Shown here: one piece after another, positions 1 through 64,000 of the stretch
Layout of the letters: every line of letters begins with the position of its first letter
How positions within the stretch are numbered: position 1 is the first letter of the stretch
NCBI GenBank assembly: GCA_014730175.1
Contig: WJIR01000026.1
Location: 1,027-65,026 of the forward strand
Reading direction: 5' to 3'
From: Candidatus Zixiibacteriota bacterium
Lineage (GTDB): Bacteria; Zixibacteria; MSB-5A5; UM-FILTER-46-8
DNA: 64,000 bases
Position numbers and translations under genes: made by a program
The notes under the pieces: generated by a model
What the model saw: the letters and a program-made list of their open reading frames with translations, nothing else
Databases searched by the model: none
What the model was told of the DNA's origin: nothing

Positions 1-686
1 TTGGCTACATGGGGCAACCTCACCTGATTACCCGCTTTATGGCTATCAAAAATCCCAACGAGTTAAAGAAGGGAACCGTTATTGCTATAACATGGGCGCT
101 GCTGGCGTTTTTTGGGGCGGTTTTTGTCGGCATTACCGGACTGTCGATGTTCGGTAGTGATTTCTTCGCCGATACCGAGAAAGTGATGCCGGTTATGGCG
201 ACCACATTGATGCCGGCATGGATAGCGGGTATTATGATTTCCGGCGCTATCGCCGCTATGATGTCCACCGCTGATTCTCAGCTTCTGGTAACCACCTCGG
301 CGATATCCGAGGATATCTATCATCAGATGATGAATAAAAAAGCTGACCAGAAAACGTTGGTGATACTCTCGCGCTTAGCCGCCATAGCGGTGGGCGTAAT
401 AGCGTTCATCCTGGCGATAACCGCCGAGCAACTGGTGTACTGGCTGGTGCTGTACGCCTGGGCGGGACTGGGTGCATCTTTCGGGCCTTCGTTATTGCTG
501 ACTCTGTGGTGGAAAAAAGTCACCAGGCAGGGAGTACTTGCCGGTATGATAGTCGGCACCGTGACCGTGCTGGTTTGGTATAATGTCCCCGTATTAAAGA
601 ATTTTATCTACGAACTAATCCCGGGCTTCTTCCTCTCGCTGATAGCGGTGTGGGCGGTGAGTTTGGGGACGCAGAAAAGATATTAG
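1..686 (+). CDS. Sodium:solute symporter (SSS family), C-terminal part; 5' end lies outside the window
   Basis: ORF runs to the window edge. It is a multi-TM hydrophobic protein with the PHLITRFMAIKNP motif typical of PutP/PanF-like SSS transporters. Confidence 0.75.
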   Translation, partial: GYMGQPHLITRFMAIKNPNELKKGTVIAITWALLAFFGAVFVGITGLSMFGSDFFADTEKVMPVMATTLMPAWIAGIMISGAIAAMMSTADSQLLVTTSAISEDIYHQMMNKKADQKTLVILSRLAAIAVGVIAFILAITAEQLVYWLVLYAWAGLGASFGPSLLLTLWWKKVTRQGVLAGMIVGTVTVLVWYNVPVLKNFIYELIPGFFLSLIAVWAVSLGTQKRY

Positions 687-702
687 CTTGTGTTGATATC
701 CT

Positions 703-1404
703 TCATTTAAAAATGATAGGATTAAAAACAGTATCTATATCCATATAATCCACCTGTTCCAGATTCTTAAGCTTATTCACCACCATATAAGTCAGCGGGG
801 TGGCGGCGGCTTCGTAAGCTACTTTGAATCCCCATTGCGACAGAATTGATATGCCGATTGCATTCAGCGGGAAGATACCGTAAAAGGCTATCATGATAAA
901 TATCGCCGAGTCGGCTCCCTGCCCGACGACTGTGGAACCGATTGTTCGCAGCCAGAGAAAACGTCCCTTAGTTTTTATCTTCAGCTTGGCGAGAACGTAG
1001 GAATTAATGAACTCCCCGAATAGGTAGGCGATAAAGGATGCGACTAACAGCCGAGGCGTGAATCCCAATATCGCCTGGTAGGCATCATGTGCCGATGATG
1101 GGTTATCAAACACCCCCGCTCGCCAGAATTCCGCCGCCGGCAGCATCCCCGCTATCCATATCGCTATAACTGCCAGGAGATTGCAGAAGAATCCGAGCCA
1201 TATCACCTGCCGCGCCCGGGCGTATCCGTATACTTCGGTGAGGACGTCGCCGAAAATATAGGTGATCGGAAATAGGATTACTCCGGCAGGAAGTATCATT
1301 TTCCATACGCTGATCATTTTAACCGCTATGATATTGGAGATTATCAGCGATGTTATAAAAACGCCGGCAATGACTGTCAACCAACGGAATCCTTGCTGCT
1401 GCAT
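703..1404 (-). CDS. yhhQ: Queuosine precursor transporter, YhhQ/Vut (DUF165) family
   Basis: 233-aa polytopic membrane protein. Length and motifs (ITYIFGDVLTEVYGY, GQGADS) match the YhhQ family. It sits directly downstream of queF. Confidence 0.8.
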   Translation of the reverse strand: MQQQGFRWLTVIAGVFITSLIISNIIAVKMISVWKMILPAGVILFPITYIFGDVLTEVYGYARARQVIWLGFFCNLLAVIAIWIAGMLPAAEFWRAGVFDNPSSAHDAYQAILGFTPRLLVASFIAYLFGEFINSYVLAKLKIKTKGRFLWLRTIGSTVVGQGADSAIFIMIAFYGIFPLNAIGISILSQWGFKVAYEAAATPLTYMVVNKLKNLEQVDYMDIDTVFNPIIFK

Positions 1405-1412
1405 AGCTTAAT

Positions 1413-1838
1413 CTAAAAGAATTCCGGCACGGCGTCCGGGGTTTTGGTGTGCTCGGTTTCCACGGTTATCCCCAATCCCCCCCGGGCATTGAATACGCCG
1501 ATTACCTTACACCAATGGGGGTCGAGCGCCTTTACAAGGTCATCGAGTATTTTGTTGACCACTTCTTCGTGGAATATCCCCTGATTGCGATAACTCCAGT
1601 AATAGAGCTTCAGAGATTTCGATTCCACGACCTTCTCATCCGGAACATACTCCACTGTTATGTCGGCGAAATCGGGCTGACCGGTCACCGGACAAAGGCA
1701 GGTGAATTCGTCAGTTTCGATGGTAATAACATAATAACGATCCCGGTACTCATTGGGGAATGCTTCAAGCTTCTTCGAAGGTTTTGCCGGTTTGCCGAGT
1801 ATGGTTAACTCGTCGAGATTACTTTTTTTCTTATTCAT
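1413..1838 (-). CDS. queF: NADPH-dependent 7-cyano-7-deazaguanine reductase QueF (type I)
   Basis: 141 aa with the EFTCLCPVTGQPDFA QueF signature, including the catalytic Cys. Confidence 0.9.
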   Translation of the reverse strand: MNKKKSNLDELTILGKPAKPSKKLEAFPNEYRDRYYVITIETDEFTCLCPVTGQPDFADITVEYVPDEKVVESKSLKLYYWSYRNQGIFHEEVVNKILDDLVKALDPHWCKVIGVFNARGGLGITVETEHTKTPDAVPEFF

Positions 1839-1991
1839 ATTAACACCCGAGAAATTATTGTCTGTCGGGCAATTATAATTTGGATTATGGTTGTATGCAA
1901 TTAGATAAAAATAAAATTAGATAAAAAGGAGTATCGCGGTCATAGAAGATTCGATCTGCGTGAGAGAAGCAGTCAGGATATTAATTAAATT

Positions 1992-2016
1992 AGTCCGAAC
2001 CGCAGGGGTTCGGACT
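1992..2016 (-). terminator. Perfect 10-bp stem-loop (AGTCCGAACC-gcagg-GGTTCGGACT); probable terminator of the minus-strand aminopeptidase transcript
   Basis: Inverted repeat seen directly in the sequence, with A/T-rich flanks. It lies 3' of the 2021-2251 and 2430-3533 minus-strand ORFs. Confidence 0.5.
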
Positions 2017-2020
2017 TAAA

Positions 2021-2251
2021 TTACTTAATAAGTAAATATTCTTTCTTGAGGATCTTATTTACAACCTTGATGAATTTCTCAGGATGTAAATCCTGCAAGC
2101 TGTACAGATGCCAGCAAACTTTGGGCGGCATCTTAAAATTCGGCTTTTGCTTTTTAGGCGCCATTTCAACCCCCATTCCTTTGTTGCGATTTACTACTAC
2201 CGAATGTGAAGTAATCGCAATGGGTATGCCGGTTGGAGGAATATTACGCAA
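2021..2251 (-). CDS. Hypothetical small Lys-rich protein (TTG start; first in-frame ATG gives about 51 aa)
   Basis: ORF lies between the upstream gene and the hairpin terminator. I recognise no homology. Confidence 0.2.
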   Translation of the reverse strand: MRNIPPTGIPIAITSHSVVVNRNKGMGVEMAPKKQKPNFKMPPKVCWHLYSLQDLHPEKFIKVVNKILKKEYLLIK

Positions 2252-2429
2252 CGACTGCTAATCTGCCGTATTACAGTGAGTTACAGGCGCCGTTTTGGCT
2301 GGGCAATTATGAATCGTTCTGCAATATGCAAAATATTATCGGAACACACCCATAATATGATTGTTATTGCAGGTTATTATCACCGGTTTATTGAGATAAG
2401 AATGAAACGATTGTTCAGAAACTGAACAT

Positions 2430-3533
2430 CTAAATCAAGAACTTGCCGTTTTTGTGGATCAGCTTACTATCGGCGTATACTTCTCCACCATCGCGAAGGT
2501 CGCATATCATGTCCCAGTGCAGAGCCGATTGATTCTTCGAACCGGTCTCCGGGTATGCTGCGCCTAATGCTATGTGGCAGGTGCCGCCGATTTTCTCGTC
2601 AAAAAGGATATTCTTGGTATGTTCCTGGATACCGTAGTTGGTGCCGATTGCCAGCTCGCCTATGAAACGAGCGCCTTCATCCATTTTGATCATGGAATTG
2701 AGGAATTTCTCGCCTTTGGCGGCTTTAGCTTTAACCACTTTGCCTTCCTTGAACTCGAGGTACACATCTTCAACTTCCCTGCCCTTAAATATAGCCGGGA
2801 ATGTATAGCGAATATGACCGTTAGCGGAGTTTTCTATCGGACCGGTGAATACCTCGCCATCGGGGAAGTTGTTATCGCCGTCGCAGTTGATCCATTTTCG
2901 TCCCTTCGTACCGATCGTGAGATCGGTATCTTTGGCAACAATACGAATCTCTTTTTTCCGGTTAAGGAACTTAACAATTTTAGCTTGCTCTTTGGATATC
3001 TTTTTCCACTCAGCGATCGGATCCCTCTTGTGCAACAGGCAGGCATTATAAACGAAATCCTCGTATTCGCTCAGGGACATACTGGCATCCTGGGCGCCTG
3101 CATGAGTTGGGAAAAGTGTGGCAACCCATTTCAGTTCGCCCTTGGAGGAACGTTCCATGAATGTTTTCTGAATTTCTCTGCTCGCAGATTGCTGGATCGC
3201 TTGCCGCTTGGTATCGACATTGGTCAGTTGCCGCGTGTTGAACGGAGCTCGTATCCCGACCAGGCAATCGATTTTTTCTATCTCTAATTTCGGAATGGGG
3301 GATATATATTCCAACTGGAACTTCTTAGCTTCCTTCAGCATGATTTCCTGAACACCTTCAGTGCCCATTTTCACATAGGGATGACAACCCTTCTTAAGCG
3401 CTTCGCGGAACACCTCCAGCATCAACGGTTTTGCTAATTCGGTACCGTTTATGAGGAAAAGATCATTCTTTTTCGCTCTGCAGCAATAGTTCACCAGTAC
3501 TCCAGCCAGTTTCGTCACTCTCGGATCAGCCAT
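2430..3533 (-). CDS. Aminopeptidase, peptidase family M29 (AmpS/PepS-like)
   Basis: 367-aa protein whose overall similarity pattern matches thermophilic metalloaminopeptidase M29 (GELAIGTN, HIALG motifs). Confidence 0.8.
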   Translation of the reverse strand: MADPRVTKLAGVLVNYCCRAKKNDLFLINGTELAKPLMLEVFREALKKGCHPYVKMGTEGVQEIMLKEAKKFQLEYISPIPKLEIEKIDCLVGIRAPFNTRQLTNVDTKRQAIQQSASREIQKTFMERSSKGELKWVATLFPTHAGAQDASMSLSEYEDFVYNACLLHKRDPIAEWKKISKEQAKIVKFLNRKKEIRIVAKDTDLTIGTKGRKWINCDGDNNFPDGEVFTGPIENSANGHIRYTFPAIFKGREVEDVYLEFKEGKVVKAKAAKGEKFLNSMIKMDEGARFIGELAIGTNYGIQEHTKNILFDEKIGGTCHIALGAAYPETGSKNQSALHWDMICDLRDGGEVYADSKLIHKNGKFLI

Positions 3534-3774
3534 ATAACCTCCGGTAAATCAAAAAATCAACGTATTCAAACTTGATTGGAGATTAACCAAAAAGGGCTGT
3601 TAATGCAAAGGTAATTTTTCTAAAGCAAATCTGAACCATAATTGCACAATCCACCATACCGCCGGAAAAGCAATTAATCTCGATTGCTGAATGTCGATTA
3701 GTGTATTGATAGTAAGATTCGGAGAGCGGAATTCATTTAAAAAATAAACCTATCTTTGAGACGGAAAGAGCGCC

Positions 3775-6129
3775 ATGTTATTATTCCCGGGCTTCACCAG
3801 GTTGAAAAAAGAGGGATTCGAAAACCTGAACTCATTTTGCAGTGCGTTCAGCAGGAATTTTGAGAGAGAATTCGGTAAGCGGAGTAAGTTTGAATTACTT
3901 GCGCTTTTCCTTATACCGTATCTCTTTGTCTGCTCATTATGTATTGTGCCATATATGTTTCTGGATTTTAGACCTTTAATAGGCAAGGTTCTTTCCGGGG
4001 TGAACAGTATTCTTCCCTTTGAAATCACCATTCTCCACCTAAGAATTGCGTTGCCGTTCTTGCTGTTGCTGCCAGGATTGATCATCCTACGTTTATTTCG
4101 AAAGCAGCTGGAAAAGCAAAAAGAGATCGAGGATAGCTTTTTGAAATCGCAAGCGATCATTAGAGCGATACCTGATATGATTTTTCAGCTAAACGAACGG
4201 GGCGATTTCCTGAGTTATAAAGGAGCCCTCCAAGATCTTTATGAAGCGCCGGAGTTCTTCATCGAGCGTAATGTCAAGGATGTTTTGCCCCCCAATGTAG
4301 CTGACACCACGTTGAAAAATATCAACAAAACTCTTAGCTCCGGCGAAATGGTCAAATACGATTACCAGCTAAGGATCAGGAACAAGCCCCGTTTCTTCGA
4401 ATGTAGATTGGTTCCGATTAAAAAGAATAATGTATTAGGAATCGTCAGGAATATCACGGAACAAAAACGAGCCGAGGCAGCAATCACGTGGGAAAAAGAA
4501 CGATTGGCGGTTACATTACAGGCTATCGGCGACGGTGTTATCAGCGCCGATACAAAGGGTGACATTATTCTTCTAAATCGTATGGCTGAAGAGATAACCG
4601 AATGGACCGAGGAGGAAGCAATCGGGCGACCTATTAATCAGGTTATTTCCATAATAGATACCGAATCCCAGAAGATAATCAATGATCCCGCCACTTTGAT
4701 TAGTTATCACGATGAAAACAAGAACATGAAAAGTCATACCGTACTGATGACCAAGAATAACAACGAGAAGTATATCGACCTAAACTGTGCGCTTATGTAT
4801 CGGATGAACGGCGAATTGGTCGGCATCGTTATGGTTTTCAGAGATGTGACTGAAACCATGAAGATGCAGGAATCACTGGTGCGCGCCCAGAAGTTAGAAA
4901 CAGCCGGACGGCTGGCGGGCGAAATCGCACATGATTTTAACAATCTCCTTGGTCCTCTCGTTGCATATCCCGATTTCATCAGAAGTAAACTTTCCAAGGA
5001 TCATCCTGTATTGAAATATCTACAAACAATGGAGCAATCGGCTATGCAGATGGCAGAGATCAACCAGGAGCTTCTTACATTAGCGAGGCGAGGGCATTAT
5101 TGTCAGGAACCGTTCGATCTCAACGGAATCATCGCGCAGATAATCGAAAATGTCAATCCGCTTCCCGGCGACATCACCATCGAGACCAGCTTAGCTTCCA
5201 ATCTCGACAAAGTTAAAGGCGGTACTTCTCAGATATCCCGAGTGATATTAAACGTTATAAAAAACGCTATCGATGCAATGGAAACCAACGGCGGAAAACT
5301 AACTATCAAAACCGAGAACTTCGATGTGAATGAAATTTGGCACAAGTATCGGAAAGTGCCGGAAGGCGAGTATGTAAAGCTGACAGTGAGTGATACCGGT
5401 TGCGGAATCCCTAAGAAGCTGCAGCGAGAGATTTTCGAGCCATTTTTCACCACCAAAACAGCGGATGGATTAAGAGGTACCGGACTTGGATTAAGCGTGG
5501 TTTACAATGTAATCGAGGATCATAACGCCTTTCTGGATTTCAGTAGCCAAACGGATGAGGGCACGTCTTTCTATTTATACTTCCAACCCACTAAAGAACG
5601 AGTGGGATGCGATGTGGAGAAAAAGGAGATCGCCGGCGGTAGTGAGAAGATACTGGTAGTCGATGACAATCCAATTCAGCGAGCCATAATTGTAGAGACA
5701 CTGAGTCAATATGGATACCAATTAATCTCAGTCGATGATCCGGATAAAGCGTTGGAATTACTTGTAGGTGATCGCTTCGATTTATTGATTTTGGATATGC
5801 GCATAGATCCGGAAATGGATGGAACCGAGATTTTTAGAAAGTCTTTGGAGTTCAATCCGCAACAGAGGGCTATCATACTCTCCGGTTATGCCGATTCGGA
5901 CAGGATGAGAGAAGCTTTCCAATTAGGGACAATGGAGTATCTAAAAAAGCCCTTCACTGTTAAATCCATCCTGGAGGCTGTCAGGAATGCTCTCGATAAT
6001 ACCTATCGGGACGAGCGGATAAGCGATGAAAATGATTCTGATTCCGATTTACCCACTATTTCGGGTGCGCCTAACAATCGTCTGAACTCATTGCAGATTG
6101 CCTCCACCGCTGTAGATAACGAGGAATAA
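3775..6129 (+). CDS. Hybrid sensor histidine kinase / response regulator (TM-PAS-HisKA-HATPase-REC)
   Basis: N-terminal TM helices and PAS-like repeats are followed by an H-box (HDFNNLLGPL) and a G2 box (GTGLGLS). The C-terminus is a receiver domain (ILVVDDNP ... LLILDMRIDPEMDG). Confidence 0.85.
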   Translation: MLLFPGFTRLKKEGFENLNSFCSAFSRNFEREFGKRSKFELLALFLIPYLFVCSLCIVPYMFLDFRPLIGKVLSGVNSILPFEITILHLRIALPFLLLLPGLIILRLFRKQLEKQKEIEDSFLKSQAIIRAIPDMIFQLNERGDFLSYKGALQDLYEAPEFFIERNVKDVLPPNVADTTLKNINKTLSSGEMVKYDYQLRIRNKPRFFECRLVPIKKNNVLGIVRNITEQKRAEAAITWEKERLAVTLQAIGDGVISADTKGDIILLNRMAEEITEWTEEEAIGRPINQVISIIDTESQKIINDPATLISYHDENKNMKSHTVLMTKNNNEKYIDLNCALMYRMNGELVGIVMVFRDVTETMKMQESLVRAQKLETAGRLAGEIAHDFNNLLGPLVAYPDFIRSKLSKDHPVLKYLQTMEQSAMQMAEINQELLTLARRGHYCQEPFDLNGIIAQIIENVNPLPGDITIETSLASNLDKVKGGTSQISRVILNVIKNAIDAMETNGGKLTIKTENFDVNEIWHKYRKVPEGEYVKLTVSDTGCGIPKKLQREIFEPFFTTKTADGLRGTGLGLSVVYNVIEDHNAFLDFSSQTDEGTSFYLYFQPTKERVGCDVEKKEIAGGSEKILVVDDNPIQRAIIVETLSQYGYQLISVDDPDKALELLVGDRFDLLILDMRIDPEMDGTEIFRKSLEFNPQQRAIILSGYADSDRMREAFQLGTMEYLKKPFTVKSILEAVRNALDNTYRDERISDENDSDSDLPTISGAPNNRLNSLQIASTAVDNEE

Positions 6130-6256
6130 CGCCTGCCCGGTAATTAGTTGGTTCTATCCGCTTATTAACTAATTGTTGCATTGACCAATTTCTTCTAATA
6201 AGTTAACTGCTTGAATCCTAAACCCATCTCCCAAGTGAAAACAGGAGTTTCCCTGA

Positions 6257-7441
6257 ATGATAACAATCTGGATTGCTTTTATTGTCTCATTGAGCGGTAT
6301 ACTTATTCTGTCACGCAGAAGCCTTCCTCTGGCATTGATTAGCGGAGCGCTTTTTCTCGGCTTTGCAACCTTGCCTTTCAATCAGTCTGTAAACCTTATA
6401 TTCAAAACAATAATCGATCCTTCAACGCTGTTTCTAGTGTTGGCAATGGGTATTATCCCGCTGGTGGGGGGCGTGATGAAAAAGGGAGGGCAGATCGATA
6501 AACTGGTTAACAACATCCGGGTTAGTCAGAGATACCTGCTTCCGATATCAACCGCCCTGATGGGTTTTCTGCCGATGCCCGGAGGCGCTTTACTGTCGGC
6601 GCCGATACTGGAAAAGGGCGGCGCCGGTGTGGACAATCATCTTAAAGCCGCGATTAATAACTGGTTCCGGCACCTCATAATATTCGTTTATCCACTTAGC
6701 TCCGCTCTTATCGTGTCCGCCGAGATCGCTCGATTGGATGTCTATCGTGCAATACTTTACTTGCTTCCCGCACTCCTGATAGCTTTTATCTTAGGATATG
6801 TTTTTTTCCTCAGGAAGGTGCCGAAACAATACATGTATCACGACAGCTTTTCACCGATCGGTTTGCTGGTTCCGCTGTTAATTATTCTGGCTGCGCCGGC
6901 GATCGATTTCACCTTGAAAAAGGCTGCGGGCTTTGGTAATTCCGCAACCTTGATAGCGGTTTCCATCAGCTTGGGACTTTCTATTATCCTGAGCGAACGG
7001 AGGGTCCATCTTGGTGGCATTATAAAATCGATGAAACCTTGGAATTTCGCTCTTATCATTTTCGGCATGTTTCTCTATATGAATGTATTTCAGGAATCCG
7101 GTATAAGCGAGTTGATAAAATCCATTCCGCTTCCGCCTTTGATCCTGTCGATTACCGCCGGTTTTGTTCTGGGAATCGCTACCGGGAGAGTACACCTACC
7201 CGCCTCCATTATTCTACCGGTATATCTGGCTTCGGTAAATGATATCACTCCAATCGCCTTTGTACTGATTTATGTGGCGATCTTCTTCGGCTATGTAACA
7301 TCGCCGGTACATCCCTGCCTGGTCGTAACCTGTCAATATTTCAATGTCTCTATCAGAGCAATGTTGAGGAAGTTAGCTGCGCCGACTATAGTGATATTAG
7401 CGATAGTATATACACTATCTCTTATCATTAGCGTCACATAA
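6257..7441 (+). CDS. Polytopic membrane protein, DUF401-like putative transporter
   Basis: 394 aa with about 10 predicted TM segments and a good RBS (AGGAG). The family assignment is tentative. Confidence 0.55.
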   Translation: MITIWIAFIVSLSGILILSRRSLPLALISGALFLGFATLPFNQSVNLIFKTIIDPSTLFLVLAMGIIPLVGGVMKKGGQIDKLVNNIRVSQRYLLPISTALMGFLPMPGGALLSAPILEKGGAGVDNHLKAAINNWFRHLIIFVYPLSSALIVSAEIARLDVYRAILYLLPALLIAFILGYVFFLRKVPKQYMYHDSFSPIGLLVPLLIILAAPAIDFTLKKAAGFGNSATLIAVSISLGLSIILSERRVHLGGIIKSMKPWNFALIIFGMFLYMNVFQESGISELIKSIPLPPLILSITAGFVLGIATGRVHLPASIILPVYLASVNDITPIAFVLIYVAIFFGYVTSPVHPCLVVTCQYFNVSIRAMLRKLAAPTIVILAIVYTLSLIISVT

Positions 7442-7530
7442 ATTAGATAAGGCATAAGCGGCTCCGGGCTCGATGTCATGCTGTTGTTCCCGACAAATCC
7501 AGGCAATCCGTCTCGGAAAGATACTTTCTT

Positions 7531-8427
7531 CTACAGCGCGTACGACAGAATATAGCCAACACCCAAAAAAAGCTGAGTCGTTAACACAGTTGCAACATTA
7601 GCCCCTTGAGCCGGTATCAGCTCCCTGAATGAGCCGTAGGTTAACGAACCGGATACCGCCTTGAGTCCGAAAGGGAGGCTCAGGAGCGCTAATAATCCCC
7701 ATACAGGTATAATATCGCTAATGACTCCGATTAATACCCATACATAAGTGAGAATAATCACAGTCGAATAAATGAACGCAGCTTTTCTATGTCCGAGAAT
7801 TATTGGAATCGTTCGGCGATTACCCGCCCGATCTGCTTCGGCATCGGGGAATTCATTCAGCAGGAGGAGATTGAAAACGAGAAAACCGGAGGGAACCGAA
7901 GCGTACAATGCTTCCCAGGCAAATCCGCCATTCAGTATATAAAAAGTACCGAATACAGGAAGCGTTCCCAGACCCAATCCAGCGGATATTTCCGCGATGC
8001 CACCTCCTAATTTTGTTATATGGCTGGTATACCAGAGTACGAAAATAGCGCCGATAATAAACAACGGCAGCAACGACCAACCTCTGGTTATTATAAAATA
8101 CACACCTATCGGAACCGCCAGTATGAAGGAGCCGATACCCAGGGCATAAGCTGACTTGGCGCTTAATGCGCCCGACGTCAGAAAACCCGATCCGCCCGAA
8201 AACGGGGTGCGTTCGGTTTTGAAATCGATTCCTGTTTTGTGGTCGCTATAATCATTTAATGTATTAACACTTGTGTGCAGCAATATCAGTCCGATAGTCA
8301 GCAGGACAAAATGCAGCAGGTCGAAAGCGCCGTTAGTTAAGGCTATAGCCATTCCGAGGAAGACCAGTATCGGCGATAGCAAGAGAAATTGTGGACGGGT
8401 TTCTAAAAACAAGAATTTAATACTCAT
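7531..8427 (-). CDS. UbiA-family prenyltransferase (MenA-like 1,4-dihydroxy-2-naphthoate polyprenyltransferase candidate)
   Basis: 298-aa membrane protein with an NDYSDHKTGID Asp-rich motif and a second DAEADR motif, as in UbiA/MenA enzymes. Confidence 0.7.
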   Translation of the reverse strand: MSIKFLFLETRPQFLLLSPILVFLGMAIALTNGAFDLLHFVLLTIGLILLHTSVNTLNDYSDHKTGIDFKTERTPFSGGSGFLTSGALSAKSAYALGIGSFILAVPIGVYFIITRGWSLLPLFIIGAIFVLWYTSHITKLGGGIAEISAGLGLGTLPVFGTFYILNGGFAWEALYASVPSGFLVFNLLLLNEFPDAEADRAGNRRTIPIILGHRKAAFIYSTVIILTYVWVLIGVISDIIPVWGLLALLSLPFGLKAVSGSLTYGSFRELIPAQGANVATVLTTQLFLGVGYILSYAL

Positions 8428-8500
8428 AATTTTCTCCTATTAGATTATAGGATTCAATATCTAATTGTCTGGAGATAAAGTCAACAACTCTTAACCCATA

Positions 8501-8656
8501 TCATTCATAAAAGCCAGTAAACCGTAGTCGAAGGCCTGTCCTTCGGGGAGTTTACAACAATAAACAATTTACAAATTGCAATTTGGAGTTTAGAAAAGAG
8601 CCGGAAGCGCAAGGCTTCCGCTACCGATTGGGAAATATATGAATAATCCAGGTTAT
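8501..8656 (+). repeat. Intergenic structured repeat, copy A (about 88% identical to 59181-59332)
   Basis: Direct alignment to copy B over about 150 bp. It contains the hairpins CGAAGG-cctgt-CCTTCG and CGGAAGC-gcaag-GCTTCCG. Confidence 0.65.
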
Positions 8657-8972
8657 AAGATTATCCGGACCGAGAGCGCAGCAAAATGTGATGCAAAAAG
8701 ATGGTTATATCTATTCTATTGTATTTCAATTAGATAAAGAGGTATTGTAACAAACAAACTCTAAATTCCTACAAGTTACAATACGGAAACGAGAAAAGAA
8801 CCAAAAACGATCAACAAGTTAACTGGTTAAATTGTAACGGATTACGATGCCTTTTTTATGAAATGGTTTTAAGTTCTGGGATTGTGAATTATTGCACCAA
8901 ATTATGGATATCAGTTAATTGCTTATCGCTCAATGTGTTGATATTCCGTTAGAAAAAAATTAGAATTGCGCT

Positions 8973-9001
8973 TGACATAATTTCGCCTGAACTCTACAAT
9001 A
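8973..9001 (+). promoter_or_regulatory. Near-consensus sigma70 promoter (TTGACA-N17-TACAAT) for thyX-nrdJ
   Basis: Hexamers and spacer read directly from the sequence. The -10 lies about 95 nt upstream of the thyX ATG at 9097. Confidence 0.55.
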
Positions 9002-9096
9002 CAAACCGCTCTGTGGCTGGAGAAAAAAGCTACATACAAACTTCGGAAAAATGGGCTTGTTATAATAGAGGTATAATTCGCTCGAAAGGAAATCTT

Positions 9097-9792
9097 ATGG
9101 ATGTTGAGTTAATGGCGATTACGCCCAATGGTGAAGATGTTATTGAAAAAGCCTGTAGAACTTGCTATCTCAGTTTCCACAGGTATAAGCCACCGGATTC
9201 AACATGGGATTTGATCCGGAAAGTGATACGTAAGGGGCACCATTCAGTGCTTGAACATGCCGCAGCCACTTTCAGGATTAAAGGCGGAAGCCGGGTTTTC
9301 ACCCACGAAATGGTCAGGCATCGTTTTGCATCGCCTTCTCAGGAAAGCCAAAGGTATGTTTGTTATGCAGACAAACCGAACCGTAAAAAGACCAAGGATT
9401 ACAACTGTATCATTCCCGATACCGTTAAAAACTCGTCGTTGGATGGAAACGGCGCCAGCGCATCCGAGAAGTTTTCGCGAATTATGCAGGATTGTTATGA
9501 GCTATATGAGCAGATGCTTCAGGCGGGAGTACCGCCCGAAGATGCCCGTTACATACTTCCCGGCGGCACCGAATCGGAGATAGTTATCACAGCCAATTTC
9601 CGGGAGTTACGTCATATTTTCATATTAAGATGTAATCCGAGGGCTCATTGGGAGATTCGAAGGATTTGTTTGAAGATGTTGGAAATTATGAAAAGGGAGG
9701 CGCCTATCGTATTTGCTGATTTTGAGATAGACCGGGAGACGGAGTCGGCACACCTGATTCAGGAAGAGCAGGAAGAGAAGGTAGAAGTATAA
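9097..9792 (+). CDS. thyX: FAD-dependent thymidylate synthase ThyX
   Basis: RHRFASPSQESQRY matches the ThyX RHR...S...R motif. Start chosen at the ATG at 9097 with an AAAGGA RBS; the 9013 ORF start adds a non-conserved extension. Confidence 0.9.
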   Translation: MDVELMAITPNGEDVIEKACRTCYLSFHRYKPPDSTWDLIRKVIRKGHHSVLEHAAATFRIKGGSRVFTHEMVRHRFASPSQESQRYVCYADKPNRKKTKDYNCIIPDTVKNSSLDGNGASASEKFSRIMQDCYELYEQMLQAGVPPEDARYILPGGTESEIVITANFRELRHIFILRCNPRAHWEIRRICLKMLEIMKREAPIVFADFEIDRETESAHLIQEEQEEKVEV

Positions 9793-9885
9793 AGCGGAGT
9801 ATGCAGGGAGATTTAATTAGGTTTTTTAGTTAGGGTATTCGATGAACAATACTCTAAGAATTTTATTTCGGAAGAGGGAGGAATA

Positions 9886-12126
9886 ATGCAACTTAGTCAG
9901 AATTCAATTACCGTATTGGAAAGAAGATATTTGGTGAAAGATGAGAACGGTAAGGTGATTGAGGATCCGAATCAGCTTTTCAGAAGGGTAGCTAATGCCA
10001 TTGCGGCTCCGGATGAAAACCTCGGCGCTGACAGGGATGAAGTCGGTAGAATCGCTGAGAAATTCTACGAGATGATATCCAGCCTCGATTTTCTCCCCAA
10101 TTCCCCTACTCTTATGAATGCGGGTAGGGAATTGGGGCAGTTGTCCGCATGCTTTGTTATACCGGTGGATGATTCCATGGAATCGATATTTGATGCGGTT
10201 AAAGCGGCGGCGTTAATCCATAAGTCGGGAGGCGGCACCGGATTCTCATTCTCGCGCTTGAGACCTGCCGGTTCGCAAGTAGCTTCCACATCCGGGGTAG
10301 CTTCGGGTCCCGTTAGTTTTATGAAAGTCATCAACGCCGCTACAGAGGCAGTAAAGCAGGGCGGAACGCGCCGCGGTGCCAACATGGGAGTCTTAAGAAT
10401 CGACCATCCCGATATCATGGATTTCATTACTGCAAAATCCGACCTCAGCGAATTAACGAACTTCAACATATCGGTTTGCGTTACCGATGATTTTATGCGC
10501 GCCGTCGAGTCCGACGATGACTACCCACTCATAGACCCACGCACCGAGGACGCTTATTTCGTGGATGGAAAACCGGTAAGGTTGAAAGCGCGTGAGGTGT
10601 TCGAGACCATAGTAGATCAAGCCTGGATGACAGGCGAACCGGGTGTGATACTTATCGACCGGATGAATGAGGATAATCCGGTGAAGAAAATCGGGCTTTA
10701 TGAAAGCACCAACCCTTGCGGCGAACAGCCATTACTTGCTTATGAGAGTTGCAATTTGGGTTCGGTTAACCTCGGACAGACGTTAACTGCGGTTGTCGAT
10801 TCCGAGAATCGCTCCTCTATGTATCGATATGAAATCGACTGGAATAACTTGAAGAGAACAGTCAGAAGCGCGGTTCATTTTCTTGATAACGTAATCGAAG
10901 CCAATAGATATCCACTCAAGGCAATCGATGAGTCCACCAAAGCCAACCGAAAGATTGGTTTGGGGGTGATGGGCTGGGCTGATATGCTCTTCAGGCTGGA
11001 GATTCCGTATAATTCCGAAAAAGCACTGCAACTCGCTGAGAAAGTTATGAGTTTCATTCAAGAAGAAGCCCACGCCGCTTCGTCCGAACTGGCAGGTGTC
11101 AGGGGTGTATTTCCCAATTGGAAGGATTCAGTATATAATAGCCCGGGAACCCCTTCCAAGCGGATGCGCAACTCCACGGTCACCACCATTGCCCCTACCG
11201 GTACTATAAGTATCATAGCGGGAGTCTCTTCCGGTATCGAACCCGCCTTCGCCCTGGCATATACCCGTAATGTTATGGACGAAACAAAACTGTCCGAGAT
11301 TAATCCCATTCTCGAAGCAAAGGCTAAAGAACGAGGTTTTTACAGCGAGGAGTTCGTGAGGAAACTGGTAGAGAAGGGCTCCATCCAGGATTTCGATGAA
11401 GTACCTGAGGATGTAAAAAAGATATTCGTTACCTCCCATGACATCGAACCGGAGTGGCATATCAGGATGCAAGCGGCGTTTCAGAAGCATTGCGATAATG
11501 CCGTATCCAAGACAATCAATCTTCCCAATCACGCCACCAGGGAAGATGTCGCTGATGCCTATCGTCTCGCATATAAGCTAAAATGTAAAGGCGTGACTGT
11601 TTATCGGGACGGTTGTCGTAAGGGGCAGGTGCTATCGGTAAGCAAAGAGGAAGAGGAGAAACTACCGAGTAGAAGAAGAACTATCGAACCGCGCCCTCAG
11701 GTACTTACCGGAATAACTGAAAAAATCAAAACCGGTTATGGCGTGCTATATGTCACCATCAATATGCTGGATGGTAAACCTTTTGAGGTTTTTGCGCAGA
11801 TCGGTAAATCGGGGCATTCGACTATGGCGGACACGGAAGCAATGGGTAGACTTGTCTCCCTGGCGCTTCGTTCCGGTATCGGTGTGAACGATATTATCGA
11901 TCAACTCCGAGGGATAGGCGGTGCAACTCAGGTTTTCGAAAACGGCGGACTGGTGAAATCGATTCCAGACGCTATAGCTAAAGTACTTCATCATCATTTC
12001 GGTAATGGCGAAAAACCGGAACCGGAACATGATATAGAAACCGACCTTTGCCCGGAATGCAATTGTAAAATGGAACATGACTCCGGATGCATCGTATGTC
12101 GCGGTTGCGGCTATTCTCAATGTTGA
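9886..12126 (+). CDS. nrdJ: Class II (adenosylcobalamin-dependent) ribonucleotide reductase NrdJ
   Basis: 746 aa with an RNR catalytic core (the NPCGEQ Cys/Glu region) and a C-terminal CPECN...CIVCRGCG zinc ribbon typical of monomeric NrdJ. Confidence 0.9.
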
Positions 12127-12158
12127 TCGACTTTTGAAATGACTCATCCTTCCTCCTG

Positions 12159-12192
12159 AACCGCCCGTCAACCTTGATGGGCGGTTGTTTTT
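12159..12192 (+). terminator. Rho-independent terminator of nrdJ (AACCGCCC-loop-GGGCGGTT followed by GTTTTT)
   Basis: 8-bp GC-rich stem followed by a T-run, 33 nt after the nrdJ stop. Confidence 0.7.
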
Positions 12193-12202
12193 AGCGTTTC
12201 TA

Positions 12203-12270
12203 TCCGGGATAATTCACAAAAGCCATTAACAGGTAGCTGAAGGCTTACCCGCCTCAGGAGGATTTACACA
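12203..12270 (+). repeat. Partial copy E of the intergenic repeat family (5' module)
   Basis: CCGGGATAATTCACAAAAGCCATTAACAGGTAGCTGAAGGCTTACC aligns to the 5' ends of copies A and B. Confidence 0.4.
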
Positions 12271-12404
12271 CCTCTGGCGCGAAGAGCGGGCAGGTCAGGG
12301 GATTATTTCCTGACATGGCTTCGGTGGGAATCCGAATTACTCTCTCGAGAGGGTATGTATTGCTTCGTCGCTATGCTACACTCAATGAGCGTTGAATCCG
12401 GGGG

Positions 12405-13091
12405 TTAAATTGTATCCTCCACTATCTTGCCGTAATGCATTTTCACTACTCGTTCAGCCACTCTCTCGGCAACCTCCAAATTATGCGTTACAATTATTAC
12501 AGTCAGCCCCTTCTTTTTTAGGTCCACAAGGATATCGGCAACCGCTTTAGCATTCTGCTGATCAAGATTTCCGGTAGGTTCGTCCGCAAATAAAATCTCC
12601 GGTTTTTTTACCAGAGCACGCGCAATAGCTACCCGCTGCTGTTCGCCTCCCGATAAATCCGAAGGTTTGTGTTCCATTCGATCTTCGAGCCCCAACAGTG
12701 TTAGTGTTTTTACAGCTTGTTCTTCCCTGTCTCGCTTCGATGTGTTATTGAAATAAAGAGCCATCTCTACGTTCTTCAGTGCGGTCTGATTCGGTATCAG
12801 ATTAAACGATTGAAACACCATTCCCACATATTTCGCTCGATATTGCGACAACTGCCGATGAGATAAGTTTCCGAGATTTCTCCCGGCGACTTCAATGGTT
12901 CCGGAAGTTGGGGAATCCAAACCCGCCAGCAGGTTAAGCAAGGTGGTCTTGCCGGAACCTGATGTACCAACCACAGCTACAAGCTCCTCCTTAATGACTT
13001 CCAAGGAAATGCTATCCACTGCCCTTACCTTATTTGTGCCTCGGGTATAAAAGCGGCATAGGTTGCTGGTATGTATGAATGGTCGGTCCAT
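12405..13091 (-). CDS. ABC transporter ATP-binding protein (LolD/MacB/FtsE-like), no adjacent permease
   Basis: Walker A (GTSGSGKTT), ABC signature ([15 protein letters not shown]) and Walker B are all present. Confidence 0.85.
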
Positions 13092-13305
13092 AAAGTCAAA
13101 TTAATATATCTTTTTTGACGGATATCGGTCAATAATTGTTTCCAATTTTAAAATAACCTTCACAATCCCATAGTATCCAGGTCAGCTCAACTTTCAAAGA
13201 CATGGTTGTAAACAGTCCCTGCTTTGTAGTACAGCAATTGATAATTTATTATCAATGATTACCAACTTGAAATCAGGCGCTAACAAAACTTTTACAAAAT
13301 ATCCC

Positions 13306-13334
13306 TTGACAACTGGTCAGGATTACACTATATA
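13306..13334 (+). promoter_or_regulatory. Putative sigma70 promoter (TTGACA-N17-TATATA) about 260 nt upstream of the 13593 CDS
   Basis: Hexamers read from the sequence in a 500-bp AT-rich intergenic region. Confidence 0.4.
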
Positions 13335-13529
13335 GTCCTGCGAATGACAATGAATGTCATTCTATGGTAGTAAATTTGTTGTTAAAAAACTAATTTTCAG
13401 GAACTTTATGATAAGTCGCGTTGTTGTAGCGACTGTAGTAGGTATATTTTTCTACATAAATTTTTATAATTCAAAATAGTAATAATATATATATATTATA
13501 ACATACGTATAATCATTTTTTTACTAAAA

Positions 13530-13550
13530 GTAACCATTTAAAATGGTTAC
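13530..13550 (+). promoter_or_regulatory. Perfect 21-bp palindrome (GTAACCATTT-A-AAATGGTTAC), candidate operator 40 nt upstream of the start codon
   Basis: Exact inverted repeat seen in the sequence. Confidence 0.4.
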
Positions 13551-13592
13551 ACCATTACTAAAACACAAGAAGAACAAAGGAGAAAAAAACTA

Positions 13593-15557
13593 ATGCAGAA
13601 ACAGATTGTAACCCTTATAGTTGTAGCCTTAGCTGCATTTACAATGCTATTGGCCCCTTCATCGGTATTGGCAATAGATGGGGCAAAACCAGTACCGGGC
13701 GTCGCTCCGGGTAACTATGATCCGACTGGTGTAATCGGTTCGATTGAACCTTTCGCCAGCGAAATCGGAATGATAAGTTGGTCGATCGATGGATTGGGAA
13801 CCACCGCTTCCTCAGGTATTATCAAAGTAGATAAGCCGGAAGATGCCACAGTTCGCAGCGCTTACTTTTTCTCAGCCACTACCGGTTTCACGGATTATCA
13901 GCTTCAGGACGGCGACGTTCAGTTGGAAGGCAACAACATCGTATGGGATGACGAGTTGATGAGTAGCATCGAATCGTACAACTATATGGCTGATGTTACC
14001 GATATCGTCGCTCCCATAGTCGATGCGGCTCCGGCGGGAATCGTTGAGTTGACTATCAATGAGAACAACTCTGCAAATATCGACGGCGAAGTATTGGCAG
14101 TGATATTTGATGATCCCAATGTAACCGAAACCGCTACGATAGCTTTGTTATTCGGCGCCCAGGCAATTGAAGGCGATGAATTTAATATCGGATTGGCTGA
14201 GCCGGTAACCGAGGAAACCAATGTTTATATGTCATTAGGTATTTCTTATGGTTATCAGCCTACCGAACAGGTAAGCCACATCGATGTTAATGGAGAACGT
14301 TTAACTTCCTCTGCTGGTGGCCAGGATGACGGCGAAGACAACAACGGCGCGTTGATCACAGTCGGCGGCATTGATGATAGCATGGACAATCCTCCGGATC
14401 CTTATGGCGAACCGGATACTCCAAGATACGACGATGAGTTATATACTTTGAATCCTTATCTGGAAATTGGCGAGACTTCTATAAATGTTTACACCATCAA
14501 TCCTTCGGATGATGACAATATATTCTTCGGCGCATTTCATATCTCCGGCGCTGCCGTTGTCGGTGAAGGTGCGGTGTTGACACCGGAATATGCCGAGAAG
14601 AATGTTGGCGAGATGCACATGATCACCGCTACTCTGCAGGACGATGATGGTAACCCGATCGCTGATCGCGAAATCAATTTCCACATCGTGGATGGTCCCC
14701 ATTCACCCATGGATTACACTGATGCCACAAACGAAGAAGGTAAGGCTTTCTTCGAATATGAAGGAATGATGGAAGGCAGCGATATAATTATGGCTGATTT
14801 CATCAATTCTCAGGGTGAATACCAGGAAGCTGAAAATGAAGCGGTTGTCGATTGGATTACCGGTGGAGATCTCTGTTGTGATGTAGAGCTTTCCCCGGAT
14901 GATGGCGATCCTGTCATCGTTAATCCTCCGGACATCTTCAGGTTCACTGCTACTCTGTGCAATCCCAATGAAGAACCGATCTTTACCGATTTCTGGACCG
15001 TAACCGAAAGCATGGGTGAACGTTGGGAAATCTTGGTCCATACCGATGTAGAAGTCGGCGGCGACGATTGCAGAAACGGACGCTTCATTCAGTGGATCTG
15101 CGGACAGATTGAGCCTTGCGTTTACGTCTACACTGCTTATTGCGGTGACTATGAAACCGGTGAAATCTGCGATTCCGCCAGTTTCGAAGTAGTTGTCTTA
15201 AACGGTGAAGGAATCACTAATATGGGTAATGTTGAAGAGCTGTGGCTCTCTGAAGGAGGCTTCAATAGCGAAGAATTCGCGATGGAATCCCCGGCCGAAT
15301 ACACCTTAAGCTCCAACTATCCAAATCCGTTTAACGCTCAGACCAACATCAGCTTCTCCCTACCCGAAGCCGGTAATGTTCGTTTGAACGTTTATAACTT
15401 ACTCGGACAGAATGTAGCTACTCTGGTTGATGGTAATATGTCTGCCGGCCAGCATACTGTAAACTGGGATGCTGCCAATCATGCCAGCGGCGTATACCTT
15501 TACAAACTGCAAGCTAACGATCAGGTAATCACCAAGAAGATGCATCTGCTGAAGTAA
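13593..15557 (+). CDS. Secreted T9SS cargo protein with shared Cys-rich domain and C-terminal T9SS sorting domain
   Basis: Signal peptide (LAPSSVLA), a Cys-rich module (CCDVELSPDDGDPVIV...AYCGD...CD), and a T9SS CTD (NYPNPFNAQT...LNVYNLLGQ...VNWDA...SGVYLYKL). Confidence 0.8.
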   Translation: MQKQIVTLIVVALAAFTMLLAPSSVLAIDGAKPVPGVAPGNYDPTGVIGSIEPFASEIGMISWSIDGLGTTASSGIIKVDKPEDATVRSAYFFSATTGFTDYQLQDGDVQLEGNNIVWDDELMSSIESYNYMADVTDIVAPIVDAAPAGIVELTINENNSANIDGEVLAVIFDDPNVTETATIALLFGAQAIEGDEFNIGLAEPVTEETNVYMSLGISYGYQPTEQVSHIDVNGERLTSSAGGQDDGEDNNGALITVGGIDDSMDNPPDPYGEPDTPRYDDELYTLNPYLEIGETSINVYTINPSDDDNIFFGAFHISGAAVVGEGAVLTPEYAEKNVGEMHMITATLQDDDGNPIADREINFHIVDGPHSPMDYTDATNEEGKAFFEYEGMMEGSDIIMADFINSQGEYQEAENEAVVDWITGGDLCCDVELSPDDGDPVIVNPPDIFRFTATLCNPNEEPIFTDFWTVTESMGERWEILVHTDVEVGGDDCRNGRFIQWICGQIEPCVYVYTAYCGDYETGEICDSASFEVVVLNGEGITNMGNVEELWLSEGGFNSEEFAMESPAEYTLSSNYPNPFNAQTNISFSLPEAGNVRLNVYNLLGQNVATLVDGNMSAGQHTVNWDAANHASGVYLYKLQANDQVITKKMHLLK

Positions 15558-15614
15558 TTATAACAGCAAAACTCTCGAGGAAGGAAATGTACCTACCTCG
15601 AGGAAGAAAGTTGA

Positions 15615-15645
15615 GCGCCGGGCAGCACGTCCGGCGCTTTTTATT
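15615..15645 (+). terminator. Rho-independent terminator (GCGCCGG-loop-CCGGCGC followed by TTTTTATT)
   Basis: GC stem plus T-run 58 nt after the stop of the 13593-15557 gene. Confidence 0.65.
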
Positions 15646-15756
15646 GCCTTTGAAAATAGCAGTTAACTTTAACTCATATCATTAGCTAATAATTTTGCCA
15701 GTTGTCAAAAATCGATTTTGTATTATATTGCCTTTGAATAATCTTCTTTATGAAAG

Positions 15757-18339
15757 GTGGTAAAAATGCACAGGTTACTGATGATTTTAATATTCTTTAC
15801 GCCCCTGCTATCATTCGCAGGAAATATCGATCCCAACGGCGATATTCCCTTGCATAGAATTTTAGCCGAACGAGGGCAAACGGTAGATGAGATACTCGCG
15901 CAAAATACATTTGATTTTTCGCAGAATGATATTGATCCCGGTGAAATTCCGGAGGGCGATTACCTGGGATGGTTGGCTTTCACGCCAGATGGCGAGAGAA
16001 TACTGGTAACTAATCGAGTAACGGATAATGTAACGGTATTTGATTGGTCAACTATGGAAGTGTTGACCAATATCAATGTGGGTACTTATCCGGGTGGAAT
16101 CGGTGTAACCGATAATTATGCAGTGATCGCCTGTGCTTTTAGCGATGAAGTATACATTATCGATTTGGATGATTACAGCGTTGCCGGCATATTCGAAACC
16201 GGCGAGCAGCCCTGGGTGGTGAGGATAAGTCCCGACGGTAGAAAAGCTTATGTTGCCTGCGATATCGATAATGTCTGCGAAGTAATAGATTTGGAGAACT
16301 TAATCCACACGGACACATTAGAAGATTTCCCGATCTGGTTGGTGAGTTGGGGATTTAATTCCGAAAATGCACGTAATACTTTTAGTTTTTCTCCGTTTGA
16401 GATTACGCCGGACGGGAATCATATAATGGTAAGCGATGGCGAAACGAATGTTCATTTTATAAATGTTGATACCGGCAACATAGATTACACGGTTGAAGGA
16501 ATCGAAAGCTGCTGGACATTAGGCCTATCCGGTGACGGTTCAAAATCAGTTGCGGTTAGTTCTACTGATCCTGCTGTAGCATATCAGATCGACCTCACCA
16601 CATATCAAGTCACAGGAAGTGTAAGCATAAGCGGATACAGGTTAAGTACTTATGAAGTTGCCGTTAATCAGGATGGTTCCAAAGCTTTCCTGGGGATAAA
16701 CAACAACTCCAGCGCATTCGTTCGATTCGAGACCTCTGATTTCACGGTTTTGACACAAACATATACACCATTCTGGATCGGAGTATCACCGGATCATTCT
16801 TTGGCAATTGGAGGGCAGTATCGCTTTTCGATCCTTGATTTCGAAACCGAGACTTTGCTGGGGCAATACCAGGGTAATTCTCAGTATTACGGAGCGGTAT
16901 CCAAGGTTGGATTGCGCGCGGTGGGACATGATCCATATCGCCATGAAGGTGTTTATTTCTACGATTACACCGATGATTATCCCGATTATCTGGGGACAAC
17001 CAATTCCGGACTGGACCCCGAAGGCGACGCTCCCAGACGATTAGCGATAGCGCCGGATGGGTCTAAAGTGGTTGCCGCTAATGTTCTTTCCGATAATATT
17101 TCCATTATAAGTCTGAGTACGTATGAAGTTGAAGCTATCCTACCGATCGGCGACAGAGTGCAAAATGTTGCTATCACTTCGGATTCACGCTGGGCGGTAG
17201 TGTGTGGATTCAATTCCAATTCCGTATTTATCATTGACCTTGAAACCAATACAATAGCAGCGGAAGTTTCGGCAGGTTCTCGCGCTGGCGTTGTTAGCAT
17301 AGCTCCCGATGACAGCTATGCCTATGTTGGTAATATATCAGCTAATACTTTATCGGTCATAGAATTGGATGGGGAAAACAGTTTTGAATATAATGAGTTA
17401 CCTATCGGTGTAATTGGTGTGGTCTGGGCGGCGTTTGGTGTCAGCAGCGATGTTGAATACAGCCCCGATGGCGAACATGTTCTGGCGACTGCCTCATTCG
17501 ACGACCTTGTTTACGTATTCGATACCGAATTCCACGAAATAGTCGCCACACTTCCCACCGGGGATTTTCCGATTCAGATAGCGTTTGACGGAACCGGTGA
17601 ATATGCGGTAGTAACCAATTACTTCACTGATAATTTCACATTGATGCATATCGATGGTGAGAATTCGACCTCAATCGGAACATATTACAGTGGCGATGCT
17701 CCATTAAGGCTGGCATATAATTCTATTTTGGACGAAATAGGTATCTGTAACTACAGCGATAAAACCCTGGTAAACATCGATCCTCAAACCGGAGATCTTA
17801 TTGACACCGACTATTATACTAACCACGGCAGTTTGATTCAGGCGATGTTCGATGAGAACGGAGAGCCAATCGTTCTTGTAAGCAGCGGAAATCTACCTGC
17901 GGCGTTGATCAAAGCCGATGATGTGGTTGAGATGCCTGCCGGTCCGACATACTTCGATTATAACAGAGAGGCTCAGGTGGCTGCCGTTTCCATGCCGGGA
18001 CCCGATTTTGTAACTATCGTCAGTTGGCAGGAAACCGGAATAGGCGAGGTGAAGGATATCGATTTAAACTTACCGACAGAAATAGCCATCGGAGACTGTT
18101 ATCCCAATCCATTCAACCCGGAGGTGAATATCGAGTTTCATCTGCCGACTGCCGGTGATATTTCTTTGCGGGTGCTCAACCTTACCGGTGAAAAGGTAGT
18201 AACGTTGGCTGAAGGGAATTATACCGCAGGATCGCATAGAATCCTTTGGGATGCCTCCGATCTTGCCAGCGGCATATATTTACTTAAATTGAGCAACGGA
18301 TCGATATCTACAACCAAGAGGATCACATACATAAAGTAA
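15757..18339 (+). CDS. Secreted beta-propeller repeat protein (YVTN/lactonase-like repeats) with T9SS C-terminal sorting domain
   Basis: Signal peptide, repeated roughly 40-aa DGSK/DG..AYV repeats, and a C-terminal CYPNPFNPEVNIEF...VLNLTGE...WDASDLASGIYLLKL T9SS CTD. Confidence 0.8.
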   Translation: MVKMHRLLMILIFFTPLLSFAGNIDPNGDIPLHRILAERGQTVDEILAQNTFDFSQNDIDPGEIPEGDYLGWLAFTPDGERILVTNRVTDNVTVFDWSTMEVLTNINVGTYPGGIGVTDNYAVIACAFSDEVYIIDLDDYSVAGIFETGEQPWVVRISPDGRKAYVACDIDNVCEVIDLENLIHTDTLEDFPIWLVSWGFNSENARNTFSFSPFEITPDGNHIMVSDGETNVHFINVDTGNIDYTVEGIESCWTLGLSGDGSKSVAVSSTDPAVAYQIDLTTYQVTGSVSISGYRLSTYEVAVNQDGSKAFLGINNNSSAFVRFETSDFTVLTQTYTPFWIGVSPDHSLAIGGQYRFSILDFETETLLGQYQGNSQYYGAVSKVGLRAVGHDPYRHEGVYFYDYTDDYPDYLGTTNSGLDPEGDAPRRLAIAPDGSKVVAANVLSDNISIISLSTYEVEAILPIGDRVQNVAITSDSRWAVVCGFNSNSVFIIDLETNTIAAEVSAGSRAGVVSIAPDDSYAYVGNISANTLSVIELDGENSFEYNELPIGVIGVVWAAFGVSSDVEYSPDGEHVLATASFDDLVYVFDTEFHEIVATLPTGDFPIQIAFDGTGEYAVVTNYFTDNFTLMHIDGENSTSIGTYYSGDAPLRLAYNSILDEIGICNYSDKTLVNIDPQTGDLIDTDYYTNHGSLIQAMFDENGEPIVLVSSGNLPAALIKADDVVEMPAGPTYFDYNREAQVAAVSMPGPDFVTIVSWQETGIGEVKDIDLNLPTEIAIGDCYPNPFNPEVNIEFHLPTAGDISLRVLNLTGEKVVTLAEGNYTAGSHRILWDASDLASGIYLLKLSNGSISTTKRITYIK

Positions 18340-18491
18340 TAAGAGATGGCTGCAGGTCACCGGCGCTATCCCCACGCATACCGTCAGCGTTCCAGGGCTG
18401 CCCGGCGGACTCTTAAGTTAAAATAATCTGCAGCGTACCATGAATGATGCAGGACGGGCTGAAACCCGTCGTAATTAAAAATAGTGATCCT

Positions 18492-18511
18492 CCCCGCGTT
18501 AAAACGCGGGG
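18492..18511. terminator. Hairpin CCCCGCG-ttaaaa-CGCGGGG between convergent genes
   Basis: Inverted repeat seen in the sequence; no clear U-tract follows it. Confidence 0.35.
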
Positions 18512-18550
18512 TCTCAAAAACTCATCCAGGCTTTTCCTTTTTGTTAATAG

Positions 18551-18576
18551 CTTGGCGGGAGGAAACTCCCGCCAAG
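18551..18576. terminator. 11-bp stem hairpin with GAAA tetraloop (CTTGGCGGGAG-gaaa-CTCCCGCCAAG); probable bidirectional terminator
   Basis: Perfect inverted repeat 22 nt from the stop of the minus-strand 18598 gene, with T/A-rich flanks. Confidence 0.5.
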
Positions 18577-18597
18577 CATTTTGAGCCTTAATTTACT

Positions 18598-20154
18598 CTA
18601 TTTGAGTAGTGTGATTTGCTTTGCGATTACCTTATCCCCGGCTCTGAGCCTGTAGAAATAAAGACCGCTCGAATAACCGGAAGCATCCCAGTTGACACTA
18701 TGGTATCCAGCTTGCATATAGCTGTCTGCAAGTGTTTCAACTTCCTGACCGAGCAGATTATAAATCGAAAGTTTAACATTTGTATCGGAAGGAAGATTGA
18801 ATCGTATATTGGCTGAAGCGTTGAACGGATTGGGGTAACTTTCCATAGACATCGCATTCGGTGTTTCCGCTTGTTGCTGAGAATTCCATCCACCACTCAA
18901 TGTCCAATCGGAGCTCCCGCCATTGCGAGGAGCGCCTATCACATTGAAGTCGAACATAGCCGTATCACAGGCAACGTTGCTCTTCTCCCCGCAGAATGCT
19001 ATATAGTCATACGTACCGGTAGGCGCATAATTGGGAACCTGTTGAACCAGATGGGCATCCAGAGTCTGGCCGATATCAACGAAAGTACCGGAGAAATCCC
19101 AAAGTTCATAAAATTCGCCTTGGAAGTTCACCCCGACCCAGATATCGGTTATCATCGGTTCATCGTCAGGATTGACGATTATTCCGGTCAACCCGAACTC
19201 TCCACCCGGGGGAACATCGACCGGATAGTTATCAGGAATCATATCCACCTGAGGGCAGACATCACATTGAACCGGTCCGTACTCGCTCAATTTAGTATCT
19301 ACATCCGCAGAAGTAGTTGTTACCGTGCTGTCAGGAATATAGAAGTCCATTGTCATCGTATCAGGCCAAGTTCCGAATGTCAGCGTACCGTTCTCATCGA
19401 GAATTAGGTCGAGATCGGCAAAATCACCGGTTGCTTCATATCCATCACCAGTATTGATAACTCCGCCTTCGAACACTATCAACGTATCAGTGTCCCAGGC
19501 AACCTTCGCGACAATATTAGCGGTATCCGAACCATAAATTCCCTGATCCGGATCGTTTAACGCGGTAAGGCTAAATTCGTCAAAATAAAACCTTGCCTGC
19601 AAATGAAGACTGTCCTGCACCTCGCTATCTTTCTCCTCGTCTCTCCATTCGGTCGATCCTTGAAACTTCGCCTCTCCTTCGGCATCCGCCTCGCATCTGG
19701 AAGCATAGGTGAAAAGATTGTGATCCACCTTACCTACCAAGCGATCACTATCTTCCCCAAATTCTTCCCACCATGCCTTTACATAGGCGTATGCGCGCGC
19801 CGCGTGCGTACAGGGGAACGGCCCTTCTTCGGATTCAGCGATTACATCAGGGAAATACGCTTCATCATCGCCGGAGCCGGAAGCGCCGCAACACCAGTAA
19901 CCTGCATCAGCCCATGCGTATGTTTCCGCAATCGGGTCTGGTCCTTCAAGTATCGACCATATTCCGACTCCGATTCCAACGACAGTCACCGTGATAGCAA
20001 CAACTGTTAATACTGCCGGTTCTTCGCCATCATTTTGAGTTTCCGGAAGTTCGTGCTGATGTGGCTGCGATGCCAGAGCAATGTCCGGAGCGGTAATTGC
20101 TCCGCACAAAAACACAATCACGAGCAGCGACAAAAGATAAATGTTCTTTTTCAT
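18598..20154 (-). CDS. Secreted T9SS cargo protein with shared Cys-rich domain and T9SS sorting domain
   Basis: Signal peptide (MKKNIYLLSLLVIVFLCGAITA), a Cys-rich module (CDVCPQVDMIPDNYPVDVPPGG...AFCGE...CD), and a CTD (SYPNPFNASANIRF...SIYNLLGQ). Confidence 0.8.
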   Translation of the reverse strand: MKKNIYLLSLLVIVFLCGAITAPDIALASQPHQHELPETQNDGEEPAVLTVVAITVTVVGIGVGIWSILEGPDPIAETYAWADAGYWCCGASGSGDDEAYFPDVIAESEEGPFPCTHAARAYAYVKAWWEEFGEDSDRLVGKVDHNLFTYASRCEADAEGEAKFQGSTEWRDEEKDSEVQDSLHLQARFYFDEFSLTALNDPDQGIYGSDTANIVAKVAWDTDTLIVFEGGVINTGDGYEATGDFADLDLILDENGTLTFGTWPDTMTMDFYIPDSTVTTTSADVDTKLSEYGPVQCDVCPQVDMIPDNYPVDVPPGGEFGLTGIIVNPDDEPMITDIWVGVNFQGEFYELWDFSGTFVDIGQTLDAHLVQQVPNYAPTGTYDYIAFCGEKSNVACDTAMFDFNVIGAPRNGGSSDWTLSGGWNSQQQAETPNAMSMESYPNPFNASANIRFNLPSDTNVKLSIYNLLGQEVETLADSYMQAGYHSVNWDASGYSSGLYFYRLRAGDKVIAKQITLLK

Positions 20155-20634
20155 TTTACTCTCCTTGCTTGGATTTTTATTTCTCAGAATCAGGTTCTAT
20201 ATAAACAAGGTGGGTAACCTCCTCGTTACAAATCACGAATCCCGACTAATATTGTAAACTATAAAAATAAGAACCGATTGTCAACAAATAAAATAATTTA
20301 TGTTATTTATATAATCGGCGAGAGGGTATTGGAGGAAAATAGTTTCACTAACATCCTGTTAAGAAGTTATTAATGTTCGCGATTCGGACTATGACGATTC
20401 CACTCCATGATAGTATACAGGAGAGAGATAATGAAATATAGGGGGATTATGATAATGGCCATGATGAAGAATAACGGTTCATCGCTTCCATGCGCATCAA
20501 AGTAGGACTTGAATGTTCCGTAAATGAAATCGTGAAGGATTACCGCCACATTCCAGGCAGCTATGATCAGCAGGATTCTCTTCCAGGCTTACAGCAGATA
20601 TTTTCCATAGAATCTCCTCGTTACAGCCGCATTG

Positions 20635-21186
20635 TTAATTCCGCGGAGATCTTCTGTGTTCCCTTCGCCATTTATAGGGCGGAATAAATTCTTTGACCTC
20701 TGAATTCTCAGCCGTCTCCAGTATTCGCTCCGCGAGTTCCGGGAATCCGTTATCGCCATAGTATGAAACAGTCTCATAAGCCAGTCCCGCTTCGATCAAT
20801 TGTATGGAGAGCAGCTCCCCATCCACGAACACGTGCGCCAGCATTCTACCATAACGATCATCTTGATAAGGTAAATATGAGATCACCTCCGCATTATGGA
20901 GTAAAGCCGCCGTATAAGCGGACGCTTCTCTCCCAAAGGATTGATCCTCGTGGAATCCATGTTCTGGATGCGAAATCTCAGGCGTATCCATACCCAGTAC
21001 CCTTATCCCCTTGCCCCTGTACTCGAAAGTATCGCCATCATCGAGTATTATCTCCGATTTCTCGATCAAGATCACCTCCGATCCATCAGGTATGAATACT
21101 ATATCCTTTTTAACTGGCGATCCGCAGGAACTGAATATTATGGAGACAATAAGCAGGATAAATATTTGTTTGGAAATTATCTTCAT
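20635..21186 (-). CDS. Thermonuclease (staphylococcal-nuclease-like, SNase) lipoprotein
   Basis: Lipobox IFSSCGS after the ATG at 21186. The SNase core contains GKGIRVLGMDTPE...FGREA...RMLAHVFVDGELL. Confidence 0.7.
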   Translation of the reverse strand: MKIISKQIFILLIVSIIFSSCGSPVKKDIVFIPDGSEVILIEKSEIILDDGDTFEYRGKGIRVLGMDTPEISHPEHGFHEDQSFGREASAYTAALLHNAEVISYLPYQDDRYGRMLAHVFVDGELLSIQLIEAGLAYETVSYYGDNGFPELAERILETAENSEVKEFIPPYKWRREHRRSPRN

Positions 21187-21315
21187 TCTTTTCCTCGATT
21201 GAACACACTCTTTGATTGTAATTAACGGGCAATATAATGCCCTCACGGAAGGAGGCAAAATAAAAAGAGGAGGGAATTAGAAATCCCTCCTCCTGCAAAT
21301 AGATCTGTATTCTTT

Positions 21316-24279
21316 CTATTTCAACAAAGTCATCCGTTTGGTGAATACCTTATCCCCTGCAGTAAGTTTATAGAAGTATACTCCGCTGGAATAGTTAGAG
21401 GCATCCCAGGCTACCGAATGCTCTCCGGCATCATTGTATCCGTCAAACAATGTTGCCACGTGCCGTCCTGCGAGATTGTACACGTCCAATTTCACGTTCG
21501 CACTCTTAGGTAAGGTATAAGTGATGCTGGTCTGAGCATTGAACGGATTCGGGTAGTTTCCGACCAATGAATATTGCGAGGGAACGGGTTCACCGATAAA
21601 GTCGCCTTCCAAAAACCAGCTATCAGCGGGATTGTTCGTCAAGGCACCGGAAACCGTGAAATCGAATTGCACCGAATCACACTTATCATCCGGACGATCA
21701 CCGCAATAGGCAATGTAAATGTAAGATCCCTGTGGAGCGAATCCCGGTACTTGCTGGTTGGTATGAGCGTTTAGGGTCTGTCCCGGAGCGAGAGAGAGAT
21801 TATTATAACCGAACTGCTGATAAAAATCTCCATCGTGAATGACTCCGCCCCAGACATCGGTTGTAATAGATGTGTCGCAAACATTGCCGATAAAGCCAGT
21901 CAAACCGAAACTGCCGCCCGGCGGTACTATAACCGGATCATCATCGGGGATCATGTCAACATCGCAGCAGCAATCAGGCTGGGGTAGCTCCCATGTAATT
22001 ACGACATCGTCAACATACCATCCGTCTCGGTTAGTCGAGGAATTCGTATCCAGCCTGAACCTCAGGAGAAAGTCTGTAACACCAGCGAAACTGTCAAGAG
22101 AGTGTATCGCCTGTACAAATGATTCCTGCGTGCCGGTTATGGAGCTGCCGATCTGCGTCCAGTTGTTACCGCCATCATCGGAGCCCTCGATGTAAATATA
22201 ATCGGAACCGCTCTGGAGATTATAGCGATGATAGAATGATAGTTGAATGTTCGACGCATCGGTGAAATCCAATCCCGCTTTCATCGCCATCCAGCAGTCC
22301 GCATTATTAGCGTAGTTCCCTTGCGGGCTGTCATGAAAAGCGAGATTACCGGAATTGGAATGTGTTGCCGATAATCCCCATCTATCATTATTACCACCGG
22401 TTTCCCAGTTGAAGGGACCATTTTCGAAATCATCGACAAACTGTGGAGTGGATGCTTCGGTAATGAACCTGTTATTAGGCGCTCCCACCGGATAAACCTC
22501 ACTCAGCCCATTAGTCTTTTCGGCGTAAACATAGTAATAAACAGATTCACCCATTCCCGGTGTTGGGATGTCAGCCGAGTATGTATCCTGATTATTGGTC
22601 ATCTGGATGGAATTGTAATTCTGAGAACCGTTGTGATTCCAGTAAAGAGTCACGCTGGAAGGATTAATTCCCTCCGAACTGGTTATCTCTCCCGAAAAAT
22701 AAGCTTCGTTAAGTGGAGCCACGTAGGGAAGAGGAACCATGTCGAAGACGATATCCCCTTCCGGATGATAAAATATCGCTTTGGTGGTATTAACCACGCC
22801 CCATCCGTAAGTATTATTTGGGCTGTCCGTATTATCCGCGGTCGCCATCAAAGCCTCACGCACCATCATCGGGGTCCAGTTGGGATGAGCCGAAAGTACC
22901 GCACCTGCGCTTCCGCCCACCAACGGTGTTGAAAGTGATGTGCCACTGGCGTCAGTGAATCCGCCGAGGTCATACGGGTTAGCGCAATCGGTGTCAACGC
23001 CTCGAGCAGTCACTTCAGGCTTAGTGCGATCGTCGTAGGTGGGACCGCGCGAGGAAAAACTGGCTATCTCGCCTTCGGAGTTGACCGCGCCGCAGGCAAT
23101 AACGCTATCCCCGTCGGCAGGAGCAATTAGCGAACCGTTACCCATCCAGCCTTCATTGCCCATTGCTGTGCAGACTGCTATACCATTATATGCGGCGAGG
23201 TCTGCGGCAATCGTAACAATCGTTGTGTTACCATCGAGATCGGAATACTCGTAATCTCCCTGGCCTTCATCGAACCAACGGTAACCGAGTGAGGCTGAAA
23301 TCACTTGTGCCCCGATGGAATCCGCCCACAGAGCGGCAGCAGCCCAGTGATCCTCTTCAATATGCCTTTCCTGGGAAACATCCTCGGTTTTTCCCAGCAG
23401 GAACTCCGCATTAAAGGAGGGACCGTAAAGAGAACCGGAATACTCGCCGCCCAGCGCTGACCAGGTCAAAGTTCCATGGTTTGGCTGATCCCAGGGATCG
23501 CCGTTTTCCCAATCGGTGTCCCCATCGCCCATTACGAAATCCCATTCCGCAATCAAGCGGTTGTCATTGAATATCTCATCGAATGCTACATGACCTTTGC
23601 GGTAACCGGTGTCGAGCATGCAGATAATCACGCCGGTTCCGTCGAATCCCAGCTCATGAGCCGGAGGAACATTTATCTGAAGTAGCTGCGATTCCGAAGG
23701 TCCATAATTGTAGCTGTAATCGCTGATATCGCCGAATCTCGAATATCTATCAGCGCCCTCGATCCTGTCTATCTCTTTCCCCAGCGCCTTTACCCTCTCT
23801 ATTCTCCGAACGAAAGGCAAGGATGAAATAGCCTCAATATTCCCTGTATCGATGTATGCGGAGACAGCGTTCAACCATTTTACGCGGTGCACTATTTCCG
23901 CACCTGAGTTTTCTGTCTCGTTAACATATTCATTATTCACAGGCAGATCGAGAAAATCGACAAGATTATCTCCACGTGTTTTAGCGCGCCTCTTTAACGC
24001 AGCTTCGGTAAGTGCATTCTCAGCTTCAGCCAAAGCATTATCCAGCTCATGCTGAGATGATATTCCCTTGTCCGTGAAATAAATCCAGACCTTTACTCTT
24101 TCGGTATCGAATTTATCAAGTAATTGAGGTTCGATAACCTGCTCAGATTTGGGAAGATAGAGTTTTCTCTGGGGTGCGGCTTTATCTGCGGAAAAACCAG
24201 CGGATGCCGCCCATGTTATTGAAAGCAGCATAATAACTAATATGACACTCCAGCGAGAACATGACATATTTTTGAACAT
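21316..24279 (-). CDS. Secreted subtilisin-like serine protease (peptidase S8) with shared Cys-rich domain and T9SS sorting domain
   Basis: Catalytic triad motifs DTGY (Asp), HGTLT (His) and GTSLSTP (Ser). A signal peptide, the CCCDVDMIPDDDPVIV...AYCGD module and the NYPNPFNAQTSITY...VYNLAGR CTD are also present. Confidence 0.9.
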   Translation of the reverse strand: MFKNMSCSRWSVILVIMLLSITWAASAGFSADKAAPQRKLYLPKSEQVIEPQLLDKFDTERVKVWIYFTDKGISSQHELDNALAEAENALTEAALKRRAKTRGDNLVDFLDLPVNNEYVNETENSGAEIVHRVKWLNAVSAYIDTGNIEAISSLPFVRRIERVKALGKEIDRIEGADRYSRFGDISDYSYNYGPSESQLLQINVPPAHELGFDGTGVIICMLDTGYRKGHVAFDEIFNDNRLIAEWDFVMGDGDTDWENGDPWDQPNHGTLTWSALGGEYSGSLYGPSFNAEFLLGKTEDVSQERHIEEDHWAAAALWADSIGAQVISASLGYRWFDEGQGDYEYSDLDGNTTIVTIAADLAAYNGIAVCTAMGNEGWMGNGSLIAPADGDSVIACGAVNSEGEIASFSSRGPTYDDRTKPEVTARGVDTDCANPYDLGGFTDASGTSLSTPLVGGSAGAVLSAHPNWTPMMVREALMATADNTDSPNNTYGWGVVNTTKAIFYHPEGDIVFDMVPLPYVAPLNEAYFSGEITSSEGINPSSVTLYWNHNGSQNYNSIQMTNNQDTYSADIPTPGMGESVYYYVYAEKTNGLSEVYPVGAPNNRFITEASTPQFVDDFENGPFNWETGGNNDRWGLSATHSNSGNLAFHDSPQGNYANNADCWMAMKAGLDFTDASNIQLSFYHRYNLQSGSDYIYIEGSDDGGNNWTQIGSSITGTQESFVQAIHSLDSFAGVTDFLLRFRLDTNSSTNRDGWYVDDVVITWELPQPDCCCDVDMIPDDDPVIVPPGGSFGLTGFIGNVCDTSITTDVWGGVIHDGDFYQQFGYNNLSLAPGQTLNAHTNQQVPGFAPQGSYIYIAYCGDRPDDKCDSVQFDFTVSGALTNNPADSWFLEGDFIGEPVPSQYSLVGNYPNPFNAQTSITYTLPKSANVKLDVYNLAGRHVATLFDGYNDAGEHSVAWDASNYSSGVYFYKLTAGDKVFTKRMTLLK

Positions 24280-24569
24280 AATTCCTCCTCGGGGAAGTTT
24301 AGTTGAAATTAGTTGTCATCGGTTAGTTTGATTTGAGAAGAAAAACCGGATTCGGTGACAAGTTTATAATAGCTTATCACGTCTATTACCGAATTGTTTC
24401 TATTTGCTTAAGGTAAAACAAATATAATGAATTTTGTTCCGAATGGAAAGCTATTTTCAATACGGTTTATTTTTGAACCCGCTCTGATTTTACAACCACC
24501 AATAATACAATTCAGGTGAAATAACCGCGCGAAGCAAAGAAGCCTCTTAGGTGTTGACAGGATATGAGC

Positions 24570-25808
24570 TTATATATCAATCAACTTATCCCCCGCCGTA
24601 TATTCAGCGACATTAACGGCGTCAATATTCATTAAAGAAGAGATAACATCCTTGATTTTAAGAGAGTTATTCTCGATAAGCTCGATTTTCTTGCGAATAT
24701 CTGCGGGGAGTTCTTCTTCGCTCTTGAGTAACAGGAGCTGGGCTGCTCCCAATACCACCGAAAGTTGATTGTTTACATGATGATTTACGGTAGCCGCTGT
24801 TAACCTGACCAAACCGGCTTTATCCGCATCCAGAAGTTTTCTATAACCAGCGAGGATTAAATGCATCGAAGCGGAATGAGCGAAATCGGGATTAAACCGA
24901 TGCACCAAATCATCGATATTCTTCTCGACTTCTATAGGCGGTCTTCTGAAAAATCCGATGATGCAGAAACCGAAACTATTCTTTTTTCCCTTTAGAGGAT
25001 AAAAGAATAACTCGCGCGCATCATATTTAGCCAGTTCGGAAATCAGCGATTGGGGAAGGTCGGCTTTTGTTAAGGACGCACACCATTTTGACTGGACCAC
25101 CCTCATATCAAACTGTGCTCTCGGGATGGTCAGGTCTGCGCTGAACTCCGACTGAATAGCTCCGGAAGTATCTTCGGAACTGAAGAATAACTCGGCATTG
25201 CTCTCACCCGGGAATAGATAGCCTATTGCACACATCACCGGCGCCGCAATCTTGGTTATTTCTTTAGTAAACAATTCAATCGTGTGCCGCGGGCTTTTGC
25301 TTATTTTAATAGTCCCAACGGAATCCGGTTTACCGATGCCGATTTCCCTTGCCGCCGCTGAGGAGATTAAGTTTACAAATATATCGATTAGATCCTTCTC
25401 GGACTTCTGTAACTTACGGGAATCACGCGATAGGATTACCAGCAGCCCATAGTTAAAATTACCGAATATCAATCCTCTGCATTTTGCTTTCAGCTTATCT
25501 TTCCCGGCAAGGATCAAATCGGCGTTATCTATATCCAGTTTGTAATTTTCTCCGGCTATATGCTCGGTCGACCGGCGATAATTATTAAGAATATTATTTA
25601 GCTCTCCCAGATATTCCTCATTGCCTACTGTCGAAATGGTCGGTTCTCCCGATCCGTCAATCACCAAACAACCTACGGAGCACTCGGGTAGCTGTTTGGC
25701 AAGTAATTCACACACCTCCCCTGTACCGACGCTAATAGGTAATTCAGCGATAGCCCTTGATGCGAGCGAGACGGCTTCGAACTTGGATGCAGGAACAATT
25801 TCGTTCAT
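24570..25808 (-). CDS. GAF-domain sensor protein with a C-terminal histidine-kinase DHp-like domain but no ATPase domain
   Basis: The C-terminus (VNHHVNNQLSVVLGAAQLL...) resembles a HisKA H-box helix and the ORF ends about 60 aa later. The N-terminal two-thirds is GAF-like. Confidence 0.55.
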   Translation of the reverse strand: MNEIVPASKFEAVSLASRAIAELPISVGTGEVCELLAKQLPECSVGCLVIDGSGEPTISTVGNEEYLGELNNILNNYRRSTEHIAGENYKLDIDNADLILAGKDKLKAKCRGLIFGNFNYGLLVILSRDSRKLQKSEKDLIDIFVNLISSAAAREIGIGKPDSVGTIKISKSPRHTIELFTKEITKIAAPVMCAIGYLFPGESNAELFFSSEDTSGAIQSEFSADLTIPRAQFDMRVVQSKWCASLTKADLPQSLISELAKYDARELFFYPLKGKKNSFGFCIIGFFRRPPIEVEKNIDDLVHRFNPDFAHSASMHLILAGYRKLLDADKAGLVRLTAATVNHHVNNQLSVVLGAAQLLLLKSEEELPADIRKKIELIENNSLKIKDVISSLMNIDAVNVAEYTAGDKLIDI

Positions 25809-26463
25809 TTCTATAACACAGCTAAATTTTTCCTCTGTTCCTTGATACGGATTATCTCCACCGTTGTTCGTGCTATTGACGGAGCAGGTTTAATACCCCG
25901 AAAAATCACCAGAGGATTTACCAATTGCACTTACCCCTTTACAGGTTCGGAGTAGATCCCTTACATGATCTCCATAGCCGACTTATCATTTGCCGGGTTC
26001 CAGCGTAAAGGGAAGAAGACTTATAATGCTCGAAAAATAGAGATTAATGCTCGGATGTCAAGTAGAATATAGGTTTGAGCATTATACATCGGTTCTTTGG
26101 ACCATTAACCACAAGTAAATCATTGAGTTTCAAAATCATTTTTGTTAATCTCTGATAGCAATATCTGCCTGACAAAACGCCTACTTTCATACAAACGAGA
26201 TGAGATTCGACAAATATTGAAATCAGCGACACCAACTTTTCCTTGACAACAACCGCCGAACTCGTTTCTTAATATATATAGAATTTGGTCATTCGATATG
26301 TTTGGCCGAAATTTCTTGACCTGTCCCGAACTATGCGGTGTTTTCCAGTGGGTATAATCGCAACATTAGCTCAGGAAAGCGCTATAGTAAATCTTCATGT
26401 ATCTTAGCGATCCAGGAGCATTAATATTTAACTAATGACGCGGATTTTTCAGCGAGGTTAGAA

Positions 26464-27621
26464 ATGAGACACACGGTTTTTACAGTACTGTGTTGCCTGA
26501 TTATATATGGGTGCGGTAACGCAATGCAGGTGATTGATTTCGAAGGACTACCGGATTATTATTATTATTACGGGGGTAATGAGAATATCGATGGTTACTA
26601 TCCCGGGCTTGAGTTCGGACCACACGCAGTGATACTGGACAGCGTTATCTACGGATATAATTCCGAAGGATACCCACCTCATTCCGGTAACTGCGTCCTG
26701 GCGACAATCGGCGCTTCCTATACGCGAGTTGATTTCTCTATTCATACCAATCATGTCGGAATGTGGTACACTTCGTATTTTACCTTTCATGTTGAAGCGT
26801 ACGATGGCAATGATAATCTTTTAGTTTCCACTACGGCTCCCGCAAATTACGGAAGCACAGATTTTGTCGAGGTGAATTCGGTAGGGATTGCTTATGTTAT
26901 ATATCATAATTCGGGAGATCTATTCGTTATCGATGATTTCGAATACGAGGATGAGCCCTGCTGTCTGGATATCGATATGGAGCCGGACGAAGACCCGGTA
27001 ATTGTCAGCCCGGGGGAATCATTCTGGTTTACCGGCTCTATTTTAAATATGTGTGTATATCCGGTCGTGACGGATATCTGGTTGATGGTGGATGTTCCCG
27101 GATATGGACTGTATGGTCCCCTGGCAAGAAACCTTAATCAAACCGTAGAACCCGGGCAGATCTTGACCCGCCACATGGCTCAAGCGGTTCCCCTCGAAGC
27201 TCAACCGGGTGTCTATAGTTATGTCGCTTATTGTGGTGATTTCCCGAATTATCTGTGTGATGGAACTTCGTTTCCATTTACGATTGTAGAAGGTTCGTCA
27301 TCAGAAGGCAGCAGCACATGGCATAATAGAACCGCTTTTGATTTCAAGGCGGCTCCCGATAAATCAAGTCTGATGGACAGTTACCCCAATCCTTTCAATT
27401 CCCGAACAAACATCCAATTCGAGCTAAGCTCCGAATGTCATGCACGACTGGAGATTTATAACATGTTGGGGCAAAGAATAACGGTTCTTGTAGACGAATA
27501 CTTAAATGCAGGTGAGTACTCGGTGCAATGGGATGCGGGCGACCTTCCCAGCGGCATTTATCTGGCAAGACTTTATGAGGATGGCAAGACTACTACCGTT
27601 CGGATGAGTTTAATAAAGTGA
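26464..27621 (+). CDS. Secreted T9SS cargo (lipo)protein with shared Cys-rich domain and T9SS sorting domain
   Basis: Signal/lipobox (LIIYGCGNA), a Cys-rich module (CCLDIDMEPDEDPVIV...AYCGD...CD), and a CTD (SYPNPFNSRTNIQF...IYNMLGQ). Confidence 0.8.
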   Translation: MRHTVFTVLCCLIIYGCGNAMQVIDFEGLPDYYYYYGGNENIDGYYPGLEFGPHAVILDSVIYGYNSEGYPPHSGNCVLATIGASYTRVDFSIHTNHVGMWYTSYFTFHVEAYDGNDNLLVSTTAPANYGSTDFVEVNSVGIAYVIYHNSGDLFVIDDFEYEDEPCCLDIDMEPDEDPVIVSPGESFWFTGSILNMCVYPVVTDIWLMVDVPGYGLYGPLARNLNQTVEPGQILTRHMAQAVPLEAQPGVYSYVAYCGDFPNYLCDGTSFPFTIVEGSSSEGSSTWHNRTAFDFKAAPDKSSLMDSYPNPFNSRTNIQFELSSECHARLEIYNMLGQRITVLVDEYLNAGEYSVQWDAGDLPSGIYLARLYEDGKTTTVRMSLIK

Positions 27622-27638
27622 GGAAACCTATTTGGGGC

Positions 27639-28613
27639 TTACTTTAACACAGGTCTGGGTGAATGCTCAGCACCAACTGAATCCGGTTTTCCTGATTTCG
27701 CAAGATAATCAGAAACGGTGGAGAAATTGAACTCCGAGAAAAGCTTTCGTAATTTTGGCAACGTTGTATGAAGGTTGGTATAATGCCGGAACCTGCTGTT
27801 AAGGCTACTGCGGATTTTGGGCTGGTGCGGATCAACTTCCCAGGGATGTACATATACTACCGACGGTATCAACCTTTCGTTTAACTTGCGAATAATCCTT
27901 CTTGTGAACCAGTAAGGGAATAGCCGGAGATAACCTCCGCCAGCCGCCGCAATGCGCGTGTTAAAAAATTTCGTGGTTGTTGCCGGTATCTCTGTGATGT
28001 ACTCACCGCATTTCAGTTCCACATCGAATATAGTAGCGGGGGCGCTTTGGAAACCATACCGGTCATGCTTTATAGGGAAAACGCTGGATGAGTAGGTAAA
28101 GCCGAGTTCATGGAGAATGTCCCATGCCCATTGAGACTTTTCAACAATCGAAAAACTGGGCGCTCGGTAACCTTTAACCGCGCTGCCGGTAATCTCTTCG
28201 AGAATCGCTTTGGCTTTCATAGTGTCTTCACGAAATTCGTCCGGAGACAGGTTGTATATAAGGCGATGAGCGTAGCTGTGGCATCCAACTTCATGTCCCC
28301 TGTTGTGTATTAAAAGAACTATTTCCGGAAATCGTTCTGCAATCCATCCCAGGATGAAAAAAGTGGCTTTTATATCATAGTCATCCAGCAACTTCAGTAG
28401 TAGGCTGGTATTAGAAATCACCCTGCTCTCGAATTTATCCCAATCGGCTCGATTAACTTCATTTGCAAAACCGTTAACATGAAAATAATCCTCGACATCG
28501 ACGGTGAACATATTTGTGAATCCGGAACGCGACGCTCTGCCGGTATATGGGCCTGGGGAGTTACGTTGATATAATGATTCAGTAGTCTGCTTACTATGGT
28601 TGTTCTTATTCAT
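27639..28613 (-). CDS. Polysaccharide deacetylase (NodB-homology; resembles the FTVDVEDYFHV N-terminus of the PEP-CTERM-locus subfamily)
   Basis: The MFTVDVEDYFHV motif and a NodB-type fold signature are present. The true start may be the internal Met at residue 35. Confidence 0.7.
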   Translation of the reverse strand: MNKNNHSKQTTESLYQRNSPGPYTGRASRSGFTNMFTVDVEDYFHVNGFANEVNRADWDKFESRVISNTSLLLKLLDDYDIKATFFILGWIAERFPEIVLLIHNRGHEVGCHSYAHRLIYNLSPDEFREDTMKAKAILEEITGSAVKGYRAPSFSIVEKSQWAWDILHELGFTYSSSVFPIKHDRYGFQSAPATIFDVELKCGEYITEIPATTTKFFNTRIAAAGGGYLRLFPYWFTRRIIRKLNERLIPSVVYVHPWEVDPHQPKIRSSLNSRFRHYTNLHTTLPKLRKLFSEFNFSTVSDYLAKSGKPDSVGAEHSPRPVLK

Positions 28614-28689
28614 ACAATTTCTTAGTCTGTATCATTCAAAAGTTTTAACATCGGTAGCTAAAGGTTTAAGCGCCTCAGGCGTACTTGTG

Positions 28690-28805
28690 CTTCCAACGTC
28701 TGTTTGTGATCTTCAATTCCAATCCGCAAATGATCTAATTCCATTAAATCCCCGAAGGACAAGCTTTCGGTTACCGAATTGTGGTTTTCATGAATTATCC
28801 GGATT
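28690..28805 (-). repeat. Copy F of the intergenic repeat family, inverted orientation
   Basis: TTAAATCCCCGAAGGACAAGCTTTCGGTTACCGAATTGTGGTTTTCATGAATTATCCGG is the reverse complement of the 5' module of copies A and B. Confidence 0.5.
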
Positions 28806-28925
28806 TGCACCTAACCGCTGGCTGTTGCGTATTAAAGTGAGCGGATGAATACCACCGTTGTTAATAATAATAATTGGGAATTTCATTATTCCCTGGTTAC
28901 ATTAGGAATATCGGCAGATGACACA

Positions 28926-29450
28926 CTACTTTTGACGGGATTTTGATATCGTATTGATTTGATATGTAACAAAATAACCCGGGGGAAAACCGAATATAAT
29001 TCCCAGCGTAAATCTTATCGATTCGGGCACTTGCCAAAAACCTAACGCTCCGGATATTATATCGGTTAAATTGATGATTACTGCAACTATAAGCCAAAAC
29101 AGGATACGCTGATTTACCGTGTTTATCCTCACCGATCCGGCGATCACCCACCCAATTACCAAACCAGTATAAATCCCTGAACATCTGTAGCAGATTATCA
29201 AAGATTGCGAAAGAAGAGTTGGGCAGCGGGATGATTTTTGATGGCAATTGAATGAATATAGATAGCGGATAAAATCCGCGATCTCGGTAAAACCGTTTAA
29301 CATGAATAGGAATTCCGCTGCGGCAAGCGCTAACGGCAACGAGAAGAACAGCAGCAGTATATACATTATGTAGCGCCGTAATAATCTGCTGACTATCTCT
29401 CCAGTGGGATAGAGAACCCTATTCAAATAAATCGTAATAGTTTCCACCAC
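28926..29450 (-). CDS. DUF2085-family membrane protein
   Basis: Conserved CHQ...RCPT...CYRCSGIY motif between TM helices, as in DUF2085. Confidence 0.5.
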   Translation of the reverse strand: MVETITIYLNRVLYPTGEIVSRLLRRYIMYILLLFFSLPLALAAAEFLFMLNGFTEIADFIRYLYSFNCHQKSSRCPTLLSQSLIICYRCSGIYTGLVIGWVIAGSVRINTVNQRILFWLIVAVIINLTDIISGALGFWQVPESIRFTLGIIFGFPPGYFVTYQINTISKSRQK

Positions 29451-29469
29451 CGCGGCGCCTGAATCTAAT

Positions 29470-30072
29470 CTATACAGGAATCTCGATCTGCTTCGATTGG
29501 ACGTAACGGTAGAGTTTGCCGATCAAATAAGCTTTGCCCAATGCCGCCCAAAAAACCGTAAAGAACCATCCAATTACCAGTATAATCAAACCTAATGATG
29601 CTATTATCTGCATTCCGAGTGATAGCAACACCACTACCAGCACATCGGATATGTTGTCTTTGGTGAAATCGATTATTTTTTGAAAATCGAAAGCTGCCTT
29701 AAAGTCGTTAGTTAGCGCGAAATTTGCCATCAGATAGGGAATAATTAGCGCAACCGCAATCCCGTAAATTCCCCCAATACATGCTCCCAGACAAGGGAGA
29801 TTGTAGAAAAGCAATCCAGGGATGGAATATATGATCAGTACGATAAAGAACATAAGCCCTTTATTAAGTTTCTCCGTTAGATTGTCCCATTCCGGCAACG
29901 GTATTTCTTTATTCTCATAGGCGTTACGAGTCAATTCCAATAGGTATCCGAGCAGAAAGGGAATTCCAATGACCACGCATGACAATAATGCGAAAACAGC
30001 TCCAAGAACGAATTTGCCTGGCCAGGCTTTATCCTCGAACATGAACGTGAATGCTCTACCAATGTTATCCAT
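29470..30072 (-). CDS. Hypothetical polytopic membrane protein (DUF4013-like)
   Basis: 200 aa with 4-5 TM segments; the family call is tentative. Confidence 0.45.
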   Translation of the reverse strand: MDNIGRAFTFMFEDKAWPGKFVLGAVFALLSCVVIGIPFLLGYLLELTRNAYENKEIPLPEWDNLTEKLNKGLMFFIVLIIYSIPGLLFYNLPCLGACIGGIYGIAVALIIPYLMANFALTNDFKAAFDFQKIIDFTKDNISDVLVVVLLSLGMQIIASLGLIILVIGWFFTVFWAALGKAYLIGKLYRYVQSKQIEIPV

Positions 30073-30211
30073 AATTCCTCCTTTTCTATACTCTTATACA
30101 ATATCCAACCAAAAGTCAATTGTTATTCTTCAACAGTAACCGAACTGCGCATAATACAGTTGATTGCGATTTTCCTGATATGTTTTCTACGATAAAAAAA
30201 AGAATTTTGTT

Positions 30212-32347
30212 TTACTTTGTTAACATCGTCCACACCCCGTCCCAATCTTCGGCGGGGGGGTTCTCATTGAGTTGCCGGCAGCGTTCTTTGAACACCATGG
30301 AAGGACCGTCATCCGGCTTGAATCGAAGGATTTCATCAAAATACTTTTCGGCGAGCGCGAAGTCCATTCTTCGATAGCTTCCCAGCGCCTGAGAGAACAA
30401 TTCGATTAACTGTCCGGTCTGTTTGTCCATCTCCCCGTACTTGATCAACTCATAGATTCTAACAGGCTGGGTTCGACCTTTAACCCGGGTTAAATCTAAC
30501 TCGCGTGTGATAAATTCCTTGCTGGTTTTGTTACGTGTCATCTCGGATACCATTATTTGCGTTTGATACTGTTTGTTTAATCCCTCCAGTCGAGAAGCGA
30601 GATTAACATTGTCGCCGAGAACAGTGTATGAGAACCTTACATCAGAACCCATGTTACCAACCACCGCTTCCCCGGTATTAATTCCGATACGAGTGAAAAT
30701 CTCTCCGGTATTCAGATATCTGAACTTGTCGCTAATCAAGTGGTCGTTATCTTTCATCCTCAAAGCCGCTTTACAGGCGCATTCGGCATAGTTAATTTCC
30801 TGCTGCGCTTCAGGTGCGCCGAATATTACTACCAGAGCATCTCCGATATACTTATCCAGCGTACCATAATATTCGAAAGCGGCTCGGGTCTGGATAGTGG
30901 TGTAGGTGTTAAGAAAATGTACCAATTGCTGTGGCGTCAGGCGCTCAGCGACTTCGGTGAATCCGCGGATGTCTGAAAACAGCATGGTGAGTTCACGGGA
31001 CTCGCCGCCTAAACGGAGGTTTGCTATGTTATCTACCAGGTTCTTGACCACCGGCGGGGCTACATAATGCTGCAGGATGCCGCGGTATTTTTTCTTTTCC
31101 TGTTCTTCCCCGAAATAACGATGAACCACCACCAGAATATAGGTAAACGAGAAAGTTAAAAAGGGCCTGACCAGTTCCAGAATGATAGAGTACTTAATAA
31201 ACAGTACGGTGACAACGGCAAACCAACCTACGGTCACAGCAACGAACAGCAGGAAACCTTTGAATGCGCTGCTTTGATAAAATATAATACCCAGAAGCAA
31301 GGTTAAAGCGATCAGTATCGGAAAGATTATATAATTAGAGGCGGTAGAAAGGTATTGCTCGGTAAGTATATTGTGCACAATGGTGGCATGTATTTCAACT
31401 CCCGGAAACTCATTGGACAGCGGCACCACCTTTAGATCGGAAAGCCCCCTCGCGGATGTACCGACCAGCACGAATTTCCCCTTGAAAAATCCGGAAGGCA
31501 GGCGACCTTCTTTGACATCGTAATACGATACGTAACGAAAACTCCCAGGAAGACCGAGGAAATTGAGTTTGAAGAAACCATTCCGATCCACAGGTACTTT
31601 GACATCATCTGATAAGTAAATCGACCCCTCGAAGTATTTAACCGGAGTTGTACCTCCGTTGATTAACATGTAAAGGGATACTAACGATAAAGATAAAAAA
31701 TAGTCGCCACCTGCTTTCAATACCAATGGGACTTCTCGGGTTATCCCATCCGGATCCGGAATAAAATTAACAAACCCGAGAGATGCCGATGCTTCCGCCA
31801 ATTCAACGGGAGGTCCTTTTATTACATCGAATTCGATACAGGATAGTTCTTCGAATCCCTCGGTGGGCGGCACATTGTGCTCGTATGGATTCGATTCCGA
31901 CTTGTATCGAAATCGGTCGCGTTCTTCGGGATACAGCGCCAGCGCGTTGAGCACATTACCTTTATCACCTAAAACTTTTATAAACCTGTTTTGCCCGATC
32001 GTATCCGACGGTGTGTCGAAGAATAGTAAGTCAAAGGCCACTCCCACAGCTCCATCGCTATGTAGATATTCAACTAAATCAGCATGATAATTGTGCGACC
32101 AGGGGAATTGTCCGTACTTCTCGAGACTCCTTTCATCGATATCCACTATTACGATGTCCTCAATGACCGGTTCAGAGCCTCCGAATCTCTCTCTGTACTG
32201 GAATCTCCAGTCGATAGTCCTGGCTTCCACAGAATAGAGGATATTAAAAAAGAGGGTCTCACCTAAGATAATCGTGACCAGAATCGCGGTTAATCCTGCG
32301 CCTAATCCCCAGTATATTTTTGCCCGTTTTCTCGGTATTCTCTCCAC
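30212..32347 (-). CDS. CHASE2-sensor class III adenylate/guanylate cyclase
   Basis: N-terminal TM plus a CHASE2-like periplasmic domain, then TM helices and a cyclase homology domain (LFSDIRGFT ... IGINTGEAVVGNMG ... YTVLGDNVNLASRLEG). Confidence 0.85.
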   Translation of the reverse strand: MERIPRKRAKIYWGLGAGLTAILVTIILGETLFFNILYSVEARTIDWRFQYRERFGGSEPVIEDIVIVDIDERSLEKYGQFPWSHNYHADLVEYLHSDGAVGVAFDLLFFDTPSDTIGQNRFIKVLGDKGNVLNALALYPEERDRFRYKSESNPYEHNVPPTEGFEELSCIEFDVIKGPPVELAEASASLGFVNFIPDPDGITREVPLVLKAGGDYFLSLSLVSLYMLINGGTTPVKYFEGSIYLSDDVKVPVDRNGFFKLNFLGLPGSFRYVSYYDVKEGRLPSGFFKGKFVLVGTSARGLSDLKVVPLSNEFPGVEIHATIVHNILTEQYLSTASNYIIFPILIALTLLLGIIFYQSSAFKGFLLFVAVTVGWFAVVTVLFIKYSIILELVRPFLTFSFTYILVVVHRYFGEEQEKKKYRGILQHYVAPPVVKNLVDNIANLRLGGESRELTMLFSDIRGFTEVAERLTPQQLVHFLNTYTTIQTRAAFEYYGTLDKYIGDALVVIFGAPEAQQEINYAECACKAALRMKDNDHLISDKFRYLNTGEIFTRIGINTGEAVVGNMGSDVRFSYTVLGDNVNLASRLEGLNKQYQTQIMVSEMTRNKTSKEFITRELDLTRVKGRTQPVRIYELIKYGEMDKQTGQLIELFSQALGSYRRMDFALAEKYFDEILRFKPDDGPSMVFKERCRQLNENPPAEDWDGVWTMLTK

Positions 32348-32351
32348 CAGA

Positions 32352-32894
32352 TCAACCTTTAACCGCTACAAGCGCTCTATAAGCATAATAGATGCCGGAT
32401 GCCATCAACAGCATCAGCGATAGATACAGCAGATATTCCTTTACGACATCGGCTTCAACCAGATACGCTATCAGTGTAACAGATATCACAAAAGCAGCCG
32501 CTTTTCCCAGCGGTTGCGACATTAATGTCTTCTTTATTCTCTGTCGGACAAAAAGGGAGAAAACAATAATAAGAATATCCCTGCCTATTACGATTACCGC
32601 CATCCATAGTGGAAAGCCCCTATACCATACTCCGGCAATCACCGCCAAAGTGATGCAGAACTTATCCATTAGCGGATCCAGTAATTTGCCCCATTCACTG
32701 ACAGTATCTGTTTTTCGGGCTACGTAACCATCGAGAATATCGGTAACGATCATCACCAGGCCCAGAATGGCGGCGAGGATTAGATGAATCGTATCCCCCA
32801 GCACAACCAGGTATATGGTCGGAACGATTAATATGGCTCGCGACATGGTCAACAGGTTGGCGGCTGTTAGAAACTTTCCCTGTATCCCCAACAT
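32352..32894 (-). CDS. pgsA: CDP-alcohol phosphatidyltransferase (PgsA-like)
   Basis: DILDGYVARK...G...DPLMDK CDP-OH phosphotransferase motif in a 180-aa membrane protein. Confidence 0.8.
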   Translation of the reverse strand: MLGIQGKFLTAANLLTMSRAILIVPTIYLVVLGDTIHLILAAILGLVMIVTDILDGYVARKTDTVSEWGKLLDPLMDKFCITLAVIAGVWYRGFPLWMAVIVIGRDILIIVFSLFVRQRIKKTLMSQPLGKAAAFVISVTLIAYLVEADVVKEYLLYLSLMLLMASGIYYAYRALVAVKG

Positions 32895-32896
32895 AA

Positions 32897-34555
32897 TTAA
32901 CTTTCTGATTCGGAAAGTAATTTCTGAGCGAACGCTATGGTTTCCTCGGACTCAGTATCGCCGGAAAGCAGCCGAGCGATTTCTTCCACCCGGTCTTTGC
33001 CTTCCATTTTCCGCACATAAGTTCTGGTTCGTTGTTTCTCGGTCTTTTTAAAAACCGCAAAGTGACTTTCCCCTTTTGATGCGATCTGCTGAAGGTGAGT
33101 TATGCAGAGCACCTGATGAGTTGAGGAGAGCTTGCGTAGCAGTTCGCCGACCTTGGCGGCAACCTCACCGCCAATTCCGGTATCGACCTCATCGAATATC
33201 AACAGCCCGATATTATCCCGCTCCGCCAACGCAGTTTTGATCGCCAGCATGATACGGGAAAGCTCGCCGCCGGAGGCGATCTTACTTAGCGGCTTTAATC
33301 CCTCCCCCGGATTCGGAGATATCATAAACTCCGGCTGAGACAAACCGCTTTCATTGACAATGTAACTGACTCCCTTAGACTCAACTTCGTCTCCGCTTTC
33401 GTTCGTATCGAAACGGGTTTCGAAACTCATCTTACCCATTCCCATGTATGCCAACAGTTTCTTCAATTCTGAGGACAGCTTTCCCGCCGCTTTCTTCCTT
33501 GCAGCATCCAGTTTCTCGCCGAATTCGATCAAAGCTCCGGTCTTGGTATCCAATTGCTTCTTAAGTTCATCTATCCTGATATCGAAATTATCCGAAAAAT
33601 CAATTTCTTTCCTTATCTCCTCAGCATATCGGAGTATCTCATCGATGCTGCCGCCATACTTGTTCTTTAACTTCTGAATCGAATCCAGCCTGAACTCGAT
33701 CCACTCCAACCTCTGGGGATCAGCCTCGATACTCTCGTAATACGCCGCTGCCTGCTTGCCGATTTCCTCCGATAAGATACTGAGGTTGTTAAGCTCATCT
33801 TCTTTAACAGGATAGTTAGCATCAATGTTGCGTAGTTTACGCATGTTCTGAAAACATTTATTCACCTTTTCGAAAACCGAACCGGTTTCATCATAGAGCA
33901 AACTGTAGATCTCCGAAGAAAGCTCCTTCAGCGTTTCAGCGTTTTTGAGTATCTTTTGCTCGCTATTCAACTCCGCTTCCTCCTCCGACTGCAACCTCGC
34001 GGCCTCTATTTCTGAGAGTTGAAATTTGAGATAATCGATTTTCTGCAACCGTTGCTGTTTTGAACTGACTAAGTTGTCTATCTCCGACCGCAGTTTCTTC
34101 CATTCCTTATACTCTTCCTCAAAAGACCCTCGCATACCATCCAGATCCCCGAACCTGTCGATTACCGCAAGATGGTTGGTAGGATTCAGCAGGCTCTGAT
34201 GCTGATGCTGCCCCATAAGCTCGGCGATTTTGCCGGTAGTCTCCTTCAACGTCTGCAAGGTAACCTGCTTATCATCGACGAAAGCGTAGCTCCGTCCGCC
34301 GCGGTTCATCTCCCGCCGGACTATGAGTGCCTCATCCTGATCGGGAATGCTGAAATTACCCTCAACGAAAAGCAGGTCTTCACCTTCGCGAAACATCTCG
34401 GAGGAAGCGCGATCCCCGAAAAGGAGGTTAAGGGCTCCCAACAGGACAGATTTGCCTGCGCCGGTTTCGCCGGTGAAGACGTTGAATCCGCCGGTAAACT
34501 CCAGATCCAGGCTCTCTATCAATGCGAAATTCTTAATTCGTAGTCGCTGAAGCAT
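32897..34555 (-). CDS. recN: DNA repair protein RecN
   Basis: N-terminus LRIKNFALIESLDLEF...FTGETGAGKS (Walker A), a coiled-coil middle region, and a C-terminal signature/Walker B region. Confidence 0.9.
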   Translation of the reverse strand: MLQRLRIKNFALIESLDLEFTGGFNVFTGETGAGKSVLLGALNLLFGDRASSEMFREGEDLLFVEGNFSIPDQDEALIVRREMNRGGRSYAFVDDKQVTLQTLKETTGKIAELMGQHQHQSLLNPTNHLAVIDRFGDLDGMRGSFEEEYKEWKKLRSEIDNLVSSKQQRLQKIDYLKFQLSEIEAARLQSEEEAELNSEQKILKNAETLKELSSEIYSLLYDETGSVFEKVNKCFQNMRKLRNIDANYPVKEDELNNLSILSEEIGKQAAAYYESIEADPQRLEWIEFRLDSIQKLKNKYGGSIDEILRYAEEIRKEIDFSDNFDIRIDELKKQLDTKTGALIEFGEKLDAARKKAAGKLSSELKKLLAYMGMGKMSFETRFDTNESGDEVESKGVSYIVNESGLSQPEFMISPNPGEGLKPLSKIASGGELSRIMLAIKTALAERDNIGLLIFDEVDTGIGGEVAAKVGELLRKLSSTHQVLCITHLQQIASKGESHFAVFKKTEKQRTRTYVRKMEGKDRVEEIARLLSGDTESEETIAFAQKLLSESES

Positions 34556-34605
34556 AGTGTTCTTAATTATTCGCGCATGCCAATAAAGATCTTGAATTTG
34601 ACAGG

Positions 34606-34806
34606 CTATTCCGTAGCCATCTCGGCATCGTTAATAACCATTTCCATGCTTTCGAGCGAGAATCTATACTTCTCACGTTCCTCTTCTTTGGAGAGGTCGA
34701 GGCAATTGCCAAAATAGAACTCCGCATAGCGCTTTGCATCTTCTTCGCTTTCAGCATTTACAGTGACAAGATAGGCTCTGGTTAATACTACTTTGAAGGA
34801 TTTCAT
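34606..34806 (-). CDS. Hypothetical small acidic protein (66 aa) between recN and nadK
   Basis: Clean ORF in an operonic position; no family recognised. Confidence 0.35.
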   Translation of the reverse strand: MKSFKVVLTRAYLVTVNAESEEDAKRYAEFYFGNCLDLSKEEEREKYRFSLESMEMVINDAEMATE

Positions 34807-34850
34807 TATTCTGCTTTTGCTCCTTACACTTAACGAGTTTTTGGACTATT

Positions 34851-35744
34851 CTACCTCCCAATAATCGGCTGCCGTCCCAGGTGGAGCTTGGTTCGGAGTA
34901 CTTCGAAGAATGATGAATCGGAAAACCTCACAAGTTTCTGCTTATACGGCGCTTTGTTAATTACGATTCGGTGACCGGATAGCAACGGATATGCCTTCTG
35001 CCCGTCAACCGTGAGCGACGCCTCCCCATGCTCGGATTCCACCACCAGCTCCAGCTCCGTATCGCCCGAAAGTACCAGCGAACGCTGAGTGAGGGAATGG
35101 GGACAGATCGGTGTAACAACTATCGCTTCGGTGGTGGGATAAACAATCGGACCACCGGCAGCTAAACTGTACGCGGTCGAACCGGTCGGTGTGGCTATTA
35201 TCAGGCCGTCGGCGCGGTAGGAACAGATGTAATCGCCATCGGCGGAGACCTGTATAGTAATCAGCCTCGACAACGCTCCCCTGTCCACCACCATATCGTT
35301 GAGCGCGAAGAGGTTGCGGTGATCGACTTCCGGATCGGCTTCGGCGCGCAAAATCATCCTCTGCTCTATCTCGTAATCGCCGGACTGAATCCGCTCCATC
35401 GAATCGATTAGCTTCTCCTCGGACTGCTGGGTTAAAAATCCAAGTGATCCCAGGTTGATCCCCAGTATTGGAACGCTGGATTCTTCCACCGCCCGTGCCG
35501 TTGCCAGGAAAGTCCCGTCGCCCCCGAGCGTTACCATGAAATCGGCATTGTTCGCCAGCAAGCTCTTGGGTAAAAACTTACATTTATCCTTCACGACCGA
35601 TACCAGCTCCTCATCGATAAAGCAGCTATGCCCGTTATCCTTTATCCACTCGGTGACTCTTCTGATTGCGTCGGTCACTCGTTGTCTTTTCGGATTAGCT
35701 ATAATCCCGAATGATATACTTTTATTCTTTGTCATTTTCCTCAA
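34851..35744 (-). CDS. nadK: NAD kinase
   Basis: GGDGTFL motif and NADK fold pattern in a 297-aa protein. Confidence 0.9.
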   Translation of the reverse strand: MRKMTKNKSISFGIIANPKRQRVTDAIRRVTEWIKDNGHSCFIDEELVSVVKDKCKFLPKSLLANNADFMVTLGGDGTFLATARAVEESSVPILGINLGSLGFLTQQSEEKLIDSMERIQSGDYEIEQRMILRAEADPEVDHRNLFALNDMVVDRGALSRLITIQVSADGDYICSYRADGLIIATPTGSTAYSLAAGGPIVYPTTEAIVVTPICPHSLTQRSLVLSGDTELELVVESEHGEASLTVDGQKAYPLLSGHRIVINKAPYKQKLVRFSDSSFFEVLRTKLHLGRQPIIGR

Positions 35745-35964
35745 ACGGTTCGGTTACAAATCCGGTTTCGCCATCGCCCGACAGCTTTTTCACCTTCCCT
35801 TCGAACTCACCCAGTAACTTAGAACAATATTGAACCAGCTCCGTGCCTTCTTCATACAGCTTAAACGATTCCTTCAAAGATACCTCTGCGGAGGAAAGCC
35901 TGTCAACAATTTCCTCCAATCTCTTCAAACCCTGTTCGAAACTGATTTCTTCTTTTTTACTCAT
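35722..35964 (-). CDS. xseB: Exodeoxyribonuclease VII small subunit
   Basis: 80 aa with the LEEIVDRL...ESLKLYEEG..L...C XseB pattern. Confidence 0.8.
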   Translation of the reverse strand: MSKKEEISFEQGLKRLEEIVDRLSSAEVSLKESFKLYEEGTELVQYCSKLLGEFEGKVKKLSGDGETGFVTEPFEENDKE

Positions 35965-37009
35965 CTATTTTCTCCGGTTTCGGATCTCTGCTCATTAAAT
36001 CATTTACCGCCTTCAATGGCGCCTTCTCCTCGAATAAAATCGCATACATCTGGTCGGTTATCGGCATCTCCACACCATATTTGCGGGACAATCTATAGGC
36101 GGCATTAGTAGTATTCACGCCCTCGGCGACCATCTTCATCTGCGATAACACCTTACTCAATGTTTTACCCCTTCCGATCTGTTCGCCCACATACCTGTTC
36201 CGCGAATGCCGGCTGAGGCAGGTGGTGATCAGATCCCCCAGCCCGGAGAGGCCGGCGAAAGTATCCTGGCTTGCGCCCATAGCCAATCCCAGCCGGGTGA
36301 TCTCGGTCAATCCCCGGGTAAGAAGCGCACCCTTGGTGTTGTCGCCGAATTCGAGCCCATCGCAGATTCCTGCGGCGATTGCAATTATATTCTTCAACGA
36401 ACCTGCTAATTCCACTCCCACCAGGTCGGTATTGGTATAGACGCGAAAATAATCGGAAGTGATCGCCTCCTGTACCGATTTCAAGTTTTCTTCATCGTTA
36501 CCGGCAATAGTGACGGTGGTCGGTATCTGTTTGCTGACTTCTTCGGCATGCGAAGGACCGGAAAGTGTCATCACCGTTTTTTCGTATTCATCGCCAAGCT
36601 CCGCCAGAATAACCTCGGACATCCGGGTAAGCGTTTCTACCTCCAATCCCTTGGCGAGATTCAGAATGATTTGCTGTTTATCGAGAATCGGAGGAAGCTG
36701 CCTGCTAACCTCGCGCACCGCATGCGAAGGAATGGCAAGGACAATTAGCTCCGCATCGGCCGCTATCCGAGCGATATCATCCGAGACTTCAATCTCCCGC
36801 GGAATGGAGATTCCAGGCAGCTTATCCGGATGCTCCCGCTTTTCGTAAATCAACTTCGCATCCTCGGGATTAAATTCCCAGATACCGGCATGTAATCCGC
36901 ATCGATGAAGATGGACAGCAAAAGCTAAACCCCAGCTTCCCCCGCCCAGAACAGCTATTTTGGTAAATTCCTTCATTCTAACACGCTCAACCGCTTTTAG
37001 TTTTCTCAC
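35957..37009 (-). CDS. gpsA: NAD(P)H-dependent glycerol-3-phosphate dehydrogenase
   Basis: IAVLGGGSWG Rossmann motif and a GpsA-length protein, placed between plsY and xseB. Confidence 0.9.
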   Translation of the reverse strand: MRKLKAVERVRMKEFTKIAVLGGGSWGLAFAVHLHRCGLHAGIWEFNPEDAKLIYEKREHPDKLPGISIPREIEVSDDIARIAADAELIVLAIPSHAVREVSRQLPPILDKQQIILNLAKGLEVETLTRMSEVILAELGDEYEKTVMTLSGPSHAEEVSKQIPTTVTIAGNDEENLKSVQEAITSDYFRVYTNTDLVGVELAGSLKNIIAIAAGICDGLEFGDNTKGALLTRGLTEITRLGLAMGASQDTFAGLSGLGDLITTCLSRHSRNRYVGEQIGRGKTLSKVLSQMKMVAEGVNTTNAAYRLSRKYGVEMPITDQMYAILFEEKAPLKAVNDLMSRDPKPEKIDE

Positions 37010-37625
37010 CGAACTTGTGCTCGGTTCCCGCTATCAATCTCTTGATATTGGCTCTATGACTCAATACTACGAATAATGCGAGAAAAATGCAAATCCAGAT
37101 AAGTATATTAGAAACCTTCATACCTAAAATGAATTTTTCGAAGAGTACCGCTATCGGCAAGAGCACCGACGCCACCACCGACCCGAGCGATACGTAACGT
37201 GTGATAGCCACCACCAAAATAAAGATCGCAACCAGGATGGCGGTAACTATCGGTATAATGGAAAACATCACACCGGCGCCGGTTCCCACACCTTTACCTC
37301 CCTTGAAACTCGCCCAGACCGGGAACGAATGTCCCAGGATCGCAACCAATCCGCAGATCAGCTCAACCGCTACGGGATCGCCGATAAGCCGTTCGCTTGC
37401 CAGCGGCGCGAATACGAACACTGCCAGTACCCCTTTTCCCGCATCCAATAGAAGCACCACGACTGCCGGCACAGCCCCCAGCACCCGGTATACATTCGTA
37501 GCGCCGGCATTCCCCGATCCATGCTCGCGGATGTCTATCCCTTTGAGCAATTTCCCGGCGATAATCGATGTAGGAATAGCTCCAACCAGGTAACTGAGAA
37601 CCACTGCCGCGGCGAAATCAAGCAT
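36987..37625 (-). CDS. plsY: Glycerol-3-phosphate acyltransferase PlsY
   Basis: HGSGNAGATN motif in a 212-aa membrane protein. Confidence 0.9.
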   Translation of the reverse strand: MLDFAAAVVLSYLVGAIPTSIIAGKLLKGIDIREHGSGNAGATNVYRVLGAVPAVVVLLLDAGKGVLAVFVFAPLASERLIGDPVAVELICGLVAILGHSFPVWASFKGGKGVGTGAGVMFSIIPIVTAILVAIFILVVAITRYVSLGSVVASVLLPIAVLFEKFILGMKVSNILIWICIFLALFVVLSHRANIKRLIAGTEHKFGEKTKSG

Positions 37626-37626
37626 T

Positions 37627-38937
37627 CTATTCCCCCTTCTTCTTTAACTTCAGTCTGATCGGCGTACCGACGAAACCGAAATGATGCCGCAGACGGTTAA
37701 CTATAAACCGCTCATAAGTGGAATCGATATCTTCCGGACGATTGCACGAGAGCATAAACGATGGCGGGTGTACCCCGAACTGGGTAAGGTAATAAAAATT
37801 GATAAACCGTCCGCCAACCGCAGGAGGATGGGTAGTTCTCAACTCCGGTAAAATGATTTCGTTTAATTCTGATGTCTGTATCCGCTTGAATGATTCTTCG
37901 TGCACCTCCTTCACCAGCGGAAGCAGTTTACCGAGACGTCTTTTGGTCAATGCCGATGTGAAAAACAATGGGTAGTCCTTCAGTTCCGGGTTATCCAGAT
38001 AAAGCTCTTTAGTGAAATTATCAGCATCGGTAGCAGGCTTTAAATCCCATTTATTCACCACGATTATCATCGGCTTAGAAGCATCTATTATCTGTTGAGC
38101 GATCCTCAAATCCTGACGAGTTATCTCCTGTGATGCGTCTACCAAAAGTAGCGCGATATCCGCTCTTTCAATACTCCTGATTGTACGCAACACCATATAA
38201 TACTCCAGCGAGTCCCCCAAGCGAGCCTTCTTACGCAATCCTGCCGTATCAATTAGTATGAAGTCCTCGCCATAGTGCCTCAGATGAGAATCCGTGGCAT
38301 CCCGTGTTGTGCCCGGCAATTCGTCGACCACGTGCTTCTCCTGCCCCAAAAGCGCGTTGGCAAGCGAGGATTTCCCTACATTCGGCTTACCCAGCACAGC
38401 AATCCGAATCCCCGCCGATTCCTTCGCTTCTGCGGTTGTCTCGGGCAGTTCCGCAACTAATGCATCCAGCATATCGCCGATATTTCTTCCTGTGACTGCG
38501 GAAACCGGGATAGGTTCGCCGATACCCAAACCGTAATAATCGTTGGCATCCTCGAATTCATCGGTACTGTCCATTTTGTTAACAATAAGAATAACCTTTC
38601 GCTGGTTTTTCCGCACAATCTCCACCAGGTCATAATCCTCCGGTTTGGGGCCGGTTTTGTAGTCGACAAGGTACAGCACCAGGTCGGATTCTTCCATTGC
38701 TATCTGCGCCTGCTCCATCACTGCCCGATTAATCCTGTTTTTATCAGCGGGCAGAAAACCGCCGGTATCGATTAGATAAAACTGCCTTCCTGCCCATTCA
38801 GCGGCCCGGTACAGCCTGTCCCGAGTAACACCGGGGGTGTCATCGACAATAGCGATCCTTTTCCCCAGAATGCGGTTGAATAATGTAGACTTGCCTGCAT
38901 TCGGCAAACCTATAATCGAGACTACGGGCGCCGGCAT
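37627..38937 (-). CDS. der: Ribosome-associated GTPase Der (EngA)
   Basis: Two tandem GTPase domains (GLPNAGKST, GKPNVGKSS) and a KH-like C-terminus. Confidence 0.9.
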   Translation of the reverse strand: MPAPVVSIIGLPNAGKSTLFNRILGKRIAIVDDTPGVTRDRLYRAAEWAGRQFYLIDTGGFLPADKNRINRAVMEQAQIAMEESDLVLYLVDYKTGPKPEDYDLVEIVRKNQRKVILIVNKMDSTDEFEDANDYYGLGIGEPIPVSAVTGRNIGDMLDALVAELPETTAEAKESAGIRIAVLGKPNVGKSSLANALLGQEKHVVDELPGTTRDATDSHLRHYGEDFILIDTAGLRKKARLGDSLEYYMVLRTIRSIERADIALLLVDASQEITRQDLRIAQQIIDASKPMIIVVNKWDLKPATDADNFTKELYLDNPELKDYPLFFTSALTKRRLGKLLPLVKEVHEESFKRIQTSELNEIILPELRTTHPPAVGGRFINFYYLTQFGVHPPSFMLSCNRPEDIDSTYERFIVNRLRHHFGFVGTPIRLKLKKKGE

Positions 38938-39309
38938 ATTTTGCTCATTTCCAAATTATTACCGTTAACTAAACTGTATTTACCAATCCTTACCGATATT
39001 ATATGCGGATATTCTCCGGAAAATTTCTGCTTTGTATAATAATGTGAAGTATACGACTTGATCGAGAAGCTTTCAAGTCTTTTGTGGATGACGAGATAGT
39101 AGTGTCCACCGACGGTAAAATAATCTCTCTTTTAGAATTATTTCCACATCGGAATAGAATAATTGCTAAGGAAAGCAAGGCTTCGGAATCGTTACCGACC
39201 GAATACTCTTATTTCCGTTCCATCATACTCAATCTATCTACATTAGAGATTGGCATAGGAATTGCAAAATACTATTAAAAATAGCAGTTCATAAATAAGT
39301 GTAGACAAT

Positions 39310-40128
39310 ATGACACAAAGAAAAAAACTTTCTGTATTTTGTAGTAGAAATTTATGGTTAATAATAATCGGATGTTTGCTTATCGGCAGCAGTTCGGCAT
39401 TTTCCCAATACTTTGGGCGGAATAAAATCCAGTATGAGGATTTTGACTTTGAGGTGGCTTCAACTGATAAACTCGAAATCTACTATTACGAGAATGAATC
39501 CCGGATATCCGATGATGTCGTCCGGATGGCTGATTTATGGTATGATAAGTATTCCAGTCTGTTTAATCACCGAATCCGGAATAAACAGCCGTTAATTATT
39601 TATTCCAATCATCCGGATTTCCAGCAGACTAACGTAATCGGTGGTATGATACCGCAGGGAACCGGAGGTGTAACCGAAGGATTGAAAAATCGAGTCGTCC
39701 TCCCGCTGACCGGCGTGTTCATAGAGAATCACCATGTTATAGGACACGAACTGATTCATGCTTTCCAGTTTTCGATCATGAAAACGCAGGGGAGGAGAAC
39801 ACTTACATCGAATAAACTGCCCCTGTGGTTCGTGGAAGGGATGTCCGAGTATTTCACGCTGGGTAGCGATGATGCGCTGACATCGATGTGGATGCGGGAT
39901 GCCGTACTCCATGAGAACGTTCCGGATATTGACGAAGTCGGACGGAGCAGGGAATATTTCCCGTACCGTTATGGCCATTCGATCTGCGCATATATCGCCG
40001 CCAAATGGGGTGATCAGTCTCTTATCGATCTGTATAAAACGAATCTACAAACAGGCTGGCTGAGAACGTTTACCGAGGTGCTCGGTAGGTCGAAAATTTG
40101 GCGGTTTCAACAAATTATTTCAGATTAA
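39310..40128 (+). CDS. Secreted putative zinc metallopeptidase (HEXXH, gluzincin-like)
   Basis: Signal peptide, a HELIH motif, and a downstream EGMSEY candidate third ligand. The family is unresolved. Confidence 0.55.
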   Translation: MTQRKKLSVFCSRNLWLIIIGCLLIGSSSAFSQYFGRNKIQYEDFDFEVASTDKLEIYYYENESRISDDVVRMADLWYDKYSSLFNHRIRNKQPLIIYSNHPDFQQTNVIGGMIPQGTGGVTEGLKNRVVLPLTGVFIENHHVIGHELIHAFQFSIMKTQGRRTLTSNKLPLWFVEGMSEYFTLGSDDALTSMWMRDAVLHENVPDIDEVGRSREYFPYRYGHSICAYIAAKWGDQSLIDLYKTNLQTGWLRTFTEVLGRSKIWRFQQIISD

Positions 40129-40169
40129 TTCGGAACCATTCCAACCAATTGCCAAAAAAGGAGAAAAAA

Positions 40170-40844
40170 ATGTTCAAACATACAAACAAGATATTAGATA
40201 AATCAGTTAAAGCTATAGATGGCAATATCGGTTTTATCAGAGAACTGTATTTTGACATAAATGATTTAATCTTAAGATATCTTTTAGTCGATATGGAGAA
40301 CTGGTTAACTGACCGAAAGATTCTTATTACGCCCGAGAGTTTCCGGAGTATCAACTGGGATCAGGGCGAGATCACAATAAATTTGAAACGAGCCGATATC
40401 GAGAACAGCCCGATAATAAGGCTTGATGAACCTGTGACGAGAGCGCATGAAAAGCAATTGCGAGAGTTTTATAAGTTCCCGTTTTACTGGAGCAGCCAGG
40501 ACGAGGTTGAAACCGGTTCGTATCTGATCAGCGAAGAAGAATTTCGCATGGTGGATGTTCAATTAATCGACGGGAAATTGGGGAAAGTTCAGGATGTGAT
40601 TGTGGATGATGATACCTGGAAAATAAAGTTTATTATCGTTGATGCGGATGCGATTGAAGTAGGTAGGCGGACGCCCATCCCGTCGGACTGGTTGGATCGC
40701 ATAGATCACGAGGCTAACACCGTTTATGTTGATTTGAAAATGGAAAACGTAGAAACCGCTCCGCAATTCCCTGTCGAGGAATATGAAGATGAGCGCAATA
40801 TAAAAGCTCTATATGATTATTACAGCAGACCGCGCTATTGGTAG
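40170..40844 (+). CDS. PRC-barrel domain protein (two PRC-like repeats)
   Basis: Start chosen at the ATG at 40170 after a strong RBS (AAAAGGAGAAAAAA), giving MFKHTNKILDKSVKAIDGNIGFIRELYFD. The 40098 ORF start overlaps the upstream gene. Confidence 0.65.
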   Translation: MFKHTNKILDKSVKAIDGNIGFIRELYFDINDLILRYLLVDMENWLTDRKILITPESFRSINWDQGEITINLKRADIENSPIIRLDEPVTRAHEKQLREFYKFPFYWSSQDEVETGSYLISEEEFRMVDVQLIDGKLGKVQDVIVDDDTWKIKFIIVDADAIEVGRRTPIPSDWLDRIDHEANTVYVDLKMENVETAPQFPVEEYEDERNIKALYDYYSRPRYW

Positions 40845-40865
40845 TCGACATACGAGAGGAGATAT

Positions 40866-41225
40866 ATGAATAGAATATTAATTATTGATAAAAATATCGA
40901 TGATCTGAACAAGTATCACAGCGAGTTGGTAGAGGATGGATACGAAATTCAAAAATCATCTACGCGCGAAGAAGGGCTTGAATCTCTATCCCGGGATAAG
41001 TCTTTGGACCTCGTTTTGCTTGGGATGGAGACCGGTTCCGAAGGTGGTTTTCAATTACTGCGAGATATCAGAAAAAAACAGCCTGAGATACCTATTCTGT
41101 TGCTCTGCGAACACACTAATTTCAAAAGGGATTTTAGATCGTGGTTAGCGGATGATTATCTGACCAAAACCTCTAATATAGAATCGCTAAAAATCAAAGT
41201 CAAAGAGATGATCGAGGGAAGCTAA
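40866..41225 (+). CDS. Single-domain receiver-like protein lacking the phospho-acceptor Asp (pseudo-receiver)
   Basis: CheY-like fold pattern, but the DD pair reads DK and the acceptor position reads LVLLGMETG (Gly in place of Asp). The conserved Lys is retained (LTKT). Confidence 0.65.
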   Translation: MNRILIIDKNIDDLNKYHSELVEDGYEIQKSSTREEGLESLSRDKSLDLVLLGMETGSEGGFQLLRDIRKKQPEIPILLLCEHTNFKRDFRSWLADDYLTKTSNIESLKIKVKEMIEGS

Positions 41226-41479
41226 TTCTTTCATTGGAAAATTGGAACCGATTAGAATAATCCCTTCACATGAAATCCAGGGCTCCGGCGGATTCTTAGA
41301 TAAAACTCTAATCCGGTTAGGAATATTTCCATCCGGCCGGCGAACCTCTCCTTCATCAAAGCATTCTTACGAGGGCTGCAACAATTGGCATCCATATTGC
41401 TACATCTCTATAAATAGTTGCAAAGAGAGTAATTAATCGGGAACACGAAGAATAAGCTGATAATCTCAGCGAGGAGAAT

Positions 41480-41860
41480 ATGGTGTATAAGGTGTTTTTT
41501 CAGGAGCAAAACAAGATCGGTATCAAACTCGAAGGGGAGTTAAAGGAAAGTGAATTCACACAAGTCCTTCAGCAAATTAAAAACATCTGCACGGCATATC
41601 CCCAAGTTGATATATTATTCGATGCCTCCAACGTGCAGGATTACAAACCTGATTTGGTTGTGGATACTTACGGTACGCTTCATAAATATAAAGGGAATAT
41701 CAGAAAGATAGCCGTCTTATCAAATAACGGATTGGGGATCTATTTGAAGGATCTGTTTAAGAATTTCGAAGACACCGATTTCAGGACATTCGAAACAGAT
41801 GAATTCGAGAAAGCGCAGGATTGGGCATTAAGCCCCGATCCAACGGAGATATATAAATAG
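41480..41860 (+). CDS. STAS/SpoIIAA-like small protein (tentative)
   Basis: 126 aa with alpha/beta sandwich-like sequence features. The call is weak. Confidence 0.4.
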   Translation: MVYKVFFQEQNKIGIKLEGELKESEFTQVLQQIKNICTAYPQVDILFDASNVQDYKPDLVVDTYGTLHKYKGNIRKIAVLSNNGLGIYLKDLFKNFEDTDFRTFETDEFEKAQDWALSPDPTEIYK

Positions 41861-41874
41861 AAAGGAGATATATT

Positions 41875-42300
41875 ATGTTTGTAAGAGATATAATGTCCAC
41901 AGATGTGGAATTGGTCAATCCGGATATGACATTATCGGAAGCAGCTATAAGGATGAAAGAACGGGACATCGGATTTCTGCCGGTTGGAGAGAACGACAGA
42001 CTGGTAGGCATGGTGACTGATAGAGATATCGCCATTCGTGGCGTAGCCGAGGGCAAGGACCCGGTTACCGAGAGTATCAGGAATATAATGACACCGGATG
42101 TTCAGTACTGTTTCGAGAATCAGGAAGTAGGTGAAGCCGCGAAGCTAATGGAGGACAAACAGATACGACGTTTGGTTGTTCTCAACGATGACAAAAGGCT
42201 TGTTGGCGTTTGCTCATTAGGTGATTTCGCCGTAGAGACCAGCGATAAGGAGCTCGGCGGAGAAGTACTTCAGGAAGTCTCGAAACCATCCAAAAAATAG
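41875..42300 (+). CDS. CBS-domain pair protein
   Basis: Two CBS motifs (VGMVTDRDI, VGVCSLGDF) in a 141-aa protein. Confidence 0.85.
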   Translation: MFVRDIMSTDVELVNPDMTLSEAAIRMKERDIGFLPVGENDRLVGMVTDRDIAIRGVAEGKDPVTESIRNIMTPDVQYCFENQEVGEAAKLMEDKQIRRLVVLNDDKRLVGVCSLGDFAVETSDKELGGEVLQEVSKPSKK

Positions 42301-42311
42301 AAGCATCGGTT

Positions 42312-42330
42312 AAGGGGGTTGTTCCCCCTT
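42312..42330 (+). terminator. Hairpin AAGGGGG-ttgtt-CCCCCTT just after the CBS gene
   Basis: 7-bp stem seen in the sequence; the 3' tail is not U-rich. Confidence 0.3.
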
Positions 42331-42373
42331 ACACCGTCAACTATTTGGATTTAAAATATCAAAGGAGAATAAT

Positions 42374-42790
42374 ATGCGGTATAAGGTGGTGGAGGCGCTA
42401 TATATCACCGATGATGTTATAAAGAAAGTTTCCGCTGTAGAGAGGAAGGAACTCGAAAGTAGGGAGCGGATTTATCGAGGGATAAACCATTCCCGGATCT
42501 CAAAGATAAAACCGCAATTGTAGTAGATAATGGGCTTGCTACGGGAGCTTCGATGTGAGCCGCTGTGGAGTCACTAAAGGAATTTAATACGCGACAAATC
42601 GTTTTAGCTGTACCTACCGGAGCGCAGTCCACCTGCAAAGATTACCAGAAGGGGCTAATGAGGTTGTATGCGTTGAAACGCCGAAACATCTCGGCAGCGT
42701 CGGTTAACCCTAATTGGAATTCCCACGGGTTAGCGATGAAGAGGGGTATGCTTTATGAAAGCGGGTGAAGCATCGCGACGCTTAAATACT
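42374..42790 (+). pseudogene. Degraded phosphoribosyltransferase (PRTase) gene: only the C-terminal half remains, with at least 3 in-frame stops and a frameshift
   Basis: Conceptual translation gives RERIYRG...KPQL**VDNGLATGASM*AAVESLKEFNTRQIVLAVP, then ANEVVCVETPKHLGSVG in the +1 frame. This matches the PRTase VVDDGLATGATM / VPV / EVVCLETP region. An RBS plus ATG at 42374 is retained. Confidence 0.6.
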
Positions 42791-42883
42791 ATTATTACCA
42801 CAAATCGCTTGTAATTCCGAATTATTATTCCTACATTCTTATCCAGGAATATCCATAAACACTGCTTGAAAAGGAGTGATGTT

Positions 42884-44341
42884 TTGAGACCGACGCTTAG
42901 ATTTTTAAGTGATCAACTAATAGAGCAAATTGTATCCGAAGCGCAGGAGCTGCTGTCCAAAATAGGTGTGGAGATCCATAACGATAATGTTACTTCGCTT
43001 CTGGCGGACAATGGAGCCAGGGTGGACAACGAAAAAAAACGGGTTTTTATTTCGCGTGACCTAATTGAATCATGCGTAAAAGCCGCCCCGAAAGCCTTTA
43101 AACTCTACGATGTCTTCGGAGAAGAAGCGGTTGATCTCTCCGGATACAACATTAATTTTGTCCCCGGCTCGGCATCGATTAATATCCTCGACTACGAATC
43201 GGATCGTATTCGCAGACCTGTTACGTCCGATATTGTGGACTTCACCAAATTGATGAGCGGAATGCAGTATATCGATTCGCAAGCTACGTCGATTGTGCCA
43301 TCCGACGTTCCCGAGAAAATTTCGGATAGTTATCGATTGTACCTCAGTTTAATTCACTGCAGTAAGCCGGTAGTTACCGGAGCATTCACAATCGACGCAT
43401 TCAATGTGATGAAAGATATGCAGGTCGCCATACGCCGTTCGCGGGACGAGCTGAAATCCAAACCGTTAACGATCTTTTCCTGCTGTCCTACCGCTCCGTT
43501 GAAATGGTCTAATGTTACTTCGCAGAACCTGCTCGATTGTGCTGAATATTTCATTCCGGTGGAATACATTTCGATGCCGCTGACCGGATTCATGGCGCCG
43601 GTTACCTTAGTCGGTACATTGATACAACATACTGCGGAAACATTGAGCGGAATAGTTATCAGCCAGTTGGCGAATCCCGGCGCTCCGGTATTGTATGGCG
43701 GTTCGCCGTCGGTTTTTGATATACGTTACGAAACAACCCCCATGGGGGATGTCGGTACCATGATGATCGATTGCGCATATAATGAAGTCGGAAAACATTT
43801 GGGGCTGCCCACCCAGGCATATATCGGTCTCAGCGATTCCAAGCAGCTTGACGCCCAAGCGGGGCTGGAAACCTCTATGGGCGCGACTCTGGCGGCGCTC
43901 TCCGGTATCAACAGTATATCCGGTCCCGGCATGCTGGATTTCGAAAGCTGTTTCAGCTTGGAGAAACTGGTTGTCGATAATGAAATCTGCGGCATGATCC
44001 AAAGGATGGTTCAGGGAATTGAACCAAAGGAGGATTTCCCCTGTTTACCCCATTTTGAGGAAATGATGAAAGAACAGCACCTTTTGATTTATGACCATAC
44101 GAGGAAGTATCTGAAAAGCGAAATTCATTTCCCCGGAAACGTAATAAACAGAGCGAACAAAGCGCGCTGGGAAGAGGAAGGAAGCCTGACTCTGAGGGAA
44201 AGGGCGCATAAGGAGGTGGAACGAATAATCGAGGGATATGAGGCGCCGGAACTCAGCGAGGAAATTATAATGGAATTGAGAAATCTAATGGAAACCGAAG
44301 CCAAGAAGCATGGAATGGATAGGTTACCTGTTTCGGATTGA
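42884..44341 (+). CDS. MttB-superfamily (non-pyrrolysine) methyltransferase; substrate-specific corrinoid methyltransferase (glycine betaine or another quaternary-amine type)
   Basis: About 485-aa TIM-barrel MttB family pattern with no in-frame amber codon. The likely TTG start at 42884 follows an AAGGAG RBS, whereas the ORF-track start is at 42866. Confidence 0.8.
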   Translation: MRPTLRFLSDQLIEQIVSEAQELLSKIGVEIHNDNVTSLLADNGARVDNEKKRVFISRDLIESCVKAAPKAFKLYDVFGEEAVDLSGYNINFVPGSASINILDYESDRIRRPVTSDIVDFTKLMSGMQYIDSQATSIVPSDVPEKISDSYRLYLSLIHCSKPVVTGAFTIDAFNVMKDMQVAIRRSRDELKSKPLTIFSCCPTAPLKWSNVTSQNLLDCAEYFIPVEYISMPLTGFMAPVTLVGTLIQHTAETLSGIVISQLANPGAPVLYGGSPSVFDIRYETTPMGDVGTMMIDCAYNEVGKHLGLPTQAYIGLSDSKQLDAQAGLETSMGATLAALSGINSISGPGMLDFESCFSLEKLVVDNEICGMIQRMVQGIEPKEDFPCLPHFEEMMKEQHLLIYDHTRKYLKSEIHFPGNVINRANKARWEEEGSLTLRERAHKEVERIIEGYEAPELSEEIIMELRNLMETEAKKHGMDRLPVSD

Positions 44342-45054
44342 TGAGAGAGATAATCGAAATAGACGCAGGGCAAATATCGCCGTCGATTGAATCTGTGCTG
44401 AAATGCCAGGGAATTCCGGAAAACGCCATTCCCGATACCCGGATTTTGAGATTAGCGGAAGAAGCCATTTCCCTTTTTGAGGAACATGGTAGGCCGAAAG
44501 CTATCCTAAGAGAAATCACCAAAAAGGACTTTGAAAATATCTACCGTGGCGAAGGCAAAAACGCCGAGGAAACACCGATTGAGAGTATATACAATTCGTC
44601 AGATTTCCTTGCGCTTTTTGCGGTGACGGTTGGAGAGGATATCAGCACGCTGATATCACGATTGTTTCAGGAGAACGATTTTGCGCAGGGATCCATGCTC
44701 GATTCGGTTGCTTCGGAGAGCGCCGAAAAATCGGCACAGACTGTTGAAGCAATCTACGAAAACTACCTGCGGCAGCGGGACTCATTTCCGGATTCATACG
44801 GAATTTTGCGATTCAGCCCCGGCTATTGCGGATGGCACCTTAGCGCACAAAAGAAGTTATTCGATTTTCTCAATCCGGAGGAGATAGGTATTACATTGAG
44901 GGAAAGCTGCTTGATGGAGCCATTGAAATCGATCAGCGGCGTGATTATCGTGGGAATGAAAGAGATTTTTAAGTTCGAAGACAATTACTGGTTTTGTGCG
45001 GAATGCGAGGATCATTCCTGCCGGGAAAGAATCGAACATGTATCGAATTCATGA
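44338..45054 (+). CDS. MetH reactivation-domain homologue (Met_synt_B12-like), standalone
   Basis: LRFSPGYCGWHLSAQKKLFDFL...IGITLRESCLMEPLKSISG matches the MetH activation domain RxxPGY...LTES..M.P..SVSG. Its ATG overlaps the MttB stop (ATGA). Confidence 0.7.
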   Translation: MMREIIEIDAGQISPSIESVLKCQGIPENAIPDTRILRLAEEAISLFEEHGRPKAILREITKKDFENIYRGEGKNAEETPIESIYNSSDFLALFAVTVGEDISTLISRLFQENDFAQGSMLDSVASESAEKSAQTVEAIYENYLRQRDSFPDSYGILRFSPGYCGWHLSAQKKLFDFLNPEEIGITLRESCLMEPLKSISGVIIVGMKEIFKFEDNYWFCAECEDHSCRERIEHVSNS

Positions 45055-45076
45055 TTCTGAATATACAGGAGCCGAA

Positions 45077-45715
45077 ATGGAAATATTAAAACAGATATCC
45101 GAATCCCTTGAGAAAGGCGATTTCAACCGGGTTGGCGAATTAACTCAACAGGCATTGGATCAAGGGCTCGATCCGAAAGTAATTCTCGATGATGGACTGA
45201 TTGCCGGAATGTCTATCGTGGGACAGAAATTCAAAGTACACGAGATTTTTCTTCCGGATGTCCTTCTGGCAGCCAAGGCGATGTATGCCGGAATGGATTT
45301 ATTGAAACCTCTGATGATTAAGGAAAATATACCATCAATTGGCAAGGTGGTGATGGGAACGGTTCAGGGGGATCTGCATGATATCGGCAAGAATCTGGTA
45401 AGTATAATGCTTAAAGGCGCTGGACTGGATGTTATCGACCTGGGTAACGATGTGCCGCCGGCGAAATTTGTGGATACAGCTATTTCGGAAAACGCAGATG
45501 TTATCGGTATATCCACCCTGCTTACCACCACCATGCCGGTCATGGGGGAAGTGGTGGAGATGGCTAAGGAACGAGGTGTGTATGGTAAGGTTAAGATTAT
45601 CGTCGGGGGCGCCCCGTTAAATGCCGACTATGCCGAACAGATCGGCGCCGATGCTTATTGCTTCGACGGTGTGAACGCCGTTGACTGTGTTAAACGATTT
45701 TTGGGAGCCGGATAA
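45077..45715 (+). CDS. Corrinoid (cobalamin)-binding protein, MtbC/MtgC-like
   Basis: B12-binding DxHxxG motif (GDLHDIGKNLV), a Rossmann-like B12-binding domain, and an N-terminal helical cap. The ATG at 45077 follows an AGGAG RBS. Confidence 0.85.
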   Translation: MEILKQISESLEKGDFNRVGELTQQALDQGLDPKVILDDGLIAGMSIVGQKFKVHEIFLPDVLLAAKAMYAGMDLLKPLMIKENIPSIGKVVMGTVQGDLHDIGKNLVSIMLKGAGLDVIDLGNDVPPAKFVDTAISENADVIGISTLLTTTMPVMGEVVEMAKERGVYGKVKIIVGGAPLNADYAEQIGADAYCFDGVNAVDCVKRFLGAG

Positions 45716-46614
45716 TGCGGGATATTCTGGATCGCATTAAAAACGGTGAAGTTCTTCTCGCAGACGGCGCAATGGGCACCATGCTTATCGAAAAAGGGCT
45801 TAAGATCGGCGACTGTCCCGAAAGACTGAATCTTGACAAACCGGAGCTACTTGGCGAGATAGCCCGCCAATATTTCGACGCCGGCGCCGATATAATCCAG
45901 ACCAATACATTCGGAGGTTCCCCGCTGAAGTTAGCTCAATACTCACTGGAGAGCGAAACCGAAGAACTGAATATCGCCGCGGTAAATGCAGTTCGTCAGG
46001 TGGTTGGTAATAATGCCTATATTTACGGTTCCTGCGGACCAAGCGGCAGATTGCTTAAACCGTATGGCGATACGGAACATCAGGAGGTTTTGGATAGTTT
46101 CAAAAGACAGATAACGGCGCTTATTTCGGAAGGCGCCGATTTGATTTGTGTTGAAACAATGACTGATCTGGAAGAAGCACGGCTTGCAATTAAAGCAGCC
46201 AAATCGATAGATTCTTCAATTCCGGTTTCGGCAACGATGACTTTTGATGTGACTCCGAGGGGCTTTTTTACGATAATGGGAGTTGATATTCAGCATGCGG
46301 TGAAAGGACTGATTGAAGCCGGGGCTGATATGATCGGTTCCAATTGCGGAAACGGAATTGAGAATATGGTAAAGATTGCCGAGGAGTTCCGCAGACTTAC
46401 TTCAATACCTCTGGTGATTCAATCCAATGCCGGTCTGCCGGAAATGATTGATGGCAGAATTGAATATTCTGAGTCGCCGGAGTTTATGGCTGAGCGCTGT
46501 AAACAACTAATTGACATCGACGTAAATGTAATCGGCGGATGTTGCGGAACCACGCCCGAGCATATTTCGGCATTTCGGAATGTCATTGATAAGCATAATT
46601 CCAAGAATTCGTAG
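45715..46614 (+). CDS. Homocysteine S-methyltransferase domain protein (MetH N-terminal/BHMT-like, zinc-dependent)
   Basis: Zn-ligand motifs GSNCG and GGCCGTTPEHI are conserved. The start ATG overlaps the corrinoid protein stop. Confidence 0.8.
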   Translation: MRDILDRIKNGEVLLADGAMGTMLIEKGLKIGDCPERLNLDKPELLGEIARQYFDAGADIIQTNTFGGSPLKLAQYSLESETEELNIAAVNAVRQVVGNNAYIYGSCGPSGRLLKPYGDTEHQEVLDSFKRQITALISEGADLICVETMTDLEEARLAIKAAKSIDSSIPVSATMTFDVTPRGFFTIMGVDIQHAVKGLIEAGADMIGSNCGNGIENMVKIAEEFRRLTSIPLVIQSNAGLPEMIDGRIEYSESPEFMAERCKQLIDIDVNVIGGCCGTTPEHISAFRNVIDKHNSKNS

Positions 46615-46680
46615 AAAAAAGCACTTTACTAATCATTAACAATAGACTACGATTTACACCGGAAAATAAAGGAATGTTTT

Positions 46681-47523
46681 ATGAGTAACAATTCAATAAG
46701 ACAACCAGCATTCGCAGGTAGTTTTTACCCGGGTGATCCGGTGGAGCTGAGCAAAACAATCGCCGATTTTTTCGCCGATACACCTAAACAGGAAGTTGAC
46801 GGAGAGATTGTCGGTTTGGTTTCTCCCCACGCCGGATACATTTACTCCGGTGGTGTGGCTGCGGTCAGCTATAAGTTGTTAGAAGGTGACCAGTATGATA
46901 CAGTGGTGGTTATTGCACCTTCCCATGCAGCTTATTTCGATGGCGTCTCGGCATTTCCGGGAGATACATATAATACTCCGCTTGGACCGGTAGAGGTTGA
47001 CAATGATATCGTAAAGGAGCTAACCCGAGACTCCGGAATCATCACGGAAAGCTATGACGGACATACGGGCGCTGGCGGCAGAGCTGAGCATTCTCTGGAA
47101 GTGCAGTTGCCGTTCCTGCAGATAGTTCTGCCGAAGTTTAGGCTGGTTCCTCTGGTGATGGGAAACCAGAGTTATGAAACCTGCAGGATTTTGGCAGACG
47201 ATTTAAACAAAGCATTGAAAAATAAAAATGCCCTCGTTGTGGCTTCTACCGACCTATCACATTTTCACCCAACGGGAGAAGCGGGAAAGCTGGACAGCGC
47301 ATTCATTGAATATTTTGAGGCGTATCGACCTAAGGAATTAGCGGAAGCATTGTCCAAGCGGAGTTGCGAGGCTTGTGGAGGGGGCCCGGTGGTTGCGCTC
47401 ATGCTGTATGCGCAGCATTTGGGGAATCCTCGGGCAAAGAAACTGATGTATCGAGATTCCTCGGCGGTTTCCGGAGACACCTCCAATGTGGTTGGATATC
47501 TGAGCGGAGTTATAACCATTTAA
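46681..47523 (+). CDS. MEMO1-family protein (AmmeMemoRadiSam system protein B)
   Basis: N-terminal FAGSFYPGDP hallmark and the His/Asp motifs of the MEMO1 fold. Confidence 0.85.
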   Translation: MSNNSIRQPAFAGSFYPGDPVELSKTIADFFADTPKQEVDGEIVGLVSPHAGYIYSGGVAAVSYKLLEGDQYDTVVVIAPSHAAYFDGVSAFPGDTYNTPLGPVEVDNDIVKELTRDSGIITESYDGHTGAGGRAEHSLEVQLPFLQIVLPKFRLVPLVMGNQSYETCRILADDLNKALKNKNALVVASTDLSHFHPTGEAGKLDSAFIEYFEAYRPKELAEALSKRSCEACGGGPVVALMLYAQHLGNPRAKKLMYRDSSAVSGDTSNVVGYLSGVITI

Positions 47524-47603
47524 ACGATGGAAATTCAATCGGATTTTCTAATCATCGCAATAGGATTACCGAAAAAACTTGTAAGTATCAAGATTATTAG
47601 AAT

Positions 47604-48923
47604 ATGAATGTATTTAGATCGAATATAACCAGGTATGCGGTATTTGGCGCATTATGCGCAGTCCTCTTTTACTTCCTTATCTCGCGTAGCGGAGAATATA
47701 TTGAGCCGGTAAACAGCGAGATTATTGAAGAAAACATTAGCCTGAATCCGAATGCGGTTGAGCTTAGCGGAACCATACAACCGCGAAGTTCACTCTATGC
47801 CTCCATGGAGATTTCCGGAGCGCCCAGGGGCTTGATAAACAGAATTACAGGGTCTTTAAAAGAAGTTTTCGACCTGCGAAGTTCCAAGCCAGGAGATGAG
47901 TTCGTTCTAAAATATTGTCCCCCGGACACTCTGCTTGATTTCACCTATCGCACCGAAGGAAGGAATAAGTATATTGTATTACCAAAGGAGAATTCATTGG
48001 TTGCAATTAAGGTTCGCAAGGAGCTTGTCAAATTCATCCGATGTATAGGCGGCAGAGTCGATGGCTCCCTGTGGGAGACGCTCGTCAGGATGGGCGAGGA
48101 TCCGGAATTGATAGCCAAGCTATCCGATGTATTCGCATGGGAGATCGACTTCCTTACCGAAGTGCGTAATGGAGATGAGTTCGAGTTCTTGGTGGAGGGA
48201 TTCGAAGAAGACGGTGAGTTCGTATTCTATGGGGATATAATGGTGGCGCGATATTCGCAGAAGGATTTGGACCATTACGCCATTTTATTCCAGAATGAAC
48301 ATGGGAATCTAAGTTATTACGATCTCAATGGAGATTCGCAGCGTAAAACTTTGCTTAAATCCCCCTTGAATTATCGAAGAGTAGCATCGGGATTCTCTCA
48401 TTCGCGACTGCATCCGATCCTGAAGATCAGGCGCCCGCATTATGGCGTTGATTATGCAGCGGCAACCGGAACCCCGGTGGTGGCTGCCGGCGACGGCAGG
48501 ATTATTTTCAAAGGCTGGCAGAATCAATACGGTTATACCATAATTATTCGGCACAACCATGGTTATCAAACTTATTATGGTCATCTTTCCCGATTCGCTA
48601 AAGGTGTCAAGAAGAATTCCTGGGTTGAGCAGAATCAGGTGATAGGATATGTTGGGAGTACCGGACTATCCACCGGTCCTCATCTCGACTACCGGGTGAA
48701 GCATAATGGGCGATATATCAATCCCCTTTCCATGAATCCTCCTTCCACTGACCCCATTCCCGAAGATCTGCTTGCGGATTTCTTCGATGTCCGGGACAAT
48801 ATCTTACTCACTATGAATTCATATTCCGCGGACGATAAGGTGTATGCTTATTCCGAATCGGAGAAGAGGCAGCAGCTCGCCAGCGTTAATCAAGCAGGCG
48901 CAGCCGCTGACCTCCAACCTTGA
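47604..48923 (+). CDS. M23-family metallopeptidase (murein endopeptidase-like) with N-terminal TM anchor
   Basis: HYGVDYAA...GDG...GSTGLSTGPHLDY M23 motifs (HxxxD, HxH). Confidence 0.85.
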   Translation: MNVFRSNITRYAVFGALCAVLFYFLISRSGEYIEPVNSEIIEENISLNPNAVELSGTIQPRSSLYASMEISGAPRGLINRITGSLKEVFDLRSSKPGDEFVLKYCPPDTLLDFTYRTEGRNKYIVLPKENSLVAIKVRKELVKFIRCIGGRVDGSLWETLVRMGEDPELIAKLSDVFAWEIDFLTEVRNGDEFEFLVEGFEEDGEFVFYGDIMVARYSQKDLDHYAILFQNEHGNLSYYDLNGDSQRKTLLKSPLNYRRVASGFSHSRLHPILKIRRPHYGVDYAAATGTPVVAAGDGRIIFKGWQNQYGYTIIIRHNHGYQTYYGHLSRFAKGVKKNSWVEQNQVIGYVGSTGLSTGPHLDYRVKHNGRYINPLSMNPPSTDPIPEDLLADFFDVRDNILLTMNSYSADDKVYAYSESEKRQQLASVNQAGAAADLQP

Positions 48924-48931
48924 TATAAAAC

Positions 48932-50011
48932 TTACCGAGTGAACACCGAATCGGCAGTCTTCCCGAATTCATAAGCCGCCGGATACGGATTCTCATTCAC
49001 ATCGAAGAGTGCATAGAAATGAAACCCGTGAGTGGGATTGTCCGATTCGCGCAGCAAAAACCAGCTTGCGAATTCAACTCCGGCATCGGCGAAATCCCTG
49101 AAGAGATAATAAACCGAATCCGCTTGAGCTTGCTTCGCTGTCTCGAGATCATTGTATAACCATACTTTGGTAGCCGCACATTCGGTAATAACGAAACCTT
49201 TGTCCCTGTTATACTGCCAAACCATATTGATTTCTTCGACTATTTCTTTTCGCCCGTACATGTGCATATCCCAGTAATCGAAGCGACAATCCTTTAATGT
49301 ATTCGCCCAGTAATCCAACGTCTCGACATCACAGGCAAGTCCTGCAAGTACACATTTCGCATCGGGATGCTCCGACTTTACAGCGGTATAGAATACGTCT
49401 GTAAAGTATTTGAATTCTTCGATAGTGCCGTTCCAGGCGTTTATGGTGTCATTCGGATTCCAGTTCGGTTCATTGCTGAACTGGTAATAAACCACCTTGT
49501 GACGACAGACACGCGCCATGTATTTCATAGCCTCAGCAAACGTGGTGGAATCTAACGGAGGAAAATCACCCCGTGTCCAGGTGGTTATCTCCGGATGGCC
49601 GGTCATCCAGCCTCTCCGGCAGCGCACCTGAGCCAATATTTCTATATCGTCAGGGATTTGATTTATAATGTCGGGTATATAGCTACTATCTATCACACCC
49701 GGTTCCGGTTCCCAACCTCGCCAATCGATATTGAGTCTGATAACCTCCGGTTTCAGAATCTCATTCATCTCCGAGGTGGGCAGTTGATACATGGTTGTTA
49801 CCCCGCGCTTGAAGTTCGCACCGGGTTCCTCTCCCGGATCTTCACCCGGACCAGGTTCCTCCCCCGGTTCGTTCGGATCGTCCATATAACTATCCCCGTC
49901 CGATGAGTCGAGTACGCCATCTTTGATCGAGCATCCGCTCATTGTTAACATCAAACCTATCGCTGCAATAATCAGAAAATCCCTAAGCATTTTTCCCCCT
50001 CTCGTGTTCAT
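48932..50011 (-). CDS. Lipoprotein glycoside hydrolase, clan GH-A (GH5-like) TIM barrel
   Basis: Lipobox LTMSGCS, an acid/base NEP motif (FSNEPNW) and a nucleophile ITE motif (FVITECA), plus a low-complexity PGEEPG linker. Confidence 0.55.
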   Translation of the reverse strand: MNTRGGKMLRDFLIIAAIGLMLTMSGCSIKDGVLDSSDGDSYMDDPNEPGEEPGPGEDPGEEPGANFKRGVTTMYQLPTSEMNEILKPEVIRLNIDWRGWEPEPGVIDSSYIPDIINQIPDDIEILAQVRCRRGWMTGHPEITTWTRGDFPPLDSTTFAEAMKYMARVCRHKVVYYQFSNEPNWNPNDTINAWNGTIEEFKYFTDVFYTAVKSEHPDAKCVLAGLACDVETLDYWANTLKDCRFDYWDMHMYGRKEIVEEINMVWQYNRDKGFVITECAATKVWLYNDLETAKQAQADSVYYLFRDFADAGVEFASWFLLRESDNPTHGFHFYALFDVNENPYPAAYEFGKTADSVFTR

Positions 50012-50277
50012 ACATCAGATATATAATCAAAACCCGTGCCAGAACCGTTCCCAGCGAGCATTTTAATAATACACTGCGCACCAATGGATTATAAAAAAAC
50101 GGATAAATCATGCTATGTCTGTGGATTCAATAAATGGTCAAATCACGAACGATTCTGTACAAAATCTGAGCATCCAATAAACAACCGGATTATGAAATAA
50201 AATTTTGAATTGACATTACAGCGGTGAAAATGCTATTGTATAATTAGATAATCTATTGTTTTAATCAAGGAGGTTTC

Positions 50278-50688
50278 ATGACTTACAGATTTATATTGTT
50301 GTTGGTACTTACAAGTCTGATGATTTTTGTTGCCGGTTGCGGCGGAGACGAACCGGATCCAGAACCGATTACCGAGGAGCCTGCGCTGGATACAACCGTT
50401 ACTCAGCCCCAGGTGCAGGAGGAACCTAAATACCAAAATCCGACATTCCGGAAGAAAGGTTACGCTGTACAAATCGGATCTTTCAGAGAATATGATAACG
50501 CCAGAGATCTTGCTATCAAGTTTTCCAATCGCGGCTATACTACGTATATTGAGGACGTTGAGGTTATAGGAGAGGGCATCTACCATCGTGTACGTATAGG
50601 AAGTTATCGGACTTCCGGACAGGCGCATAAAATTGGACGTGAAGTCAGAACGAAATACGGCGTGAGATATTGGGTAGATAAAGATTAG
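50278..50688 (+). CDS. SPOR-domain lipoprotein
   Basis: Lipobox FVAGCGG and a C-terminal SPOR domain (YAVQIGSF...YHRVRIGSY). Confidence 0.8.
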   Translation: MTYRFILLLVLTSLMIFVAGCGGDEPDPEPITEEPALDTTVTQPQVQEEPKYQNPTFRKKGYAVQIGSFREYDNARDLAIKFSNRGYTTYIEDVEVIGEGIYHRVRIGSYRTSGQAHKIGREVRTKYGVRYWVDKD

Positions 50689-50703
50689 CGCGAACTATGT
50701 AAC

Positions 50704-51033
50704 ATGAAAACCGAAATAGTTTATAAGAAACAATCTTCTATTATAGCGGCTTGCCTGTGGATGTTCATTATCTCACTGCTGCTGTTCTGGCTGCCGCTGA
50801 TTGGACCGCTAATCGGAGGAATCGTAGGCGGTAAAAAGGCGGGCAATGTAAGTCGGGCTTTTTTAGCCTCCTTATTGCCTGCCATTATCCTGGCGCTTAT
50901 GCTCATCTTGGCTACTGGCAGTTTTGTGCTTCCTCCGGTAGCCGCCTTGTTAGGCGGTGCGGTAATGATCGTCTATATTGTCAATGAATTCGCCCTTATT
51001 GCCGGTGCAATTGTGGGCGGAGCCATGGCATAG
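50704..51033 (+). CDS. Hypothetical small Gly-zipper membrane protein
   Basis: 109 aa with three hydrophobic segments containing GxxxG repeats. Confidence 0.45.
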   Translation: MKTEIVYKKQSSIIAACLWMFIISLLLFWLPLIGPLIGGIVGGKKAGNVSRAFLASLLPAIILALMLILATGSFVLPPVAALLGGAVMIVYIVNEFALIAGAIVGGAMA

Positions 51034-51084
51034 CAGTTCGCAATTATTAAATCACATTAATGATATAATTAGCACAGTTCACGG

Positions 51085-53592
51085 TTAATCCGATAATATT
51101 ATCCCTTCCGGACTCGCATTCAACTTGTAATTCCCCTGTCGATCATTTTCAATAATGCTGGCTGAGGGCGAAATTACACTCTCAATTTCCTTACGCAATC
51201 GATGCAGATAACTCCACTGATTATCGCCATCCTCCAAATCCAGCCGGTGTATCCAGCCGTCTTCGGTCTTAATCAACGATTCGGCCAACCTCGTAAGGTA
51301 TTGATACGATTTGAAAGTTATCAAGATATGTTTACCGTTTATCTCCACTCGGGATTTACCTTGTCCATTGTCCGGGAAGAACCTCAGTGTGCGGATAGCC
51401 GGCTCGTTATCTTCCCTCGTATTTCGCCTATCTTTCATTTTTTTACGCTTGATCTTTGCTTCGCAGGTTTCGATAAGCCGTCTGCGAATACTCTCCGGAA
51501 TCGATTTCGGCAGTTCCGCCTTTCGGGAACCTACATCATCGAAAGTAGCAATACCCGCCTCAAGCAATTCCATGATTCTGTTTCTTCCCAGACCGAATAG
51601 ATTAAGCTGAGAAAGCTGCAAGCCGGAAGCGGGTACCCCGAATCTGACTCTGGCAGCGTATTCTCGAAGTAGACCGGATATCTCTTTTTTGTTGAAGCAT
51701 TTCGCTAATTCGTTGGCAGAAAACAGTAGCCAGCTAAATTGCCGGGCGATATTACTCAATAATCCTGCGCTGAGATAATACCGTTCTTCGAGTTCACGCA
51801 AGCCGATCCCGTCACTCCATTCACTTAATAAATTAGTAAAATACTCCGCTTTTGCTTCCGCAATTGTCTCAAACGGCTTCCCCGCCTCGCCATTGGGATC
51901 TGAGCGATTCGAGTTCAATGCCCGATAGTAAAAAGCGGCGGGAAGCTGAATCTCATCCGCTTCGCTTAAATGCGAAAGCAGCCCTATCCACCTCCGGAAA
52001 TCCTGAAGATTATCACCGGTTTCAATCGCCTTGGACAACTGCAGAGCCGACTTTATCCGAATTCCGGTAACCGCGCATGCCTTACCTAACAGCTTTGGAG
52101 TCAATCTGTTAAACTCGCTTACTATGAGCCCCAAACTATCCAAATCGCCTAAAATATGCTCAACGGGCGCTTCCGGTTTTACATCGATCAACTCGCAGGA
52201 ATCGGTTATCTCTTGTGCGGTATTGTATAAACCGGAAGCAATCATATCCAGAACAGCTTCACTGGATAAAGATAAGGTTTTGAATCGGAACTCATGATTA
52301 TTGTTCTCGATGTACCGGCTCCAGAGCGCTTCCTTTTCGAATTCACTGCTTGCTATAAGTATGGCGCGCCCGAAATTCTCGCCAGCTCCCCATCTTCCGG
52401 CTCTCCCCGCGATCGTGTCAACCGCGGAATAACTCATGGGAACTTCTGCCGGACGAAAATCGGTGACTTCGCGAATAAACTGTACCGGCTCGATAAAAAC
52501 ATTCTTCGCAGGAAGATTAACGCCGGCGCTGAGAGTTGTGGTTGAAAAGAGCAGGCGTATTTCACCGGCTCGAAATCCATCCACAATTATCCACCCCTCG
52601 TCTTCATTCAAATCGGCATTATGGAATGCAATCCCGGATTCGAGACATATCATAAGGTTGCGCGCCAAAGAGGTTTCTTCTAATTCTGACAAATGTTCTA
52701 TAGTATCTTTGGCAGGTGGAAATTGAATTACCGAAGATAATTCCAGCGCCGCATTAACCGTAGCGAATTTGGTTTTAAGAAAAACAATGGTCTGTTCCCC
52801 CTGCATACCAAGTTTGCTTAGCGTATGACACATCCTCGGCGATAATGCCGATTCGGAAAACTCTTCCTCAGAATAAGATTCGAATAACCGCTCGTTTCCG
52901 GTAGAAAAGGAATTGTAATCGGAATACTCAAACCGGTTTCCATGCAAAACGCCTTTTCTCAAATCGATAGGTCTAATATTATCCTTAATTATATTAAAGG
53001 ACTCAAATACCGGAATGCCTTCAAATCCGAAATCCTCTCTGCCTAATCCGATTATCTGTGCCTCATTCAAGGATTTACTTACCTTAGCCAGTATTAAGCG
53101 AACCACCTCCCCCCTTACATTATCACCGAATAAATCTATTTCATCAAATATCAGCGTTTTGGTTGCCGATAGCATGTTGATATTTCGGGTGAGGAATCGG
53201 TTGAATTTCTCATAAATAACAATAGCGATATCGTAGTTACCTTTTACAATATTTTCATCGTCATCGCGGTAGTCCTGAGTAGAAAGAACAATACGGATAC
53301 CGAATGCGGCATATTTCTTACGGAACTCCTCATATTTTTCCACAGCGATAGATCGTAAAGAAGTGAGAAAGACAGCCCTTTTACCGGAAACAGCGGCGGC
53401 TATTGCCGATAATTCGCCGCAAAATGTTTTGCCGGAAGAGGTTGGCGCTAATACCAGTAAATCGGAGTCGAATAATTTACCGGAATTTATCGCCATCTGC
53501 TGAATCCGAAGCAATTCCTTAACACCATTTCTCCGGAATATCTCTACTATCTTCTCCGGTAATCCGAATTTTTGTATACTTTCAATCTTCAT
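51085..53592 (-). CDS. SF2 DEAD/DEAH-box helicase, Ski2/Hel308-like, with HhH and an extra C-terminal domain
   Basis: Motif I APTSSGKT, motif II FDEID, motif V TLSAGVNLPA and motif VI TIAGRAGRWG, plus HhH-like LFGLGRNRIMELLEAG. Confidence 0.8.
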   Translation of the reverse strand: MKIESIQKFGLPEKIVEIFRRNGVKELLRIQQMAINSGKLFDSDLLVLAPTSSGKTFCGELSAIAAAVSGKRAVFLTSLRSIAVEKYEEFRKKYAAFGIRIVLSTQDYRDDDENIVKGNYDIAIVIYEKFNRFLTRNINMLSATKTLIFDEIDLFGDNVRGEVVRLILAKVSKSLNEAQIIGLGREDFGFEGIPVFESFNIIKDNIRPIDLRKGVLHGNRFEYSDYNSFSTGNERLFESYSEEEFSESALSPRMCHTLSKLGMQGEQTIVFLKTKFATVNAALELSSVIQFPPAKDTIEHLSELEETSLARNLMICLESGIAFHNADLNEDEGWIIVDGFRAGEIRLLFSTTTLSAGVNLPAKNVFIEPVQFIREVTDFRPAEVPMSYSAVDTIAGRAGRWGAGENFGRAILIASSEFEKEALWSRYIENNNHEFRFKTLSLSSEAVLDMIASGLYNTAQEITDSCELIDVKPEAPVEHILGDLDSLGLIVSEFNRLTPKLLGKACAVTGIRIKSALQLSKAIETGDNLQDFRRWIGLLSHLSEADEIQLPAAFYYRALNSNRSDPNGEAGKPFETIAEAKAEYFTNLLSEWSDGIGLRELEERYYLSAGLLSNIARQFSWLLFSANELAKCFNKKEISGLLREYAARVRFGVPASGLQLSQLNLFGLGRNRIMELLEAGIATFDDVGSRKAELPKSIPESIRRRLIETCEAKIKRKKMKDRRNTREDNEPAIRTLRFFPDNGQGKSRVEINGKHILITFKSYQYLTRLAESLIKTEDGWIHRLDLEDGDNQWSYLHRLRKEIESVISPSASIIENDRQGNYKLNASPEGIILSD

Positions 53593-53899
53593 ATTGCATC
53601 CGCCTTAAAATACGGCACGGATGTGCCGTTGTCAAGGTGAAAATTAGTAAAATTGAATAAAATTTCGCTTTTTGATACTTTATTTGCTGCAAGCAATAAA
53701 AGATAGGATTTATCCCATACTATTGATGTTATAATTTGATGAGTATTGCAAATACTCACTCCACCTAAGCCACCTAACATACTGTCTAATAATGTATTAA
53801 AGAATCATGACAGATAATCCTCATTTTGGCTTATCGCATGCAATATCATTGATTGAAATAATCAAACGGCATAAAGCCAAGGACACAAGGGGGGAAAAA

Positions 53900-54115
53900 A
53901 TGAGGATGCGTTTCACATTAACTATGGAGAACCTGGTTGTAAACAACAAGCATATTGATAACGTTGTCCTGGACTGGGAAGAAGAAGTCGAACAGGATCA
54001 GGTGATTACCATGTCCCAGGAATGGATAACCACCAAGAATTTTTTAACCGAGAGAATGACTGGCTTGCAGAAGGTCGGAGAATCCTCTCTGACAATCGAA
54101 CCGGTGGAGCAATAG
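53900..54115 (+). CDS. Hypothetical small protein (71 aa from the ATG at 53900 after a GGGGGG RBS)
   Basis: ORF only; no homology recognised. Confidence 0.25.
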   Translation: MRMRFTLTMENLVVNNKHIDNVVLDWEEEVEQDQVITMSQEWITTKNFLTERMTGLQKVGESSLTIEPVEQ

Positions 54116-54164
54116 AAATCGCAAAGTTATATGCCGGCGGGTATGTAAGCTGATTCATAGCTGA

Positions 54165-54350
54165 AATTTAGCCCGTATATTTGACAAACAGATGGTTTAG
54201 ATGCCGAAGGCTTGTCCTTCGGGACCGGAATAGCAATCAAGCGAGCTTTCCAAGGTTCTAAAGTCAGTCTATCTGTCTTCACGGACAGATAAAGTCCCTT
54301 TTCCGGTTTCCGCGGGGCTTCGCTTGATTCTGCGGAGAGTAGTAGTGTAA
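54165..54350 (+). repeat. Structured intergenic element C, related to the repeat family (shares AGCCCGTATA and the CCGAAGG-cttgt-CCTTCGG hairpin)
   Basis: The core hairpin is identical to copy B. Additional nested inverted repeats are AATCAAGCGA/TCGCTTGATT and TATCTGTC/GACAGATA. Confidence 0.45.
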
Positions 54351-54360
54351 GGATGATATA

Positions 54361-54717
54361 ATGGACATTCAGAAATTAACAGAGATTGCCAAACTTAAGG
54401 AATACATAGAAATTAGCGGCTTTTTAAATAGTGGTTTGTACTATATTGACCTGATTGCGGATAGAGTTCAGGATCTATTTACCGAAACATCGGATTCAAG
54501 TAAGCTGTATAGAGCGGCAATAATCGCTTTGCTTATAACTTCGCCTATAATAATCATCAAGAAACTGGTACAGTTTACATTGAAACTGATAATCCCTACC
54601 GCGATTGCAGTTATAGCGCTCGGATATGTCTATCCTCTGCCGCCAGTTCAACATCTTACGGCGTCAGTACTAATCGGATTAACTATCATGTTCATTGTAG
54701 GGAGAAAAAATAAATGA
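54361..54717 (+). CDS. Hypothetical membrane protein (118 aa)
   Basis: Two C-terminal TM helices. Its stop overlaps the start of the next gene (ATGA). Confidence 0.45.
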   Translation: MDIQKLTEIAKLKEYIEISGFLNSGLYYIDLIADRVQDLFTETSDSSKLYRAAIIALLITSPIIIIKKLVQFTLKLIIPTAIAVIALGYVYPLPPVQHLTASVLIGLTIMFIVGRKNK

Positions 54718-54914
54718 GTAAAATCAGGAGGCTATTTTCCAGGCTGGTCGCCCCGGGGGTAAAAGTTAGCTGCCCGATATGCGGAAGTAGCTTCCGAACC
54801 GAATATTCACTCTCGATCTGCCCGTATTGTTTCAGTTCAATCCAATATAAATCGGACCCCACCGAGAAAATCGATGCAAGCGATATTGACACCAAGTCCA
54901 TAACCGACAGATAA
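54714..54914 (+). CDS. Small zinc-ribbon protein (CPICG...CPYC)
   Basis: Two CxxC pairs in 66 aa, translationally coupled to the upstream membrane protein. Confidence 0.45.
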   Translation: MSKIRRLFSRLVAPGVKVSCPICGSSFRTEYSLSICPYCFSSIQYKSDPTEKIDASDIDTKSITDR

Positions 54915-54959
54915 CCGAATCCGTAAAGACTATTAGCCGGTACTATTCAATGAATGAGT

Positions 54960-55090
54960 AGCCCAAGGCTTGCTCTTCGGTGAGTGACATGTTAAACAGC
55001 CGTAGCCCGGGTTTCCCCGACAAATCGGGGCAAGCGGAGAAACCCGACAAGCATTACCTGATGCGGCATAAAACGTCCTCGTTTTACGCT
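54960..55090 (+). repeat. Structured intergenic element D, related to the repeat family (CCGTAGCC and GAGAAACCCGAC modules)
   Basis: Nested hairpin GGGTTTC(CCCCGA-caaa-TCGGGG)...GAAACCC. The GAGAAACCCGAC module is shared with 59138-59152. Confidence 0.4.
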
Positions 55091-55231
55091 ACCGTCCAAA
55101 TTTCCGCATGTTTTCTTCAAAAATCCTGAAACAGATTTTACCCAAACATAATTATAGCAATTACGTATCAAATATCTATATTTGAATATACTAAATTCGC
55201 AGGCATTTTAATTCCTAAAACAGGAGATATA

Positions 55232-56731
55232 ATGAAACGATTTCTGTTAAATTGGTTTATTCTTTGTTTAATTTTGATGGTGTCGATCTCCGCAATTGCT
55301 TTTGATTTCTCGACTGTGGAAGAATCGATTACCGAGTTTACCCTCGATAACGGCCTCAAATTCATTGTTCTGGAACGTCACGAAGCGCCGGTGGCATCCT
55401 TTGTTACCTGGGCGAATATCGGTTCCGCTGATGATCCCAAAGGGTACACCGGATTAGCTCACATGTTCGAACACATGGCTTTCAAAGGCACCACCACCTT
55501 AGGCACCAAGGATATCGATGAAGAACTGGAACTGATCGCTATCGAAGATTCCATCTTTATGGAGCTTCGAGCCGAGAGAAACAAGGGGATTGAAGCCGAT
55601 TCCTCGCGGATAGCCGAATTGGAGGAAGCCTATGAACGCGCCCGGGAAGCATCTTACCAACTGGTGGTTCCCAACGCATTCGGCAATGCGGTCGAACGGG
55701 AAGGCGGCGAAAACTTGAATGCCTTCACCAGTTTCGACCAGACTGCTTATTTTTTCAGCCTGCCATCGAATAAGGTAGAGCTTTGGATGGCGCTGGAATC
55801 GGAGCGATTCCTCAATCCGGTGTTGCGCGAGATGTACAAGGAACGGGATGTGGTCGCCGAAGAGCGCAGAATGCGGATAGAATCACAGCCCTTCGGTAGG
55901 CTTCTGGAGGAGTTTATCGGGCTTGCATTCAAAGCCCATCCATACGGTGTAACCGGAATTGGACACATGTCGGATATCCAGTACTATTCCAGAAAAGAGG
56001 CGGAAGCCTATTTTGAGAAGTATTACAGCCCCGCCAATCTCACGGTTGCCGTCGTGGGCGATGTTAATCCCAAACGAGTCAAAAAACTTGCTAAAGAATA
56101 CTGGGGCAGGATACCGTACCGCCCCGCGCCGGAGAGGATCGCTACGGTGGAACCGGAGCAACTGGGCGAGCGCAGGGTGATACTGGAGGATCCTTCGCAA
56201 CCGATTTATCTGGTTGGATGGCACGTGCCGGAGATAACACATCCGGACCGTCCCGCGCTGGATGCTTTAATCGATTACCTGGGACAGGGAAGAACATCGC
56301 TGCTGTATAAAAATCTGGTTAAGGAAAAGAAGATCGCAGTTCAAATCGGAGCATTTGCAGGTTATCCCGGAGATAAATATCCCACCCTGATGTCCATTTA
56401 TGCCATTCCATCAGCGGGGCATAGCAATCAGGAATGTGAGACCGAGATATTTGCGGAAGTGAAGAAACTCAAGGAAGAGCTTATCTCGACAGAAGAGATG
56501 GAGAAGATAAAAGCGAGGGCGAAAGCAAACTTCATAAACGGTTTGGTAAGTAATATCGGGATGGGGATGCAGTTATGCGCATATCAGCAATACTGGGGCG
56601 ACTGGCGGGAGCTTTTCGATGAACTGGACAGGATTAACGCGGTAACTCCGGAGGATATTCAGCGCGTTGCCAAAAAGTACCTGACCAAGAAGAACCGCAC
56701 GGTAGCAATGATGGAAACCATCGAGAGTTAA
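55232..56731 (+). CDS. M16-family zinc peptidase (insulinase/pitrilysin-like), catalytic subunit
   Basis: Signal peptide and an inverted zinc motif HMFEH...E. Confidence 0.85.
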   Translation: MKRFLLNWFILCLILMVSISAIAFDFSTVEESITEFTLDNGLKFIVLERHEAPVASFVTWANIGSADDPKGYTGLAHMFEHMAFKGTTTLGTKDIDEELELIAIEDSIFMELRAERNKGIEADSSRIAELEEAYERAREASYQLVVPNAFGNAVEREGGENLNAFTSFDQTAYFFSLPSNKVELWMALESERFLNPVLREMYKERDVVAEERRMRIESQPFGRLLEEFIGLAFKAHPYGVTGIGHMSDIQYYSRKEAEAYFEKYYSPANLTVAVVGDVNPKRVKKLAKEYWGRIPYRPAPERIATVEPEQLGERRVILEDPSQPIYLVGWHVPEITHPDRPALDALIDYLGQGRTSLLYKNLVKEKKIAVQIGAFAGYPGDKYPTLMSIYAIPSAGHSNQECETEIFAEVKKLKEELISTEEMEKIKARAKANFINGLVSNIGMGMQLCAYQQYWGDWRELFDELDRINAVTPEDIQRVAKKYLTKKNRTVAMMETIES

Positions 56732-56750
56732 GGTTGGAGGTTGTGATAAA

Positions 56751-58886
56751 ATGATTAAGTACAAATTAGGAATTTACTGCTTGGCGATACTGCTCCTGAT
56801 TGCCAGTAGCGCTTTCTCTCAAAACGTGGAGGAGTTAGAATACCCCAAGCTCAACAAGCTGGAGATCCCGGATGTGGAAAAGGTTTCGCTCAGCAACGGC
56901 TTACGTATCTACATACTGGAAGATCACAGTTTACCGCTTTTCAATGCCCGTCTGCGGATAAACTGCGGATCATACCTGGAACCCGCCGATAAAAGCGGTC
57001 TGGCGGATATCTGCGGAGTTGTGATGCGAACCGGCGGCACATCTAAATATACCGGTGACGAAATCGATGAGATCCTGGAGGGTGTAGGCGGAAGTGTGGA
57101 AACATCGATCGGCAGGACCTCCGGATCAGCTTCGGTAAATGTACTCAGCGAATATAGCGAACTCGGTATCGAAGTGCTGGCTGAAATACTTAGAAGGCCT
57201 GTATTCGATGAAGATAAAATCGAGCTGGCGCAAGTGGAACAACGGTCGGCTATCTCTCGGAGAAATGATGATCCATTCGGTATCGCAAGAAGGGAATACA
57301 GGAAAATTATTTACGGCGAGGAATCTGTATATGCCAGACATGCCGAGTATGCTACTATCAACGCTATTTCCCGCGATGACCTCGTGGATTTCCATGGACA
57401 GTATCTCTATCCCGAAAATATCCAGATAGCTGTATGGGGTGATTTCGAGAAAAAAGATATTATCAATCTTATAAAAAAGTATTTCGGAGATTGGAAACGC
57501 GGTGATACCAGAGTCCCTCCGCTTCCACCGGTGGAATACGACTTCGTTAACAGGATTCATTATATCGAAAAAGAGGACGTAAACCAGTCCAATATCCTCA
57601 TGGGACATATCGGCGGACTGCGCAGCGATGACGATTATGCCGACAGGATTGTGATGAATAGCGTCCTCGGAGGTAGTTTCGGCAGCAGGCTGTTTAACAA
57701 TGTCCGTTCCAAAGAGGGGCTGGCGTATGCGGCTTATGGGGTTTATACCGCTAACGTGGAATATCCCGGTATATTCTACAACTATGTTGCCACCAAATCC
57801 GAAACCACCGGTAAGGCTATCAACGAAGTGATTGAGGAGATAGAAAGAATGCAAACCGATCCTCCTACTGAGGAGGAAATGGAGGTGGCAAAGGGAGGTT
57901 ACCTGAATTCATTTGTCTTCAATTTTGATTCCAAAGCCGAAGTCATACAGCGATTGATGACTTACGATTTCTACGGCTTACCGCATGATTTACTCCAGCG
58001 GGAAAAAGAAAGGGTGGAGAGAGTATCTCCGCAAGATGTGGTTGATGCGGCAAAGGCGAACTTGCACCCGGAGCAAATGCATATTCTCATCGTGGGCAAA
58101 GGCGATAATTTCGATATCTCCCCCGCCGAACTGAACTACGGGCCTGTGGATACTATTGATATCAGCATCCCATCAGGAGAAGCAACCGCCGCTATTGATA
58201 TATCGCCGGAGAAAGTTATAAAGGGTAAGGCATTACTCGCTGAAGCGGTGGAGGCTGTGGGAGGTGAGGACGCTCTCAACAAGGTTGAGTCGATACGGAT
58301 GAAGGGCACATTCAAGCTTATCACTCCACAGGGCGAGATTCCGGTTCCGTATGAACGGCTCTACGAACTGCCCGATAGATATTCCCTCAAGTTCAACATG
58401 ATGGGGCAAAATGTTTACGATATATTCAATCGCGATAAGGGCTGGAATACCGGACCGACCGGGCAAGTGGTTGAAAAAACCGAGGAGGATATCAAACAGG
58501 CAAGAGAGGAAATCGACAGAGAACTGCTTTATATCCTGAAGCAAGCGAACAATCCTGATTATACTCCGGTGTATGATGGTGAAAGGGTGATTGAGGGTGC
58601 GAAAGTGGAATATGTAGCTATTGCCGATAAAGATGGGGAGAGAATCTGCCGCCTCGGGTTCGGCAGCAAAACTCACTTACCTGTATCCAACAGTTATTGG
58701 GGCGAAACTCCCATGGGGGAAGGGAACGTAACCGACACCTATGAATCCTACGATGAGATAAATGGTGTTAAGATTGCCGTAGCTGGAGCGACAATGCTGG
58801 ATGGGAATAAGATTGCAGAATTGCAAGTTTCCGAGGTTGAAATAAATCCGGCGATACCTGAAAACGCGTTCAGCAAACCGGAGTAG
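56751..58886 (+). CDS. M16-family peptidase homologue, probable non-catalytic partner with a C-terminal extension of about 220 aa
   Basis: M16 fold pattern without an HxxEH motif; signal peptide. It sits 20 nt after the catalytic paralogue. Confidence 0.75.
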   Translation: MIKYKLGIYCLAILLLIASSAFSQNVEELEYPKLNKLEIPDVEKVSLSNGLRIYILEDHSLPLFNARLRINCGSYLEPADKSGLADICGVVMRTGGTSKYTGDEIDEILEGVGGSVETSIGRTSGSASVNVLSEYSELGIEVLAEILRRPVFDEDKIELAQVEQRSAISRRNDDPFGIARREYRKIIYGEESVYARHAEYATINAISRDDLVDFHGQYLYPENIQIAVWGDFEKKDIINLIKKYFGDWKRGDTRVPPLPPVEYDFVNRIHYIEKEDVNQSNILMGHIGGLRSDDDYADRIVMNSVLGGSFGSRLFNNVRSKEGLAYAAYGVYTANVEYPGIFYNYVATKSETTGKAINEVIEEIERMQTDPPTEEEMEVAKGGYLNSFVFNFDSKAEVIQRLMTYDFYGLPHDLLQREKERVERVSPQDVVDAAKANLHPEQMHILIVGKGDNFDISPAELNYGPVDTIDISIPSGEATAAIDISPEKVIKGKALLAEAVEAVGGEDALNKVESIRMKGTFKLITPQGEIPVPYERLYELPDRYSLKFNMMGQNVYDIFNRDKGWNTGPTGQVVEKTEEDIKQAREEIDRELLYILKQANNPDYTPVYDGERVIEGAKVEYVAIADKDGERICRLGFGSKTHLPVSNSYWGETPMGEGNVTDTYESYDEINGVKIAVAGATMLDGNKIAELQVSEVEINPAIPENAFSKPE

Positions 58887-59170
58887 GAAAAGGACTACCT
58901 CCCGGGTGCACGCAATCTGCAATCCCCTCCACTGGTTGGTGCCGGACAAGGTCAGCGGACTTAGTGTTAACCTGGATATCGTGCAACGAGGCGTCAGGTC
59001 GCCGCGCCGGCGCTTCTTTTCGTAAGTTTGTACCCCCGTAATGTCGCGTCAGGTCGCCTGACCAGTGCTGCCTAAAATCTTGAAAATGTACCTGGATTGA
59101 ACAGATGTAGGTCGGGTTCGGAACGAACATAGTGAGTGAGAAACCCGACGATTCATTAATCTTATAGTCC

Positions 59171-59332
59171 TAGCCCGTATAATTCATAAAAGCCAGCAAA
59201 CCGTAGCCGAAGGCTTGTCCTTCGGGGATTTTACAACAATAACAATTTACGGTCTGGAATTCGGGGGCGAGAAAAGAGCCGGAAGCGCAAGGCTTCCGCT
59301 ACCGATTAGGGACTTTATGGATAATCCGGGCT
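59171..59332 (+). repeat. Intergenic structured repeat, copy B (about 88% identical to 8501-8656)
   Basis: Direct alignment to copy A. Hairpins are CCGAAGG-cttgt-CCTTCGG and CGGAAGC-gcaag-GCTTCCG. The copy abuts the stop of the minus-strand permease gene. Confidence 0.65.
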
Positions 59333-60938
59333 AACCGATCAAATCTCTTTCCTTCAAGAAATCACGGGCAACTTCCGAGGGTTGCCGTTTTTCTTCGTCT
59401 ACTTCGTAGTTCAGCTCCTGCATGGTTTTATCATTAAGGATTCCGGCTAAAACCTTTAGAGCCGTTTCCAACTCGGGGTACGTTTCGAGAACTTCGCTGC
59501 GGACAACCGGCGCCGCATAGTATGCAGGGAAGAAATTACTATCATCCTCCAACGGCTGTAAATTGTAGGCGGCTATCCTGCCATCAGTAGCAAAGGCGCA
59601 AATTACATCCACCTCCCCGTTGGAGACCGCCTGGTACATAATGGAAGGATCCAAATCAATAACCTGAGCAAATTCCAAGCCGTATTCTTTACGTAGCCCG
59701 GGGAAACCATCGGGACGCTCTACGAATTCCGCCGTAAAACCGGCTGTAAGCTCATCTGCTATCGGAGCCAGATCAGATATACCGGTTAAATCATACCGCT
59801 TTGCATCCTCTTTCCGAACCGTAATCGCGTACGTGTTGTTGAATCCGAAAGGGGGCAGCCACCGGGCATCAAACCGTTCCCTGTAGCTTTGCTTTATCAG
59901 TTCTAACACCTCGCCCGATTCCGGAATTACATCTTTGTTCAGTATAGCGGTCAAGGCGGTGCCGGTATATTCTGCATACAGGTCGATTGCATTACTTACC
60001 AGCGCGCCATGACATATCATAGTCCCTCCCAGGTTGAATTTCTTATTCACCCTGATATTAGTACGGTCTTCCACTATCTGAGTCATCAATTCGCCCAGTA
60101 TAAACTGCTCGGTAAAATTTTTAGTCGCGATAGTAACGCTGCCGCTCACCGATGAATCGCTATCGGATGTAAAAGCCGATGACAACGGTAAATCTCTCTG
60201 GGAATAATAGGCAGCCAGGCCCGCAATTACAATAAACAAAGGCGCTAATATCGCCAGGATACGGATAACACGCTTGGAAATCTTCCCGGATGCATCCCCC
60301 TTTTTCTTGTATTCAATCCCCCATTGACTGGTCGCGATAGCTGCATCTACCAGAAGGGCGAGTATGGCAGCGGGAATCGCTCCCAATAGGATCAGGTTTG
60401 TGTTTGATAATGCAAGTCCCCTGTTAATAAATTGCCCCAACCCACCGGCGCCGATAAACGCCGATAGAGTAGCGATACCGACGCCAACAACCGCCGCTGT
60501 TCTTATACCGGCCACTATAACCGGCAGAGCCAAAGGGACTTCAACGATACTAAGCCGCTGTCTCGGTGTCATCCCGATCCCCCTTGCCGCTTCCAGCACC
60601 GACGGCGATACCCCTTCGATACCTGCGAGAGTGTTACGAACGATCGGCAAAAGGGCATACATCACCAGCGCGATTATGGCAGGAACCGTGCCTATTTTCT
60701 CCAGTAGTGCCAAAAGAATCGCCAGCATCGCCAAACTCGGTATCGTTTGCAATATTCCAACCGCTCCCGTTAATGTCCCGCGAAGCCATCTTATTCTAAC
60801 TGCGAGAATACCGAGAGGAATACCGAGGCTTATCGCAATACCGGTGGATATGCCGGTCAGGATTACATGCTCTCCGGTTCTTAGCAATAGTTCCGAGAGG
60901 CGACTTCCGACCACGTCGCTTATGAAGCCGCCGAACAT
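59331..60938 (-). CDS. Osmoprotectant (glycine betaine/choline/carnitine-type) ABC transporter, permease fused to substrate-binding domain (OpuCB-OpuCC-like)
   Basis: N-terminal BPD permease with EAA loop (EAARGIGMTPRQRL), a C-terminal OpuAC-family binding domain, and overlap with the ATPase gene. Confidence 0.8.
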   Translation of the reverse strand: MFGGFISDVVGSRLSELLLRTGEHVILTGISTGIAISLGIPLGILAVRIRWLRGTLTGAVGILQTIPSLAMLAILLALLEKIGTVPAIIALVMYALLPIVRNTLAGIEGVSPSVLEAARGIGMTPRQRLSIVEVPLALPVIVAGIRTAAVVGVGIATLSAFIGAGGLGQFINRGLALSNTNLILLGAIPAAILALLVDAAIATSQWGIEYKKKGDASGKISKRVIRILAILAPLFIVIAGLAAYYSQRDLPLSSAFTSDSDSSVSGSVTIATKNFTEQFILGELMTQIVEDRTNIRVNKKFNLGGTMICHGALVSNAIDLYAEYTGTALTAILNKDVIPESGEVLELIKQSYRERFDARWLPPFGFNNTYAITVRKEDAKRYDLTGISDLAPIADELTAGFTAEFVERPDGFPGLRKEYGLEFAQVIDLDPSIMYQAVSNGEVDVICAFATDGRIAAYNLQPLEDDSNFFPAYYAAPVVRSEVLETYPELETALKVLAGILNDKTMQELNYEVDEEKRQPSEVARDFLKERDLIG

Positions 60939-61696
60939 CAGGTGATATCTCCGTATAGCCGAAGCTGTTTGGCGGGTTTTTCGAAAAGTTCACGAACGAA
61001 ATCTGTACCCGGCGTATTTACTATCTCTTCAGCAGTGCCAACCTGCTCCAGGTTGCCATCATGCAGGACTGCGATCCTGTCCCCCAGCGTGAGCGCTTCA
61101 AAAATATCATGCGTGACGAAGACGATGGTTTTGCTCAGTTTCTCCTTCAGGGAAAGAAGCTCTTGCTGTAATGTGTCCCTGGTCAATGCATCCAGCGCTC
61201 CAAAAGGTTCATCCATCAGCAGATATGAAGGATCAGCGGCCAAGGCTCTCCCAACGCCAACTCTCTGCTGCTGTCCGCCGGAAAGGGCCTCGGGGTAACG
61301 GTTTGCATAAGTAGATGGATCAAGGCCGATTATTTCCAGGAGCTCATGCGCTTTTTCGCGTCTTTCCTTTTTACTCCAGCCGAGGAGACGCAGAACCATA
61401 GCTACGTTTTCTTCGATGGTAACATGCGGAAAAAGCCCGATCCCCTGAAACACATATCCGATCTTACGCCTTAGCGAGATCGGGTCTTGAGTGGATACAT
61501 CTTCGCCGTCGACCTCGATACTTCCCGAAGAGAGCTCCAGCAATCGGTTAGCCAGCTTCAATACGGTAGTTTTGCCGGAACCGGAAGAACCAAGCAGCAC
61601 CATTGTCTCCCCTTCGTGCACTTCGAAGGATACGTCTTTAACCGCATAGTTCTCCCCTCCATCGAATGACTTATAAACACTATCAAAGACAATCAT
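60938..61696 (-). CDS. Osmoprotectant ABC transporter ATP-binding protein (OpuCA-like)
   Basis: Walker A GSSGSGKTT, signature LSGGQQQRVGVGRAL and Walker B LLMDEPFGALD. Confidence 0.85.
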   Translation of the reverse strand: MIVFDSVYKSFDGGENYAVKDVSFEVHEGETMVLLGSSGSGKTTVLKLANRLLELSSGSIEVDGEDVSTQDPISLRRKIGYVFQGIGLFPHVTIEENVAMVLRLLGWSKKERREKAHELLEIIGLDPSTYANRYPEALSGGQQQRVGVGRALAADPSYLLMDEPFGALDALTRDTLQQELLSLKEKLSKTIVFVTHDIFEALTLGDRIAVLHDGNLEQVGTAEEIVNTPGTDFVRELFEKPAKQLRLYGDIT

Positions 61697-61715
61697 TTGC
61701 TGCGAATCAAGTGAA

Positions 61716-62633
61716 TCACCGCGGAACTGGCTGAGCGATTTTCTGTGGCGGGAATTGTTCCCTGACCGAGCGCATCTCGTTAATCAGAATATCTATTTGT
61801 TCGGCCGGCGCCGCAACATATAGATCAGCATAATGAGTACCTGCTTCTTCGAATTCGGAAGCGTCAAGTCCCTTCTCGCGCAAGATTTCTAACACCTTAA
61901 CTCTCTCAACCTCGTCAACAAAGTCCCTTTGGGGAAGCCTGATACCTTCAACTCGCTGGAAATCGAATCCGAATCGCTTGAAACAATCAATAATCGGTTC
62001 CGAATCGAATATGCGGAGAATCGTAATAACAGCCAATGGTCCAAAATCGGAGGGATGATCCTTACCAAAATATGGGAGAATCTTGTTAAGTGTCTTTTCG
62101 GTTACGTAACCGATAGCGCCGGTACTGACCAATAGATTACAGCTACGTATCCAGCCTTGTTCGTCCTCGGTCGGCATGACCTCCGGATTCTCAAAATCCC
62201 TTGCAATACCGCCGTCAAGCAGGCCTGAGCCCAAAGCGAATTTAATCGCCGGTCCGGAATTATCCAAACCTACGCTCCGAATATTACAAATCGGTGAAGT
62301 AACATTCAACCACATTCGGGTAACCTCACAACAGGATGCGTAATCCTCCGGCGCGCGGGACGCAAAAAACCCGATGATCTCCTCGAATGAACAACCGTAC
62401 CTGACGAAAGCGGAGCCGATCCCATAGGAACAGCCTACATCCAGCATCTGCACCGGCCAGATTTCCCCGTTATTTTTCCTTAGTAACTCTGCCGCCGCAA
62501 TGCAGTACGGACGCGCTTGTTCGCCGATCTGATAATTATGTCGTGCCATTTTGGCAATATATGCATGTGGTGTTGGCGCAGTATAAACATCGTTGAAATT
62601 GGCTTTTGCTTCATTTTCGTGTGAATAACCCAA
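61716..62633 (-). CDS. Putative class I SAM-dependent methyltransferase-like protein
   Basis: Degenerate motif I (MLDVGCSYGIG) and an acidic post-I motif (VGLDNS). The call is weak. Confidence 0.4.
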   Translation of the reverse strand: MGYSHENEAKANFNDVYTAPTPHAYIAKMARHNYQIGEQARPYCIAAAELLRKNNGEIWPVQMLDVGCSYGIGSAFVRYGCSFEEIIGFFASRAPEDYASCCEVTRMWLNVTSPICNIRSVGLDNSGPAIKFALGSGLLDGGIARDFENPEVMPTEDEQGWIRSCNLLVSTGAIGYVTEKTLNKILPYFGKDHPSDFGPLAVITILRIFDSEPIIDCFKRFGFDFQRVEGIRLPQRDFVDEVERVKVLEILREKGLDASEFEEAGTHYADLYVAAPAEQIDILINEMRSVREQFPPQKIAQPVPR

Positions 62634-62756
62634 TTTCCCTTCCTTTCCTCATTTTACATGTTACGGTTTTTCAATTCATGTTAACCGTTTTTTTAAATCT
62701 ATTTATAAAACTACTATATTATTAACTGGTTCCCGAACATAATCGCCCAATTCCTA

Positions 62757-63356
62757 TTAATCGGTTATAGTCCTAAGGCTCTTATACTTATCACGGTTTT
62801 CGACTTCCATCATTTTTACGATGTATTCCAGTGACTCGGCAATAGTCGATTTTTCAACCTCCGATAACCTCTCGAGCGCCGCGTTGAGTGCTTGTTGCAG
62901 GGGAGGCGGAGCTTTGCAAATAAATTGCCTGCCAAGTTCAGTCAATGAAATCTGTACAAGTCTTCGATCCTTTATACTCCGATGCCTCACAATCTGCCCT
63001 TTGGCTTCAAGCCGATCCAGAACGCCAACCAACGTGCTGGGACTTATATGGATTTCCCGTGCAACCGCTCCAACGCTTGCTGGTTCCAGTCGTTGTATGG
63101 CGATAAGCGTTGCCAACTGCGGCGACGTAACCTCATATTCGTTTTTAAGTCGACGCGAATAGACATCCGCTGCCCGCGTAATTCGACGAATCGCATCTAT
63201 TATCCTCAGATAATAATCATCTCCGCAATAGTTGACGGATAACTCCGAACCAGCCACATCCGCGGATTGACAACAGGTTGATTGGGTATCATCCAACGGA
63301 GTATTGCCGCATTTTTTTTCGTTAGGATGTAGGTTCTTATTATGATTCCTCATCAT
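62757..63356 (-). CDS. MarR-family transcriptional regulator
   Basis: Winged-helix MarR pattern (LTSPQLATLIAI...VGAVAREIHISPSTLVGVLDRLEAKG...DRR) with an unusual N-terminal extension of about 55 aa. Confidence 0.8.
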   Translation of the reverse strand: MMRNHNKNLHPNEKKCGNTPLDDTQSTCCQSADVAGSELSVNYCGDDYYLRIIDAIRRITRAADVYSRRLKNEYEVTSPQLATLIAIQRLEPASVGAVAREIHISPSTLVGVLDRLEAKGQIVRHRSIKDRRLVQISLTELGRQFICKAPPPLQQALNAALERLSEVEKSTIAESLEYIVKMMEVENRDKYKSLRTITD

Positions 63357-63615
63357 TTAAATGATCCAAGCACTCAGTTTAATAAAATGATTATAACAGA
63401 AATGATTAGTATACGAAATATAACAATCGCAGCCTATTGATGTCAAGCTTTATCTTGAATTTCTTGTCAGACAGAGGAATTCGTACATTCCGTACTATAT
63501 TACGCCCCCGCTAGCATTAATTTAGAAGGGAAAAAGACATTCTCTCCAATAAAGCCGCTCATTACACTGCCGATACTATTGTGAAAAAGAACCTCACGTT
63601 CAAAGATAACTCTAT

Positions 63616-64000
63616 ATGAAACTAATATCTCTTGAATTCGGAAAGTTTCCCCAGATATCAAACTTACACAGTCGTTTTGCAAAGGATAGCGACTATTTGA
63701 AGTTCACAGTAGACCTGGAAACCACTGATAACTTGAGGATGGACCAGATGGGTCATGTGCTGGAGAGTATTAGAAAAGTTTTTCCCAAGTTCGACGAGCA
63801 TAAATGCTGCGCTGACGAATGGAGCGGTTATACTACAACTCATAGCCACGGCGACAATATCGACCTGGGCAATGCAGCGGATGACACGCCTCATCTTTTG
63901 GAACACATGATATTAGAAACAATCGGGACTATTGGTAATCTTAAGAGTATCAGCGGGATAACATGTGGATTTTACGATCCCCCACATCGTTATGATGTTT
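63616..64000 (+). CDS. Hypothetical protein, N-terminal fragment running off the window (weak resemblance to the cyanophycin-synthetase N-domain)
   Basis: Open frame from the ATG at 63616 to the window end (128 codons). HLLEHMILE resembles the HIVEHVALE region of the CphA N-domain, but weakly. Confidence 0.3.
   Translation, partial: MKLISLEFGKFPQISNLHSRFAKDSDYLKFTVDLETTDNLRMDQMGHVLESIRKVFPKFDEHKCCADEWSGYTTTHSHGDNIDLGNAADDTPHLLEHMILETIGTIGNLKSISGITCGFYDPPHRYDV

Follow-up and report, generated by a model that had tools for sequence, protein, structure and literature searches.

Two similar repeats and their relatives in the window

The window, by which we mean the whole 64-kb stretch of DNA from an uncultured Zixibacteria metagenome-assembled genome (MAG) that was analyzed, carries two closely similar repeats in its intergenic regions. 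The first, copy A, occupies the divergent spacer between a gene of the UbiA family (7531-8427, minus strand) and thyX (plus strand), and the second, copy B, the convergent spacer between the genes for an M16 peptidase (plus strand) and an OpuAC/permease protein (minus strand). An earlier note on this DNA had reported both repeats, and BLASTN recovers them at the same places and aligns them end to end, with Pfam matches confirming the gene contexts given for each. Their identity, estimated in that note at about 88%, was measured at 84-85% (84.4-84.8% across 164-167 nt, E = 7.5e-48 to 2e-48), the alignment comprising two gap-free segments that are 89% and 82% identical. The location that had been assigned to them stands, but their extent does not: the homology begins 7-8 nt further 5', and the repeats with their boundaries so revised are bracketed by TA dinucleotides (Table 1).

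Copies A and B are the sole long direct repeats that a repeat finder returns in the window, and they were the only ones previously noted. With sensitive BLASTN and a covariance model built from four copies (CM R1) added to the repeat finder, the window total comes to four copies (A, B, C, and E) plus fragments, namely fragment F and a doubtful relic G. Copy C, between a DUF2085 gene and the start of a polysaccharide deacetylase gene, shows 62-64% identity to A and B and has its hairpin 2 extended by 19 nt. No ORF of at least 40 aa overlaps A or B, and those that overlap C are not common to the other copies. Variant E, situated in a convergent spacer past the RNR terminator, has family-type ends (2 of 19 positions mismatched in its 5' inverted repeat), the family's left arm, and hairpin 1, followed by a different and longer core; because it scores only 8.3 bits against the full CM R1, we base its membership on the ends and the left arm. 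Fragment F scores 17.4 bits against CM R1 (E = 0.019), with a 21/21 match to hairpin 1, and relic G is recognized only by a 26-nt BLAST match (85%, E = 0.009-0.016), with no hit from CM R1.

Table 1. Positions of the repeat copies and their hairpins in the window and in contigs of the sister genome.
Feature	Position	Strand	Description
Copy A	8494-8653	+	MITE copy, 160 nt; TA at 8492-8493 and 8654-8655; CM R1 178.8 bits
Hairpin 1, copy A	8529-8545	+	CGAAGG-CCTGT-CCTTCG; left arm; perfect
Hairpin 2, copy A	8602-8620	+	CGGAAGC-GCAAG-GCTTCCG; mirror image of hairpin 1; perfect
Copy B	59173-59331	+	MITE copy, 159 nt; TA at 59171-59172 and 59332-59333; CM R1 179 bits
Hairpins 1 and 2, copy B	59208-59224 and 59280-59298		Perfect
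Copy C	28625-28805	minus	MITE copy, 181 nt; diverged; flanks CA and TA; CM R1 145.2 bits
Copy E	12203-12405	+	Variant, 203 nt; TA at 12201-12202 and 12406-12407
Fragment F	54169-54230	+	Probable, weak evidence; 5' end (TA-GCCCGTATATTTGAC) and hairpin 1, then unrelated sequence
Relic G	~54945-55095	+	Doubtful, degenerate; GTAGCC-CAAGGCTTGCTCTTCGG ... ACGCTACCG
Copy H	L007:19931-20091	minus	Sister genome
Copy I	L015:4942-5103		Sister locus

A second repeat family, considered for sequence beside copy B and inside relic G, was not supported. At window positions 54230-54340, 3' of fragment F, there are short inverted repeats (AATCAAGCG/CGCTTGATT, TATCTGTC/GACAGATA, and ACCGGAA/TTCCGGT), which are not nested as a single hairpin and which lie just 5' of a 118-aa ORF for which Pfam gave no match.

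The element is a quasi-palindrome with terminal inverted repeats

Seven full copies were compared across two genomes (A, B, C, and E from the window, and D, H, and I from a sister genome considered below), with the ends of the element set where the similarity among the copies stops; the full copies are 159-203 nt in size. From the end inward, each arm is made up of the terminal repeat, a GTAGC/GCTAC box, and one GC-rich hairpin, and the left arm is an imperfect inverted copy of the right. The terminal inverted repeats (5'-RCCCGGATAATTCAT... and ...ATGAATAATCCGGGY-3') are imperfect, with a conserved internal A.A or C.A mismatch, and in the terminal stem 83% of cells pair across five copies. The two perfect hairpins attributed to A and B in the earlier note are present in both; across the same number of copies, hairpin 1 is paired in 97% of cells, with no covariation among them.

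The mirror symmetry extends to the hairpin loops (CTTGT versus CTTGC on the opposite strand) and likewise to the flanking boxes. Between the two 65-nt arms, identity amounts to 56-67% in six copies, falling to 51% for variant E, and similarity to the self-reverse-complement lies 3-5 sd above shuffles in six of the seven copies, copy C being less than 1 sd above. The reverse strands also fit the covariance model, at 61-81 bits for A, B, D, H, and I and 38 bits for C; the element is therefore a quasi-palindrome with terminal inverted repeats.

Filled and empty sites in a sister genome

The ribonucleotide reductase (RNR) and M16 peptidase encoded in the window match, at 100% identity, proteins from a MAG of "candidate division Zixibacteria bacterium". 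The MAG GCA_964563085.1 encodes an RNR 96% identical to that of the window, and its contig L007 shows synteny to window positions 700-29400; accordingly, we treat it as a sister genome. This assembly (contigs L002, L007, and L015) is labelled 'uncultured Ignavibacteria bacterium', a label that looks wrong given the 88-96% protein identity and the gene order that it has in common with the Zixibacteria MAG of the window. It contains three further full copies of the repeat (D, H, and I), all at sites other than those of the window copies, and the sister loci in total hold these three and one partial copy.

Copy A is missing exactly from the orthologous, collinear UbiA-thyX spacer in four sister assemblies (L007, L008, L009, and L010), and a covariance-model search of that spacer in all four found no copy. 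The filled site in the window reads ...CAACAACTC-TTA-[ACCC...CCAGG, 160 nt]-TTA-TAAGATTATCC, its left flank ending in CTC and its right one starting with TAAG, and the empty site in L007 and L008 reads ...CAACAATTC-TTA-TAAGATTATTC, with the left flank ending in TTC and the right again starting with TAAG; the empty site thus has one TTA versus two in the filled site. The part of the spacer 3' of copy A (8656-9012, 357 nt) is 80% identical to its sister counterpart over its full length. Copy C is also absent from the orthologous L007 spacer. Copy H provides a pair in the other direction: it sits at the 3' end of the sister gene for a polysaccharide deacetylase/DUF3473 protein, where the window has an 18-nt spacer and an intact gene. 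There (L007:20065-20091 versus window 27639-27680) it falls within a Leu codon located two codons ahead of the stop, altering the C-terminus of the deacetylase from ...PVLK* to ...PILSRIIHKTH*. Judging from this comparison of sequences, we take the precise filled and empty sites between sister genomes, with pairs obtained for A, C, and H, to be decisive evidence for mobility.

No orthologous position holds a copy in both genomes. Identity within a genome is 84% between A and B and 80-87% among D, H, and I, and identity between genomes is 62-75%; this higher likeness within than between genomes, along with the lack of orthologous sites, fits a separate amplification in each lineage. The element also seems to break assemblies of the sister population, as two short-read metagenome contigs, L013 (positions 1-32) and L016 (positions 1-38), both begin inside a copy, which is expected for an assembly-breaking repeat.

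Several further observations concern these sister contigs. The stretch L013:1-32 comprises the 3' end of the element and lies upstream of the same M16 gene as relic G. After the RNR terminator, the sequence of L007 differs from that of the window. Just past this terminator, L007:11330-11471, which is the position equivalent to that of copy E, gives a weak covariance-model match on both strands (14.7 and 11 bits) and may be a decayed or an unrelated palindromic element. In the same region (window 12405-21300 versus L007:11250-12385), the sister contig, although syntenic elsewhere, lacks a stretch of about 9 kb that the window has and at whose left edge copy E lies; this window-only stretch codes for an ABC-transporter ATPase and three proteins that carry C-terminal sorting domains for type IX secretion. 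Many secreted-protein genes with C-terminal Por_Secre_tail domains (type IX secretion) are found at window 13593-24279 and 26464-27621 and at L002:2649-4322, and their tails are alike enough to cross-match in TBLASTX.

In public collections, a scan with the exact pattern TGTCCTTCGGGGA-N62-92-GCTACCGAT, which is too strict in that copies H and I fail it, yielded one true match (copy D) and one chance match in GTDB genomes, only four chance matches in JGI metagenomes, and no match in viral contigs. Plasmids and phages, searched by BLASTN, gave no match either, and about 85 kb from more distant Zixibacteria (72-76% marker-protein identity) contained no copies.

A MITE with TA target-site duplication

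TA dinucleotides bracket six of the seven full copies (TA...TA), the seventh, copy C, being flanked by CA...TA; the sequences beyond the flanking TA are mutually unrelated among the copies, and the target conforms to YTAR in five of the seven. Filled and empty sites of the same pattern would also be expected if the element itself carried a single terminal TA. Overall, the element is small, non-coding, bounded by terminal inverted repeats, associated with a TA duplication, and present as dispersed copies with insertion polymorphism. These traits match the published profile of bacterial miniature elements (MITEs), which are less than 200 bp in length and non-coding, with terminal inverted repeats, 5'-TA-3' termini, and a target-site duplication, as exemplified by Correia, ERIC, and RUP, the last of which has been linked to IS630-Spn1 (PMC2229807), and we count this match in favor of a MITE. 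Of the two options that the earlier note had offered, a REP/MITE-like mobile repeat or a small RNA gene, the mobile one is borne out by the filled and empty sites, the TA flanks, and the terminal inverted repeats with their mirror symmetry, in MITE-like rather than REP-like form, and the small RNA is not. We accordingly hold with considerable confidence that the element is not a new RNA gene but a non-autonomous MITE with TA target-site duplication, whose copies are recent insertions into TA sites of this uncultured Zixibacteria genome.

Such an element would be moved in trans. A transposase encoded elsewhere in the genome would bind both ends of the element, excise or copy it, and insert it at a TA dinucleotide, which would thereby become duplicated, with one TA on each side. 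The TA duplication and YTAR-like targets would point to a DDE transposase, and the mover is most likely one of the IS630/Tc1-mariner type. We infer both this family and its cut-and-paste chemistry, with the TA duplication as the single basis for the IS630 assignment, since no partner was found: neither the window nor the 20 fetched loci contain a longer insertion sequence with the same ends, and neither the ORFs of the window nor the gene tables of the fetched loci include a transposase domain.

Alternative explanations for the element

The alternative closest to the above posits the same kind of element, moved not by a transposase of the IS630 type but by an IS5/PIF-Harbinger-like one, with a 3-bp duplication (YTA). 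Four copies do carry identical triplets on both sides (TTA/TTA in A and D, CTA/CTA in B and H), and the empty site of A suits a duplication of TA or TTA alike. However, the triplets do not agree in E (CTA/TTA), I (ATA/TTA), or C (GCA/CTA), leaving a fit in four of seven copies against six of seven for TA. Furthermore, with YTA the left end becomes one base longer than the right, whereas the TA reading gives symmetric ends, and a preference for a pyrimidine before the TA would make the four matches unsurprising. In light of the limited fit and the unequal ends we rejected the YTA duplication in favor of TA and keep it as a minor and rather unlikely rival.

Less probable still is a REPIN/BIME-like doublet, in which a RAYT, a Y1 transposase of the IS200/IS605 type, would move two inverted REP units, each a GTAG with a GC-rich palindrome, in single-stranded form and leave no true target duplication. 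The arms of A and B indeed have GTAG(Y) directly before the GC-rich hairpin, with a mirrored hairpin-CTAC on the other arm, and the whole element can be folded into one long hairpin. A terminal TA owned by the element could also mimic a duplication. Against this, GTAG is found only in A and B, its place being taken by GCAG in D, H, and I and by GTAA in C, and TA is present on both sides in six of the seven copies. Moreover, the mobile unit continues for about 35 nt past the hairpins in either direction, terminating in AT-rich inverted repeats that abut the TA, an anatomy that is that of a DDE-type element and not of 20-40-nt REPs, and Y1-transposase domains are absent from the window and the sister loci.

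We consider it highly improbable that the copies are functional paralogs of a structured small RNA gene or cis-regulatory RNA whose structure is under selection. What could suggest this is the pairing of about 84% of cells in a multi-stem model versus 30-45% in slid controls, together with two-sided changes from UA to CG in the GTAGC/GCTAC box (copy H) and from AU to GC at the terminal pair (A/B), several G-U pairs on the plus strand, and the co-orientation of C and F with transcription in tandem gene contexts. However, pairing hairpin 1 with hairpin 2 as an extended palindrome gives an equally good fit (84.8% versus 84.0%), which indicates that the pairing simply reflects the inverted-repeat design, and the same model is matched by the reverse strand. 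Tests using RNAalifold and pair counting on 4-5 copies detected no significant covariation, with these two incompatible pairings fitting equally: 86-121 of 500 shuffles reach the observed covariation score and number of two-sided changes (three). Thus, the compensatory changes in the hairpin arms, to which the earlier note had looked for a decision on an RNA, do not rise above shuffled controls, and this essentially speaks against one.

Other features of the copies likewise argue against an RNA. Fold energies give z = -1.2, -1.8, and +0.7 for copies A, B, and C, with no stability beyond that of shuffles; there is no promoter-like site in or beside the copies and no plus-strand terminator-like site at their 3' end. 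The Rfam search that the earlier note had also put forward returned no match at gathering thresholds across the whole window, and at E<=10 only noise, in the form of chance-level snoRNA matches (E 4-8) around copy A and none around copy C. The presence or absence of copies between sister genomes with a TA duplication, the placement of copy H within a coding sequence, and a 1-nt deletion that breaks hairpin 1 of copy I are equally at odds with a conserved RNA. Finally, a palindrome-associated element derived from IS200/IS605, with asymmetric ends, subterminal hairpins on one strand, and no terminal inverted repeats, does not fit the mirror-image hairpins, loops, and boxes or the inverted-repeat ends.

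Relationship to known bacterial repeats

The MITE proposed here has parallels in several described families. RUP, the 107-bp MITE that is linked to IS630-Spn1 in Streptococcus pneumoniae, is also small, non-coding, and intergenic, with terminal inverted repeats and many dispersed copies, and it inserts at TA with TA at both termini, an in-trans transposase being presumed for both (PMC2229807). It differs in having no sequence similarity to the Zixibacteria element, which is longer (~160 nt), with a long imperfect arm symmetry and a GC-rich hairpin in each arm, and which occurs in uncultured Zixibacteria; further, the ends of RUP resemble those of a known insertion sequence, whereas no partner was found for the Zixibacteria element.

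The Correia/NEMIS elements of Neisseria are comparable in size (~100-200 bp), in their terminal inverted repeats, TA termini, and target-site duplication, in their strain-specific presence or absence, in their placement beside or inside gene ends, and in their potential to act on transcription (PMC2229807; PMC10969869). Their own distinctive features are terminal inverted repeats of 24 bp, an IHF site, processing by RNase III, and promoters that have been proven, whereas no copy of the Zixibacteria element contains a promoter-like site and only A and B have terminator-like hairpins. The ERIC/IRU elements of enterobacteria are imperfect palindromes of ~127-160 bp that are likewise intergenic, with TA termini and a target-site duplication, and are often situated at the 3' ends of genes (PMC2229807); they have no sequence similarity to the Zixibacteria element, and an orientation-dependent effect on mRNA stability has been shown for ERIC experimentally. 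The resemblance to the RAYT-moved REP/REPIN sequences lies in the intergenic location, the two inverted GC-rich hairpins, and the GTAG box beside the hairpin in some copies, as against which the element described here has AT-rich terminal inverted repeats ending at a duplicated TA, a GTAG that is not conserved, and no RAYT gene seen in the window or the sister loci. Our search of the literature found no report of MITEs in Zixibacteria, and the element is a new family of a well-known kind of bacterial repeat, opening no new kind of mechanism.

Effects at gene ends and implications

Next to the TA, the terminal base of the element is a pyrimidine on one strand, and at the opposite end it is mostly A or G, so that an insertion hitting the TA of a stop codon would restore TAA or TAG. 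In the window, two minus-strand stop codons are each made up of a flanking TA and the last base of the element, namely the TAG of the OpuAC/permease gene at copy B (59331-59333) and the TAA of an ABC-transporter gene at copy E (12405-12407). Both B and E thus appear to have landed in a stop-codon TA and to have restored a stop.

On the minus strand, hairpin 2 of both A and B is followed by a T-run (GCTCTTTTCT) and passed a scan for terminator-like sites; in copy B the hairpin lies 33 nt past the stop of the converging OpuAC gene, for which the hairpin and T-run of this type might act as a terminator. A conserved terminator function was rejected, as the feature is confined to the antisense strand in A and B, and copies C, D, and H have no terminator-like hairpin with a T-run. 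We see only a slim chance that the element has additionally been co-opted as a gene-end module, with an intrinsic terminator in the A/B subfamily, or alternatively that its transposase is not a classical IS630. If it were a gene-end module, the family would spread as a harmless or useful addition to the 3' ends of genes that converge.

In annotation, mobile repeat is the proper label for these stretches, not candidate small-RNA gene or riboswitch. The repeats also explain contig breaks and local losses of synteny in Zixibacteria metagenome bins. With respect to the biology of the organisms, the family supplies cases in which an insertion overlaps a stop codon or alters the C-terminus of a protein, serves as a marker separating two closely related populations, and shows recent transposon activity in an uncultured phylum.

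Follow-up and report, generated by a model that had tools for sequence, protein, structure and literature searches.

A 15-kb stretch of the genome of an uncultured member of the Zixibacteria (FCB group) carries five genes for secreted proteins tagged for the T9SS, lying beside a nuclease gene. We put the probability at roughly three in four that the region groups genes for exported proteins, each transcribed independently, and is not a foreign island. As a gene cluster, it is of a kind already known and unexceptional within that kind, and a foreign or novel system is ruled against. Judged by sequence, each of the five cargo proteins has a predicted Sec signal and a predicted type-A T9SS C-terminal sorting domain (CTD), and among the products are one S8 subtilase, one protein with a double beta-propeller, one adhesin-like protein with multiple Ig domains, and two without an assigned function. 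All eight open reading frames listed by the first-pass annotation were found; they are given in Table 1 with the other features of the region, the window being the whole 64-kb stretch of DNA that was analyzed.

Table 1. Features of the region, numbered from the first letter of the window
Feature	Positions	Strand	Description
Window-specific 8.4-kb segment with LolD-like gene and cargoes 1 to 3	12193-20636		blastn and tblastn against relative L001
Half copy of a quasi-palindromic MITE/REP-like repeat (~170 to 190 nt)	12198-12268	+	nhmmer E 1.7e-6
Orphan LolD/MacB/FtsE-type ABC ATPase	12405-13091	-	ABC_tran E 2e-35
AT-rich divergent promoter region, LolD-like gene/cargo 1	13092-13592		501 bp, 28.5% GC
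Cargo 1	13593-15557	+	654 aa; signal peptide, all-beta ectodomain ~45-340, Big_1 Ig 342-403, Cys-rich pre-CTD module ~428-575, type-A CTD 576-650
Cargo 2	15757-18339	+	860 aa; signal peptide, two YVTN-type beta-propeller regions, type-A CTD 782-856
Cargo 3	18598-20154	-	518 aa; signal peptide, second hydrophobic helix 45-71 (hydropathy), N-domain, pre-CTD module 300-420, type-A CTD 440-514
SNase ORF	20635-21258	-	
Staphylococcal-nuclease-type lipoprotein, from the ATG at 21186 used in the first-pass annotation	20635-21186	-	183 aa; SNase E 1e-13; NucI-like
Cargo 4 (S8 subtilase)	21316-24279	-	987 aa; signal peptide, ~190-aa pro-region, catalytic domain (Peptidase_S8 E 4e-35), InhA-like MAM 663-762, pre-CTD module 767-908, type-A CTD 909-983
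Regulator, cytoplasmic HisKA (DHp)-terminal protein without HATPase_c	24570-25808	-	HisKA 21 bits, sub-threshold
Divergent intergenic region, HisKA-only gene/cargo 5	25809-26463		655 bp, 39% GC
Cargo 5	26464-27621	+	385 aa; lipobox-like signal IYGC, ~145-aa lineage-specific N-domain, pre-CTD module 167-306, type-A CTD 307-381
Cytoplasmic polysaccharide deacetylase	27639-28613	-	TIGR03006, DUF3473, Polysacc_deac_1

Sorting domains of the five cargo proteins

Profile searches place Por_Secre_tail (PF18962; 40 to 47 bits, curated cut-off of 27 bits) and TIGR04183 (39 to 50 bits, cut-off of 23 bits) at the very C-terminus of each of the five cargoes, in agreement with the sorting domains that had been proposed for them. 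The type-A CTD is defined by these two families, the motifs A to E, and a seven-strand Ig fold (PMC10202324). N-terminal hydrophobic signal sequences are present in all five cargoes and in the SNase.

A different reading takes the CTDs as Ig-like domains of the FlgD-Ig or E-set kind that have no T9SS role here and serve as spacers or for another route of export or anchoring. FlgD_ig matches do overlap the CTDs, two of them marginally over the FlgD_ig cut-off, cargoes 3 and 5 have unusual N-termini (a second hydrophobic helix and a lipobox, respectively), and the T9SS is described as belonging essentially to Bacteroidota, the rest of the FCB group yielding no more than BLAST hints (PMC5837995). 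No connection between Zixibacteria and the T9SS was found in the literature searched, and neither the 64-kb window nor the other loci retrieved contained a core gene (SprA, PorV, PorU, or GldK/L/M/N). We nevertheless consider this reading very unlikely, as FlgD_ig reaches 17.6 to 29.4 bits on the same C-terminal regions and is outscored by Por_Secre_tail and TIGR04183 in every cargo (roughly 40 to 50 bits against 18 to 29). The domains are also strictly C-terminal and conserve motifs B, D, and E; they match a T9SS CTD of solved structure in fold and, weakly in sequence, the Flavobacterium johnsoniae CTD chains 8glj and 8glk, and across genomes CTD presence correlates with the T9SS core genes (PMC10202324).

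Taken as T9SS cargo, the five proteins resemble the type-A cargo of Bacteroidota, such as Porphyromonas gingivalis RgpB, Tannerella forsythia mirolase, and the F. johnsoniae CTD proteins, in the Sec signal, the C-terminal PF18962/TIGR04183 domain of about 75 aa, the conserved motifs, and the seven-strand Ig-like fold. In RgpB, an Ig-like domain lies directly N-terminal to the CTD, and the same arrangement is seen in the Zixibacteria cargoes. Cargo classes are shared as well, namely, subtilases (mirolase is also an S8 protein), beta-propellers, and adhesin-like proteins. The differences are the Zixibacteria host with its putative secretion machinery, a conserved, Cys-rich, lineage-typical pre-CTD module of about 120 aa that is reused together with the CTD as a cassette, and the N-terminal peculiarities of cargoes 3 and 5. 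By analogy with Bacteroidota, the proteins would fold in the periplasm, and a SprA/PorV translocon would recognize the CTD.

Cargo architectures and the shared C-terminal cassette

The Cys-rich beta-sandwich module preceding the CTD is common to four of the five cargoes (1, 3, 4, and 5), whose C-terminal homology spans 230 aa at 33 to 51% identity and which share a paralogous cassette of module and CTD; cargo 2 has only the CTD in common with the others. Conserved Cys pairs in the module suggest disulfide bonds. The cassette is also found on M14, C1, S8, beta-helix, and DUF5122 domains in proteins labeled Zixibacteria, and the closest homologues of the cargoes come from Zixibacteria themselves.

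The N-terminal region of cargo 1 (about 380 aa) is conserved at about 50% identity across bacteria and archaea, making its ectodomain a cross-domain one with interchangeable anchors: among 42 sampled proteins, 21 end in a T9SS type-A CTD, two in PEF-CTERM, and one in a type-B CTD, while others have no recognized anchor. This resembles the choice-of-anchor families of NCBIfam, in which one ectodomain is combined with alternative C-terminal sorting signals, but apart from Big_1 the ectodomain matches no NCBIfam or Pfam model, those of the choice-of-anchor families included. The comparison with solved structures gave nothing beyond Ig/MG domains.

The beta-propeller assignment of cargo 2 was confirmed by its YVTN repeats, with matches to TIGR02276 (99 bits), Lactonase, YNCE, and Por_Secre_tail. 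It has no catalytic assignment, and homologues elsewhere (49 to 55% identity) are not syntenic. The AlphaFold2 model of cargo 3 has a pLDDT above 90 for the module and the CTD and below 50 for residues 18 to 297. Its layout, including the second hydrophobic helix, is kept in the proteins P0002 and P0003; such a helix is atypical among type-A cargo, as is the lipobox-like signal of cargo 5. For cargoes 1, 3, and 5, searches of Pfam, NCBIfam, and PDB sequences yielded no catalytic domain, as had been noted. Cargo 4 is indeed an S8 subtilase, with its catalytic triad intact (D223, H268, and S447).

Cargoes 1 and 4 are monocistronic, and the strong terminators 3' of both genes (15613-15639 and 21294-21265) argue for separate transcription units.

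Neighboring genes

The nuclease was correctly described as a thermonuclease lipoprotein: it has a lipobox (IFSSC) and intact catalytic and Ca-binding residues. A BLASTP comparison with the Staphylococcus aureus nuclease (Nuc/NucI, PF00565) gave 37% identity over the OB-fold core, with DGDT, R, DTPE, and YGR aligned; it differs from the staphylococcal enzyme in the lipoprotein signal and the diderm FCB host. It carries no CTD, and therefore any surface exposure would not be T9SS dependent.

The first-pass annotation counted a GAF/DHp regulator and a NodB-type deacetylase into a secretome island. Neither has a signal peptide or any hydrophobic segment, which places both outside the secretome; the label of a 15-kb secretome island thus mixes unrelated neighbors. 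For the regulator, the DHp assignment holds, with an invariant H-box at His343, whereas a GAF domain was not detected even at an E value of ≤10. The 37 relatives sampled all match HisKA and none matches HATPase, with GAF in 11 of them, and full-length homologues are all 412 to 418 aa long. Like the HATPase-less, DHp-only HisKA signaling proteins that carry GAF, PAS, or REC sensor domains, it has the invariant His in a HEINNPL-type H-box, and like each of the 37 relatives it ends right after the DHp, but its N-terminal 320 aa show no GAF, PAS, or REC domain.

The deacetylase, whose domain assignment was borne out, matches TIGR03006 over its full length with 361 bits (cut-off of 276), making it an equivalog of the XrtA/PEP-CTERM system, yet genes for an exosortase, a PEP-CTERM protein, or EPS were not found near it in the 64-kb window. 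This cytoplasmic enzyme is a syntenic neighbor and has no relation to the T9SS cargo.

Origin of the cluster

The whole 15 kb could alternatively have arrived by horizontal transfer, as a genomic island that brought an accessory secretome cassette from another lineage. In favor of this, L001, a MAG contig about 84% identical to the window, has 365 bp of unrelated sequence in place of 12193-20636. The missing segment fits exactly between the RNR terminator (12159-12186) and the SNase stop codon, and the half repeat sits at its left breakpoint (full copies are at 8482-8669, 28617-28805, and 59160-59341). Besides the three cargoes, it holds the LolD-like ATPase, which scores 238 bits against TIGR02211 (LolD), under the cut-off of 308 bits, and has no adjacent permease. 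Cargo 1 and 2 homologues occur in unrelated contexts elsewhere, and the flanking intergenic region 13092-13592, with promoter-like hexamers on both strands, has the lowest GC content of all intergenic regions of the window. The second of the two long AT-rich regions said to bound the island, 25809-26463, is the longest of the window, but its GC content is ordinary and its place is in the interior of the region, not at the edge; no convincing ORF or Rfam match was found in it.

An island origin is unlikely, however. The expected deviation in composition was not seen, the GC content being 46.3% in the region versus 46.4% elsewhere, with codon-usage distance not raised even for cargoes 1 to 3, and no tRNA, integrase, transposase, or flanking direct repeat was found at the region. 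By blastn, window positions 3156-12192 and 20637-33085 are collinear with L001, and tblastn recovers the SNase, S8, regulator, cargo 5, and deacetylase genes in unchanged order, with housekeeping genes on both sides. These retained genes are 77 to 90% identical in amino acids (SNase, 90%; cargo 4, 87%; cargo 5, 89%; deacetylase, 77%), diverging at the rate of the housekeeping neighbors (75 to 96%). The description as accessory or lineage specific is thus supported for just half of the region, as only 12193-20636 is missing from L001 and the remainder is syntenic. Judging by the alignment, the two sequences differ here by an 8.4-kb indel, which lies between convergent genes and adjoins the MITE-like repeat. 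The native composition and the synteny of half of the region argue for a cluster and against a foreign island.

A further alternative is that abundant CTD genes came together here by chance. If at least 8 to 10% of genes encoded a CTD, a genome would be expected to contain about one such run; promoter region and terminator are moreover separate for each gene, strands are mixed with no evident operon, and in another MAG a cargo 1 homologue stands alone among housekeeping genes. A biologically meaningless juxtaposition nonetheless seems highly improbable to us, since all five CTDs of the window fall within 8 consecutive genes of about 50, for which the chance is about 1e-3 after correction for position; a profile built from the five copies found no sixth CTD in six frames of the 64 kb. 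An independent contig of a second Zixibacteria MAG has an uninterrupted run of six CTD genes, and the sharing of the module by four of the five cargoes suggests that the cassette was duplicated locally or repeatedly.

For the cluster of exported-protein genes, the fusion of the cassette to many different N-terminal domains in Zixibacteria points to domain shuffling as the route by which the cargo repertoire grows. The cargoes and the adjoining SNase lipoprotein would most plausibly act in surface binding and in scavenging protein and DNA outside the cell.

Sorting domains and the genes around them

The first-pass annotation had proposed five genes with T9SS C-terminal sorting domains (CTDs), and in each of the five cargo proteins a type-A domain occupies the extreme C-terminus, above the curated cut-offs, scoring 40.1 to 46.8 bits with PF18962 in the Pfam scan (cut-off 27) and 39.2 to 49.9 bits with TIGR04183 in the NCBIfam scan (cut-off 23). 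The domains end 4 to 7 residues ahead of the stop codon and have a seven-strand Ig-like beta-sandwich fold. Following the motif scheme for type-A CTDs (PMC10202324), with a PNPF-type motif B, a GxY motif D and a terminal basic motif E, the alignment of all five shows YPNPFN, SG(V/I/L)Y / SGxYxxxL and a terminal (L/I)K. The possibility that the domains are instead FlgD-Ig-like was checked; FlgD_ig does match, at 18 to 29 bits, which is below PF18962 and TIGR04183 in each of the five proteins.

All open reading frames of the first-pass annotation were recovered at their coordinates (see the table), the start of the nuclease gene being the sole adjustment. Corrected for position, the chance that a run of eight genes among about 50 would hold all five CTD genes is about 1e-3, and a profile built from the five CTDs found no sixth in the 64-kb window, whichever frame was read. 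Another Zixibacteria MAG has six CTD genes in a row, among them a homologue of cargo 3 (P0002). By inspection and hydropathy only, all five cargoes have an N-terminal hydrophobic segment with preceding positive charges, and the thermonuclease (SNase) likewise bears an N-terminal hydrophobic signal sequence. The sequence features support the reading of the region as a T9SS cargo cluster. The cargo proteins are already annotated by NCBI as T9SS type-A sorting-domain proteins, and the region does not reveal a new system.

Coordinates of genes and other features, in the window unless the related contig L001 is named
Feature	Position	Strand
RNR terminator	12159-12186	
Variable 8.4-kb segment	12193-20636	
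LolD-like ATPase	12405-13091	minus
Divergent promoter region, left	13092-13592	
Cargo 1	13593-15557	
Cargo 1, ectodomain (residues ~45-420)	13593-14850	
Cargo 2	15757-18339	
HgcC-like match	18471-18575	minus
Cargo 3	18598-20154	
Cargo 3, second helix (residues 45-71)	19942-20020	minus
59-aa ORF	20370-20549	minus
SNase	20635-21186	minus
Cargo 4 (S8 subtilase)	21316-24279	
Regulator	24570-25808	minus
Divergent promoter region, right	25809-26463	
Cargo 5	26464-27621	
Cargo 5, signal and N-domain	26464-26970	
Deacetylase	27639-28613	minus
MITE-like repeat, full copies	8482-8669, 59160-59341	plus
MITE-like repeat, full copy	28617-28805	minus
MITE-like repeat, half copies	12198-12268, 54168-54236, 54927-54985	
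MITE-like repeat in L001	L001 5253-5422	
Insert in L001	L001 8494-9827 (= window 24456-24572)	
365-bp replacement in L001	L001 8930-9295	reverse complement
MttB-family methyltransferase, adjoining genes and nearby transporter	42866-46614, 59331-61696	

The S8 subtilase assignment of cargo 4 is confirmed by a Pfam match over the whole of PF00082 (positions 1-288 of 288, E 4e-35), with the triad read from the sequence as D223 (DTG), H268 (HGT) and S447 (GTS), and the protein also carries an InhA-like MAM domain. The SNase lipoprotein holds up equally, with PF00565 at 52 bits (cut-off 21) and a lipobox. Its longest open reading frame begins at TTG 21258; the ATG at 21186 was taken as the start because it gives the lipobox MKIISKQIFILLIVSIIFSSC and matches a 183-aa ORF in L001. 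Taking the Ca-binding and catalytic residues of the S. aureus nuclease as the criterion, six of six (D21, R35, D40, T41, E43 and R87 in S. aureus numbering) align with identical residues, at an overall identity of 37%.

The regulator had been described as a GAF/DHp protein, of which the HisKA/DHp C-terminus is probable, its own match to PF00512 (21.2 bits) being below the 26.9 cut-off, while the GAF profiles PF01590, PF13185 and PF13492 find nothing in this gene at E<=10. A HisKA match is present in all 37 sampled relatives (best E 6e-13), with His343, N346 and N347 invariant, and 11 of these 37 DHp-sharing relatives have a GAF domain, so that the regulator may contain a divergent one. HATPase_c is found in none of the 37, and full-length homologues stop at the same point. 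From its sequence, the regulator is best called a putative kinase-domain-less HisKA signalling protein. The polysaccharide deacetylase is confirmed by Polysacc_deac_1 and DUF3473 matches in Pfam and NCBIfam; it reaches 360.7 bits with TIGR03006, an XrtA/PEP-CTERM-system equivalog (cut-off 276.2). No XrtA or PEP-CTERM genes were seen in the window, and the deacetylase is syntenic in L001. Hydropathy of the N-termini indicated no signal sequence on the LolD-like protein, the regulator or the deacetylase; the latter two, which had been placed within the secretome island, are unrelated cytoplasmic neighbours and make up two of the eight genes of the region. The LolD-like ATPase was considered as a possible gliding/T9SS-associated GldA and rejected, its best matches being to models for LolD, MacB and FtsE-type proteins, none of which reached cut-off.

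Cargo ectodomains and the shared C-terminal cassette

The N-terminal ~380 residues of cargo 1 are about 50% identical to "Ig-like domain-containing" proteins of many bacteria and archaea, with hosts including Archaeoglobus, Methanophagales, Methanoperedens, Kuenenia, Delongbacteria and ANME archaea. Members of the family end in a T9SS type-A CTD, a PEF-CTERM or a type-B CTD, or lack any recognised anchor, and apart from Big_1 there is no Pfam or NCBIfam model for the cargo-1 ectodomain. Its AF2 model is all-beta (pLDDT 84), and the only structural matches are invasin/intimin Ig domains and the MG arrays of complement or alpha-2-macroglobulin, which suggests a surface protein, adhesin-like or S-layer-like, more than an enzyme. 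Numerous Asp, Asn and Gly positions are invariant, a pattern suggestive of loops that bind Ca. With its interchangeable anchors, the cargo-1 ectodomain may represent a new, widespread surface-protein family.

The beta-propeller assignment of cargo 2 is borne out by YVTN-type repeats in the Pfam and NCBIfam scans. Cargo 3 has a second strongly hydrophobic helix behind the signal peptide, a feature that full-length homologues (49% and 37% identity) retain. Its N-terminal 280 residues give no usable AF2 model (pLDDT <50). The combination of signal peptide, second helix and CTD may indicate an unusual topology or maturation route for this family. Cargo 5 pairs a T9SS CTD with a lipobox-like signal, LIIYGC|G, which is kept in L001 and looks like an SPII signal. 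Its N-domain of ~145 residues (DFE..P..YYYGG...GYPPHSG...IDDFEY) is otherwise seen only as an internal domain of two Zixibacteria CTD proteins (P0242 and P0243). Searched against PDB sequences, single proteins and family profiles alike matched only CTDs or Big_1/intimin, and a relaxed Pfam search (E<=10) with the N-domains of the cargoes of unknown function and with the regulator gave nothing credible. The nearest named cargo homologues are mostly from Zixibacteria.

Cargoes 1, 3, 4 and 5 have ~230 C-terminal residues in common at 33-51% identity, which extends beyond the CTD to a module of ~120 residues with the conserved motifs CC..D(V/I)DM.PD, TD.W and AYCGD....CD. AlphaFold predicts this pre-CTD module confidently as a beta-sandwich (pLDDT >90), for which the PDB offers only generic tandems of FnIII or Ig domains as look-alikes. 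Elsewhere, the cassette of module and CTD is joined to M14, C1, S8, beta-helix/NosD, FG-GAP and DUF5122 domains, and all named carriers are Zixibacteria. The T9SS sorting unit in this phylum may consist of the Cys-rich module, a linker and the CTD, not of the ~75-aa CTD alone, and a cassette shuffled onto many catalytic domains could have a role of its own in recognition, surface anchoring or folding control. Taken jointly, the ~230-aa cassette as the Zixibacteria sorting unit, the new family of cargo-1 ectodomains and the unusual cargo-3 route form a reading that we consider unlikely to hold, at roughly 15%.

Indels, composition and repeats in the region

The one close relative found in the GTDB species set is contig CAZLVS010000051.1 (L001), titled "uncultured Ignavibacteria", with ~84% nucleotide identity. 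The labels conflict, as the proteins of the window are named "candidate division Zixibacteria" (cargoes 1 and 3 match deposited MAG proteins of that name at 100% identity), and one of the two taxonomic labels is probably loose. L001 is collinear with the window over 3156-12192 and 20637-33085, in the order thyX, RNR, SNase, S8, an extra 300-aa ORF, regulator, cargo 5, deacetylase, DUF2085, DUF4013, cyclase and onward to recN. The LolD-like ATPase and cargoes 1 to 3 are absent from L001, where 365 bp stand in place of the 8.4-kb segment. SNase, S8, regulator, cargo 5 and deacetylase are kept at 77-90% amino-acid identity, and the housekeeping neighbours fall into the same range (75-96%). The breakpoints lie directly past the RNR terminator and at the SNase stop codon, in a convergent intergenic site.

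The region had been regarded as accessory or lineage-specific. With one relative compared, this holds for the variable segment, which L001 lacks, and not for 20637-28620, which is collinear; the label "accessory island" thus fits half of the region only. Neither of the expected compositional deviations was found, with GC at 46.3% in the island genes versus 46.4% elsewhere (p=0.47) and a codon-usage distance of 0.134 versus 0.161, although GC3 is slightly lower in the island genes (47.3% versus 50.9%, p=0.02). A tRNA search of the window found none, no integrase or transposase has a Pfam match there, and no att-like direct or inverted repeats of at least 12 nt border the 8.4-kb segment. There is no sign of a foreign origin for the region. 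Homologues of cargo 2 in a metagenome scan reach only 49-55% identity and have no neighbours in common, and a solitary cargo-1 homologue elsewhere is surrounded by sdh, lpxD and bamA genes.

The sole mobility-type feature found is a half copy of a quasi-palindromic, MITE/REP-like intergenic repeat, whose position coincides exactly with the left breakpoint of the 8.4-kb indel. The repeat is ~170-190 nt long with terminal inverted repeats of approximately GGATAATTCATAAAA...TTTATGAATAATCC, and it has no Rfam family. In the window one copy separates the deacetylase from DUF2085; in L001 the copy is on the opposite side of the deacetylase. The 365-bp replacement in L001 holds a palindromic element of another sort, GAGTGTTGAAAAACCTG...CAGGTTTTTCAACACTC enclosing a GC-rich hairpin, which looks like a further small mobile or REP-type repeat. 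Between the regulator and S8, L001 carries a 1.3-kb insert, which is a second indel of the region; its 300-aa ORF has no Pfam match and an E-x-K-like motif (EIGTIEVKV), and may encode a PD-(D/E)xK nuclease.

The region is flanked on the left by the housekeeping genes for ThyX and class II RNR and on the right by DUF2085, DUF4013, a CHASE2 adenylate cyclase, CDP-alcohol phosphatidyltransferase, RecN, NadK, GpsA, PlsY and Der. Two long AT-rich intergenic stretches had been proposed as its boundaries, and both are divergent promoter regions. The left one is indeed AT-rich, with the lowest GC in the window (28.5%); the right one is the longest in the window (655 bp) but has an ordinary intergenic GC of 39% and is internal to the region. 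Cargo 1 and S8 are each followed by a strong terminator, indicating that the genes are separate transcription units.

The whole window has no Rfam match at gathering thresholds. In the convergent gap between cargoes 2 and 3, which is GC-rich (50%), a sub-threshold match to HgcC RNA (25 bits versus a gathering threshold of 50, E 0.025) probably reflects chance or the structure of a terminator. Cargo 3 and SNase are separated by a 480-bp gap within the variable segment, which contains a 59-aa ORF with the hydrophobic stretch FFIMAIIIIPLYFIISLLYTI, which may be a small membrane protein or spurious. Further along the window, an MttB-family methyltransferase gene adjoins corrinoid-binding (B12-binding), Met_synt_B12-like and homocysteine S-methyltransferase genes, with a glycine-betaine/choline-type ABC transporter (OsmF/ProW fusion and ProV) nearby, a gene content that suggests quaternary-amine (glycine betaine or TMA) demethylation.

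Proposed export route and its meaning for Zixibacteria

None of the T9SS core genes (SprA/Sov, PorV, PorU, PorK/L/M/N) is present in the 64-kb window or in the other loci compared. The distribution of CTD proteins tracks these core genes with few exceptions (PMC10202324), and by that correlation a T9SS in this genome is likely but unproven. PMC5837995 describes the system as "rarely if ever found outside" Bacteroidetes and mentions hints from BLAST for Chlorobi, Fibrobacteres and Ignavibacteriae. The literature searched on Zixibacteria, a member of the FCB group, and on related candidate phyla yielded no link between Zixibacteria and T9SS.

Judged from the encoded proteins, the region combines predicted Sec-type signals, true type-A CTDs, and protease and nuclease active sites that are intact. 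By analogy with the Bacteroidota model (PMC10202324), the cargoes would be exported by Sec to the periplasm and fold there, the CTD would be recognised by the SprA/PorV translocon powered by the PorLM/KN motor, PorU would take off the CTD, and the mature cargo would then be released or become bound to the cell surface.

The region documents, for Zixibacteria, a dense cluster of T9SS-type cargo genes outside Bacteroidota, and such clusters change via indels at intergenic hot spots and reuse of the module and CTD, not by import of foreign islands. What is left as novel is the reuse of the pre-CTD cassette, the cargo-1 ectodomain, which bacteria and archaea share and which comes with interchangeable anchors, and cargo 3 with its odd topology. 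If the wider sorting unit is real, the cassette would make type IX sorting in this lineage a variant of its own, in a phylum for which a T9SS is not known to have been described. Structural or biochemical study is worthwhile for three extracellular domain families that lack annotation, and the secreted subtilase and nuclease probably help this uncultured sediment lineage to scavenge protein and DNA outside the cell.

Follow-up and report, generated by a model that had tools for sequence, protein, structure and literature searches.

The gene cluster that we describe here has been reported before. Williams et al. 2022 (PMC9324843) found the same set of genes, a non-pyrrolysine MttB/MtgB homologue, a homocysteine S-methyltransferase, a corrinoid protein and an activation protein, in Ca. 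Electryoneota and 'diverse bacteria', and likewise assigned the barrel to a clade of its own, apart from MtgB and MttB. They hypothesized a novel corrinoid-dependent methionine synthesis, with the donor left unnamed. The original prediction for our locus held that the arrangement was experimentally uncharacterised. Our literature searches, which found no biochemical characterisation of the cluster, are consistent with this, but the arrangement and the hypothesis are already published, having been reached independently by Williams et al. (PMC9324843).

Several other systems share parts of this design. The MtgBCDE system of Ruegeria pomeroyi and the split MetH of Phaeobacter inhibens (PMC12478193) combine an MttB-family barrel with a standalone corrinoid protein and a standalone homocysteine-binding subunit, and tie donor demethylation to methionine synthesis. 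In these organisms there is genetic evidence for MtgC (corrinoid), MtgD (pterin-binding) and MtgE (homocysteine-binding). They are a precedent for free-standing homocysteine-binding subunits that work with free-standing corrinoid proteins (PMC12478193). The Desulfitobacterium hafniense MtgB/MtgC/MtgA and methanogen MttB/MttC/MtbA systems follow the same logic of MT1, corrinoid protein and MT2, with a corrinoid protein of the same type as ours. The core methionine synthases MesA, MesB and MesC are folate-independent, with methyl groups thought to be supplied by corrinoid proteins, and are a precedent for synthesis of this kind (PMC7857596). Thermotoga maritima TM0268 (MetH, 1Q7M) and TM0269 (1J6R) are the closest solved relatives of our homocysteine module and reactivation protein, respectively. 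TM0269 is itself a separate polypeptide, and so a precedent for a standalone reactivation protein.

The window, a 64 kb stretch of Zixibacteria DNA, contains four co-directional ORFs on the + strand (42884-46614). They encode MT1, an MttB-superfamily barrel (42884-44341; PF06253 (MTTB), E 2e-79); Act, a standalone MetH-type reactivation protein (44341-45054; PF02965 (Met_synt_B12), E 6.7e-14, 52.4 bits against a cutoff of 25); CoP, a corrinoid (cobalamin)-binding protein (45077-45715; PF02607 and PF02310); and MT2, a homocysteine S-methyltransferase barrel (45715-46614; PF02574 (S-methyl_trans), E 4e-67). All of these assignments pass the curated Pfam cutoffs, and the four modules are those named in the original prediction. 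Gene 1 starts at TTG 42884, preceded by an AGGAG site, which gives a product of typical homologue length. Gene 2 had been placed at 44338-45054; that ORF is present, but its start is most likely ATG 44341 rather than TTG 44338, and the resulting 237 aa product is identical to the deposited protein P0121. Overlapping stop and start codons, expected throughout, occur at two of the three junctions, as TGATG between genes 1 and 2 (44339-44343) and TAATG between genes 3 and 4 (45713-45717), whereas a gap of 22 nt lies between genes 2 and 3, and gene 3 has its own AGGAG site. The four genes form one conserved, translationally coupled unit. In the 584 nt upstream gap, conservation with the closest relative, L091 (89% protein identity), is confined to the final ~110 nt. 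The conserved part includes the AGGAG site and both hexamers of a putative promoter, TTGTAA-N17-TACATT (42809-42837, + strand, ~45 nt before the start of gene 1), an element that scores under the consensus-scan threshold.

MT1 is a TIM barrel of 485 aa. It was predicted to be a non-pyrrolysine MttB, and this is borne out: the ORF has no in-frame stop, and Leu316 occupies the pyrrolysine position of M. barkeri MttB. The protein is 29% identical to MtgB and 27.5% to MttB, and its sole NCBIfam match is the pyrrolysine-type MttB model, TIGR02369, at 365.7 bits (cutoff 525). The Rfam mttB PYLIS_3 model matches the coding sequence of 12 out of 20 orthologues, beginning at the pyrrolysine-equivalent codon, which we read as showing nucleotide-level relatedness of the barrel genes to true mttB. 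Orthologues are 63-71% identical among the best 80 of 591 confirmed genome hits, with many residues that are polar and invariant across phyla. The putative donor pocket is distinctive. In MtgB, the residues that bind glycine betaine have been defined experimentally as Y97, R312, H348 and F356, and R312 is conserved in MtgB, MtcB, MtpB, MthB and MtyB (PMC13080624). The corresponding residues of MT1 are S96, Q311, S346 and E354, near-invariant in 73 orthologues, resulting in a pocket that is polar and acidic, not aromatic. MT1 belongs to a distinct clade with the pocket signature S96/Q311/L316/S346/E354, and we presume that it moves a methyl group from the donor to the corrinoid.

For Act, structure prediction confirms the MetH reactivation fold: the AlphaFold model has a pLDDT of 91.6 and the top 19 PDB matches from Foldseek are all MetH reactivation domains. 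The best PDB match by sequence is TM0269 (1J6R). The LRFSPGY and LRESCLMEPLKSISG segments align to IRPAPGY and LTESFAMWPGASVSG of E. coli MetH, and the xPGY and SxSG motifs are conserved in orthologues. The predicted RxSPGY signature is present here, but its arginine, that of the AdoMet-binding RxxxGY motif, is found in only 25 of 52 cross-phylum orthologues, so the SAM dependence of reactivation is uncertain. Act also carries four invariant cysteines, C163 (SPGYCGW) and C219, C222 and C227 (a C-terminal CxxCxxxxC).

CoP (212 aa) has a helical cap (B12-binding_2, E 2e-21) and a Rossmann B12 domain (B12-binding, E 2.5e-29) with the predicted His-on DxHxxG motif, GDLHDIGKN. GDxHDIGKN, SxLLTTT and GGAP are conserved in its orthologues. 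Its PDB matches are 1Y80 (186 bits), MttC (151 bits) and the MetH B12 domain (~102 bits), and its best NCBIfam match is MtgC_2 (220 bits, against 135 for MetH). The nearest families, of the MtgC/pyl_corrinoid type, each score slightly under cutoff (pyl_corrinoid 195.9 against 215.3). By these comparisons CoP is of the MttC/MtgC type, nearer to those proteins than to the B12 domain of MetH. The earlier description of the locus as a split MetH therefore holds for the homocysteine and reactivation modules, but not for the corrinoid protein. MT2 (299 aa) retains all three predicted zinc ligands: the cysteines of NCG and GGCCGT align to the zinc-ligand cysteines of T. maritima MetH, whose homocysteine module it matches with E 8e-51, and are at least 95% conserved in 48 orthologues. 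DGAxGT, NTFG, ETMTD, GSNCG, NAG and GGCCGTTP reach, or come close to, 95% conservation across the same 48 sequences. The bacterial 'BHMT' model PRK07534 is its second-best NCBIfam match (224.5 bits) and the SAM/SMM-type MmuM model its lowest (93 bits). Presumably MT2 passes the methyl group from methyl-corrinoid to homocysteine.

The expectation that no pterin-binding barrel lies near the operon was upheld. Pfam scans found no MetH-type barrel and no MtrH in the window. A MetH-type pterin-binding barrel is likewise absent from the ~7 kb around the operon in the 80 orthologous loci. Residues 354-649 of E. coli MetH gave zero tblastn matches in the window and 89 related loci (1.02 Mb), a set in which the E. 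coli homocysteine and B12 domains matched 60 and 73 loci, respectively. That said, CoP could also serve a pterin-binding or MtrH-type methyltransferase encoded elsewhere in the genome, as happens with MtgD in R. pomeroyi.

The four genes also co-occur in other genomes. The order MttB-Act-CoP-HcyMT recurs unchanged in 51 of the 60 informative loci, i.e. those with enough downstream sequence for gene order, and spans more than 15 phyla, an arrangement far beyond chance. Carriers include Zixibacteria, Ignavibacteria, Bacteroidota, Phycisphaerae/Planctomycetota, WOR-3, TA06, Cloacimonadota, Gemmatimonadota, Aminicenantes and Spirochaetes, among others; these are largely uncultured, MAG-only lineages from phyla described as anaerobic. 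The barrel lacks a nearby homocysteine module in 6/60 loci. Two more distant lineages are informative. In L083, a 48% identical barrel occurs in the order HcyMT-Act-MttB, so this barrel clade has been joined to a homocysteine methyltransferase a second time, independently. In L086, a 47% identical barrel accompanies a corrinoid protein and an MT2 of the MtaA/CmuA family, so the barrel behaves like a donor-side MT1 whose acceptor modules can be exchanged. The flanking context varies between loci, and 220 flanking ORFs contained no recurrent extra gene family, enriched transporter family or linked regulator. The MEMO1-like gene noted downstream in the window is real, an AmmeMemoRadiSam protein B, but without a counterpart in the 80 orthologous loci its link to the operon is not sustained.

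With four modules forming one coupled unit and neither a pterin barrel nor MtrH linked to it, a relay from donor to cobalt to homocysteine is the most economical reading. We think it probable that the operon is a self-contained, four-protein, cobalamin-dependent system, a folate-independent methionine synthase with a non-folate donor. The chemical steps and their direction, as well as the nature of the donor, we infer as follows. MT1 would bind the methylated donor and use its methyl group to methylate CoP in the Co(I) state. The zinc enzyme MT2 would then pass it from methyl-Co(III) to homocysteine thiolate, yielding methionine and regenerating Co(I). Co(II) formed by oxidation would be restored by Act, presumably through reductive methylation with S-adenosylmethionine, and the conserved four-cysteine site may be involved. 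Reports of Zixibacteria, Spirochaetota and Desulfobacterota MAGs that have 'MttB' as their one corrinoid methyltransferase and lack MetH (PMC12484752) are in keeping with this function. In Ca. Electryoneota, however, MAGs carrying the cluster also encode canonical MetH (PMC9324843), and there the module would not be the sole route to methionine.

Other readings need to be weighed against this relay. The homocysteine, corrinoid and reactivation proteins could be a split MetH with its folate subunit elsewhere, sharing CoP with a barrel that mainly serves catabolism by methylating tetrahydrofolate, homocysteine being incidental. The modules of R. pomeroyi and P. inhibens are dispersed in this way, one corrinoid protein serving MtgB, MtgD and MtgE (PMC12478193); Mausz et al. 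treat bacterial Bhmt homologues of the PRK07534 kind as equivalents of MtgE; and our comparison covered the window and the operon neighbourhoods. We nevertheless consider this unlikely: the barrel gene opens a coupled block that is conserved in most informative loci, the window and the ~7 kb surroundings of 89 loci are free of pterin-binding domains, and reactivation is MetH-type, with no RamA/DUF1638 activators of the Ruegeria type seen in window scans or flanking ORFs. Alternatively, the barrel might bind 5-methyl-tetrahydrofolate or another endogenous carrier, as a non-homologous replacement of the pterin barrel in the canonical reaction. Housekeeping-like conservation, a polar/acidic pocket, the lack of transporter or regulator linkage and a variable context, as expected of a self-sufficient biosynthetic module, would all suit such an enzyme, and in some Zixibacteria, Spirochaetota and Desulfobacterota MAGs 'MttB' is reportedly the sole corrinoid methyltransferase, with no MetH (PMC12484752). 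Yet no MttB-superfamily member is known to bind pterin, Electryoneota MAGs have MetH as well, and the L086 sister barrel, whose pocket is of the same type, belongs to a methylotrophy cluster of the classic MT1-corrinoid-MtaA-like kind, which points to an external methylated substrate. We therefore regard this reading as distinctly improbable.

Two further readings concern the donor itself. The original prediction was of a quaternary-amine:homocysteine methyltransferase, in which an MtgB/MtpB/MtcB/MtyB-like barrel demethylates glycine betaine, proline betaine, carnitine or gamma-butyrobetaine delivered by an OpuC-like importer. Transfer to homocysteine through the corrinoid survives as the best reading, but glycine betaine or another carboxylated betaine is not supported as the donor, since the predicted MT1 pocket lacks the carboxylate-binding arginine, the histidine and both aromatics and has an invariant glutamate instead. 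It is true that the characterised betaine enzymes all belong to the MttB superfamily and lack pyrrolysine, that MtgB shares the leucine, that CoP matches MtgC_2 best and that an OpuAC-type importer is present at 59331-61696. However, the arginine kept in five characterised enzymes for acidic quaternary amines is glutamine here (PMC13080624), MT1 is no closer to MtgB than to MttB, the OpuAC permease has a counterpart near the operon in 0/80 loci and transporter enrichment among flanking ORFs is nil. We give a betaine donor very little credence. In the relay favoured here, the make-up of the pocket makes a methylated donor that lacks an acidic group more likely. The second reading has trimethylamine or another simple methylamine as the donor, handled without pyrrolysine, in keeping with the TIGR02369 and PYLIS_3 matches, the near-cutoff pyl_corrinoid score and a pocket with glutamate in place of carboxylate-binding residues. 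But pyrrolysine is considered essential for methylamine activation by MttB, and with leucine at that position, a score well under the family cutoff and only 27.5% identity, a methylamine:homocysteine methyltransferase seems to us the least probable of these readings.

The relay that we favour differs from each of its closest relatives. Compared with the one-paragraph genomic account by Williams et al. (PMC9324843), which contains no pocket residues, quantified synteny, sister-clade contexts or biochemistry, our host is a member of the Zixibacteria rather than Ca. Electryoneota. TM0268 fuses a pterin-binding barrel and a B12 domain and uses methyl-THF, while TM0269, although similar to Act in fold (Foldseek E 3e-13, TM-score normalised to target 0.79), has no cysteine equivalent to C163 (SPGYGDL against SPGYCGW in the Act family). 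The D. hafniense and methanogen systems deliver the methyl group to THF (MtgA) or coenzyme M (MtbA) and rely on RamA for reactivation; in their donor pockets MtgB has Y/R/H/F and MttB has pyrrolysine, where MT1 has S/Q/S/E and leucine. MesA, MesB and MesC are MetE-type barrels, a fold family other than PF02574, with corrinoid donors from the Wood-Ljungdahl or methanogenesis pathways (PMC7857596). Finally, in the aerobic hosts R. pomeroyi and P. inhibens the genes are dispersed, the pterin-binding subunit MtgD is essential, reactivation is of the RamA/DUF1638 type and MtgB is proposed to act on glycine betaine (PMC12478193). The window holds instead one compact operon that has a MetH-type reactivation protein, a barrel whose pocket appears to be of a non-betaine type, and no pterin module linked to it.

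Four open reading frames lie on the forward strand at 42884-46614. They encode an MttB-like barrel (MT1, 42884-44341), a reactivation protein, Act (44341-45054), a corrinoid protein (45077-45715) and a homocysteine methyltransferase, HcyMT (MT2, 45715-46614). The four-gene observation of the original prediction is thus borne out by the reading frames, by Pfam and by residue checks, with slightly corrected coordinates. Gene 1 starts at a TTG codon at 42884, seven bases past an AGGAG, and its product of 485 amino acids, the usual length among its homologues, is contained in a deposited protein (P0001) at 100% identity. The TGA of gene 1 and the ATG of gene 2 at 44341 overlap as TGATG, and a start at 44341 gives a product of 237 amino acids that is identical to a second deposited protein (P0121). 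Genes 3 and 4 overlap as TAATG. Genes 2 and 3, however, are spaced by 22 nt, with a second AGGAG site, so the overlapping stop and start codons predicted throughout the operon are present at two of the three junctions.

The upstream gap is 584 nt long, and conservation with locus L091, the closest relative, at a protein identity of 89%, is confined to its last ~110 nt (window 42301-42883 compared with L091 5699-6000). A promoter-like element, TTGTAA-N17-TACATT, is found within the conserved part (42809-42837, forward strand). The genes that flank the operon in L091, CsgG and others, are entirely different from those in the window, which indicates that the operon has been relocated even among close relatives. 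A riboswitch or leader RNA was sought as a hint to the pathway, but no Rfam family of any kind, in the upstream gap or elsewhere in the window, scored at its gathering threshold. Matches in the 700 nt upstream were at chance level only, and SAM, cobalamin and THF riboswitches were absent from 20 orthologous loci scanned with Rfam. A Phycisphaerae metagenome-assembled genome (MAG) among these loci (L016) hosts two copies of the Acido-Lenti-1 RNA motif, at 6685-6730 on the reverse strand and 6840-6886 on the forward strand. These score 66 and 41 bits, above the gathering score, and are located 115-315 nt upstream of the MttB-like gene; the motif was not seen in the other 19 loci scanned.

The product of gene 4 is a homocysteine S-methyltransferase domain (PF02574; 227.5 bits against a cutoff of 22, E 4e-67, profile positions 1-282 of 283). 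We mapped its zinc ligands and family motifs. All three zinc-ligand cysteines are retained, as had been predicted: GSNCG and GGCCGT align with the NCS and GGCCGT of Thermotoga maritima MetH, and the cysteines are at least 95% conserved in 48 orthologues. The same 48 sequences show conservation of 95% or more, or only slightly less, in the motifs DGAxGT, NTFG, ETMTD, GSNCG, NAG and GGCCGTTP. The NCBIfam scores of HcyMT fall from 281 bits (YitJ N-terminal model) through 224.5 (bacterial 'BHMT' model) and 181.7 and 143 (MetH models) to a lowest value of 93 bits (SAM/SMM-type MmuM model). This last score and the linkage to a corrinoid protein in the operon are indirect hints that methyl-cobalamin, and not SAM, SMM or betaine, may be the methyl source of HcyMT.

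The corrinoid protein has a cap and a Rossmann domain: it matches PF02607 (B12-binding_2, E 2e-21) and PF02310 (B12-binding, E 2.5e-29) above their cutoffs, and GDLHDIGKN, which carries the DxHxxG motif, SxLLTTT and GGAP are conserved in 53 sequences. It scores 186 bits with the Moorella protein 1Y80, 151 with MttC and about 102 with the B12 domain of MetH. With NCBIfam it remains below the cutoffs for MtgC_2 (219.8 of 370), pyl_corrinoid (195.9 of 215.3) and MtbC (185.9 of 350), and its MetH score of 135 bits is lower than those for MtgC_2 and pyl_corrinoid. On these sequence scores, the protein is nearer to the standalone corrinoid proteins of methylotrophy than to the B12 domain of MetH. 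The original description of a 'split MetH' is therefore only partly apt: the homocysteine and reactivation modules are MetH-like, but the corrinoid protein is MttC-like and is accompanied by an MttB-like barrel.

Act is a Met_synt_B12 protein (PF02965; 52.4 bits against a cutoff of 25, E 6.7e-14) in which LRFSPGY and LRESCLMEPLKSISG align with IRPAPGY and LTESFAMWPGASVSG of Escherichia coli MetH. Its AlphaFold (AF2) model has a pLDDT of 91.6, and the top 19 Foldseek matches in the PDB are all MetH reactivation domains, with TM0269, a standalone reactivation protein from T. maritima, in first place. An Act-family profile searched against PDB sequences reached only TM0269 and not E. coli MetH, and for this reason the AdoMet contacts were mapped by the RxxxGY and SxSG motifs only. 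The first of these is R157-F-S-P-G-Y in the window, aligned with R1134-PAPGY in E. coli. The P-G-Y is invariant, but the arginine is found in just 25 of 52 cross-phylum orthologues. Furthermore, four cysteines, C163 in SPGYCGW and C219, C222 and C227 in a C-terminal CxxCxxxxC, show no variation among the 50 of these 52 orthologues (drawn from the 80 orthologous loci, L001-L080) whose reading frame includes the C-terminal tail. This Cys4 feature is absent from the aligned part of TM0269, which has no cysteine at the C163 position, and the CxxCxxxxC tail is the only lower-confidence part of the AlphaFold model. Together with the scattered occurrence of the arginine, it suggests a putative metal or Fe-S site, and the SAM dependence of the protein may be altered.

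The product of gene 1 belongs to the MttB superfamily (PF06253; 267.3 bits against a cutoff of 25, E 2e-79, profile positions 29-495 of 500), and is about equally distant from Desulfitobacterium hafniense MtgB, the glycine betaine enzyme (29% identity), and Methanosarcina barkeri MttB, the pyrrolysine trimethylamine enzyme (27.5%). It does not qualify as MttB proper, because it is without pyrrolysine: the gene has no in-frame UAG, and Leu316 occupies the position of M. barkeri Pyl334 (X of 7xcl), where leucine is found in 71 of 73 orthologues. The score with the model for trimethylamine:corrinoid methyltransferase (TIGR02369) is 365.7 bits, below the equivalog cutoff of 525. The glycine-betaine site of MtgB has been described by mutagenesis and a ligand-bound structure in a 2026 study: its ligands are Y97 and F356 for the quaternary amine and R312 and H348 for the carboxylate, and R312 is conserved in MtgB, MtcB, MtpB, MthB and MtyB (PMC13080624). 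All four residues are replaced in the window barrel, by S96, Q311, S346 and E354. Of these, S96, Q311 and E354 are invariant among 73 orthologues and S346 is found in 72. With these residues in the pocket, the barrel falls outside MtgB and also, having an invariant glutamine for R312, outside the acidic quaternary-amine group of MtpB, MtcB, MtyB and MthB. The loss of both carboxylate ligands and the gain of an invariant glutamate suggest that the donor lacks an acidic group. When 1.84 billion representatives were searched exhaustively, the relatives formed a graded series, from 59% to about 28% identity. The pocket signature S-[Q/H]-x-S-E reappears in this series as far as about 35% identity, and differs from both the Y-R-L-H-F of MtgB and the G-Y-Pyl-Y-G of MttB.

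In 12 of 20 orthologues (L002, L003, L004, L007, L020, L021, L023, L026, L041, L043, L056 and L079; e.g. L003 7946-8045) the coding sequence of the MttB-like protein contains a match, above the gathering score, to the pyrrolysine insertion sequence of mttB (Rfam PYLIS_3, RF02510). The window copy of the gene has none. The matches begin at, or at most 2 nt from, the codon equivalent to Leu316, in genes that are without a UAG. They probably reflect coding homology to true mttB rather than a recoding element.

A genome scan, using one genome per species, identified at least 591 confirmed relatives of the barrel. The best 80 of these are 63-71% identical to it and are found in Zixibacteria, Ignavibacteria, Bacteroidota, Chlorobiaceae, Phycisphaerae and other Planctomycetota, WOR-3, TA06, Cloacimonadota, Gemmatimonadota, Aminicenantes, Marinimicrobia, Fermentibacteria, Krumholzibacteria, Spirochaetes and Terriglobales. 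In 60 of the loci at least 2.6 kb of downstream sequence is available; 51 of these 60 host the barrel, Act, corrinoid protein and HcyMT genes in exactly this order, and in three further loci Act alone is missing. The remaining genes around the operon are not shared. All-against-all clustering of 794 flanking reading frames gave no other recurrent family, a Pfam scan of the two nearest reading frames on each side (220 in total) gave no family in more than three loci, and neither analysis provided a conserved neighbour as a clue to the donor. We also looked for a replacement acceptor module where some or all partner genes are absent (9 of the 60 loci). In the seven of these that were sampled the neighbours are unrelated, for example TPR, ankyrin, ABC, SpoVR, sulfotransferase and similar proteins. 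The four genes make up a self-contained module and relocate together.

The MEMO-like gene, an M23 peptidase, a CBS protein and an OpuAC-type permease (59331-60938), all in the window, have no counterpart near the operon in other loci. Neither of the functional links suggested originally, one to the MEMO1-like gene and one to an OpuC-like importer, is upheld by this comparison. The former gene (46681-47523) encodes AmmeMemoRadiSam system protein B (TIGR04336, 275 bits), and no AMMECR1 or radical-SAM partner was found among the 51 reading frames scanned in the window. A reading frame of 305 amino acids at 61716-62633 on the reverse strand, directly 5′ of the OpuA-type ATPase gene and on the same strand, and one of 118 amino acids at 54361-54717 on the forward strand have no Pfam match at E <= 0.001. 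At 9013-12126 the gene for ThyX, a flavin-dependent thymidylate synthase, adjoins that for a ribonucleotide reductase with a TSCPD domain at the C-terminal end of its large subunit, an architecture typical of the adenosylcobalamin-dependent class II enzymes. If the reductase is one of these, it would be a second cobamide-dependent function on the contig. Five proteins encoded at 13593-27621, including an S8 subtilase and a beta-propeller protein, have type IX secretion C-terminal sorting domains (Por_Secre_tail), which fits an organism of the FCB group.

The folate module of MetH was predicted to be missing, and we find no sign of it near the operon. Pfam detects no Pterin_bind (PF00809), MtrH or RamA-type protein in the 51 reading frames that cover the 64-kb window, and the pterin-binding domain of E. 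coli MetH (residues 354-649) has zero tblastn matches in the window and 89 loci (1.02 Mb). As a positive reference, the homocysteine and B12 domains of the same protein detect 60 and 73 of the loci. Canonical MetH (TIGR02082) was likewise rejected: the modules are separate proteins, each far below the cutoff of 1010.85, and the pterin barrel was not found.

More distant lineages have the barrel in other arrangements. In L083, a sister lineage, a 48%-identical barrel occurs in the order HcyMT-Act-MttB, with an Act-like gene and an HcyMT that is 44% identical to that of the window; the partnership is the same, but independently arranged. In L085-L087 a 47%-identical barrel follows a pyl_corrinoid-type protein. 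L086 (961-4823) and L087 (3-3868) continue with a BluB/nitroreductase-like gene and an MtaA/CmuA-family methyltransferase (225 bits against a cutoff of 235), and are classic MT1-corrinoid-MT2 clusters. L085 has the corrinoid protein and barrel pair only, and ends past the barrel gene; it also carries Trm56, which is typically archaeal. The pocket in the L086/L087 lineage reads S-H-L-S-E, and is of the same type. From the arrangements in L083 and L086/L087, the barrel clade behaves as an MT1 on the donor side, whose acceptor modules can be exchanged.

We consider it reasonably probable that these four proteins transfer a methyl group from a donor to cobalt and on to homocysteine, thus forming methionine, every step of which is drawn from homology and gene linkage. 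The barrel would methylate the Co(I) of the corrinoid protein, the zinc barrel would move the methyl group to homocysteine, and the reactivation protein would rescue Co(II). A different route has a precedent in Ruegeria pomeroyi, where genetics has shown that neither the demethylation of glycine betaine nor the synthesis of methionine can do without the corrinoid protein MtgC or without the pterin-binding MtgD (Mausz et al. 2025, PMC12478193). By analogy, the corrinoid protein might be shared with an unlinked pterin methyltransferase, which we regard as unlikely. It is rather improbable that the barrel itself accommodates methyl-THF or some other endogenous carrier, as the exchange of acceptors on a donor-side MT1 favours an external methylated substrate over methyl-THF.

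The pocket bears on the nature of such a substrate. The original prediction named betaines and carnitine, but the carboxylate ligands R312 and H348 of MtgB are replaced by Q311 and S346, with glutamine for R312 in 73 orthologues, and betaines are quite improbable donors. Simple methylamines are very improbable, given the leucine at the pyrrolysine position and a score below the TIGR02369 cutoff. Returning to the four-protein route, a broader and more tentative proposal is that many anaerobic lineages without cultured members (Zixibacteria, WOR-3, Cloacimonadota, Phycisphaerae, Ignavibacteria and others) have this operon as their principal or sole methionine synthase, that the barrel represents a new substrate class, and that Act has an unrecognised Cys4 metal or Fe-S site. 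The donor would then be a non-acidic methylated compound that is new to corrinoid methyl transfer, or a carrier of the cell itself, for example methyl-THF, held by a non-homologous barrel.

If the four-protein route is right, methionine synthesis in numerous environmentally abundant bacteria, most of them uncultured, is B12-dependent and bypasses methyl-folate, and metagenomes would lead to different inferences on methionine auxotrophy, cobamide dependence and one-carbon flow. The substrates of the MttB superfamily would extend past pyrrolysine-dependent trimethylamine (TMA) and the carboxylated or phosphorylated quaternary amines, and acceptor modules (the homocysteine barrel and the MtaA-type MT2) would be naturally swapped on one clade of donor barrels. 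The S-[Q/H]-x-S-E signature is a practical annotation marker that separates the clade from MtgB-type betaine enzymes. The barrel is routinely annotated as 'trimethylamine methyltransferase', and this annotation has been used to propose TMA-driven mercury methylation: in Zixibacteria, Spirochaetota and Desulfobacterota MAGs, 'MttB' was reportedly the sole corrinoid methyltransferase and was taken as a TMA enzyme (2025 study, PMC12484752).

The arrangement is real but was already noticed. According to Williams et al. 2022 (PMC9324843), exactly this cluster is found in Ca. Electryoneota MAGs, which also have a canonical MetH, and is present in 'diverse bacteria'; the barrel forms a clade separate from MtgB and MttB, and the hypothesis put forward is a new, corrinoid-dependent way of making methionine from an unknown methyl donor. 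Full-text literature searches found no biochemical characterisation of the operon, in agreement with the original prediction on this point. Our work adds a quantified synteny survey, an explicit negative result for the pterin module near the operon, a failed test of the MtgB pocket, a signature for the pocket across the wider clade, the acceptor swaps in sister clades and the Cys4 feature of Act.

Related systems place the operon in context. Folate-independent methionine synthases fed by corrinoid proteins were described by Price et al. 2021, who do not mention MttB (PMC7857596). In the model proposed for R. pomeroyi, the partners of MtgC are an MttB-family barrel, MtgD and the homocysteine-binding MtgE (PMC12478193). 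That MtgBCDE system has a pterin-binding MtgD and RamA/DUF1638 as reactivation partners, whereas neither was seen in the window or among the recurrent neighbours here. The operon is a chimera, in which an MttB/MttC-like pair is joined with MetH-like homocysteine and reactivation modules, and is a variant of the known corrinoid methyltransferase systems.
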